In this document: positions 1 to 64,000 of the stretch, piece by piece | Layout: every line of letters starts with the position of its first letter | How positions within the stretch are numbered: position 1 is the stretch's first letter | Source: Phaeosaccion multiseriatum | Taxonomy: Eukaryota; Protista; Ochrophyta, other classes | DNA: 64,000 nucleotides | Direction of reading: 5' to 3' | Assembly: GCA_965112735.1 (NCBI GenBank) | Contig: OZ218963.1 | Coordinates: 1,922,001 to 1,986,000 of the forward strand | Notes under the pieces: generated by a model | Databases searched by the model: none | What the model was told of the DNA's origin: nothing | What the model saw: the letters and a program-made list of their open reading frames with translations, nothing else | Program-made: the position numbers and the translations under genes

Positions 1-2687
<2,687 letters not shown>

Positions 2688-3606
2688 GGAAATGCAAAGA
2701 GCCCTCCGCCGTGAATTTGGGCCAGCTGTGAGCTTTTCGGATCACCACATCATCCCCCCGCCCCTCATTTCTCCCATCATAGATGGCACTTAAATTATAT
2801 ACAACACCTCATCAACAGTCGACAACAGGGGTATTTTTACAAGGGCCCTTGCCCTCTGTAAGGGAATGTCTCCATTTGGTGTACAAAATCCTTAAGGGAG
2901 TAAGGAAGTCAACACCCTTGGGAATTTGCTCCCGTGTGGAAAAGATGTACAACACCCTTAAGGGAAAGGGGGGCGACAGCCTTAATGGTGTTTAAAGGAG
3001 TTAAGGGTGCACAACGGCGAGGGCCAGTCCATTTGATGCGCAAGGGGCGTTGTTAGCGGGTGCGGGAGAGCACCTCCTCGTACAGGGGACCACGGAATCA
3101 CAACAAAAAAAGCAAGACGTCCATGTCGTACTCATCATCCTCCTCCAGCCATATCCTCCTCCACATCCTCCTGCTCCTCCCGCTCGTCGGCAACTCTATC
3201 CACCCGAGAGGGGGATTTGAAGCCTTCTGGCTGAGGATGTGCTCCGTGAGATATGTAGCTGCAATGACAGCCAGGGGCCTAACAAACTATCACCAGGTGG
3301 GCAGCGTCCATATTTACCCCCTGTGTGGGGGTGGGCTCAACCATGGAGCTGGTCCTGCGCCATTTCAGTTTCTTAGATGATTCCTCTTAAGTCAATAAAA
3401 TACCTATCCCCTTGTATGACCGAGAGCGTGTTCGCCTCTCCACCTTCGCCATCGAGACCCACGGCCGACTCGGCGCACAGGCGCAATCGCTCCTGCACGC
3501 CCTCGCCGAGCACGTGGTCTCCCGCACAGGCCGCACTGGCTCTTCCACCACAAAGGGCCACGTCCTCACCAGACTTCGCCGCCTCGTCAGCTGCAGCCAC
3601 CAGATG

Positions 3607-3969
3607 TCGGCCCCTGACAAGGTTCTGGGTTCCAGGTTCTGGCCGGCGCCAGCCGGCCGGGTTCCAGGTTCTGGCCGGCGCCAGCCGGCCAGGTTCCAGG
3701 TTCTGGCTGGCGTCAGCCGGCCAGGTTCCAGGTTCTGGCTGGCGTCAGCCGGCCAGGTTCCAGGTTCTGGCTGGCGTCAGCCGGCCAGGTTCCAGGTTCC
3801 CCGGAAAAAGCCGTGTAATAAGGCAATGATAAGGTCCCCTGAACCTGGTAGAACCTGGGTTCCAGGTTCTGGCCGGCGTCAGCCGGCCAGGTTCCAGGTT
3901 CTGGCTGGCGTCAGCCGGCCAGGTTCCAGGTTCTGGCCAGGGTCGCCTCAGAACCTTGTCAGGGGCCGA
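3607..3969. mobile_element. MITE, TCGRC-terminus family, with 6-bp TSD CAGATG
   Basis: 21-bp TIR TCGGCCCCTGACAAGGTTCTG / CAGAACCTTGTCAGGGGCCGA. CAGATG lies at 3601-3606 and 3970-3975. Internal tandem 32-bp units CCAGGTTCCAGGTTCTGGCTGGCGTCAGCCGG. Confidence 0.9.
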
Positions 3970-4101
3970 CAGATGTGGCTCTCGGAGCGAGAGCGCGCCT
4001 TCCTGGGTCGGCTCAACCGCGGAGCCGGTCCTGCACTCCCCCTCCCCGCCCTAGAGGGGGAGTAACCGGCCCCTCGAGGGCCTCGGCGACTCAGCGACAC
4101 C

Positions 4102-4228
<127 letters not shown>

Positions 4229-4534
4229 TCAGTTTCTTAGGTGATTCCTATTAAGTCAATAAAGTCCCTCGCCGGGCGGTTAATGACATACAACGCCCGC
4301 CTCTCCCCCAATCGATCATTGAACATCGAACAAAATCAAAACAGTGTATCGTGTCAAAGTGGGTCGTGTATCTTTCAATCCCTCTTGTGTCTGGCACTGA
4401 TTGTTTCGTCCAGCAAGAGCACAACGCAATCAGTGCATGCCACCAGCAAGTGCGCGGCGAGTTGAGGAACAGCCAAGTCCATGAGACAAGACTTCTCGTA
4501 ATGATATAACCACCACCAGAGATCCGAAAAAGCA

Positions 4535-6314
4535 ATGAACGATGAACAAGGCAAGCTGAAGCCGCCTCTACTCCTGCACCTCTTCTCTGCGCCCTTGATC
4601 CAGCGTGAAGAGGTTTTTCTGGAGGGAGGAGAGGTGGACTCGAGGGTGCTGCCTGTAGAGGAGTTGGACTACGCGGGAGAAAGGACCGCTTTGCTCGAGT
4701 AAGTAAGGATATAATGAAGTTGTCTCTCTATAGTTTGCCTGCCTGCAGCTTGACGTTTCTTCTTTCCCTCCTTCCCCCTCCTCCTTTCCCCCCCCTCTTC
4801 CCCTCTCCTCCTTTTTTTCTTCTCGTTGTTTCTCCTGCACCTTGATGTTCCTTCCATCCCCCCCCCCCCTTCACCCTCCTCCTCTGCCTCACTCACTCGT
4901 AACAAAATTGTGCACCAATAACACATCTATAGTGCCATTGCACAAGGGGGAAAGCGTGTACGTTTCCGCTCCGAGGTGGCCAAGGCCCACTCCCTGCTCG
5001 TCAGCCTGGCACAGTGCAGGATGCTCCACTTCACCGGACATGGCATGCAGGGCTACCTTGCGCTGGAGAATGACCACGGAGAAGTTCAGGTCAGGCTCAG
5101 GCTCAGGGCCACGAGGGTCGGGGCCTGCCTGTCTTTCCCACGCCACGATAAAAGACCGGCGGTGATGATACTAAATCACGTGGCTAATTCCCGTGGGCCA
5201 AGAGAGGCGCCGCACTCACCATCTCATCTGGTGTGTTTGTGATGCCCGCTCCGGTTATCCATCTGGCAGGCCGTAACAAATGACGTTCTCCAGTCGTGGG
5301 TCTCGGGCACTCACCCTCTACCCACCATCGTCTTCGTGAGCGCTTGCTACTCCGAGAGCGTTGCATCGGCCTTCATCAGCGCAGGAGTCAAGCACGTCAT
5401 TGCAATCTCGCAAAACACGAGGGTAAGGGGGGGGAATACAGTTTCTACCATGTCTCTCTCCCTTCACGCCACACTGCCTCACCTCCCTCCTCCCCCCCTT
5501 GCGCCTTTCTGGATGTGCGTGGGTCTACGCGTGGGTGTGTTTGGGTCTATGTGTGGGTGTAATTGTGACGGTCCACGTGTGGGTGCGTTTGTTTGGTCTA
5601 CGCAGGTGCTGGATTCCAAGGCGAAGGACTTCACGCAGACATTCTACACAATGGTCCTCAGGGGAAACTCCGTGGCGCAGGCCTTCAAAGCTTCCAAAGG
5701 TCAGTCGAGCAGAAGGAAGCAGAGAGCGGGGACAAACGCACACACGCACGCACACACGAAGACAGGGAAGAGAGAGAGAGAGACGGGGGAGGGGGGGACG
5801 CTTCCCGCTCCCCTGTCAGCACGACGGACCCGTTTTCGTGCCTTTGCTTTTTAACACTCGATTTGCGTAAGAATCGCCCCAATCGCCCGTTTTTTAGGGA
5901 TCGGGCGGCAAGGGGGAGTGCTCTTGCAGAAATGCTGACAACTACGGAAGGGAAGAGGCGATGAAAGCCGAAAGACCATGGATCGTTAGGCATCTCAGAG
6001 AGCTACACGAAGAGCTATAGCGCTTCTCCCAGCGTCATTTTGTGCGTGCGTCTCTCTCTCTCTCTTGCTTATCGGTTATCTCTCCTTTTCTTGTGTGTGT
6101 GAGTGTTGTACGTTTATGCGCCACGCCCTTTCTCCCGCCCTCCCCTACGTTCCTTCCTCCACCCCCCCCCTCCTTCCTTCCTTCCTTCCCTCCCTCCCTC
6201 CTCAGAGAGGGTGGGCGTAGACAGCACGCATACCCACGAGGCCGACAAGTTTCGTCTCCTCCCCGCAGAGAGTGCCCACATGGAGATGCCCTTCGCAGGT
6301 AAACGAGATACCTC

Positions 6315-6345
<31 letters not shown>

Positions 6346-7290
6346 TGTGTGTGTGTGTGCGTGTGTGTGTGCGTGTGTGTGTGCGTGTGTGTGTGTGTGC
6401 GCGCGAGCGGGCGTGCGGGTAGTGCGTTTTCGCTCCACTGCCTCCTCCTCTCCAGCCCTCCCCCAGAAGGTTCCCTTTCCATCTCCTCTGAAGACAACTC
6501 CCCCCCCCTTTCTCTTCACACGGAAGAGACGCATACACGAAGCGCTGTCATTCCCGTCTTGCCTCTCGCCTGAGTCCTCTTCCCTCCCCCCACTTCTCTC
6601 TCTCTCCCTCCCTCCAACCCCCCCCCCCCCACTTCCGTCCCTCCATCCATCCATCCATCCCCCTTCTCCTCCTCTTTGCGCAACAACATGCAGACGTGGT
6701 CACCGGCCGCTTCGAAGACGTGAGCCTGCCTAAGTCTGTGGAGATGAGCATCCCGACAGTTACGCAGAACTTTGTGGGGAGAGCAGAGACAGTGCAGCAG
6801 GTGTACTGCAATCTGGCCGACCATGTAGGCGTTACAACCGTCATCGGACAGCCCGGGGCGGGGAAGACACAGGTAGGTAGGTAGGTAGGTAGGTAGGTAG
6901 GTAGGTAGGTAGGTAGGTAGGTAGGTAGGGAGGTAGGGAGTTGGGTAGGTGGGTAGGTAGGTAGGCAGGTAGGTAGGTAGGTAGGTAGGCAGGTAGGTAG
7001 GCAGGTAGGTAGGTGGGTAGGTGGGTAGGTGGGTAGGTGGATAGGTAGGTGGGTAGGTAGGTTGGTTGGTTGGTGGGCTGGTTGGTTTGGTAGTGTGTGA
7101 GTTATATCCCCCGGTACCGTAGAGGAGGAGAGACTTTGAGACCGATAGAGGGGAGAGGGTGGAAGGAAGGAGGAAGGAAAGGGGGGGCGGGTTTAGGGTT
7201 AGAGGCAGAGGGAGAGAGAAGGCGAAGGAAGGCAACAAGACAGAGGAAGCATCATCAGTCCAAAATGAAACAGAATGACTTCATCAAAGT

Positions 7291-7332
<42 letters not shown>

Positions 7333-7795
7333 AGCGCAACACAGCGTAACTCACCGGAAAGCACCTCCATCATCAGCACCGCTCCTCCTCCGTCACAACA
7401 AACCAAAGCCTCCTCACCTTCATTGCCTGCCCCCTCCCCCTGACTGCGGAACTTTTGCGCTCCCCTTTTCCCTCCTGATGGCCACATCTCAGGTTGCGCT
7501 CCGAGCGGCTCGGTACGCGGTGGAGCGCTTCGCCCCGGCCTACGAGGAGGTGTTCTTTGTGCAGATGGGTGGCGATGGAGGTAGGAATTCGTGGAGATTG
7601 GGGGGGGGTGAGGTAAGGGAAACAGTAGGGAAAAGACAAGTGAAAGTTCCACAGTATTGTCATACCTGGAAAACGAGTTGGGAAACGACAAGTGAAAGTT
7701 CCGCAGTATTGCCATACCTCGTGTTGCCTATATACTCGCATACCTGCATGCCTCTATTTACCCCCCACAATCAATGCTTCATACCCGTATACCCC

Positions 7796-7830
<35 letters not shown>

Positions 7831-8449
7831 TTCTCTGTATGTCTGTCTCTCTCTCTATGTGTGTGTCTGCCTGTCGGTCTCTCTCTCTGTCTGTGTGTCT
7901 GTCTGTCTGCCTCTTCTCCCTTTGGGTGCGGATAAGGTGGTATTCGTGCGGCCACCGAGCAGCAGCTCTTGTCGAGCTTTGCCGCGGCCTTTGGCTTCAC
8001 CCCCCCGCAACCCAGCGACTACGCTGCTGCTGCTCCTGCGGCTGCTGCGGCTCACAGTCACAGGCGGCAGATGGAGCTGGACGATGTACTCATCGCCCAT
8101 ATCAAGGAGAGATGCGACAGCGGAGGAGGGGGGAGGGGTGCACATGAAGGCAGCAGCAACAGCAGCCGCCGCCGCAGCAGCGGCAGCAGTAGGCCGCGCG
8201 GTTCGGTAACGGCTGATGAGGGTCGCGGAGGGTATGGAGGAGCAGGGGGGCTGAAGACGCACTTGTGTGTCCTGGATGGGTGTCGGCCTTGGCTCGTCTG
8301 CGATAGGTTGAGGTAAGGGAGCGAGTGAGCAAGTGATGGGCTGTGCCGTTAGTTGAGGGGGTCTTGTTGAGGGAGGGGCTGGAATGAGGCTTGTGTCGGC
8401 CAACAATCCCATTGACGAGCCCCGGACTCCCTGACTTGAGGATTGTGTG

Positions 8450-8485
<36 letters not shown>

Positions 8486-8498
8486 TGTGCATGTGTGC

Positions 8499-8533
<35 letters not shown>

Positions 8534-9069
8534 CGAGCTTTAATTCATGCCCTCCTTGCCTCCTTTCATCATCTCGGCCTCCCTCCTTCCCTCCCTCCCT
8601 CCCTCCCTCCTACCGCCCCCCCTGCCTGCCAGAGTCATCCCATTGTCCACGTTTGTCCGCAAGCTCTCTCAGCGCGTGCCCCGACTTCAGCTCATTCTGA
8701 CCATGGTGCAACAGGTACAGTACAGTTACAATTATCAGTTACAATTATAGTTACGGTACAGTACATGGTACACTACATGTACGTACATTACATTGGTGCA
8801 TTCACGACACGCTCCTCCTCCGCAGTGCACTGCAGTTGCAGTAACAATCATCATTCATTCAGAGTCATCTCCTCGGGGAGGCTTCGTTTCGAAAGCGAAA
8901 GCTCTATCTGTCGGTTTGCGGGTGTCTCTGGTGTCAGCTCGTTGCTGTTCACACTAACTAACTCCGCTGCACATGTGCAGGGCATTTGAAAGCGCCATCC
9001 AAAATGAGGAGCCACACTTGGCTCTAACCGCTGGCCTTGCCAACGTCTTTCGATGCTGTGTGTGTGTGT

Positions 9070-9126
<57 letters not shown>

Positions 9127-9920
9127 TGTGGATGTATGTCAATGTGTGTATGTGTGTGTGCGTGGATTTGCTGCTATCTCAGGTGGGCATCGAGGGGGAG
9201 AAGGTCGTCAACGTGAGGCCTCTCGCGGCTCTGGAAGTGGCGGAGCTGTTCTGCAAAGAGGTGCGTTGAGCGGTCCCTGTAGACTCTGCATGCACACTCA
9301 TTAGCACCTTATCGTTACATCTCAAGTGTGAAGACTGTGGAGACGGGGGGGGGTGCGGCTGGGAGGGAGGGAAGGAAGGAGGGAGGATCGGAGGTAGGGA
9401 GGTAGGTAGGTAGGGAGGGAGGGAGGGAGCTGCTGCACGGCATTACCCACCTGCTGATCAACCAACAAAGTTCTGCTTGTTCCCCCTCTTCCTCGTGGTG
9501 TGTTTGCTTGCCCTGACGTGTCATCTCATGTCAACGTTTGGATGAGTAACAGGCTCCTCGTCAGTTGAGCTTCGCAGAGCTCACACTGGGAGTGTATGCC
9601 GTGTTTCAGTTACCGGAGACGGTGTTCTCACAGGGCGACATTATCAGAAAGATAGGTACTGTGCGAGGGAAGCTAAGCCGAAGGTCCGGAAGGTCGGCGG
9701 CCATGGTGGGGTCCCACTTAGCCTGGCGTTACACTGAGCCCGATCGGAAAAGAGAAGCGCGTCTCTCACTCCCTCTCACTCCGTCTGTCTCTCACGGATC
9801 CGCCGCCCTCCCGCTGGGCCTGGGTTTGGTCGTTCTCTATACCGGTTCGCTTTTCAGTAGAGCGCATCGACTTACTGCGCCTTTCCTGCCCGCCCGGCCT
9901 CTCGTCTGTCCCACATGCTC

Positions 9921-9954
<34 letters not shown>

Positions 9955-10761
9955 CTTTCTCACACACACACACACACACCTCCCCCATGTGCCTGTGCCG
10001 TTGTGACACACGTCACCATGTCACATAAGGTGGAAACCCTCGAGTATGCATTGCTGTGAGCAAGGCTGTTCCCGTGGACAATCCCGCCTTTCTGCTGGAC
10101 AGCGAGGACATGCTGCTTGACTCCTTCATTCCCGCCCAGCTCAAGGCCATCGCAGAGGAGGAGGAACTCTTTGAAACACAGCTGCAGCAGCTCGGAGACA
10201 GCAGCAACAGCCGCAGCAACGCTTCCGCGGGCATGTAAGTGGTGGTGTCTTTGCTTTCTGCTTGGCGACTGGTGACTCTCACTCGTGAAGGAATAATGTA
10301 CCGATTCCATGGGGAATGGAATGCTCCGTGGAATGTTCTGTGACTCACTCCCGAAATGGCCCCTCTCTTCCCATCCTGTCTCCCGCAACTGTGTGTGTGC
10401 GTGTGTGCGTGTGTGTGCGTGTGTGTGCGTGTGTGTGTGTGTGCAGCAGCCCTACCCCCGTCCGCTCCCCGGTCCGCAGTGTAGGTACGGGCAGCAAAGT
10501 CGACGTGCAGCTTGAAGCAGGTGCGTGTGTGCGTGTGTAGGATCTGTGTGAAGTCATTCGTTTCGTCCTTTAGTGTAGTTGGTCGTTCTGGAAACCAAAT
10601 GTATGAGTGTATGGGAAGCAGCACATGAACCTTTCTTGTCTCTCGTACTCTAATCTCTCCCTCTATCGGTGCATGGGGTCTCTCTTTTCTTTTGCTTCAC
10701 GAATCAACTCTCTTACTCTGACCTCTCTCTCTCTCTCTCTCTCTGTGTGTGTCTCTCTGTG

Positions 10762-10810
<49 letters not shown>

Positions 10811-12072
10811 TCATGTCTTGCTTCGATCGAGTCAAGGCCACATCGTGTGGATGGCGGCCGTGAAGAGCGCTACCCAAGCCGCACAGCAGAAGGGTCCCTG
10901 GGTGGAAATGGATGGAGGAGGACAAGGAGGGGGGGGGAGGGGGGCACCGCCAAGCCATTTTGGGAGGAGAGAACAGCACCAACAGCAGCAGAGCGCTGTG
11001 CACGTCAACCCAACAGCCACGGAAAACTTCCACAGTGACGTTCCGTGGGCGGCGATGGGCGATAGCGTGGCTCGGTACTGTGCCTGCGCCTTGCGGCTGG
11101 GAAAGGAGAGGCCCCTCAGTGAAGCGGATTTGGCCTTCCTGGGCTCCTGCAGGTTGGTGGGTGGGGGATAGTTAAGGGGTTGGGGGGTTGGAGGGGCGGG
11201 GGTTTGAGGAACGGTGTCAAGTCAAAGTATGGGGTGTGGTGAGCAGCTGAAAAAACGGGTCTGTTCTGGTGTGCCCACCTCACTCCTCCCCCCCCCCCCC
11301 CCCTCTCCCCCCCCCGGCCGTACGCCGCGAGTTGCTGATGAATCTTTGGTCTCACCACTGCCACCTGTGAATATTGCATGGTTGTGGAATGCTTTAGGAA
11401 GATCTGGAGGAATGGGAGCCGGGAAGGCAAGGGGAGAGCCCCCGAGGAGAGGGGGGGCATGGTGTCGTACCGAGCCTTCAGCACGTGCTTCTGGCCCTGG
11501 TTCTACGCCTGTGTGGCCATGCTTAAGCGGACAGGGCTGTGGGCAAGAGGAGAGAGGGGAAGGCATCCAACCCATTCGGCGACGGCCAATACGACGGTTA
11601 CGACGGTTTCGGAGACGAGGAATACAGCCATTGCGGGCTTCATTGGCGACTCAGAAGCGGAGAAGCGGTTACGGAATTGTGCTGGGGGCACGTTTCTCAT
11701 CCGAGTCGGAACCAGCGCCAAGAGCACGCTTGTGATCTGTTACACTCGACGTAAGAGCTCGAGGCGGCCCGGGTGCAAGAGGGCAGTCGTGCTTCTGACC
11801 GAGGAGGTGAGCAAAGGGGGGGGGGGGCTGAGGGGAGAGGTGTGGATATCAAGTTCGAGCTTGCTGTTGTTTAAACCGATCGCGATCGTTGTATCGATTT
11901 CTGAATGTTCGATCCCGTCTTGTCTCTCCCCTTTGCCATGGCACAGGGGCGGTTTCAACCCTACGCCGAGCACCACCAGGCGAGGCACCCGTCCATCCCC
12001 ACGAGCTCCAGCGGAACGCCTGGAGACAGGAGCAGCAGGAGCACCACGAGCACCTCCGGTCTTTCTTCTTCT

Positions 12073-12108
<36 letters not shown>

Positions 12109-12450
12109 CGGCGTGTGAGCTACCCTAGCCTGTCTTCGCTCATCCTCGACCGTCCGGAGCTGCTCACTCTCCACCCGGGCACTCCCAAGGCCGCAGTGTT
12201 CGGCAACGATGACTCCTCGGCTCCCATCGCTTCTTCTGCCGCTGCTGCTTATGGTGGTGGTGGTGCCTGGAGTGGTGCCCAGCAGGGAGGGTGGGTGGGC
12301 AAAGCTCTTCCGCCCAACGCCACGCCTCACGTCACACGAGGTAGAGAAGGAGGAGAAGGAGAAGGAGGGGAAAGGGGCGTTGAGGGAGGCAGAAGGAGCA
12401 GACCGAGCCAGACGCATCCTATGCCTGACTTTTACGAGCCAAACCTGTGA
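4535..12450 (+). CDS. NLR-like protein: CHAT (caspase-fold) protease + STAND/NB-ARC-like NTPase + STAT-type linker-SH2; 16 exons, about 1023 aa
   Basis: Exons 4535-4698, 4933-5089, 5270-5422, 5606-5699, 6206-6298, 6694-6872, 7493-7580, 7937-8312, 8633-8714, 9183-9260, 9553-9655, 10030-10234, 10450-10520, 10837-11152, 11398-11806 and 11947-12450 all join at GT-AG sites in one frame (3072 nt). Motifs: LHFTGHG and VFVSACYS (CHAT His/Cys dyad); [18 protein letters not shown] and GGNP (STAND); [40 protein letters not shown] (STAT linker-SH2). Confidence 0.85.
5851..6040. mobile_element. Rearranged fragment of the TTAA-flanked foldback element, inside intron 4 of the CHAT-STAND-SH2 gene
   Basis: TTAA+CACTCGATTTGCGTAAGAATCGCCCAA terminus, plus a ~120-bp block (GAAATGCTGACAACTACGGAAGGGAAGAGGCGATGAAAGCCG...) nearly identical to about 15740-15850. 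Confidence 0.8.
6873..7060. repeat. (GTAG)n/(GGTG)n tetranucleotide tract starting at a splice donor
   Basis: GTAGGTAGGTAG... begins at the first base of the intron that follows the Walker A exon. Confidence 0.9.
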
Positions 12451-12703
12451 ATCAGCCCTTTCTACTTTTGACCCTTGGCCCTTGGTTGAAAATCGATACT
12501 ATGGATAGGGATAACCGGTTTTCCTCCCACAGCAGCGAGGCCAGGTGGGTCTGACGACTATTTAGCCATTTAGAAAGAAGAAAAGAAGGAGGTATCGAGT
12601 GGCGAAGCCTATTTATAAAACCGGAGGACAGAACCGAATATGTACAAATTGACCTTAATTAAGCACTTTAATTTTGATCAGTATCACGTGGATTAAGTAA
12701 GCA

Positions 12704-14872
<2,169 letters not shown>

Positions 14873-14979
14873 GGTGCACACAATGTGGTACAGCGATGGT
14901 TGGGTGGAGGGGTGGGGGCGGGGGAGTTTTAGTTTCAGCTTATTCTTATTGTGATTGAGATGTGTTTTTTTAGTTTTTT

Positions 14980-15252
14980 TTTACGCCCCGTGAATTTTTT
15001 TTGACGCCAAATGACGATTACTTTGACGACGTTTGACGGCTTTTGAACCCCTTTTTTACCCACTTTACAGCCAAAAAAAATCACGGAAAAGGGCGTCAAA
15101 GAGCGTCAAAGGGCGTCAAAGTGCGTCAAATAGGGCTTTAAAGTGGGTAAAAAAGGGGTTCAAAAGTCGTCAAACGTCGTCAAAGTAATCCTCATTTCGC
15201 GTCAAAAAAAATTCACGGGGCGTCAAAAGTGCTACTCAACCGCAAAATCACA
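14980..15252. mobile_element. Left-truncated copy of the TA-flanked foldback MITE
   Basis: Internal inverted repeat (TTTGACGACGTTTGACG / CGTCAAACGTCGTCAAA). The right end CTCAACCGCAAAATCACAG matches 16311-16329. Confidence 0.75.
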
Positions 15253-15346
15253 GAACCTTTTTTTTTTCTTTTTTTTCCCTCATCCACTTTTTCTTTGTTC
15301 TCCCGAAAAAAAATATGTGATGCATTTTTTTTTCGTTTTTTTTTAA

Positions 15347-15924
15347 CACCCCGTTTGCGTAAAAATCGCCCAAATTTATAGAAAAACAGTTTTCGCGCAT
15401 TTGCAGAGAAATGACGCTGGGAGGAGCGCTGTAGCTCTTCGTGTAGCTCTTTGAGATCCCCACCGATCCATGGTCTTTCGGCTTTCATCGCCTCTTCCCT
15501 TCCGTAGTTGTCAGCATTTCCGCAGCAGCACCCCCTTCCCGGCGGGGGGGGGACGGGGGATATGCACCCCACGGAAATCGCACCAGGCTTGCCAAGGGTC
15601 CTGCTGCTGCTCCACTGTGGCTAGCCGCCGTAGCGCTGCGCCTGTTCTCTTGCAGAAGGGCGGGCAAGCTGCCCATGAGCGATTTCCGTGGCGTGCACAT
15701 CCCCCTTCTCCCCCCCCCCCGGGAAGGGGGTGCTGCTGCGGAAATGCTGACAACTACGGAAGGGAAGAGGCGATGAAAGCCGAAAGACAATGTATCGGTA
15801 GGCATCTCAAAGAGCTACACGAAGAGCTATAGCGCTCCTCCCAGCGTCATTTCTCTGCAAATGCGCGAAAACTGTTTTTCGCCGGAAATCGGGCAATTTG
15901 GGCGATTTCTACGCAAACGGAGTG
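15347..15924. mobile_element. Foldback element with ~235-bp TIRs flanked by TTAA (piggyBac-like non-autonomous element)
   Basis: TTAA|CACCCCGTTTGCGTAAAAATCGCCCAAATT ... AATTTGGGCGATTTCTACGCAAACGGAGTG|TTAA. Arms 15347-15580 and 15679-15924 are near-complementary around a ~100-bp spacer. Confidence 0.85.
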
Positions 15925-15953
15925 TTAAAAGTAATAAATGTATTTTTTTAATA

Positions 15954-16329
15954 CTGTGATTTCGCGGTTGAGTGGCACTTTTTACGCCCAATTACGCCCC
16001 ATTAATTTTTTTCTACGCCAAATGACGACTTTTTTGACGACGTTTGACGACGTTTGACGACGCTTTAGCCCCCTATTTGACGCCCTTTTACGCCCTTTTA
16101 CGCTCTTTGACGCCCTTTTATCTTAATTCGCCTTAATTTCGTCTAAAAATAATCACGTAAAAAAAAATCACGGAAGAGGGCGTAAAAGGGCGTAAAGGGG
16201 CGTAAAAGGGCGTCAAATAGGGGGCTAAAGCGTCGTCAAACGTCGTCAAAAAAGTCGTCATTCGGCGTAAAAAAAAAATAATGGGGCGTAATTGGGCGTA
16301 AAAAGTGCCACTCAACCGCGAAATCACAG
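15954..16329. mobile_element. Foldback MITE with TA TSD (Tc1/mariner-like)
   Basis: TA|CTGTGATTTCGCGGTTGAGTGGCACTTTTTACGCCCAATTACGCCCCATTA ... TAATGGGGCGTAATTGGGCGTAAAAAGTGCCACTCAACCGCGAAATCACAG|TA. About 50 bp is perfect, followed by a longer imperfect TIR. Confidence 0.88.
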
Positions 16330-17020
16330 TATTATAAAAACATGCAAAAGCACAAAAACGTAGAAACCGTGTGCTGAAGATGTAAGAGCAGCGGGCACAA
16401 ATCCGCACAAAATCCTCTTGCGTAGTGGACAGAGTAGAGAGCAGAGGGGAGAATGGGGAAGGGAGGAGGAGCAGAGGAGGAGCATAGAAGTAGGGGGGCA
16501 TGCTATTGGCTCTCCTGGCATGCTCTCACCGAGGGCACAGGAGGCACTGTTCTCAGCTCTCCCTCCTCTTGGTGATCTCCTCGCTCGCTCCTCCAGGGTG
16601 TCGCCTCCCTTACAGAGGGCAACCATGGGTCTTTGGGTGGGTGCAAGCGGTCCTTCAGGGACAGACGGGGTCCGTCCCACAAGAACCACTTCACCCCCCA
16701 CTCACCCAAAGCTCCCAGGGCACCGCTGTGTCCGTGCCTAGTAACAAGAGGTCCGAAAACTCAAGCGCCGCCGATGTGTATCGACCTATCCGCTACCACC
16801 GCTGATATCACCGCTTGCATCACCAGTGGTGCCACCAGCCACTGGCTGGTATCACCACCGGCGGTGATATCAGCTCAAAAACACTTTGTAGTATATACTT
16901 AGTACAGAGAAGGACGCGACGGCACCCGCGACGGCACCCCAGCAGAGGTTGGGTTCACCCCAGCCCCCGAGAAGAGCCGTGAAGGGTTGGGCTGGCTCTA
17001 CGTGAAGGGCTGCGCTGGCT

Positions 17021-20000
17021 CTACATGAAGAGCTGAGAGACGGGTGGAGTGTCGCTGTAGAGGTTGGACGCCAGCTGCGTATTCATCATCATCGACTGCA
17101 CCCCTGGCCCCTTGCTATTTCCGTGCTTGTTTCCCTCCTCCCCTTCATCCACGCCATGCTGCTGCTGCCGCTGCTGCTGCTGCTGCTGCTGCTGCCGTTT
17201 CACGGGCGTGGCGGGAAGACAGGACAACGGTGTTCGAGACAGTGTTGCGTTCACGGCCTCGCTGGTGCTGGCGCTGCTGGTCCCACCCACCCCTGGGACA
17301 GTCGCTGCGATGGGATTCAGTCTCCCTCCTGCCCAAGGAGGCGAGCGCTCGCTGGCAGAGCACGTACCGTCATTGCTTGCAATGCTGCCCTCGTACGCGT
17401 CCCCATCCGACGCCTCTGTGAGCTGCGCGGTGGTGGCAGTTGAGGTCGAGGACAAGGACGAGGACGAGGATGCAACGTGTTGCGTGCGGTGGCCATCTCT
17501 TCTTCGGACCAGCTTCTGCGCCTCACCCCCCCCCCCTGCACTAGGCCCAAACTGGTCCAGCTTCACACCCGTGCCAATCATATAGCCGGAGCTCGTGCCT
17601 GCTCCAGTCGGTGACAACCCACAATCGACGCACTGAAGCTGAGCTTGGGGTGGCGCCCCAACGACAAAGCTGCTGTTGCTACTGATGTTGCTGCAGAGGC
17701 CTCCTGGCACTTGCCCATCTCTTTCTCCTCCTCCTCCTCCTCCTCCTCCTCCTCCTCCTCCTCCTCCTCCTCCTCCTCCTCTTCTTCCTCGCCCCCCTGC
17801 CACCGCCGCTCCGGAGAATGGCGGCGTTGTGGAGTGTGTGTGTTGCTTGGCTATGGACACAGAGGTCGGAGGTAGGTGCTGGGGCTGGTGAGCGCTCTGT
17901 GTGGCCTCTCTGCAGCTTTTTACTCTCGTCCTGTGGTTTTGTTTGTTTGCGTGCGTGCGTTCGTGCGTTTGTTTAGTATGTGCAGGTTCAAATCAGAGAG
18001 CACAAGAGAGAAAGGGAAGGAAATGAGTAGCGAAAATATAGGTACTGGAGAGGAGCGAGAACACGATTCATAGAGCTTCCTTCCAGCTTCCTTTTGACTT
18101 ACTCTCGGCCAAGTTCAGAGAAATACGAGCTTCTGGGTTCGCTCCGCTCGGCTTTGGGCGGAGGACTCTTCCGACGGCGTTTGTGCTCGGAACGTTTGTT
18201 CCTCAGCTTGGCGCTAGTCTCAATCTTGATCGCAAGCCCTGCGATGAAGATGCACGCTCCTGTACGTACGTACAGAAAGAACAAGACGTACACGGGCGGC
18301 GGAAGGAATGGGGTGAGACGTAATGGGATTAGCGACAAGTAAAGTGCCAAAAACTAGAATGCTAGCTGTTCAAGGTCTTGAGTTTGAGGCGGGCTGCGCT
18401 AGTCGTCATCTATCAACCAGCCACTAGAGAGACAGAGAGAGGGCGGACAGCGAAAAGACGGCAAACGGCGGCTTTGAATCCCCGCCCGCTCGCCTCAAAC
18501 GACTGTTTTCAGGCATGAGCAACAACAACGTACCAAGCACATGCATCAGAGATACAGGCTTAGGAAAGAAGATGAAGCTGAGGCACAGTGTCAGGGCCTT
18601 TCGGGCCGTGGTGGTGATGGCGGAAACCAAGGCGCCGAACCGCTTCGTCAGCGCCGCCACAAAGCTCACTCCGATGAATCCCGCCCCTGCGAACAGCATG
18701 ACCCAGACCATCCTCCACAGCCCTGGTGTGTTGGAATTGAGGGGAGGGGGAGGTCAACAGTTTCAGTTTCACTTCAAAAAAGAGGGGGTAGATGTGAGTA
18801 GTGAGAAATCAGAAATGGTGTCTGCCTGCATGTCTACGTGTCTGCGTTGTCTACCTGTCTGCCCGCCTGTCTGTGAGCCTCAGCTGGACAGAAGGGCAGA
18901 ATGAATTTAATGCTCACTCACCAGTGCGTGAGATGAAGGCGAGTCCCTCTGCAAGCTCGCCGGTCAAGAGAGACACCACGAAGATGATGATGGTGCCTCC
19001 CATGTAGGAGTACAGGATGAGCTCGTCGGACGGGCAATCGTAAAAGTTCATGATAGACTCCTTGGTGTGGGTAGGGGAGTGTGTGCGATTGCGGAGTAGG
19101 GGTGGGTGCAAAAGGAGGAAAGCAGAGGGAAGCAGCATTTAGGGTGTAAGAGGTAAGAGTCCGTGAGATGACGCTTGTGTTATGTTAGTAGAGAGACAGA
19201 AAGAGAAGAGGAAGAGAAAGAGAGAGGGGGGGGGAGGCGGGGGGAGGGAGGGGGGGGGAGAGAGAGAGACGATAAGCAAGAAGCAGGCTATCCTCCATGA
19301 CCGCGAACGAAAGCAGCACATAGACACGTAAGACACCAAGCGAAGGGCAACTTGAACAATAAGAACCGATCCGCTTGTCTCTTAACACTGACTGACCTGT
19401 ACAGTGATGCAGGTTGCATCAATGAGGAGCGCTAAGCAAATGAGCACCACCCCACGGAAGCTGAAGGAGGGGGAGGTGGTAGCGTCGGCCCCTAAGAAGG
19501 TCACGAGCCCCACCACGATACAGCCTACCACCAAATAGTCGCGGAGTGTGTAGCGCCTCCCCTGGTACAGCACACCCATCAGCATCGTCGGCACCACTCG
19601 ACTAAGGAAGTGCATGCGTGCGAGGGTGTGTGGGGAGAGAGGCAAGAGAGAGGCAATCAGCATGGTGAGGATCAGGATGCCTCATCGACTGCGAGCAATA
19701 GAGGTACGACATGGAGAGATCACGTGGACGTGACGAGCAACAGGTAAAGGCATGGAGGGTAAATGGGTTATAATGTATACCGTGAGATCCGTCCCGCCTG
19801 GGCCCATCACTCTTTCTTTCTCTCTTTCTCTCTGCAATCCGACCCGACCAGACCCACCTACTCTTGAAGAGCACCTTGGCGGGGTAATTGAGATACTGCA
19901 TGCTGACGTTGGTGAGGCCCTGCATTAGAGCCTGCATGCACGCAATGGCCACATAGTAGCGCATGGGTATCGTGCGCTTGAGGTTTCCGCCGGCCACGCG

Positions 20001-22225
20001 GGAGGCAAATGCGTACGTGCAGTAGCCCGAGAACTGTGGCGGCGCCGTCGTGAAACGGCAAAGGTCAAGGGGCGCAAGGCACAACAGATAAGAGACACGC
20101 TACAAGCAAGGCACGCGTTAGTAAGCAGGCCGAGACTTCCGCAGAGAGAGAGAGGGAGAGAGAGAAAGAAGTGTAAGGGCGTTTTGACTGCTGATGAAGC
20201 TTCAGCTTACGGGTCAGTGGATTCGTGGGATACAACCAACCCATGCACCAGCACCGGATGGCACCGAATGGATCAATGTCAGTGTCGCGTGCCACACGCC
20301 AAACGCTGCGCCGGGGGGGCGGGGCGAAGGAGAGGTAGGTAGGTAGGCAGGTAGGTAGGCAGGTAGGCAGGTAGGTAGGTAGGTAGGTAGGTAGGTAGGT
20401 ATGTAGGTAGGGTAGTGTGAGTAGTCAAGGAGGCACCGTACCTGAAGGAGGGTCATGAAGAGGCCCAACTTCCTCTCGAACACGTGCACGACTAAGTACT
20501 CTTGCAGGTAGCCGTAGATGACGAGGAATATGAGGACCCCCGACATGCATACCAGGTACTGCTCTGTGTCCGACTTGTGTCCAATCTCCACGCCAAGAAC
20601 CTGACAATGTGGTGATTCATTAGGGGGAGAGGGGGAGGGGCAAGGGGGTTGTCAAGATACGCTGCGCCGCTGAGCAGAGCAGAGAGAGGGTGAGCAGGCA
20701 GGTATGGCATGTACGGGAGAAAATGTGCGGGGAAATGGAGGGGAACTCCATTGCTGACAAACATACACGATAAGGCGGGTATGATTGGGTGTGTTTCGAG
20801 GGTGGTTGGGGTGTGGTTGGGGTGGGCGGCCCCACCACAAGCAATACATGTACTGGTTCTTACACACATACCTTAACGCTCCGTATCTCCCTCACGTTAA
20901 AGGGCAAGCCCTGTTGTTTCCTCCCGGCGACATACCCCGTCGGTCCGTCCCCCGTATCCAACATCAGGGCACTCGTATGGGGCCAGCTGGAGTCCCCTGT
21001 ATCACCAACTGCTGCGGCTGCCGCTTCTTGGTCCGTCCGCATGCTGGGCGGTTCGGGCGATAGCAACGCTTCCGCTTGTTCAACGGCTGCGACCGAATCA
21101 TTTACAGCGAACATGGCGCTCAAGCCCGCTGACCCCCCCCCTGATTCTGCCCCTCCTGTCTCCAACTGCTCTGCTGTACTGTCTCCCGACTCCGAAGGTG
21201 GTGGGCTGGAGAAGCCATGAGGCATGTGGGTGACGTTGGCGGGTGTGCAGCAAATGTTCGTAAGGACCTCATCCACCGGAGGCAGCGGCTCCTGTGGGGA
21301 GGAAGGGAGGGGGAGAGGGGAAGACACACGCACACAGAGCACACGATAGAACTCTGTTTTACTCTTTGCTAATTTTGTGAAACAACCCCTGCGGCCGGAA
21401 GGTTCAAACACTCCCGCACACCATACCCACCCATCCCACACTCTCACTCACCACTGCCGAACGCGAACGGTCTTCTTGGGTCCGCCGTAGGGACCTGAAC
21501 AACGTGTCCACGCTCCCCATCGCCCGCTGATGTGATATGAAGGAGAACGGAAAGCAACAGACCGAATAGCGCGTGAGGATTTGAAAGAAACGCTTGGGCC
21601 GCGGGGGGGGGGGGGTAGCAGCTTGCAGCAGGTAGGGTTCGTTGTTCTTGTAATTACTCTTGTTCAAGCTGCTCAAGTAGCACCGCTTGCCCCACCCAAG
21701 GATTGGAAGTACTCGATCAAGCTTCGAGGCCGATACCCCACCCCCCCTTCCCTTCCCTCCCTCCCTTGCAATGCGCACCTGGCCTGTCCGTTGAACTACG
21801 CCAACGAGTCCATCACTTGCCCAGCCGACATGGTGGTGGTGCCCTTTGGCACCATCGCTGCCGCTTCCGTTGCTGCCGCCTTGCCTGGTATCAGCAAATT
21901 TGTGCTGTTGACGATGAGACATGCGGCCCCTGCCATCGTAGTTGTCATGGTCGTCCCTATAATCAGCGCTGCTGTAGCCCTTGCTCCTACTACTGCTGCC
22001 AACACCATCGCTATTGCTTGCACCCCCACTCCTCTTGCTGCCCCCCTGCAGCTGGACCTCGCTCGTTCCAGAAGGTGCGTCGTAGTGACGATGGTTCACA
22101 CTACCGTTGCTCAAGCTGGGGTGGCGCGGGTGGCACTCGTGCGAGCCCAATGATAGACTCTCCACCACACCATCATTCCTTTCCCGTGCTGCTGGGGAAG
22201 GTGCTGGTGATGCCTGCCTCCTCAT
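17021..22225 (-). CDS. Nucleotide-sugar/PAPS transporter (UAA family, SLC35B3/PAPST2-like) with long disordered termini; multi-exon
   Basis: FLVIYGYLQEY, GLTNVSMQYLNYPAKVLFKS, RVVPTMLMGVLYQGRRYTLRDY, GVVLICLALLIDA, LTKRFGALVSAITTTARKALTLCLSFIFFPKP. The start codon is uncertain. Confidence 0.85.
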
Positions 22226-22479
22226 CGTGGGCAACCTACCCCCAGTCCTTTCCCTACTCCACTGGAGTCCGAGGAGCCCCGCCTCATGTCCTATAGCAGA
22301 GGGATTTCCTCATTCCTTAGCACCTCGGAAGTTATCCGGCGCTTTCGCTCCACAAGTTGCGATAGAAAGTGCGTTCTGGCCCTTCCAGGGTTGGGGTCGC
22401 TGGGAAGGAACGAGGTGATTACGTATGGTTTCGTAATGAAACTTCCGTGCTCCCTTATCGACTCTGCTTATCGACTTAC

Positions 22480-22572
22480 TCGACCCCTGACGACGCACTA
22501 TCCGCTATCCGCTATCGCCGGCGCCAGCCGATCCGCTATCCGCTATCGGCCGGATAGCGCGTCAGGGGTCGA
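22480..22572. mobile_element. 93-bp MITE, TCGRC family (CTATCCG subfamily)
   Basis: TIR TCGACCCCTGACG / CGTCAGGGGTCGA. The interior is nearly identical to 49689-49812. The TSD is not preserved. Confidence 0.8.
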
Positions 22573-22808
22573 CCTGAGGACGTGTTGGCGGGTTTCGTTC
22601 TTGTCTGTGCTGATGTGTTCTTGTCTCGCTCTGTAGTTGATGCATACGTGCCGTGTGTGTGTATGAGTGTGTGAGTGTGTGTGTGAGAGAGAGAGTGCGT
22701 TGGTGTGTGTGTGAGTGCGTGGGTGGTGTTCTTGCGTAAGCACGCCTTAGTGTGTGCTGGGTACATGTATTCGTGCGTGCTGTGTGTGTTCGTGCATCCG
22801 TGGCTGTG

Positions 22809-23094
22809 TCGGCTCCAGGCGAGGTTTCTCGGCCCCCCGATAAAGCAGAAGCCCGCGGCGGCCTGCGGCCGAAAGTAAGAAGCCTGCGTCTGGCCTGCGG
22901 CCAGAAGCCTGCAGAAAGTAGCGAAAAGCCTGCCAAGTCCCCCATTTTTCTCCCAGCCTGGCTGAGAAGCCTGAAGGCTGGCTGACCACTGGCCTGCGGC
23001 CAGAAGCCTACGCTGGCCTGCGGCCAGAAGCCCGAAGCCTGGAGGGGGCTACGGCCCAGAAGCCTAAAGCCCGAGAAACCTCGCCTGGAGCCGA
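22809..23094. mobile_element. MITE, TCGRC family (GGCCTGCGGCCAGAAGCCT subfamily)
   Basis: Perfect 24-bp TIR TCGGCTCCAGGCGAGGTTTCTCGG. The flanks GCTGTG / CGTGTG match at 4 of 6 positions. Confidence 0.85.
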
Positions 23095-23245
23095 CGTGTG
23101 TGTGTGTGTGTGTATGTGTGTGTGTGTGTGTTGCTTCGTGTGCGTGTGTGTGTATCAATAACAAGCAAGTCTATTCCTTCGTTAGGCCCGTTCGAGTAGA
23201 CTTGGCAGCTGCGTGACAAGCAACGCCAGCACCCCCTGCCCCCCC

Positions 23246-24006
23246 TCGGCTCCAGACTGGCCTAGCTAGAAGCCTAGCTATGCTCTAGGCCGGCCATTTT
23301 TTCTCCCTAGCTAGGCCGGCGGTTCTAGGCCTAGGCCTCGACCTATCTGATTACTGATTACGGCCGGCGCAGCCGGCCTGATTACTGATTATGGCGCCAG
23401 CCCGAGGAAATGGCCGGCGCCAGCCGGCCTGGTTGCTGATTACAGCCGGTGACCAGCCGGCCTGAGTACTGATTATGCGCCAGCCGGGGGCTGATTACTG
23501 ATTACGGCCGACGCACACCGTAATCTTGTCCAGGGTCGAAGGGAGGGAGGGAGGGAGGGAGGGAGGGAGGGAGGGAGGGAGGGAGGGAGGGAGGGAGGGA
23601 GGGAGGGAGGGAGGGAGGGAGGGAGGGAGGGAGGGAGGGAGGGAGGGAGGGAGGGAGGGAGGGAGGGAGGGAGGGAGGGAGGGAGTCCACCCTACACGAG
23701 ATTATCTGATTACTGATTACGGCCGGCGCAGCCGGCCTGATTACTGATTATGACCGGCGCCAGCCGGCCTAATTCCTTTCTTGTTACTACTCTTCTAACC
23801 GGAGGCTGATTCCTGATTACGGCCGGTGCACACCGTAATCTTGTCCCAGGGTCGATAGGCCTAGGCCGGGGGGGCTGCGCCAAAAATAGGCCTAGGCCGG
23901 CGCCCTGCGGCCCCCTCTAGGCCTAGGCCGGGGGCCTGCGGCCCCCCTAGCTAGGCCGGCCGAATCTCTTCTCTAGGCCTAGGCTTCTAGGCCAGTCTGG
24001 AGCCGA
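23246..24006. mobile_element. MITE, TCGRC family (CTAGGCC subfamily), hosting a nested insertion
   Basis: Perfect 20-bp TIR TCGGCTCCAGACTGGCCTAG, with CCCCCC on both sides and CTAGGCCGG internal repeats. Confidence 0.85.
23338..23855. mobile_element. Nested composite element: two TCGAC-type MITE units (23338-23539, 23686-23855) bracketing (GGGA)n, with TSD TAGGCC
   Basis: TAGGCC|TCGACC... and ...CAGGGTCGA|TAGGCC. Both units carry GATTACTGATTA(C/T)GGCCGGCGC(C)AGCCGGCCT repeats and end in CCGTAATCTTGTCC(C)AGGGTCGA. Confidence 0.8.
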
Positions 24007-24568
24007 CCCCCCCACAACCCTGCCTGCTGCTTTGCTTCCTCGCTCCCTCGTCCCTGCTTCCTCCCCCCCTCCCCAGCCACCCCCACTTCCTTCCAGCCTC
24101 CCCCCCCCTCGCTAGCAGGCCTCCTTGGTATTAGGCCCTACGCCTTACTATACCCAGGCCCTGCCTGGACAACGGTCAACCTTGCGTGTGTTGACTGCGT
24201 GCTACCTGGCGGGTCACTGGATCATTGAGATATTGACCCCTGCTAGCTACCCTCTGGCTGGTACCGCTCATAGCAGCCAGTGTTCCCCCCTACTACTTGT
24301 CTTTCTAGTTGCTCCCTATGAAAGATGGAAAGCGGCGCGATATCCTATATCTATATAGTGTCATATGGGCCAGTTGTCTGCAACGCCCGCGTGTGTGTCA
24401 GCCGGCCTGCTACTTGCTACCGCCGACGGCCAGTAGCATGGTACCGAAGACGAGGTTGGCATGGACTGGTAGCACGGCCGTCGCTCGGGCTCGAGATACT
24501 CGACGAATCCATTCAATGCTATGACGAGTCACTTGTAGGCGCCTAGCAAGTCAATGACAGTCTCAGGC

Positions 24569-27500
24569 TCAGGTGAGATTGAGGGGATCAATGTCCAAGC
24601 AAAAGTCCTTGAAGGCGAGGAGCTGCGGCCCTGGAGAACGTTCTTGGACCGCGTAGGCGGACGTCAGGGCGGAGCGTTCCTTGCCCGAAAAGTCCATTCC
24701 GGCGCTGCTCAGTACCGAGAAGAAATGATTGGCGGTTATCTTGTGTCGGCAGCTCCGGTCAAAGTCGCTGAAATACGGCGTGAGGAGAAGCCTCTGACGT
24801 AAGACTTTGGCCTGAGAGGATGAAGAGAAAAAGACCCGAGGATCAAAGGAGATGGTCACCGGCCGGACGGAGCGAGTGACGAATGTGGACAGGGAAGAGT
24901 CGAGGGCGGAACCAGCGAGGACCTTCAAGTGGGATGTCCCCTAGCTATCTTCCACTGCCTTCATTCCCTCGGCGAAAACTCTTCCTCTTGTGACCGGCCG
25001 GCCATACCCTTCCCCTTGCTTTACCTACCTTGATTCTGGCAAGAGCTGTGTCGACGAGCGCTTGCTCCTTCAGCGTCAGAACGTTCTTCGCCTTCTTTGG
25101 AACCTTCCTTTGCTGACTGGGCGGGTAGCCAATCAAGCTAAAGCTCCCCCCCCCCCTCGGGATCATTGCACCTCCAGAGGAGGAGGAGGAGGAGGATGGA
25201 ATGCCTTTCGGAAATTCCTCTCCCTGCTCAATCAAAGAGACTGCGTCCTGAATCCCCTTGGTGAGCGCCCGGTAGTTCACGCCTGAAGGAAGCATAAACA
25301 GAAGACAAGCGGGGTGGGGTACAACACTTCCCGTTAGCTGTCACCTACCACCAGCACCACAAGCAGCTAGATCTGTCTCCCCTTGAAGCAACAATCAACA
25401 CGACTACCTTAAGTGAGAAAAGGACAAGCACGCCGCGTGGCGGCAGGAAACAGACACACACAGCCACCACCAGCCATCCATTGCTTTGCTTTGCTTTGCT
25501 TTGGTGTTGCGCGTACCTCTGCCCCTGATGCCGATTGTCGGGTATTTGCTTGGGAAATGCGTCTCCAGGACCTGCATTTCATCCTCTCTGAGCGCTACTC
25601 CGGCGAGGGTCAAGGCTCCATGCAGCTTAGGCACGGATATCTCGCCGCGATGGAGAGGGTCTTTGGAGGGAGGGAGGGAGGGAGGGAGGGAGGGAGGGAG
25701 GGAGGGAGGGAGGGAGGGAGGGAGGGAGGGAGGGAGGGAGGGAGGGAGGGAGGGAGGGAGGGAGGGAGGGAGGGAGGGAGGGAGGGAGGGAGGGAGGGAG
25801 GGAGGGAGGGAGGGAGGGAGGGAGGGAGGGAGGGAGGGAGGGAGGGAGGGAGGGAGGGAGGGAGGGAGGGAGGGAGGGAGGGAGGGAGGGAGGAGGGACA
25901 TGAGCTCAGAACGGCCGCATCCCCCCAACGCCTTACGTGCACAAATGCATTCTCCTCTCTCTTCCTGGTGGCGTGCGTCTGGCAGTCTTCGCCCCCCTCT
26001 CTCTCGTTCTGTCCTCACCGGCGGAGGAGAGGAAATCTTCGACCGTCGTCCTGTTGGTGTAAAGCTGGCGAGCGATCTCCTTCAAAACGACCTGTGAGGA
26101 GGGCATGACGAGACACGGTATGATGTGTAGGCCGGCGAAAGAAGTTAGGACGAGCGAAACGCACGTACAACAGGATGGAGAGAGAGGGTGAAGAGAAAGC
26201 CAACAGTGACCCACGTGCACACTGTAGTACCAACCTGTGCATGTGCTTCTTCTTCCTCCGCGCTTTCCTCGTCCATACGACCCACCAGCAGCCGACGGGA
26301 CGACCCCCCTCTGCGCAGCCCATCAGCCTGTTTGAGAGAAGAAAGGCAAGTTGTAGTGTTGATCCAGTCAGCAAGAAGTACACGAAGCACAAAGCGTGCG
26401 TCTGGAGGAGGGGTACTAGGAACACATCCTCTTGACAATTGATGAAACATATTGTAAGCTCTGATAGACATCATCTCCTGCAAACTTTCTTCCTACATAG
26501 AGGGGGGAGGGGTGAGTGTGCTCATCAGACTCGGGCTTGCCCTCTCTTCGCCGCTTCCTTCTTCCCGCCCGCTACAAAGAGCCGGACATAGAGGCATACG
26601 GAAGAACCACAGAAAAAAAAAGAGACTTGCTACCTCACGACCTCACGACCTCACGACCTCACGACCTCACTGCCTCACGACCTCAATACCTCAGTACCTC
26701 ACTGCCTCACTGCCTCACTGCCTCACTGCCTCAATGCCTCACTACCTCACTACCTAACTCACTCACGGCCTCACTACCTCACGACCTCACGACCTGCTTC
26801 ACTACCTCACTGCCTCACTGCCTCACTGCCTCACTACATCACTACCTCACTGCCTCACGACCTCACTGCCTCACTGCCTCACTGCCTCACTACCTCACTA
26901 CCTCCTACCTCACTGCCTCACTGCCTCACTACCTCACTACCTCACTGCCTCACTACCTCACTACCTCATACCTCACTGCCTCACTACCTCACTGCCTCCC
27001 TCCTCCCTCCTTGCTCCTCGCTCCCTCACTGCCTCACTGCCTCACTGCCTCCTTCCTCATTTCTACTACCTCACTACCTCACTACCTCAGTGCCTCACTA
27101 CTTCACTACCTCACTACCTCACTGCCTCGCTACCTCACTGCCTCACTACCTCGCTACTTCAGCTACCTGCGGATCGATGGCGCTGTGCTCCTCAAAGTCG
27201 TGAAACTGTACCGTGTCTCGCACTTGGACCGCTCCGTGACCAACAGCATCCACCGCCTCCAGAAACGCCCTGCAAGAGGAGAACAGGAGGAGAGGAGAGC
27301 AGAAGGTGAGCAGAGAGGATCGGGCAAGAGTAGAGCAGAGAGAGAGCAGAGCACAGAGAGAGAGGGCGGAGGAAAGAGTAGCTAGAGTGAGGAGTGGAGC
27401 GAAGAGTAGAGCAAAGAGTTAGATGGAGCTAGGAGTGCAGAAGAAGGCAGTAAGAGAGTAAAGCAAAGAGTCGAAGCAGTAGCGCAGAGTGACTCACGCT

Positions 27501-30500
27501 CCCTCTCCCCCCCCCCCTTCTCTCTTGCCCCCTTTTCAAGCCTCGCACTTTGCTTGGAAATCGTTATTTTTCAGTCCATTCGCTCGAGCCGAGTCGTAAA
27601 CCACATTCAAAAGCAAAGAAGCGCCACAGGCTGCCATCCAATGGATGATATTGGACCAACCTATAGTTAATGTCGGGCCGCATGTCGGGGGCAGTCAAAG
27701 TGTCTTTGAACTTGTTCATGATTAGCTCGCAACGGCGTCGAGAGGGCATTACGCCGTTAATGCTGAGCGCGCGTTCGAACTTGGTCGCCGGAATACGGCC
27801 CGTGTGAAGCGCGTCAAAGTCCAGGAAGGGAGGGGCCATCTCCAGCCGGCGCTCAATCACCTGGACAAGGTGAAGATACCGTTACAGAACAAGGTCCGTA
27901 CAGTTTGCATTGGTCAGATAGAGCCGAGCACAGAGCCGAGTAGAGCACAACAGAGCGCACACAAAGAAGCAAGGGGCGCGAACAAACGCGCAGGGCGGAG
28001 GTAAGAATAGTAAGAGTAAGGAAGGAGAGAGAGGTGGAGGAGAATAAGAAGGGAGGAAAGGAAGGATCCAGACATCCACGCATACAGGCACACAAGCATG
28101 CATCGCTCTAGGCAGTTTGTGATGGCCTTTGCTGCCTGAAGGCTACACAAGGCAAGACCAGCCACCCCGATTGGAAGAGCGAGACCCACTCACGTACCTT
28201 GTGGGCAATGTCGCCAAGGCAGCGCAGCAGCTCCTCTTCGTCCTCTGCCTTCGTCTCCTCCTCCTCCTCCTCCTGCCCTTGGAAGAACGGATTCGGCCCG
28301 CCCACGGAAGAATGCCCGTCCTGGTCATCCTCCTGCCTGCTACCACCTTGTTGCCCCCCATCGTCAAGCATACCTCCAGTTTCCCTGCTGCTATCAAGGC
28401 CTCCATCTCCCCTTCTCCCCGGCGACACCGTTGCTGCTGATGCTGCTGATGCCCCAAACAGCGGCGTGGTGTCCCCGGCGACGTGTGCGTGCAGCGCCGC
28501 TTGGACAGTGTCGTGTCGGCAGCACTCGATGGTCTCATGAACGTCAATCTCGGGATGCTGCTCAAGGTCGGGCACGCGATCCAGCCTCTCCACGTCCTTT
28601 ACAAAGGCCTTCCACAGCACAAATGCCTCCCCAACGTCGTCCACCAGAGGCCTGCTGCTGCTTGACCTTAGGCTGCTTGACCTTCTAGTTGGCCTGCTTG
28701 ACATCCCTCCTGCTCCCCTACCCCCCAGGAGGTAAGAGGGAGCAGACAAAGACTCGGGGGGAGAGGAGCCTGGGCAAGAAGGAAAGACTGTCACTGCTGC
28801 TGCTGTTGTCGCTCCTGCTGCGGCCGTCGCGCTGTAGGCGTCACAGAGAGATTTCATCTCCACCGGACTGAGCTTAAAGCCTGTCAGTACCACCCCCCGG
28901 GAGAACTTTTCGCGCGTAATGTTGCCCGATCGCAGCTTGTCGCCGTCGGAGAAGAACTCGCTCATGCGCAGTCTCTTTCTGTGGGCAAAGAGCGACAGGG
29001 CGGCGAGCAGCTGCACAATGTCTCTGTCCCACGGGGTGCCCATCACCACGGCCGAGCAGTGCTGCCCCAGACCCATGTTGCTGCCCGTTGCGCGGGTCTT
29101 GTTGCTCTTGGTGTTGGTGGTGTTGTTGGTGGTGGTGGTGCTGTTGTTATTGTTGTTGTTGCTGTTGCGATTCGTTCCTCCTCCCATTTCCAGTATGTTG
29201 GTGGCGTTGCGGCCAAAGCTCCCCGACCGACTCACGCCTACGCTTCCTCCTCCCTGCGGCGGCTGCAGCCTGCCGCTCCCCCTGTAGTGAGCCTCGTCAC
29301 CAAGAGGGCTAGTAGTAGCAGCATTCGCGGTGTCGTAATCAGGACTGCTATAACTCCCTTGTCCCATGCAAGAAGCCAGCCCCCCCGAGGTCGAAGCGGC
29401 ACTCTCCTTCAGCACCGCCGCCTTTGCCTTGAGCCTTGCTTCCTGCTTGGCCAGGGACAAGTCATTCTCCCCGATGCTTAGCACCCCCGCCCCCCCACCG
29501 CCCGAGGAGGAGGGGGAGGAGGAGGATGGAGCTGAGTGGCGGCGCGTATCCAAGCTGCCATCCCCGACCAAGGCCAAGAAGGCACGGTAATTGACAAACT
29601 TGTCGGCAGGGTGGCGAGGGTCGCTCTCGGCGGCGAAACGCTCGAACATCTTGTTGAGGCAGGAGAATGAGAATTGTAAGTAGTAGAGAGGAAGAGAGCA
29701 GTAGACGGACCCCTCCTCTCTCCTTACCTTGGTGGCAAGCGCGGATGGCTTGGGCAGGAGGTGGAACATGGACAGCACCCTGCTGAATTGGTCGAAGGTG
29801 ACGTGTTGCTCGTTGCGGAGATCGAAACCTACGAGGGCAGGTTTTAGCATGATGCTGTCACGCTTCACCTGTTTTCGTAGTAGATACGTGAGAGTATGTA
29901 CCCAAGAAAGGAGAGAGAGAGAGAAGAGAGTCACAGCAGAACCCAAACCACAACAGCAAAGATAGGCCAAACGATAGGCCAGCAGGAGCGAAGTGAGCTC
30001 AGGAGCCTACGGCGTATACACGATGCTTCTTTCTTTTTGTCCACCCTCCCTCCCTCCCTCCCTCCCTTCCTTCCTCACCTTTTGCTGCAAGTCCTCGAGT
30101 ACGCGAGTCACTTCCTGCTCCGAGATTAAAGTCGGGGCCGCGGAGCCTACCGACCCACCTCCCACACTGATGCTTCCGCTGACGCTGCTGCTCGTCGTCG
30201 TTGGTATTGGAGCCCTTCGCTCTCCTCCTTCTCCTCCCCCTACCCCGTCCGCAAACGTCACACTCGCAGCTCCGGCAGCAGTATCAACACCAGCATCGGC
30301 ATCAGTTGTAGCAGAGTTCTCCTCACCAGCAATGCTCCCCACGCCGCCTCCTCCTAATCCTACTCTTACTCCTCCTCCTCCTCCTCCTCCTCCTCCTCCG
30401 CCTCCTCCTACTCCTACTCTTACTCCTCCTCCTCCTCCTCCTCCGCCTCCTCCGCCCAATCTTTCTCCTGCAACAGCCAGCTGTGCTCTCTTCTCAACGT

Positions 30501-32855
30501 AACTCCGGACATTCTTCACAAACGCCCTCCAATGAACTTGGTTGGGTACCTGCCGGAATCTGTTACCCCCCCCGCCATTGCTCTTCGCTCCTCCTGAGTC
30601 GGACGAATAGCACTGCGTCAAGAGCCCGAGTTGGGCGTCAGTCAATCCGATGGGGAAGGCGAGCACCAAGGCTCGAGTGAAGTCGGAAGCGCGACACCAT
30701 CCCGTGTGGAAGGTATCGTGTACAGCAAAGACGTCCTCCAGGGGAAGCCGCTCCCGGAGGGCCTTAGGTCGGGTCGGGTAGGGGAGGGGAGGTGCAGGAT
30801 GAGGAGGAGCTGCCCCTCGTGCCTTACTCATGGTAGCTCACCGCTGCCGCATGCCTTTTGATAAGAAGTACTACTTCCTCTCGCTCACCTTTTCCAAGCG
30901 CCTGTCTCGGAAACGTTTAAGGAATACTCAAGCTCACTCACCATAGCGGCCATTTTGGCCTCCAGCGGCTCCAGCGTGGCCTGCAAGTCAGCTCTGGTAT
31001 AACCGCGAGAAGAAGATGCTTCTTCGGTAGAGGAACTTTCTCCTCGGAGGCCACCTTCTGTGAAGCAACCCGTGACGCTGGCCAGATCGTCTTCTCCGGT
31101 GGCGCTGAGGTGCACATAGTCGTGCTCTACCGTCATGGAACCGTCATTATACGGTTCTTCGAGAGGTGTAACGTCCGAATGGAGAGCGCGGTAGCAAATG
31201 GAGCCTCGCTTCGTGTCGTAGGCTTTGGCAATGAGACGGGCCTCCTCGGGGGCGAAGCTTCCCCGAGTGAGAGAGTCCATCTGACGAAGAAACTGGGGAG
31301 GGAGGGAGGAAGGGAGGGAGCGAGGGAGGGAGCGAGGGAGGGAGAGAGGTGAGAACGCACGTACAGGAGACAGCAGATTGCGCCTTTTGAGCATTGGTTT
31401 TGAATCCTCCCCCTTCCCCGCCACGAGGCTGACATACCTGGGCGAGGCTGACACTTCCGTTGTTGTTCTTGTCGAAGTCCGCGAACATTTGCTTCACCAC
31501 GAGACCCTGAGTACATAGAGTGGACGGGAAAGGAAGACACACAAAGAAAATCGAGGCGACATAGGGTTGACAACCCGAAATGAATAGAAGCACAGCAGGG
31601 TACGACAAAGCTGGCCCACATCAGGGAGGCATGCGAGACGTACCTCCGTTTGCACCATCTTGCGAATAGCATCTAGCAGGCGTGCTAACATTGCCCTCTC
31701 AGAAACCTTGGGCTTCCCCTTCCCCTCCTGCCTTTGGCTCCCCAGGGCGGGCTTCTTGGCCTCATCCGTTCCGTCTTCGAAGACAGGTCCAAGGTCCGGA
31801 TTGTTGAGGCCCATCTGCTCCCTCGAGGTTCGATTGGTGCATGGATCACTGAGGTGCACTGCGTCCATGGGGTTGAGCTCGAGATGCTTGTGGGTGAATA
31901 TCTTGTCGATTTGATCACAAAAGCGGCCATAGTCCACCATGAAGCCGCCGAACGAAGACTCGGACGTGGAGTAGCGAATGGCGAGCAACTCGGCCTCCTG
32001 ATGATGGACATGACAGAGATTAAGGGGTGAGGGAAGGGAAGAGGGGCGAGGAGTAAAGTTGGGAAGGTGAGGAAAGGGATGAACGGGTAGAGGTCATACT
32101 GAGGGGGGGGGGTGGGGGAGCATGTGACATACTAGTACTTCAGATAGGGCGACGAGGGAGAGAGGGGCGGGGGGGAGAAAGAAGCGGGAGAAGAAGGGAG
32201 GGGACAAGGGAGAAAGAGAGACAGAGAGAGAGAGAGAGACCTGTACACCTTTCCCCCACCCCCCACACACGAGTCCCAATCGTTGGCGGACACAAGACGG
32301 GCATGATCAGAACAGGCGGTTGCGGCTATACTACTTCCACACGCACCGCCGTGGTGAGGAGGTTGACTGCTCCAGATGGGGGCAGAGGGGCGTTCCCTGT
32401 AGCGGGCACCACGAGCTCCGCCATTATCAACCCCCTGATGAAGTTTTCCTGCGAGACAAGATGAGAGGGAAAGTCGAGAATCAGCTCACTTCATTCCGGG
32501 CTTAACAGAGAGATGAGATGCAGCTCCCCTCTCTTGCAAGTGTGCTAGTTAATACCTTGGTAATCTTTTTGTTGTGGTGGGAGTCGAAGGTCTCAAAGAA
32601 GGAACAAAGTCTCAGTCTACGCTCTTTGCAGAGCGCACGGATGCGGTCCTTCAATGGTCTTATGGGACTGTTGACGCCCTTCGTCATGAGATAGGACCTC
32701 CTTTTCTCCTCCTCGTCTTGTTGCAGCTCCATTTCCCGCTCCTTCTCGTGCGCCCCCCCTCCTCCTTCTACCTCCACGTCTCGCCCCTCGACGTCGAACG
32801 AGGCAAAGTCTTCCTCGGAGGCCGAATCCGCGGCCATGATGTCGTCACTCGCCAT
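24569..32855 (-). CDS. Large multi-exon protein with many degenerate EF-hand-pair repeats (EFCAB6-like architecture)
   Basis: Repeated units such as RRLRLCSFFETFDSHHNKKITK, MFADFDKNNNGSVSLAQFLR, MSEFFSDGDKLRSGNITREKFSRG, FLDFDALHTGRIPATKFERAL and YFSDFDRSCRHKITANHFFSVL, each followed by a VNYRAF-type helix. Confidence 0.75.
26632..27160. repeat. Intronic 8-bp minisatellite CCTCAC(TA/TG/GA)
   Basis: About 60 degenerate tandem units. Confidence 0.9.
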
Positions 32856-33157
32856 GAGCGAAGTGCTGCTAGGGCTGGAGAAGAACTGAAGGAATGATGG
32901 AAAGCAACAAGAAAGCGTAGAGAGAGTGGGAGAGAGAGAAAAGCGGTGGGAGAGGGTGGTGAGGCAGGTACAGAGGGATAAATGGCGATAAGGACTGGAG
33001 ACACTCACATGTAGCCTCTTTATTAGCGACCTACGATACGCTTTTCCCCCCGTGGAGCACCAGAAAATTCTGAAACGCTTTTACAGATGGCGACGTCGTG
33101 ATATCCTTCCCGTACTTATACCTTTTTCAATTTTGTATTAAACGCTGGGAGGTTTCA

Positions 33158-33769
33158 TCAGAGCGCCAGCATTGGCATGCAGAGTGGGCTGTCATGTGCC
33201 CATGCCTCCTTTTGTATGTCATCGCAGAGCCCTTCTACTTGACTGAGCTTGCACATGTCGGTAGTGAGCACAAAGCCCGCCCCCTCCCCCCCCTCCTGAA
33301 GGCATACATACACACGGGATGGGCAAATAAACACACACGCACGCGCAACGCGCACATGCACGCACACACATACAAGCCACCAGGGGTACGGAAAGAAGAG
33401 GAGCGGGCGGAGGGAGAGACGGAGAACAGAAAGGGGGGCAGAGCACAGCCGCACGGCAGCTTCGTAAGGGCAGGGGGAAGATGCCTTGTCTCGACAGGGG
33501 TGAGAAGACCCAGTTTAGGTGCCCACACTGGATGAAGATCAAGCGAAGGGGTGGGAGGGGTCTCTCCCTCTCCACTCCTCTCCTCTCCTGTCTTTCGTTT
33601 CCGACTCAACTCACCGCCTGTGATTCTGAGGCCCCTCCCCTCCGCTGGGGAGCGCTGTTGAGCACCTGATTAATGCTCACACCCCTCTTCGCCGCCAACT
33701 TACCAACGCAACCCAGCACACCCTCCTCACCAAGCATGGGGGGCAGAGGGGGGGGGGAACGGCAACGGT

Positions 33770-33864
<95 letters not shown>

Positions 33865-36653
33865 CCAGCAGGTGAGGAGGCGTCGCAGCCACAATTGCAT
33901 GGGTTTCCGGTTGGAGGGGAGTGCACGGGGGGTTCGCAGCACAATCAAACGCCCAAACAAGCGAAGGGAGTGGAGCAGAGGAGGCTTATCGCGGTCCTCC
34001 CTCCCTCACGCTCACAGATCAAAGTCCTCCTTGTGGCTCTTGTCACCCTCTCCCCCCCCGCCCTTACTTGCTGCGTGGCCTTGGCTGCGGCTCTAACGTA
34101 GAAGCAGCCGCTGAAATCCGCGTCAAAAGTCCAGCTCTTGTGGAAGGGGAAGGGAGCCCCGAGAGAGCCGTTCGACAGTCGGATGATGTCGTTGACCACC
34201 GAGTTGGCCGTCGGGTATCTGGGCGGGGGAGGATTACAAGGAGCGAGTGTGTGTGTTTTCTATGCGTGTGTGCGTGTGTGTGCGAGTGTGTGCGTGTGTA
34301 TGCGTGTGTGTATGTGTGCTCCCGTCAGAAGAATACCCCCTCCCTCCCTTGACTTACCTCCCCGCTCCTGGCCCCGAGAACGTGCTCTGCGTGAGGTTGA
34401 AACTGTCAATCACCACCATGTTGCCCGCGCCTCTTGCCGTGGCCAAGGGGTGCTGCAGCGGGACCATGACGGGCGACACGAACACCGACAGCTTGTCTTC
34501 CGCCTTCATTGCAGTGCCTAGGGTCAGGTCATGGGTGTCAGGTCATGGGTGTCAGGTCATGGTACCAAGAGGAGGCACGTCCAGGAGGATCAGGCCAGGG
34601 TCAGGAACGGCTTGGGATGGCATTCAATAGCCACGGGCGGGCAAAGGGTGGGAGTGGGGGTGGGGTGCTTCAGAGCTCCAGGGTCACTAAGTGTAAGAAG
34701 TTCTACCCTCCCTTGCTCTTGTAGCCTAGTGAAGTGAGCGGGTGAGTCTCGTACAATCCTTCTCACCTGTGAGCTTGATGGTGCAACCCATGTTCTTGGC
34801 GAAGGCAAAGTCCGTCGAGGTGAGTGCAGAGATTCCCTTGCAGGGCACCTGGGGAGGGGGGCCATTGGAGATAGTAGTGGATGGCACATCTCAATTATTA
34901 CCACACGAAACATGGGCCACACAAGAGCGGACTCAACAAACAAACAAACAAACAAACAAACAAACAAACAAACAAACAAACAAACAACAAACATAGGAAG
35001 AAAGGCAAAACAAATAAACAAGACGCCATAATAGACCTGCGCCAGCGGAACATCGGGCCCAAAGGCGAGCTTCGCCAGGAGAGCGATCTTAGCCTGCACG
35101 TCGAAACCGCCCACATCCGCCGTCGGATCGGCTGGGGGAGAATATGGGGAGGTATTTGGGTTATTTTGTGTGTGATATGAGAAAAGGTGTGAGTAGACGA
35201 CACAGAGGCACAAAGGGATAGATCGGATAGAAAAGAGGCGATTCGTAAGAGTCGTGCCCCCGCCCGTGCTTGTGTGTGTGTTTGAAATTGTCGTAATCCT
35301 TTTCGAGGAATGGGGATGAAGAAGCGAAAGGTTGCCCTCTGCTCGCTGCACGATACGCTTCCAACCAACCTTCTGCGTAGCCAAGATCCTGCGCTTCCTT
35401 CAGCACCTCATCGTACGCCGCGCCACTCTCCATCTGTGAGTCAAGGGCGAACAGAAAAAGGAGCGTTATGGACGACTCACTCCAAGCAGCATTGCATGGG
35501 CCAAGCGCCGCCGCCGCCGCCGCCGCCGTAGCAGCAGCAGCAGCAGTTCGTGATACAGTAGCAATGAATCCACCCGCCCTTGCTGTGGCGCATGCCTATC
35601 CACCAAAACGACCCCTCAAAATACTAAAACACCTTAAGCACAATGCAAGTGTTTGGAGCACCTTGGTGAGCATGAAGTTGGTGGTACCGTTCATGATGCC
35701 CTCGACTTTAGAAATCGAGTCTCCCAAGAAGTCCTGCTGCAGCGTGTTGATGATGGGGATGCCTGGAAAGAGAGACAGACTGGGGAGTAAGAAGGGAAGA
35801 TAAAGGGAGAGGGGAAGGGGAGAGTCTTCTCTGTAACTGTAATATGAGTACGAGCCTGACTCACGCACCTCCGCATACAGCCGCCTCATATCCAAGCTTG
35901 GCCTGCGGGCTGGCCACGAGGGCCTGCTGCACCTGAAAAGGCATCGCACAAGATAACGAGAAGATAAGACTAGATGATAGGAGCTAAGCTGAGTGGGCCA
36001 GACATTGTGCCTGACCTACCTACCTCGCTGACGTACTCGGCTAGCAGCGCCTTGTTCGCAGTGATGACGCTCTTGCCTTTCAACAGGGCCTTGAATACAA
36101 CATCCTTGGGGTAGAGGAGAAGAAGAAAAAGAACAAAAAAAAAAAGGAGGAGGAGGAGGAGGAGGAGGAGGAGGAGGAGGAGGAGGAGGAGGAGGAGGAG
36201 GAGGAGGAGGAGGAGGAGGAGGAGGGAGGGGAGCAATTGTGAGTCAGCCACTCTTTCATCCAAGCTATATATTAAAGTAGAGTCCCACCCTGTAAGCTTA
36301 CCTTGGCGCTCGTTGTGCCCCCCATGAGCTCTAATACGCAGTTAATGGAGTCATCTTCGAGGATGTCGTCATAGTCCGTCACCAGAGAGGTGTGGTCCAG
36401 CATAGTGAAAGAGCGGGCTTTACCGACGTTTCGCACGCAAATCTGAGGAGGAGGAGGAGGAGGAGGAGGAGGAGGAGGAGGAGGAGGAGGAGGAGGAGGA
36501 GGAGGAGGAGGAGGAGGAGGAGGAGGAGGAGGAGGAGGAGGAGGAGGAGGAGGAGGAGGAGGAGGAGGAGGAGGAGGAGGAGGAGGAGGAGGAGGAGGAG
36601 GAGGAAGATGTGGTGGTGGTGTTATAGGAGGAGGAGGGGGAGTAACAGCAGAA

Positions 36654-36737
<84 letters not shown>

Positions 36738-37276
36738 GAGGAGGAGGAGGAGGAGGGTGGTGGTGGTAGTAGTCGTGGTTGTGGTGGTGGTGATGGTGGT
36801 GGTGGAAGTGGTGGTGGCATTGATGTGTTGATATGATGGGTTTAGAAGTCGTCGTCAGACAAGAGGAGAGGAGAAGGATGATTGATGGCGAAGATAAGGT
36901 GATGCTGTATTAGGAATCAACGAGCAGCGTAGCCACGCCGACAGTCTTTTGATTGCGCGCACTGTGTCTTGGCCATCAATCCGCCTCTCAACAAATAAAT
37001 ACCAACCTTGACGATGGACACATCAGCGCCGAGCGACTTCAGCAGCGCTTTCTTGGTCGCCTCCACGATTTCGTACACACCTTCGTCATACAGAATGCAA
37101 AGGACGGCATAGGGTAAAGCGGGGAAAGAGGGAGTCAGGAGGGCCGAAGGCCTATTGAGGGCTGAGGAAGAGGGAGAAGAGAAAAAAAAAATCGGCGCCG
37201 TCTGTAGCATGCATGATACTCACTTACCTCCACCCACCGTCCCACCACCGAACATTCCAATGCGGAGGGGAGCCAT
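33158..37276 (-). CDS. hom: Homoserine dehydrogenase with C-terminal ACT-like domain; multi-exon
   Basis: MAPLRIGMFGGGTVGGG (Rossmann fold), VLELMGG, KSVITANKALLA, EAAVCGGIPII, EGIMNGTTNFMLT, LKEAQDLGYAEADPTADVGGFDVQAK, GPGAG..PTANSVVNDI, GVLGCVGKLAAKRGVSINQV. Confidence 0.92.
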
Positions 37277-37397
37277 GTTTTAAGCTGATAGTGTTTTTTC
37301 GTAGTGAAAGAAAGTTGTCAGCTGTGACCGGCAGGGCGAGCTCGTCGCTCGCTCGTAGGAACCGAAAAAATAGAGCGAGAGAGGAGACACGTACGTT

Positions 37398-38933
37398 ATG
37401 AGGAAGGTATCACCAGCAGTGCTCTCTGCAGTGCTGACTCTAGCAGCTGTCAAGCAAACTGCGCATGCCTTTGTCTCGCCTCAGCCTGTGTTGAAGCACA
37501 CAGTGTCCCCCTCGTCAGCAACAGGAGGGGGGCTCTCAAGGCGGCCAGCAAGGGAAGGTGTGAATCCTGGGTCGCGCTCAGGAGAACCGTCTCTATGTGC
37601 AAGACGTGGAGAGCGGAGACAAGGGCTGTCTTTGAGTAGGCTGGGCATGGCAGGAGAGGGGGGTGGCGGCTTCGGGGAGGGGTCAAAGGGTAGGAAGAAG
37701 AAGGGCGGAAAGAAAGGGCGAGGCAGCAAGGCGCAGCCACAGGGGCCGACTGGACTGGACTACATCAACAGCCCCGAGTCGAACGACTACATGAACAGGA
37801 ATATTGCCGGAGCAGACGCAGCGGTGGAGGCACTTGACCGCAACCGAGGGGAGACGCTCAGCAGAGGAGCCTTGGATGCGACGGAAACGGGAGACAAGCT
37901 GGACATCGATGCATTGCTCACCAAGATAGGGATAGACAATAAGGACATGGGGTCAAAGACGGACGGCGTTCAGCCTAAGCCAGGTACGTCGATGGCGTCA
38001 GTTTCCCCCTCGCGCGTGTTTCCTGAGATGATTTGGTGCTATCTCTTGCACCTCGATACGAACCACCCTCAGCGTCGGACCTCCCTCCAGCGTATGACTC
38101 CATTTACGAAACATCGCACTGCCCCTCTCATGTCGTTTCGCTGTCGTTGCTATCTCGGTACACTACGACAGGGGAGGAGGTTATGATTACCGTATTTGAC
38201 GTCATACCCGACAGTGTGCAGAACGTGTTTGAGAAGATCCTCATCGTCGGTTTCTCTCTGGCTATGCTCTTCTTCGTGGCAGTGGGCTGTGGTATTGGCA
38301 TCGAGGTAGGAAGGACCAAGCGAGGGGGTCACCAGTCCCATTGGCTTGTATGAAAGACTCCTCCTCGCTCTACCCTTTGTCATGGGGCATTTCCCGCCCA
38401 CCGCATCCGTCGACTCGCTAAACGCTAATCACAGAAGGGGGCGGTTGAGAGTATCGCCCCTGTGCACCCGCGACCCCGGGTCTTTGAAATGGAGCTCGGG
38501 AAGAAAATGCCACTGACGTTGCTCCCCCCTCTCTCTCTCTCCTATATTTTTCTCTCTGGTGCTGTTGCTCTCCCTGTGGGGTGACAGGCCTACGCAAAGG
38601 CCAGTGGAAACCCGCTGCCCGACTCGCTAGACCATCTCATTGCGGACGTGTTGGAGCCCAAGTTCACCCCCTCGCTCTTTGTTGTCTTCGGCTTCTCCAT
38701 CACGCTCGGCATATTCAAGCTGGGGCAGGCAGGAGGCGCCAAGGCTCAGTACAGGTACGTGAAGGAAGGGAGCAGCACAGCTACACAGACACAGTGCCAT
38801 AAGGGTTCCCGTCCAGCTAAACTGATTCGAGTGTCTGTACTCTTTGGAGGAGTCCTTTCCCTCGTTTTCTCACCCCCTCTTCTCGCCGTCCTGCTCCCGC
38901 CTTCATCCGTTCTGGATATACAGGGAAGACTGA
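37398..38933 (+). CDS. Putative plastid-targeted two-TM membrane protein of unknown function
   Basis: Signal peptide ending TAHA-FVSP (ASAFAP-like), an Arg/Ser-rich transit region, TM segments ILIVGFSLAMLFFVAVGCGIGIE and FTPSLFVVFGFSITLGIF, and a spliced end YRED* (38924-38933). Confidence 0.7.
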
Positions 38934-39339
38934 GGTGGAGCGAAAGGGCGGGGAGTAGGCTGATTAACATGACGCCACCACAACCCTCCTTGGCATTGAC
39001 TGCCATCGGTCTCTGCGTGCACAGAGGAGGCCAGTCAGTAGGAACAACACCACCACAGGCACAGCCACGTTCTTTTTTACTACTTCGACGTTTTTAGACT
39101 AAAAACGTATCAAACGCACCCCCCCCCCCCTCCCCATTTAGAGAAGTACTGAGCACTTTCTTTGATTGAGCGTAAATTGTACCACGAGAGTAGGGGGAGT
39201 AGTGTGATGGTCATACGCAGCATCACGCAATGATTGGGCAAGTTTGAGGGGTGGTCAGAGCAAACACACTTCTCTATACATCGAAAAACAGCTGCAGTAC
39301 CAACAGTAAATATTATAAAGTTGTTTTTTTCTTTCCTTT

Positions 39340-41347
39340 TCAGCTCTGGAAAGCGTCCCGGAGGAGCTTTCGAGCACGCTCGCAAGCCGCGAGGGCATCT
39401 TCGGAGGAAGAAAATCCGGTTTCCCCACCTTCCCCCAACCCCCCCCCGGCTTGGTCACTGCCGCTTCTGTGGGAGCTGGTGTCGCCTCCTACGGTGGCCT
39501 CGGCATGTCCCGTCAGAGCCAACAGAGTCCACTCCCAGCCCGCACGAAGGGTGAGAGCCGCCGATGGAGAGTCCTGCTCGAGGGAGGCAGCCGAGCCTCC
39601 TCTCCGACTTGCAACAGAGTCCAAGGCCGGGTGGCAGTGGGCCCATGGGCAATACGAGTGGTGCTGAGCTAAGGCATGCATCCTTCCCATCACAGCACCG
39701 GAGCCCCTTCTTCTCTTCTTACTGCTGCGCTCACGCTCCTCCGCCCCCCCCGCATCATCACCTCCTTCCACTCTCGCCTGGTCTCCGTCTCCAGCGGCTC
39801 CTTGTGTTGACCAGTTTGCCCCTTCCCCCACCGCGGGTAGGAAGTTCCACGCCCCGACTCGACGACCACACACCGAGCAAACCAATTGCACCTTCTCCCT
39901 CTCACTCCCGTCCCCAAGCCTTGACGCTGCTGTTGCTCGTACTCCATGCCAACCGAAGACTGCGAGAGCCGTGCATATCCCCATCAGGTTGGCAGCAATG
40001 TCCTGCACACCACTATCAACGTCGCCTTCCACTTCGTCCGCCCCGGGAGGGAGCACTACCGCCACAGGCCCACCTACTTGGGCCCCGTCTCCTTGTGGGA
40101 TATCCCGTCCGCTGCCATCCTTCTCTTCCCGAGCCGACTCCCTCCACAAGCTTCGACCCAAGTCCGAGAGTTGTTCCATACGCGGGAGCACTGGAGAGGT
40201 CGGGGCCCGAAGGTGGTAGCAAAAATACCGTAAGGGGCGCCGGGAGAAGGCGAGAGGGAATGTGCAGTTAGAAGTCATGTGTCTCTCAACACAAGGACAG
40301 CGCAAAAGGCTCGGAAGAAGGAGAGAAGGTGACAGATCCGAGCCTGCTTACCGCCGTGAAGTTTTCTGCCCGACTCGTCCGGCAGCTGCAGCTCTGGAAG
40401 CGCGCCCTTGTTCTCTCTGGCCAGGGGCACGAGGCTAGCCAGGCGAGCCCGCAGATCAGCCAGGAGTTCGTCTGGAGGGAGAGCAGGGAACTGGATGCGG
40501 GCAAGGGGCAAGAGGAGGGTTGCAGTGACGTGTGTGGGAGAGGATGGGTGAGGCAAAGCAGAGGAGGACAGAAACCGCTCCCGATCCAATCACCCTCCCT
40601 GCACCTGTAGGAAGGCTTCAGAGCAGGCGTTCTCTCGCCAGGGACAGAGTGGCTCGTGCGCCTCACTTAGCTGGTCCGAGAAGGTGTCTCCCTCTGTTGC
40701 AGTACCTCCTTGGTCTCCACCTCCTGGCAATTAAGTAAGGGAATTAGGGCCTCGCTTACAACGAAGCCAGCCCCAGCAGCCAAGTGCAGCTCACCTGGAC
40801 GCGGGGACGCAGCTACAGTCTGTGTAGAGCCAGGCACTGGCTTCGAAGTGCGTGAAACTCTGAAGGCCAGCTTTCCAGGCTCGAAGTTGAGCTGCGCGTT
40901 GCAGCAGGCGCAGGTGAGCACATCTCTCGATGCGTTGACCCAGCCGTGCCGAGCGCATTGTAAAGAAGACACGACTGCGGGCTTGGCGAACCACGTCACG
41001 GATCTTCAGCACGAAGGAGAGAGCGGGGGGCGTGAGGGGAAACGCGCAGGACAAGCCAAGTTAGTTTAGAAAGGGACTTTTCTCTTGAGTCGCTGGGTCG
41101 GCCCTCACCGGAAAGTTTTGAATCGATCCAGAAAGTCCAAGTAGTCCCAAGGTCTGCATCTTTGGGTCCCGCCCTTGCTCGCGGAGCCTCGCTTAGTAGT
41201 ATTTCCCTCCTCCCCCCCCTCTGTGCCCTCTCTGCTGTTTCTCCTGCGCTGTAGCTGTCCCTGCGGCTTCTGCTGCTGCTGGCTCGGCTGCACGATCTCG
41301 CTCCAGTGAAGTAGGACACGGTCCACCTCATCAGTGATGCTTCCCAT
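39340..41347 (-). CDS. ZC3HC1/NIPA/Rsm1-like C3HC zinc-finger protein
   Basis: CRPWDYLDFLDRFKTF, WFAKPAVVSSLQCARHGW..LTCACC, LAVFGW, VCSVCGRRVGAWNF, HHSYCPW. Confidence 0.85.
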
Positions 41348-41473
41348 CGGGGAAAGGGGTCGCTGTGGAAAAAGTGGTGGGTTTTGGGTGTGAGGGGACA
41401 GGGCAAGCCAAAGTTCCAGTTTGGTAGGGCTTCTTTCTTTCCTCCTTTTCTATAACCCTAACCCCAAATTTAT

Positions 41474-41818
41474 GGTCATAGAAATGGGACATTATTTTTT
41501 CGAAGGGCCAAAATCGAGGTTTCCGACCGTCATTTTTTTGCGTCCTTGGAGTGAGCATTAGAGCTCATTCTTGACTACACCTCCACGTGCGGATGATGCA
41601 ATCACTGGTCGCGTCGTCATTTGAGGGCGATGCAAAAAACAGGCTAATGTCATATTTTGTCGGCGCCTCACGCGACGAAGGCATCAGTGGATTGCATCAT
41701 CCACACGTGGAGACGTAGTTGAGAGTGAGCTCAAACTCCAATTCTAAGGACGAAAAAAATGACCGTCGGAAACCTCGATTCCGGCCCTTCAAAAAAATAA
41801 TGTCCCATTTCTATGACC
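41474..41818. mobile_element. Foldback element (GG..CC termini, TTAT/TTAA flanks; Kolobok-like) in a divergent promoter
   Basis: GGTCATAGAAATGGGACATTATTTTTT... / ...AAAAAATAATGTCCCATTTCTATGACC, with imperfect inverted arms of about 135 bp. Confidence 0.8.
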
Positions 41819-41872
41819 TTAACTGTATGACATTATCGAGGTTAGGGATAATAGAGTTGCACCTGTGGCGCG

Positions 41873-44577
41873 ATGAAGCTCCTCTTCTCGGCTGCTGCGG
41901 CGGCAACTCTTCTCGTGGCTCATGAGGTGCAAGTAGTGCTCGGTTTCTCCCTCGGCGGCAGGAGCAGCAGCATTGGAGGCATCCCCAAAAGGAGCGATAG
42001 TAGCAATGGCAGGAGGGAGGGGGCGAACAACCGCAACACCGTTAGCAGCAGCAGCAGATTCCGGCCACGGAAGGGACGCCAATGTATGAGCATGAGCACG
42101 GGCGCATCATCTGAGCATGACATCCTCCTTCGAGTTGCGAAAGGGGAACAGGCAGAGAGGACTCCTGTGTGGCTCATGCGACAGGCGGGAAGGTAGGTAG
42201 GCATGGCGGGGGAGGTTTTTGCAGGTCCGCCAAGCCACTAAAGACTAGCTCAAACCCTCTTTGTGCCTCTACGCTCTCGCTTTCTCTCTGTGTGTAGGTA
42301 CATGGCCGACTTTCGAAAGTTCAGCGACAAATACCCTTTCCGACACCGCAGCGAGACGCCCGAGATTGCCGTGGAGCTGTCTTTGCAGTGCTGGAAGAAG
42401 TTCGGAATGGACGGTACGTTCCCTGGCTAAGGGACTGCGGGCTGGGTGGCTGGGGGCCTAAATTGAGGTTCATGTTGTCACCATTCCCTCCTTCCCTCCT
42501 TTGTAACAAAAGTATGCAAACGGGAGAGTGATGAAGTATAGGAGCGGTATCCTTCCTGATCCCGCTGGCCTCTGCACGTCTCTCTTCACATCGCTGCCCC
42601 CTCACTGTATGTGCACGTTAGGCGTCATCATGTTCAGCGATATCCTGACGCCTCTACCGGCCATGGGAATCGACTTCGATGTGGTGAAGGGGAAGGGGCC
42701 TGTGATTCCCAGCCCCATCAGGACGGCCAAGGACATTTCGGACGTCCGAATCATGGATGCAGGCAGCATTGACGATATGCTGCCCTTCGTCGGCAAGACT
42801 CTGCAAGAGCTCAGGAAGGAGACGGACGGAAAGTCCACCCTGCTTGGTGAGTCAAGCTCGCACCGCACGAGTCACTGTCAGTGTCATACAACAGACCCCC
42901 CCTCGCATTCGTCCCTTCTACCCTCTTCGCTCCCTTGAAATGCCCATTGAGATTATGTGCCGAGCCCCCCTCTTTGTATTCACCATCCTGTTGGATCGCT
43001 CTCGCTCTCCTGTTGCCAACACCTATCCCATCGGGATGGGTTGATCAGGCTTTGTGGGATCTCCATGGACTCTCGCAGCGTACGCCATCGAGGGCGGATC
43101 GAGCAAGCACGCGCTATACACCAAAGAGCTCATGATGTACCAGCCTGACGTCTTCAAGGTGAGGAGACGTTTTTCATGGCGTTGTATTGGCATGCATGCA
43201 GGGTCTGTCGTGGGCCTGTTTGAGAAGCGTCGTCTGTGGCCGACCTGTTTGTTGACTTCAGTACCCGTACAACAAAAGCCTGTGGGTACTACGGTATGCA
43301 GGGGAAAGAACGACATGCCAATCGTCACGCAGCTTGTTGCCTCGGCTTGCCTCCTCCATCCAAGGCAGAATATAGTTGTTGATTGTTGTTGTTGTGGGGC
43401 TTCTTCTCACATCTTCTTCGTGTGTGTATGTGTGTCTACCGGCTGACTACGGATAGGAGCTAATGGACAAGCTGGCGCTGAGCATCGGAGAGTACGCCTG
43501 CTATCAGATACGCATGGGGGCGCAGGTGATCCAGTTCTTTGAGAGCTGGGCACACCAAATGACGCCCATGCAGTTTGAGCGTTTCGCCAAGCCGTATGCA
43601 AACAAAGGTAACGGAGGGAAGAGAGAGAGAGAGAGAGATGGAGGGGGAAGGGGGAGGGGGGATATCACACTATGCGAGCCGGACTGGCAAAGTCCTCAGC
43701 CGTGTCTTGATCGTTTGGATTGTGGGGAACATCGGCAGGCGTACGCGTCCTTAAATGCTCTCCTCCTCTCTCCCTCTTCCCTCTCTCTGTATACCTTTGT
43801 CTCCGCAGCCATGGCTTACGTCAAGGCCCGATACCCAGACACGCCTGTCATCTTCTTTGCCAATGGCGGCAGCAGCTACCTCCACCTTCAAACGGACATG
43901 GCAGCTGATATGATCAGGTGTGTAGTTCGCATATGTATACACACACTTAATTGGGCCCCAATGGCCTCTGGGGATGCACGCAAATCACCCCAGTGTGCTG
44001 CTAATTTGTACGCACGGAGGGAGCACGCACGCGTCTCCGGACCGACTCCAAACACCAACCAATACCCAACGCTCCCTTTCCCCTCTTCCTTCGCCCCGCC
44101 CCGCTCCGGCCCTTCCTCACGCAGTCTCGATCAGTACGTGGACATGGCCGAGGCCCGGCATCAGCTCGGTGCGCACATTCCCGTGTCCGGAAACTTGGAC
44201 CCCCTGGTGCTCATGGGGCCCGAGGAGGGCATTCGGGAGGCTGTCAGAGAGTGCGTTGTCAAGGGCGGGGGGCAGGGCCATATCCTCAACCTCGGCCATG
44301 GAGTCATTCAGGTGAGCCCCCCCCTCCTTCACTCTTCAGTGCTTTCTTGCCTGCTTCCTTCTCCTTGCCTCTCTCCCTCCGTTGCTGCCTTCCTTTTCCT
44401 TCTCTCGTGCGTTTCATCTCACGCCCCCTCCCCTCTTCTTTTCGCGTCTTCCCGCAGCAAACACCGGAAGAGGCGGTGGGCATCTTGGTGGACGCGTGCA
44501 AAGAGCTGCGTCTAGATGGACTGCGGGGCGAAATGGCTTCACTACAAGAAGCGGGAGTCCAAGTAGATGGGAAATGA
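41873..44577 (+). CDS. hemE: Uroporphyrinogen decarboxylase, probably plastid-targeted; multi-exon
   Basis: [84 protein letters not shown]; N-terminal signal peptide (VLG-FSL). Confidence 0.95.
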
Positions 44578-44850
44578 GAAATGAGTGGGGAGAGTTTTTT
44601 TTCCTTCCTTCTCTATTTTTACTTCGACTTTTTAGAGAGTAGAGTTTATATCAGTCCAGAATATACTTGTTCTCGACACGAGGGAGAGCGCACACCGTAA
44701 TTGAACCCTCTGCTCTTTGCTCACCTACATCGCTTCAGCAAAAAAAAAAAAAAAATAAAAAAAAATCATTCGGGTTTTTCTTTCGATACGTTCGACAAAA
44801 TGTCGATACTTGGTGAATTTGGTACATGGGAAGGGAGAAGACAGAAAAAA

Positions 44851-46643
44851 ATGAGCTCCTTTCCGGCCCCAGCGGGAGCAGCAGGAGCAGCTGCTGTTGC
44901 TGCAGCTGCGGCAGGAATTTCCCCCAATGCCCGGCCGCAGGGAGTCGCAGGAGGGCCAGGGGGAGCAGTAGGAGAGGCAGCCGGGCCAGAGCAGATTGAA
45001 GATTTGTACCCCCTCGTTCTGCAGCTGACCAATCCCGAGCAAAGAGAAGGCGCCTTGCTGGAGCTAAGCAAGAGGAGGGAAGCCTTCACTGACCTCGCAC
45101 CAATACTCTGGCACAGCTTTGGTGAGTTGGAAGAAGGCTAGGTGGACGAAGCTCGCATACCCATCCCCAACCCCCACCGCCCTCCGCCGACCTCTCCCTC
45201 CTCAGGCACAGTCAGCACGCTGCTCCAGGAAATTGTGGCCATCTACCCGATGCTGTCCCCGCCAACACTCACCCCTCACGCAAGCAACCGCGTGTGTAAT
45301 GCTCTGGCGCTGCTGCAGTGTGTCGCGAGTCACCCAGAAACGAGAGGCCTCTTTTTGAACGCGCACGTGCCTCTCTACCTCTATCCTTTCCTCAACACCG
45401 TTAGCAAGAATAGGCCGTTTGAGTACCTGCGCCTGACGAGCTTGGGCGTCATTGGCGCGCTCGTCAAGATGGACGATAGGTGAGCAGTGTGAGTTGCGCC
45501 TGTAGCGGCCTTTTTGCTTCTCAAGATTGCGCTCATGGTGATTGAATGGGGTTTGCCTGAGTGCGAGTGATTGCTTGGGATGTCTTGTATCCAAGAAAGA
45601 GGAGCACCAGCTGGTGCTCCTCTTCTACGTGGTGGTTGTTCCTTGCTCTTCCCTGCCCTGCGTCTGTACATGGATCCTTACCTGCCCATGCGACTCTAGA
45701 ATGAGGATTCGCACAAGCCCTGCGTTCCCCTCCCGCTGGCTTGTCCCATGCAAAGTACCTAAATGTCATCCCCCCCTCGGCCTTCCCCCATCTCGCAGTG
45801 GTGTCATCAACTTCTTGCTGCAAACAGAAATCATACCTCTCTGCTTACGCATAATGGAAACGGGCAGCGAACTGAGCAAGACAGTGGCTACGTTTATCGT
45901 GCAAAAAATATTGCTCGACGAAATGGGCTTGAATTACATTTGTGCCACCGCAGGTGAGAACAACATCATGGTACCCTTCGCACCCTGTTAATCTTTACCC
46001 GAAACCGCCGCGCATCTCCTCTTCTCTCTTCTCAATATCTCTCTCTCTCTCCCCTCTTTCTGTAAGGGAATCTTTCGTTCATCCTCTCACCTCTCCTCCT
46101 CCTCCTCCTCCTCCTCCTCCTCCTCCTTTCTCCCACTCTTTCTCTTCTTCTGCCTGCTGTCCTCAGAGCGTTTCTACGCAGTCAGCACTGTGCTGAGCAA
46201 CATGGTGGCCGTGCTTGTCGAGTCTCCGAGTGTGCGCCTGTTAAAGCACATCGTACGCTGGTAAGTGTGTCGTTAGAAGGGTGTGTGTGCAACCTAGAGT
46301 CTGGAAGAAGTGGTTTGATCATTTCACCCGTGGGCAGTTGGGGCGGCACATTTCACCAGGAGCCGACTTGGGGCAAGCGAACTGCCCTTCCTTCTTACGA
46401 GTCCGCTTTACGCATCATGTCTGTCCTTCACCCTTCACTGCTTGCCTTCTGGCCGCTGGTCCTTCACTCTCGCGCAGCTACCTGCGGTTGTCTGACAACC
46501 TGCGGGCACGGGAGGCCCTGAAGCAGTGTCTACCCGAAGCCTTGAGGGACCACACCTTTGCGACCGTGCTCAAGGATGACATTGCCGTGAAGCGGTGGTT
46601 CTCGCAGCTGCTCATCAATATTACACCAGAGAACTCCGCTTAG
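44851..46643 (+). CDS. CNOT9: CCR4-NOT subunit 9 (Rcd1/Caf40); multi-exon
   Basis: [100 protein letters not shown]. Confidence 0.97.
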
Positions 46644-47420
46644 CTTAGCTTTGCCCGCCACCAGTGAGGCCTATCGAGAGGGAGGAAGGACGTGGTTGGT
46701 ACAAACATGCAGCTCTCCTCCCACCCGTCCCCAAGTCCCCAAATGTACATCCATCTGTTCAGAATCCTTCTTATGTTTTCATCTTACTCTAGTATCTATT
46801 GCCCTGCCCGGCGTTACTGCCCTGCCCGACCCTTGAAGGCGTCGTCTGTACCCTCTTCTCTCTTCCCCCTTTTGGAGTTGACAAACATTACCAAGTAAAA
46901 ACGGACGGACTAAAGCCACCGAACGCTTAAAAGGTTCTAATACGGAGACGCAAACACAGGTGCTTGTCCCCTCTTTGCAGCTGAAGAAGACAGTCAGTCA
47001 ATCTAAGGGCATGACTTTCCAGAGGTTGCCGAGGAGATTGAGACCCGCACTCAAGCTCAGGGCCACCGCCGGCACGATGGGGATATCTGGAAACGCCTCG
47101 AACCACCCTGTTGTGTGTGTGTGTGTGTGTGTGTGTGTATGATTTTCGTCGTGAGTTACGACAAAACAGAGCAAAGGGACGCAGATCTGCATCAGGAGAT
47201 GCGCTCGACTACAGCGCTACTATGAGCAGGTCAGATTGCGGAGAGATGCATGCCATAATAGAACGACCCCTCCGTCATTGGACATTCTGTGCTGGACCGT
47301 TGGGTCAGACTGCGGCTTATCTCTATCCCAGGACTGGCCCCAGCACTGGCCCAGATCCCCCACAGACAGTGAGCCAGCCGCCTCCCCCTTCCGCGCTCTG
47401 TTCTTCAGACTCCTACGTGT

Positions 47421-48615
47421 TCATGCCCTCTGCTGCTTACCTCCTCCTGCCTCCTTGTCCGGGAAATACGTTTCAAAAAAGTGAATGGACGTGAGCGTCC
47501 CTAAGCCCGACACGACGTGCCAGAGCATGTGATAAAAGTCGTAGTCAGGGTTGCTCGTGCGATGCATACAACCGTTGGCACCGCACGTGATGACGCCGGG
47601 CATGCCGCACGCGACAATGAAGTATATGGCTGTTGGGCCCCCGATGAGCACGACAAGCGCGTACCACCAAATGCTGTGAGCGATGGCCAGCACAAGACTC
47701 CAAACCGTGGTGAAAAGGAGCGACTGGGGAATAGAAGAAAGGGAAGAAAGCAAGTAAGTGACACAGATGTTGTACATGGTGAAGTGGCGGGCGCAAAACT
47801 ACCTGAGCAAAGATGTTGTCCATATTGAAGCATGCCGTTTCTCTGGCGAGATGAAACGCCGTGCTGCCCCACGAGGTTGCCGCTTGCAGCACCGCAATGC
47901 TGTACTGATGTGCGTGTATACCGTAGATGGCGGGGAGGAAGTAAATGAAGCTTGTCCACACAAGCTTGTCTTCCAGGCCGCGGAAGGTCTCCTCCTCGTC
48001 CACACTCCGCGTCACGCTACCAGCGATGGCATCTCGTCTGAGACGAGCCAACACCGGTGATCGCGGGCCATTCACCAGTGAGACGGTCCACGTGCCAGGA
48101 TACAAGTTGCAACAAATAAGGAGGATGCTATGGGCCTGAGAAAAGAAATGGCACGGCTGCTCGACAAACACGCTCTCATCACCGCACCTGTACTTTGACA
48201 TCTTGACAAGGTAGGGCCAAGCTGAATAGAAGACTCCCGCGATGGCTGATAGGCGCCCGGCGAACACCCACCCTCCCTTCATCAGCAGCACAGACTCTAC
48301 CAGCACGAAGAGCTGAACGAGCACACGAAGATACTTCACCCCCACCGTGGTGATGCAAGTGGCTTCTGCTGTCTCGGGGCCGCAACCCTCATGTGTGTCC
48401 CTCGCACCCTCGCTGGTGCTAGTACTGGTGCTGGTGCTGGTGCTACTGCCGTTACCTGGCTTCTCTTCCTGCTCCTCCTGACGTTGCTTGGTTGATGAGT
48501 TTGGTCTCCTCCCATGGTTGCTGCTGGCACTCCACAAGAGATAGTCAGTGGAGAGAATCGCCGCCACGACTACAAGCAAACGCCACAGACTCTCTTCGGT
48601 GAGCAATACAAGCAT
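47421..48615 (-). CDS. Multi-TM protein with CREST-superfamily-like metal-binding motifs (SxxxH ... HxxWH); extra 5' exon(s) to about 49057 are possible
   Basis: WTSFIYFLPAIYG, SWGSTAFH, FNMDNIFA and YDFYHMLWHVVSG, with hydrophobic segments and an intron at about 47727-47802. Confidence 0.6.
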
Positions 48616-49688
48616 CAAAGACCATCCGTAGGGGGGAAAAAGAGGGGAGGGTAGAGGATTATATATTACACTCTTAAGTGCCAGTGAGTGTAGAGGGTGG
48701 AAAGGGGAGAGAATAATGAATGAAGAGGAATCAAGAGGGGTGAGGATGATTGTATATATTACACCCTTACAAGGTGGTGCTTCGGGCTGCGCCCTCGGCA
48801 GGGAGGAGGAGGAGAGAAGAGGGTTGGAGTTGGCAAGAAGTGGGAGAAGGGAGAGTGGAGGATAGGAAGGTGAAAGGGGGAGGGGAGGGGCAAAAGTAGG
48901 AGGACTCACAAATGGCGAGTGCAGGATGTGGGAGGAGGAGGAGGAGGAGGAGGAGGAGGAGGTTAGTCTGGCTGCGATGCGATGCGTCTCCAGATGACGG
49001 TCTGGCTGGCTGCGGTGCGTCTCCGGACTTGAGCTGGTGGGCCTGCAGGTAATCCATGCAGGAAATCGGCTGCCGCGTGGAGGAAATGGGTGGGAAGGCG
49101 AAAGACTCGAAGTGTGCAGGAGAGAAGATAGAGGAGGGGAAGGAGAAGAGGTGACTTTAGAGAAGACAGACGAAGAGAATTAAGGGGCGGAAAGAGAATA
49201 AAAAAAAAAATAAAAAATAGGCACAGCGTGTGTGCTGGCCAGAAAGTGCCAGCGGGTGAAAAGTCATCTTCAAGCGGATTTTCCCGCACGAAGGGGGCGC
49301 CCAGCGTGCTGGGCGAGGTACCGGGGAGCCTGTACTACAGGAAAACAGTGGGGAGCCGTTCCGGAGGAAAATCGTAGAGTCATATGGTTAGAGCGCTGAG
49401 CGTGCAGCATTTTGGCACATTTGGAGGCGTACGGGTAAAAGAAATGTTATATATGTCTAAGTGCCATCTATGGTTGTCTAAAAGTAATGTCTCACCGCCC
49501 CGGGGAACTTAGCCCTCGAGGTCGTGTGGATGAGAGGGATTTGGCGACGATCGTGCACCAACTCCTCAATATGATGTTTGGCCTGGTGGTACATACGTAT
49601 ACGTACATACACAAATATTTCATATTTCAATTGAAATATTTGAACGCGTTGGTTGCACGTCGGCTCCAAAATGTCGGGTGGTGGAGAA

Positions 49689-49812
49689 TCGACCCCTGAC
49701 GCACTATCCGCTATCCGCTATCGCCGGCGCCAGCCGATCCGCTATCCGCTATCGGCCGGCCGCGCTGTCGAGAATGTGGGCGATAGTGCGTGCGTGCGTC
49801 GTCAGGGGTCGA
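49689..49812. mobile_element. MITE, TCGRC family, with 6-bp TSD GGAGAA
   Basis: GGAGAA|TCGACCCCTGACG ... CGTCAGGGGTCGA|GGAGAA, with internal CTATCCG repeats around CCGGCGCCAGCCG. Confidence 0.9.
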
Positions 49813-50093
49813 GGAGAAGCCAAAGTAAATGGGTGAGCTCTGTGAGTAACCAATTTTTGAAGGAAACAGGCGCTTATGTAGAAACTTAACTAGTACTGTA
49901 TGCCCAAGGGCAAAGCTAAAGTGCGATGGCATGCTGTGTGGCACGAGTGAAAAAAGTAAAAAAGGTGCCTGTTACGATGTGTACCTATGCCCAAGGGCAG
50001 AAGCTAACGATACAAATGTACATGACTTGGACAAAAGCCGAGAACAAAAGCCAGATCAAAATGATAAACCGCGCGAAAATGGACGCAGCGCTC

Positions 50094-52489
50094 TCATGAT
50101 CCTGCCCTCCATGGCTCCTCGCTAGGAGTTTTGGATTCAGAGATGTCAACTGTGCACTCCCTCGACCGTCTGAATTCAGGCGGGATCATCCGGCTGAGGC
50201 CCGTGTGATTTGCCACGGGAAAGACGGGTGCCCTACACGGAGAGATACGAGCAATGGAATACACGACATCGCCGAGCTCGTCGCCTTCGTCATCACACCC
50301 CATGTCCCCCTGAGACTGAGCGAAACGAGGCTTGAGAGGGGGGTCTTCCTCGAATGGCCCACTGCTCACCCTGTCACCAGCTGTGCGGCGGTACACCGAA
50401 GGAGAGCGTGCCATCATGTTGCTGAAGGCCTGCGTGAAATTTGGCATGTCACTGCTGAAGTTCTGCGTGATTCGTGGCATGTCCAGAGCCTTGGGGCGGT
50501 CCCTCCTTCGCCGCTTCAGTCCCATCGCCGCACAGCAGCACAATGCCAGGAAGCCGAGCACGGAAGACGTGGTGATGATCATGATACTGTTGGATCCTAA
50601 CCCGTCCTTGTCGCTGCGGGTGAGTTGCGATGGTGCGTCAGCAGCCCCCTTGAGACACGAAGCGGCCGTGGTTGACAGCCCGACAAAGTCGCTGCTCCTG
50701 TTTACGCTTCCATCACCATTGCTGTCTGCCTGGTTTGCAGCCCCCCCGTCCTCTCCATCGTCAGCAGTAGCGCTCACTGAAGTTCGGGCGCAGTCCACCA
50801 CGGCGAGGGTGCCTCCCTCATTGTGCACTGCTGCCCCTTGCCCTGCCTCGTTGTCGCTAAACCACGGCAGCGTGGCAAAAGTGGCCTCTGCACCCGACGT
50901 GACGAACATTGCTCCTCCGGTTCCCGCCGTGTTCCTGACAAACTCACAGTCACCCAGGGCCTGGAACGAAGCCTCGCCCGTGCTGTAACCGCTGTGATAC
51001 ACAGCTCCGCCCCTGCCACTCGTCGCACCGTCTTGACCCCCCGTGGCTTCGTTGCCCGTGAATGTGGCACCGTCACCACAAAAGACGCTTGCGCCACCGA
51101 ACGATAGAATGGCTCCACCGTCCGCTGCGGTGCTGTCTTCAAAAGTAGCTCTCTCGTTGAAGCTTGTGGACGCGCCGGAAGCAAAGAGTGCACCGCCCCC
51201 GCCGCCAGCCTTATTCCCGCGGAACGAGCTTGCACCGTCAAAGCGCAGCACCTCAGAGCTGCTGGCTGGGCCGGAGCCGGAGGTGTATATGGCGCCTCCA
51301 TCTCTCTCTGCCGTACTCCCTTCAAATACGGCCGTTGAGGTGAAGACGGTTGTGGAAGTGGGGCCCAGCCAAAGCGAGCCTCCATCGGCACCCCCCGAGT
51401 TGGATGCAAAGACTGCAGGCTCTGAGAACGATATGACCCCGCCGTCAAAGCTCATAATGGCACCCCCATCTTGTGCTACGTTGTCCTCGAAGCTTGAAGA
51501 CCCCTCAAAGCGCGCTTCCCCCTGGACATTGTACAGAGCACCTCCACCCAATCCCGCCTCGTTGCTCTCGAACAAGGCCGACCCACCAAAGGTCAGTCCT
51601 GAGGACGCCAAGTTGAACACAGCTCCCCCGCTGTCGCTGGCAGAGTTGCCCTCAAAGACTGCCCGTTCAGAAAACAGCAGCTCACTTTCTGCTCCCGATT
51701 GGTACACAGCGCCGCCATCGTCTTCGGCAGAGTTGTTCGAGAACGTGGCTTCCCCGCCGAATATCACTTGACCACTGTTGAGGGTGTACAGCGCGCCACC
51801 ATCCATACCGGCGGCATTCCCTCGGAAATTTACAGGCACCGAGAAGCGGAGTGTACCCTCATTGTAGATGGCTCCCCCGTTCTGTGCGTGAGAATCCATG
51901 AGAGGAGGGAGACACGGGGCCAGGCTGAATGTCTTGCGGATACGAAGACAAATCCCAGACCCAATTTATGTTGGTAGATCGAGACGGTGACTGCATCAGC
52001 GGACAAAGACTAGAATCGAGAGACCCAAGAGCCATGGAAATGTAGCGCACTCACCTCGCCATGGACGTTCTCAAAGTCGACAATCTCCAAGCCTGCAAAC
52101 TCGACGACTCCATGGTTTTCCAAGGCACTGCCGGATGCCCCGTCTCCCTTCGCCGTGCCTAGTCCATCGAACACCAGGGAGGCGGGTGTGCTTGTCGGGC
52201 TGATGATCGTCAACTCGGCGCCTTCCTCTACTACGAACCCAACCTGCGTGAGGGTAATGGGCGCCTCGTCGCTCGACGGATCGACCACCACTGTCAGAGG
52301 AGATCCAACGCGGATTATGATCCAGCCATCGGACTCACAACGGATACTGTTTGTGAGGGTAATCTGCGAGACGGTGGACCCCGACAGCGAGGTTAGATCC
52401 CTACAGCTCGCGACTGCGATCCCTGCCGCCAGCTGTAGCAGTCCCAGAAGCACCAAGAAAACCCCCAAGCACCGGGCATAGCAGCCCAT
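50094..52489 (-). CDS. Type I membrane protein with polymorphic-membrane-protein (GGA[I/V/L]...FxxN) beta-helix repeats; adhesin-like
   Basis: Signal peptide, an intron at about 51882-52054, about 12 FxxN-x-A-xx-GGAI repeats, and a TM (IMIITTSSVLGFLALCCCAAMGL) followed by KRRRR and a cytosolic tail. Confidence 0.85.
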
Positions 52490-53248
52490 CGGAGCGCCGC
52501 GGTTTGTGTCAGCCCTCGTCGATATCCCTCGTCACTTCTTCTTTCTAGATATAGTGTCGATACCACCTATTTTCTAAATCGTAATCACGACTTTTCTGTC
52601 ATAACCACGACTTCTTTTTTACTTTTCCCACTATTTTCCCCTCCCCACCTTTCCCCTCTCTGGTGGCAGGGTTGGTAGTAGTAGCAGCAGTTAAGCAAAG
52701 ACAGGTACATTCGTCCCCGCCAAGCAGCTGCAGCAGCAGGCAACCAGAGACGAAATGACATGGAGGAGAAGAGGTAGCTGGAGAAGGATATATGAGGATA
52801 GAACAACACCACCTGGGTGTCCTGAAGAGATTTCTGGCGCACAGGGCTCTGAGAATATCAGTGGAAAGGCCGCAGGAGCCCACGACGACGATGACATGGA
52901 TTGGGACGAACAAGAGACTTCTTTGATGCAAGCAAGCCGGTGCTCTGGCAGATGAAACCGCTGCGGCGGTACAACCAGCAATCGCTTCTAAACCAGGCAC
53001 TCAAGCGGCAGTGGAGACTGAGCTTGCGATAATCGCCAGAGCACATACAGTACAGAGTGATCATAAACATAAGAGATAATCATAGACCGGATTCCAACAC
53101 GTATAAATATCGTTGAGACTCCACGACTACACAACGATCCGCGGAAGACATGTGTATGTCAATGGGTCGCAACGTGGCCCTGTCACAGGCTGACAGCAGC
53201 GGGAGAGAAAGTATCTGAATCCAAAAAGAGACAAATAGGATCCATAGT

Positions 53249-59106
<5,858 letters not shown>

Positions 59107-59218
59107 ACAGACAGAGACAGAGACTTGAGTATACCATGACTCCCTCGCGGGACACCTTCCTCTTGATCTCTTGAGGGCGCAGAATTCATGTATTCGATAT
59201 CTATTTCATTACATGTAT

Positions 59219-59505
59219 TCGGCCCTGGAAGAGGTTACAGTATTCACCGACCATAATCAGTAATCAGGCCGGCTGGCGCCAATAATCAGTAATCAGGCCG
59301 GCTAGCGCCCGTCATAATCAGTAATCAGGCCGGCTGGCGCCGGTCATAATCAGTAATCAGACCCGGCTGGCGCCGGCCATAATCAGTAATCAGGCCCGGC
59401 TGGCGCCATAATCAGTAATCAGGCCGGCTGGCGCCGGCAGTAATCAGTAATCAGGCCGGCTGCGCCGGCCGTAATCAGTAATCTGATAACCTCTTCCAGG
59501 GCCGA
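59219..59505. mobile_element. MITE, TCGRC family (AATCAGTAATC subfamily)
   Basis: 19-bp TIR TCGGCCCTGGAAGAGGTTA / TAACCTCTTCCAGGGCCGA. Flanks ATGTAT / ATGTTT match at 5 of 6 positions. The interior is the reverse complement of the 23350-23830 repeats. Confidence 0.88.
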
Positions 59506-59648
59506 ATGTTTTTCAGCTGCATATATTCATTATGCGATAGATAACCAACACGCTCAAGCAGGCCATCTGTGAAGTAACGCCAAATTTTGCTTTGTTCGGC
59601 CGGCTCGCAAGCGAAAGTCGCATTGATGCCGCATTCAAGGGGAGAGGC

Positions 59649-61643
59649 ATGAAGCGGCGGGCCTCTGGGAATGTCGGGCACAAGCCTAGGCCTGCTGCCG
59701 AGCTTGGGGCCCACCCGTCCAAGAGGCGGTCAATGACAGCGGCAGGGACCAGGAGGAAGGGGGGGGCGGCACCTCAGCAGGCGAGGCCCTCACAGTTCCC
59801 AGGCAGCGCGGACGGGGCACACTTAGCCCTGGTGTCGACGGCAGGGAATGCTTCCGTTCTTGCAGCCTCGGCTCTTCGGGCCGTGGCTGCTGCTGCTACC
59901 GCTGGGGAGGACGCAGGAAGATGCGGAGGCGGGACGGTCGTTGGAGAAGGTGCTGTTGCAGAGCGTGAGGGTAATGGCGAGGGGAGCGAGGTAGGGTACG
60001 CTTCAAGGTACTGGGAAGGAAAGGGGGGGAGGTTGGGTCCGAGTGGAGCGCTAAGCCCTTCAAAGGGTGTGCCAAGAGGGAGCATATCTAAGCACTCAAG
60101 GGAACACGGGGGTGCCGACAGTGAAGGAGGGAACGGCGATAGTGGTGGAGGATGCAGCAAAAAATCTGGTCAGGACGCCGGCACGGGAGACACAGTGGAA
60201 GGCGGAGGAGGGGAGGCGGGAAGTTGCGAGGAAGACGCAGGTCAAGAGCTTGGAGCACTTCACATGGAGCATTTGCGATTCGAAATCGCCGACAGTATCG
60301 AGAAGATCTCGAGTATGGAGTGGCAATTGCGGCACCCGTGGCAGGGCCATGACGACAGGGGGAATAATTCAGGTCAAGAGGCTGACTTAGGTAAGGACAA
60401 GGAGCGCAGAGCTGGAGGAATGGGTCATGAGGGAGAAGCCGAGCGGAAGGGGGATGTCACGTCACGCTCGTATCAGCTTGATTGATTGCAGGAATACACG
60501 GCCAGGCAAGGGGATATACAGAGTCAGAGTAACCTCGGGTGTAAAGACCCTGAGGCTAGTAAGTTGTCAATGATTGGTGGGGTGTTGTTACTTCGAATCG
60601 GTCCCTCCCCCCTCTCTCGTTTCTAGGGAACAGAGCAGAAGCAGAACAAAGGGTGAGCTTGATTTACCACCTGCACCCCCCCCCCGCCCCCCCCCCCTTC
60701 TTCCTCCCCAGCGTCAACCAAAGATTTTGTTCGCTCTCTGGCTGTGGGAGATGCCTTCCACTCTCTTTTAGAGCTGTCCGAGCGGCTGGAAGTCTTGGAA
60801 AGGGGCTCGGAGGAAAACGACGAACTCTTTCAGGATGGCAGCATCTCCAAATTGATGGAGGATTCGCAAGTAGAGGTGAGACAATGAGGGAGGCATGGGG
60901 GTTCATTCTCCCTCCCTCTCGTTTCCCCTCTCTCTCCCTCCCTCCCTCCCGCCCTCTCTATCCCCGTGCTCACACCCAGCTTCCATCCTTTCAGGCCCTC
61001 ATTAGCAACACGACAAGCATGGGCGATTTGTTGGAACGCCAGAACGAAGTGGCCGCCTCCGCAGTGCAGCGCCTCCGCAAAATCTTCAAGAAGCTGCGGG
61101 ACCACTCCCACCACCCGGGTATACATCCTCTTACCATCAGCAGCGGCGTCGGCGCCTCACTGAGGGTAAGTTGATGTCCAAGGGCAACGTGGGCTGTGGG
61201 CAGCACCGACCCTGGGCTTATTACTATTTTCTGGGCCTTTCTGAGCTGATCACCATGCCTAGCCTTCACCTCTACATTATTTTCCTCCTCCTTCTCCTCC
61301 TCCTCCTCCTCCTCCTCCTCCTCCTCCTCCTCCCCTGACAGAAAGCGCAGGAGCAGAGCAAAGACGACAAGGCCTTTCTGGCGGGTCTGGTCAACGCACA
61401 GAGCGAAGCTGAAGAGCTTATCGCCGAACTGCGGGCCGTGACGGCAACGCTGACGGATAAACTAGGCAAACAAGAGCGGGAAAACCAAATTTTGGTAGTG
61501 AAAATGAAGCGGGAACAGGTGTTGTGGCGGAACATGGCCTACGAATATCAAGCTAAGATAAAGTACATGGACAAGATCGTCGCGCTGGTGAGTCTTCTTC
61601 CGTGGGCAGGGGTGGGCAACAACCTAATCTCAGTCTCTCTCAG

Positions 61644-61688
<45 letters not shown>

Positions 61689-63472
61689 GAGACACATGTC
61701 TCTCCCCCTCACTACCAGTCTCTCACCCTTTTGCTTTTGCTGACTTGCGCAGGAGGAGGGCAAGGGGCGGTTGGCGGACACGGTCGCTCGACAGGTGGGA
61801 TTGGAACTCAAGATCGAAACGAGGGATGGGGCAGCCCCGGAGGTGGAGGGAGATGAGCAGCACCTTCGAGACACGCTTGAGAATGTCAAGGCCGCCGTGG
61901 AGATGAAGGACAACGAGGTGGGCGGGGGAAATTATTGACTTTTAGGAGTCAACCTAAGCATGCGAAATTATGTGCGTGTCTCTCTCTCTGTTTGTGTGTG
62001 TGTCAGTGTGTGAGTGAGTGAGTGAGTGTGTGAGTGTATGTGTGCGTGTGTAGTGGGCAGAAGAACGGCAAAGCATAACCGCCAGTAGAGGGCGGGTGTG
62101 GTTGGTCACTTTTTGGTCCTGACACCTGAAACCTTGAACCCTACCCCATTCCCTTCTCTTTCATACTGGGATGGGTGCCTTCTCCTCCTGCCCCCACACG
62201 AATGTACTTGCCCCCCCCCCCCTCTACCCACCGTCGTCGCCAATAGCTGTCCATCATGCAAGGCAAACTCCGGGTGGCCGAGAACGAGCGAAAGCGCCTG
62301 GCAAAGACGTCCGCGTTCGAAAAGCAAAAGGCACAACGCCTTCTCGATTCTGGCGAGGCAGACAAGGCAAGCAAGATGGACCGGCTGTCTGAGGCACACG
62401 ATCGCTTTATGAGGGATGCTGCGATGGAGGCACAGAGGGCGCTGGATCAGTTACGTAAGGAGGAGGAGAGAAAGCTGCGGGATGAGCGGGAGAAATGGGC
62501 GGAGGAGAGGAGCAACCTCCTGGTGAGTGGAAGTGGAGATATGGACGGATGAGCGTTTTCAGAGGGCCTTGGGGGTGTTGCTTGGCATGATTAGGAGGGA
62601 GGAGCAGCAGGCGGGTAGAGGTGTGACGTGTGGAAGCAGAGGGGGGGGGGGATCCGCTCCCAAGCTTGGATATGAACACGGAATGATCTCACGGCGGAAT
62701 GAATTGAATTGGCTTTGGAGAAGAGAGCCTGGAAAAGTCATACTTCTGATAGGAGGTTTAAGCAGAGGTCAAGAAAGCACAACCTACCACGGCAGCTCTC
62801 ATATTCCTTTGGCGTCGTGTCACAACGGTCAAACGTATGCCTACTTGCCTCACCCCAGATCGAGTTGGACGCTTTCAAGAAGGGTTTGGACGAGGCCAAC
62901 GCCAGAGCGAGGGCCCAAGACTCCGGCGCCTCGGGTGCAGGCGGTCCTAGCGGTGCAGGTGGGGCCAATGGAGCAGGCGGTGCCAACGGGGGCGCTGCCA
63001 TTGCCCTGAAAGATGAGAAGCCGGATGAGAGGAAGACTCGTTTGGAACTGGAGAATCACCTACATGCCAAGACTGTAAAGTGCGAGAAGCTGCAGGAGAA
63101 AATCCAGGTATGGTGGACTAGACTAGACGGTTTCGTCACACACTTTGTCGCCGCGTGTGTGTGCGTGCGTGCGTGCGTGCGTGCGTGTGTGTGCGTGCGT
63201 GCGTGAGTGTGTGTGTGCGTGCGTGCGTGTGCGTGTGTGCGTGACCATACGTACGAGATACAAATTCGTACGTACACGTTAGCGCCAGCCCCCGGTCAGG
63301 CTAAGACAAGGTCTCGGCTTTCGTTTACCCCTTCGGGACTCTGTTCTGATGGCGGTGGTTGGCCTCCAGGCCTCCTCCTCCTTCTTCTTCTTCTTCTTCT
63401 TCTTCTTCTTCTTCTTCTTCTTCTTCTTCTTCTTCTTCTTCTTCTTCTTCTTCTTCTTCTTCTTCTTCTTCT

Positions 63473-63519
<47 letters not shown>

Positions 63520-64000
63520 TTCTTCTTCTTCTTCTTCTTCTTCTTCTTCTCCTTCTTCTTCTTCTTCTTCTTCTTCTTCTTCTTCTTCTTCTTGGCGGGT
63601 CTTCGCCTTTTAGACGGTTTGGCCTGGAGGCAAATGTCGTGCCTCCCTGTGTATCCTATCTATCTTGCACTTCCTCACCGATATGAAACGCGCAGGCGCG
63701 CACACACACACACACTCACACACTCACACACACACGCACGCACGCACACACACACACATACATTGCAATCATGCCCCTTCGTCGCCACCATGCCATGCCC
63801 TCCGGTCACTCACACCAAACACGATGTCAGACGCTGCAAGAGCTCAACAAGGAGCTTAGAGAGACTGTGGAGGGCGCCGTAACGCTTAGCGACAACGGCG
63901 GTGGGGACTCCGATCAGACGCTTCCTCCCTCCACCACGGCGGCTGAGCTCAAGAAGCTCAAGGTGAGGAGGGAGGGAGCATTGATGTTGGCTTCGTCGAC
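59649..64000 (+). CDS. Coiled-coil protein of unknown function; multi-exon, runs off the window
   Basis: Disordered first exon, then heptad-like charged exons (KLGKQERENQILVVKMKREQVLWRNMAYEYQAKIKYMDKIVAL; MQGKLRVAENERKRL...; TRLELENHLHAKTVKCEKLQEKIQ) bounded by GT-AG sites. Confidence 0.65.

What the first reader, a model, noticed from the sequence alone, without database searches (positions are those of the whole stretch)
10837..12450. SH2 is of the STAT linker-SH2 type and ends in a STAT-like tyrosine tail (FYEPNL-stop)
Seen: [10 protein letters not shown]...[13 protein letters not shown]...[25 protein letters not shown]...[14 protein letters not shown]....[10 protein letters not shown]...YPSLSSLI...[15 protein letters not shown], then a Gly-rich flexible tail whose final residues are FYEPNL (Tyr codon 12433-12435). 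Established: STATs have FWxWF in the linker, GFISK..GTFLLRFS in the SH2, LYP..PK..AFG at its end, and a tail tyrosine that drives reciprocal pTyr-SH2 dimerisation. From memory, which needs checking, the phosphosite of Dictyostelium STATa is similarly placed near the C-terminus in a YEP context. Inference: the STAT dimerisation module may be repurposed, without a DNA-binding domain, to dimerise and activate the protease.
Basis: partly seen in the sequence, partly recalled or inferred. Interest (0 to 1): 0.8.

Follow-up and report, generated by a model that had tools for sequence, protein, structure and literature searches.

The report
STAT-like SH2 on algal CHAT-STAND protein
The last three exons of an algal gene encode a phosphotyrosine-reader module of the kind otherwise known from STAT transcription factors, here joined to a caspase-like protease and an NLR-type ATPase switch. 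The STAT-type module is real and apparently undescribed, but the proposed STAT-like tyrosine tail is not shared by any relative found.

Summary
Window 10837-12450 (+) holds the last three GT-AG exons of a gene of about 15 exons (about 4583-12450). All the quoted motifs are present, with the Tyr codon at 12433-12435 and the stop at 12448-12450.

The window is eukaryotic and not human. It most likely comes from an ochrophyte alga near Chrysoparadoxa and the brown algae.

The STAT-type call is supported. A profile of the C-terminal module built from five relatives, without the window, hits STAT6 (3e-13), then STAT3, STAT5, STAT1, STAT2 and Dictyostelium STATa. All of these rank ahead of every other SH2 domain, and the match covers the STAT linker domain plus the SH2. 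The window scores 117 bits against that profile.

Upstream exons encode a CHAT caspase-like protease (His and Cys motifs intact) and a STAND P-loop NTPase. The protein is therefore NLR-like, with linker-SH2 in the sensor position.

The tyrosine-tail idea is weak. Tails in relatives are 9-62 residues long and unalignable. Four of five have no Tyr, and the fifth has only the Tyr that aligns with STAT "AFGKYY". The window's 81-residue tail has intron-like codon composition.

I favour SH2 acting as a phospho-ligand sensor or recruiter that gates STAND oligomerisation and protease activation.

The parts
4583..4702 (+). N-terminal exon segment with the conserved acidic motif VEELDYAGE that precedes the protease domain. 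Boundaries are approximate and defined by homology.
   Evidence: tblastn with the L001 and L002 N-terminal ORFs.
4934..5089 (+). CHAT (caspase-like) exon carrying the catalytic His motif LHFTGHG.
   Evidence: tblastn with P0002, L001 and L002 (E down to 8e-13). Weak Pfam CHAT match on this fragment.
5279..5425 (+). CHAT exon carrying the catalytic Cys motif [10 protein letters not shown].
   Evidence: 64% identity to P0005 over 36 aa.
5597..5698 (+). C-terminal part of the CHAT domain.
   Evidence: tblastn. The Pfam CHAT match on ORF 5243-5851 (17.9 bits) falls in this part.
6211..6300 (+). Conserved KFRLLPAE segment between the protease and the NTPase.
   Evidence: tblastn.
6690..6872 (+). 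STAND NTPase exon with Walker A (GQPGAGKTQ).
   Evidence: tblastn. Weak Pfam nSTAND1 and AAA_16 matches on the fragment. In homologue P0002, nSTAND1 scores 45.3 bits, above the cut-off.
7487..7576 (+). NTPase exon segment after the P-loop ([21 protein letters not shown]).
   Evidence: Weak collinear tblastn matches.
8251..8313 (+). Walker B segment ([11 protein letters not shown]).
   Evidence: tblastn with P0002, P0005, L001 and L002.
8643..8702 (+). NTPase segment ([10 protein letters not shown]).
   Evidence: Weak collinear tblastn match.
9183..9266 (+). STAND helical segment ([18 protein letters not shown]).
   Evidence: tblastn.
9556..9693 (+). STAND helical/winged-helix segment.
   Evidence: Weak collinear tblastn match to P0005 318-363.
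10837..11152 (+). Exon A: a low-complexity stretch, then the start of the STAT-type linker domain ([33 protein letters not shown]).
   Evidence: The intron after this exon is at the same place in L003.
11398..11806 (+). [quoted passage not shown]
11947..12204 (+). Exon C, first part: a low-complexity insert of about 54 aa, then the C-terminal half of the SH2 (12109-12204: [32 protein letters not shown]).
12205..12450 (+). 81-residue Gly/Ala/Pro-rich tail ending FYEPNL, with Tyr codons at 12250-12252 and 12433-12435 and the TGA stop at 12448-12450.
   Evidence: GC3 is 0.49. GC content drops from about 0.62 to about 0.45 at the stop codon.

Best explanation
The finding is the C-terminal module of an intact, intron-rich gene (about 4583-12450, + strand) in an ochrophyte alga. 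The gene encodes an NLR-like tripartite protein. It has an N-terminal CHAT caspase-like protease as effector, a central STAND P-loop NTPase as switch, and a STAT-type linker-SH2 module in the C-terminal position where STAND proteins normally carry their sensor repeats.

The architecture and homology are shown. The mechanism is inferred. The SH2 probably reads a phosphorylated ligand supplied in trans, most likely a pTyr peptide made by a dual-specificity or TKL kinase. That binding either relieves autoinhibition or recruits the protein. The STAND domain then oligomerises in an NTP-dependent way, and the CHAT protease is activated by induced proximity, as caspase-9 is on the apoptosome. The FYEPNL tail is most likely a fast-evolving disordered extension specific to this lineage, not a conserved STAT-like phosphosite.
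For: - Collinear tblastn matches to Tribonema minus KAG5181688.1 (P0002, 968 aa) and Chrysoparadoxa australica CAM9141129.1 (P0005) run from the CHAT His motif to the SH2 end. The L001 and L002 ORFs match in the same order.
- Pfam on P0002 gives CHAT 51.1 bits and nSTAND1 45.3 bits, both above their cut-offs.
- The window keeps [24 protein letters not shown] and [10 protein letters not shown].
- The family profile without the window hits STAT6 at 3.3e-13, STAT3 at 2.5e-10, STAT5A at 5e-10, STAT1 at 4e-8, STAT2 at 4e-6 and Dictyostelium STATa at 4e-3. The first non-STAT SH2 (p85) comes at 0.011.
- With the window included, STAT6 scores 4.7e-15, and the alignment spans STAT6 residues 326-509, meaning linker plus SH2.
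- The window scores 117 bits against the family profile.
- The betaB5 Arg is present (GTFLIR).
- Tails in relatives are 9-62 aa long and unalignable, and four of five lack Tyr.
Against: - No ligand, kinase or phosphosite is known.
- Classical tyrosine kinases are not known from stramenopiles (background knowledge, not tested here).
- Two relatives (L001, L002) have Lys in place of the betaB5 Arg, so phospho-binding may not be universal in the family.
- Both structure predictions failed (pLDDT 47), so the pocket geometry is unverified.
- The gene model rests on homology and GT-AG logic only, with no transcript data.
- Only six family members are known, so conservation arguments are thin.
Confidence: 0.55

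Rival explanations
1. Phosphorylation of the terminal Tyr (FYEPNL) lets two molecules dimerise by reciprocal pTyr-SH2 binding, as in STATs, and the dimer activates the protease.
For: The module is truly STAT-type. The betaB5 Arg is present. A Tyr lies five residues from the C-terminus of a long flexible tail. The GC drop at the stop codon suggests the tail belongs to the exon.
Against: - No Tyr occurs in the tails of P0002, L001, L002/L004 or L003. The Tyr in P0005 aligns with STAT AFGKYY.
- Tail length varies from 9 to 81 aa.
- The window's tail has GC3 of 0.49, like the introns.
- Two Tyr in 81 residues is about the chance expectation.
- The Tyr is 77 residues from the SH2 end, whereas from memory it is about 20 in STATs.
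- The STAND NTPase already provides oligomerisation.
Confidence: 0.12
2. The SH2 is a targeting module rather than a switch. It docks the protease onto phosphorylated substrates or scaffolds, while activation is governed by the NTPase and some other input.
For: The architecture and pocket evidence are the same as above. SH2 domains commonly act as recruiters (established knowledge).
Against: The tools used here cannot separate this from the sensor model. In STAND proteins the C-terminal domain is usually the sensor (established knowledge).
Confidence: 0.18
3. The linker-SH2 is a phospho-independent protein-interaction or structural domain. Examples are the ancestral type that binds other ligands, Dictyostelium STATb with its aberrant SH2, or the untested plant STATL proteins.
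For: L001 and L002 have Lys at betaB5. Pfam SH2 scores are sub-threshold in the window, P0004 and P0001. STATb works without the Arg (PMC3135261). pTyr dependence of plant STATL is unproven (PMC8331091).
Against: Arg is kept in the window, P0002, P0005 and L003. L003 even has the STAT-like RLSES.
Confidence: 0.12
4. The tail, or part of the model, is an annotation artefact. The true C-terminus differs because of an unseen intron or alternative last exon, or the locus is not expressed.
For: Tail GC3 is intron-like. A second frame is also open across 12119-12505. No transcript evidence exists.
Against: No in-frame stop and no convincing donor/acceptor pair occurs after AAVFG. GC falls exactly at the TGA. 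All homologous segments are free of stops and collinear.
Confidence: 0.1

Closest known systems
Linker-SH2 module of STAT transcription factors (human STAT6, STAT5, STAT3, STAT1, STAT2; Dictyostelium STATa)
   Same: Contiguous linker domain plus SH2. The shared motifs are: vpW..l...f..vG..R.L..e.l.FL; FWxWF; LW; GF(i)s..ae.lL; GTFLxR.S; LYP..PK..aF. STATs are the best PDB matches, at E values from 5e-15 to 1e-5.
   Different: There is no N-domain, coiled coil or Ig-like DNA-binding domain. A CHAT protease and a STAND NTPase take their place. The tail tyrosine is not conserved. The window has large low-complexity inserts of 28 aa and about 54 aa.
Plant STATL / SHA-SHB proteins (STAT-type linker-SH2 without canonical STAT function; Gao et al. 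2004, as cited in PMC8331091 and PMC3670131)
   Same: A STAT-type linker-SH2 outside animals and Amoebozoa, in a photosynthetic eukaryote, with no conserved phosphotyrosine site.
   Different: As far as I recall, a CHAT-STAND fusion is not described for them.
CHAT-STAND (nSTAND1-type) proteins of bacteria and fungi; NLR-like proteins with protease effectors
   Same: An N-terminal CHAT caspase-like effector followed by a P-loop STAND NTPase with Walker A and B.
   Different: The usual C-terminal TPR, WD40 or LRR sensor repeats are replaced by a linker-SH2. There is no significant match to PADLOC or NCBIfam defence families.
Apaf-1/caspase-9 apoptosome and NLR/caspase-1 inflammasomes (works like; not a member)
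   Same: A ligand-gated STAND oligomer that activates a caspase-fold protease by proximity (inferred analogy).
   Different: Here the protease is fused in cis, and the presumed sensor is a phospho-reader.

Membership tests
STAT-type linker-SH2 module | Sequence homology to the STAT linker domain, contiguous with the SH2 | tested here: met
   The profile alignment covers STAT6 326-509 and STAT5A 369-556, from linker start to SH2 end. The same holds without the window.
STAT-type linker-SH2 module | Closer to STAT SH2 domains than to Src-type SH2 domains | tested here: met
   The top 21 distinct PDB sequences are all STATs (E from 5e-15 to 1e-5). The first other SH2 (p85) is at 0.007-0.011.
STAT-type linker-SH2 module | Conserved betaB5 Arg of the pTyr pocket (GTFLLR in STATs) | tested here: met
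   The window has GTFLIR. Arg is also present in P0002, P0005 and L003. L001 and L002 have Lys.
STAT-type linker-SH2 module | C-terminal LYP..PK..AF motif | tested here: met
   The window's [12 protein letters not shown] aligns with STAT6 LYPKKPKDEAF. P0005 has LYPDTPKAQAFG.
STAT-type linker-SH2 module | An alphaB' helix instead of the betaE/betaF strands (definition in PMC6895964) | tested here: inconclusive
   Both AlphaFold models have pLDDT of about 47. The top Foldseek matches are all SH2 domains, but none is significant (E>=0.05).
STAT-type linker-SH2 module | Binds phosphotyrosine peptides | not testable with these tools
   Needs binding assays.
STAT transcription factors | Coiled-coil and Ig-like DNA-binding domains N-terminal to the linker | tested here: not met
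   The upstream exons and the full-length homologues carry CHAT and STAND NTPase domains instead.
STAT transcription factors | Conserved tail tyrosine shortly after the SH2 | tested here: not met
   The window's Tyr is 77 residues after the SH2 end. Four of five relatives have no tail Tyr, and the fifth aligns with AFGKYY.
CHAT peptidase (PF12770) | Pfam match and the His/Cys catalytic dyad | tested here: met
   P0002 scores 51.1 bits against a cut-off of 24. The window's exon fragments score 12.1 and 17.9 bits, are collinear with P0002, and keep HFTGHG and SACYSES.
STAND NTPase (nSTAND1-like) | Walker A and Walker B, and a Pfam nSTAND1 match | tested here: met
   The window has GQPGAGKTQ and [10 protein letters not shown]. 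P0002 scores 45.3 bits on nSTAND1 against a cut-off of 27.1. The window fragment scores 15.2 bits.
STAND NTPase (nSTAND1-like) | C-terminal repeat-type sensor (TPR, WD40 or LRR) | tested here: not met
   The C-terminus is a linker-SH2. No repeat family was found.
Plant STATL (SHA/SHB) | Specific relationship to the plant linker-SH2 proteins | not tested

The most novel reading that the evidence does not exclude
Ochrophyte algae possess a phosphotyrosine-gated, NLR-like cell-death or immunity switch. In it, a STAT-type linker-SH2 serves as the sensor of a STAND NTPase that fires a fused caspase-like protease. This would mean the STAT linker-SH2 module existed as a free-standing signalling cassette before STAT transcription factors, or independently of them, and that it was wired to regulated proteolysis in the SAR lineage.
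Probability: 0.3. Interest if true: 0.8.

Novelty: new variant of a known kind. Interest (0 to 1): 0.62.

Why it matters
STAT-type linker-SH2 modules are known from animal and Dictyostelium STATs and from the enigmatic plant STATL proteins. They have been proposed as the ancestral form of the SH2 domain. Finding one in stramenopile algae, fused to an NLR-like CHAT-STAND chassis, widens the known distribution of the module. It also gives the module a non-transcriptional context.

It further suggests a directly testable link between phospho-signalling and regulated proteolysis or cell death in a lineage thought to lack a pTyr reader toolkit beyond Spt6. Public annotation calls the homologues only "CHAT domain-containing", "hypothetical" or "unnamed", because Pfam misses the SH2.

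Tried and rejected
- Word-index search with exon B found nothing. The same search with the P0005 linker-SH2 region found only P0005 itself.
- Single-sequence phmmer of exons B and C against the PDB gave no STAT hit. Only the family profile shows the relationship.
- Two AlphaFold runs on P0005 470-660 and P0002 724-905, each with the six-member alignment, gave pLDDT of about 47. I did not use them as evidence. Foldseek on one of them gave no significant match.
One scan found nothing. One found only L004, which matches L002 in the region compared.
- PADLOC and NCBIfam gave no meaningful defence-family match.
- Literature searches for CHAT plus SH2, and for SH2 in stramenopiles or brown algae, found no description of this architecture.
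- The sequence context of the Dictyostelium STATa phosphosite could not be found.
- I considered a hidden intron that would bring FYEPNL next to AAVFG, by analogy with P0005 AFGPGYPNL, and rejected it. No donor/acceptor pair with matching phase or a pyrimidine tract exists.
- I considered that the 28-aa insert in exon B is a retained intron, since L003 has an intron at that place, and rejected it. No canonical sites of workable length are present, and GC3 there is about 0.62.

Full report
**What the window is.** The window is eukaryotic DNA with 56% GC, GT-AG introns, abundant microsatellites and polyQ/polyAla coding runs. It is not human, and nothing in it resembles a toxin or a virus. Its uroporphyrinogen decarboxylase gene (42507-44512) matches Chrysoparadoxa australica best, followed by brown algae (Choristocarpus, Ectocarpus, Scytosiphon), at 62-68% identity in the best exon. 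The source is therefore an ochrophyte (stramenopile) alga near the PX clade. Its own proteins are not in the protein collection.

**The observation.** Region 10837-12450 contains three + strand exons:
- Exon A is 10837-11152. Its acceptor follows a (CT)n tract, and the following intron is phase 2.
- Exon B is 11398-11806. The donor GT is at 11807-8.
- Exon C is 11947-12450.

The protein ends in an 81-residue tail rich in Gly, Ala and Pro. The last residues are FYEPNL, the Tyr codon is at 12433-12435 and the TGA stop is at 12448-12450.

**Relatives.** Pfam alone gives only a sub-threshold SH2 match on exon B (17.4 bits against a cut-off of 21). The word-index search found nothing. That left the protein open, so I ran the exhaustive HMMER search with exon B. 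It returned only five proteins with E<1e-3 among 1.84e9 representatives:
- a 968-aa "CHAT domain-containing protein" of Tribonema minus (P0002);
- a 660-aa unnamed protein of Chrysoparadoxa australica (P0005);
- two ORF fragments from unannotated assemblies (P0004 on L001 and P0001 on L002);
- one ORF fragment from a JGI metagenome contig (P0003 on L003).

L004, found in a metagenome scan, matches L002 in the region compared. The family is therefore very small in public data.

**Gene model.** tblastn with P0002, P0005 and the L001/L002 ORFs gives a collinear series of + strand segments from about 4583 to 12450. In order they are:
- an N-terminal segment with VEELDYAGE;
- CHAT exons with LHFTGHG (4934-5089) and [10 protein letters not shown] (5279-5425);
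- a Walker A exon with GQPGAGKTQ (6690-6872);
- a Walker B segment, [10 protein letters not shown] (8251-8313);
- STAND helical segments;
- exons A to C.

On P0002, Pfam gives CHAT at 51.1 bits and nSTAND1 at 45.3 bits, both above their cut-offs.

**Is the SH2 of STAT type? Yes.**
- I aligned the C-terminal modules of the six members, with the window and the unannotated loci entered as exon pieces.
- The profile built without the window hits, in the PDB, STAT6 (3.3e-13), STAT3 (2.5e-10), STAT5A (5e-10), STAT5B, STAT1 (4e-8), STAT2 (4e-6) and Dictyostelium STATa (4e-3). The first non-STAT SH2 (p85) appears only at 0.011.
- With the window included, STAT6 reaches 4.7e-15 and Dictyostelium STATa 8.8e-6.
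- The alignment starts at the beginning of the STAT linker domain (STAT6 residue 326) and runs to LYPKKPKDEAF at the end of the SH2.
- The window's spliced C-terminus scores 117 bits against the profile built without it. In an earlier run with a mis-spliced exon B/C junction, the window scored 103 bits and the best of 2000 shuffles scored 7.8 bits.
- The pTyr-pocket Arg (betaB5) is present in the window, P0002, P0005 and L003. L001 and L002 have Lys.
- The structural hallmark of STAT-type SH2 domains, an alphaB' helix in place of betaE/betaF (PMC6895964), could not be tested. Both AlphaFold models were poor (pLDDT 47) and Foldseek gave no significant match.

**Is there a STAT-like tyrosine tail? 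The evidence is against it as a family feature.** After the PK..AF motif, the relatives end as follows:
- P0005 continues GPGYPNLSLGWGA and then stops. The stop is confirmed on the genome.
- L001 has 12 residues and L002 has 9, neither with a Tyr.
- L003 has 27-29 residues without a Tyr.
- P0002 has about 60 residues without a Tyr.

The single Tyr of P0005 aligns with the AFGKYY / AFRSHY stretch that closes the STAT SH2, not with the phosphosite.

In the window, the Tyr lies 77 residues after the SH2 end. The tail has two Tyr in 81 residues, about the background frequency. Its third-codon-position GC content (GC3) is 0.49, against 0.61-0.82 for all homology-supported exons and 0.52-0.57 for the introns. 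This points to weak or no coding constraint.

Even so, there is no in-frame stop and no credible splice pair after AAVFG, and GC content falls exactly at the TGA. The tail is therefore probably translated, as a fast-evolving disordered extension. Closer orthologues, which would be the proper test, are not available. The remembered YEP context of the Dictyostelium STATa phosphosite could not be verified.

**How it most likely works.**
- Shown: the protein has the effector - STAND NTPase - C-terminal domain layout of NLR-like proteins. The catalytic His/Cys, Walker A/B and SH2 Arg are all intact.
- Inferred: the linker-SH2 occupies the sensor position and reads a phosphorylated ligand in trans. 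Ligand binding permits NTP-dependent oligomerisation, which activates the CHAT protease by proximity.

**Comparison with known systems.** The module is a member of the STAT-type linker-SH2 class, with four sequence features met and the structural one untested. The protein is not a STAT, because it lacks the coiled-coil and DNA-binding domains and has no conserved tail Tyr. It belongs with CHAT-STAND proteins but lacks their repeat sensors. It matches no PADLOC or NCBIfam defence family. Its relationship to plant STATL proteins (PMC8331091, PMC3670131) was not tested. Literature searches found no description of a CHAT-STAND-SH2 architecture, or of STAT-type SH2 domains in stramenopiles.

**Verdict.** The tyrosine-tail dimerisation mechanism is not supported. 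The finding is a new variant of known kinds, an NLR-like protease with a STAT-type phospho-reader, and is of moderate to high interest for the evolution of SH2 and STAT signalling and of regulated cell-death machinery.

Noticed in passing
window 6871-7090, 6300-6420, 8424-8540, 9045-9180, 10370-10440, 10690-10810: The introns of the CHAT-STAND-SH2 gene are packed with microsatellites. An (AGGT)n run starts directly at the donor after the Walker A exon. Several (GT)n and (GCGT)n runs follow, and a (CT)n run serves as the polypyrimidine tract of the exon A acceptor.
   Followed up: partly
window 13031-14980 (- strand): A Dcp1-like decapping gene (PF06058, 5e-15) carries a very long polyQ/(CAG)n run at about 13563-13991.
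   Followed up: partly
window 5914-6040 and 15726-15852; also 14981-15223 and 15992-16289: A dispersed repeat has one copy inside an intron of the gene and another 9.8 kb downstream, at 93% identity. Nearby is a second repeated pair built of GCGTCAAAG-like units. These may be transposon remnants.
   Followed up: no
window 3595-3976 and 4097-4230: A 32-nt tandem repeat (8 copies) and a long (CA)n run lie in the presumed promoter/5' region, between the divergent DEAD-box helicase gene and the CHAT gene.
   Followed up: no
window 4583-4702; L001 about 1300-1350; L002 about 8000-8050: A conserved acidic motif with an aromatic residue sits before the CHAT domain: VEELDYAGE in the window, VEEIDYKGE and VEELDYKGE in L001 and L002, VDKLQYEIE in P0002, and VDELDFAKV (with Phe) in L003. 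It is probably structural, but it is the only conserved Tyr-in-acidic-context seen in the family.
   Followed up: partly
window 11546-11629; L003 9860-10088: L003 has an intron between GLWAR and AGF. At that exact place the window has a 28-residue in-frame insert, with no canonical splice sites of workable length. P0002 has a 12-residue insert there.
   Followed up: partly
window 2-2741 (-), 19605-20651 (-), 42507-44512 (+), 44701-46640 (+): The neighbouring genes are a DEAD-box helicase, a UAA-family nucleotide-sugar transporter, a plastid-type uroporphyrinogen decarboxylase, and Rcd1/CNOT9.
   Followed up: partly
L001 4463-7120 (-), L002 11136-13799 (-): In the two AT-richer relatives the gene is nearly intron-free, and in both it is followed tail-to-tail by a HOOK-domain gene. 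The source organisms of these assemblies (GCA_024449855.1, GCA_024449685.1, PJEL01) were not identified.
   Followed up: no
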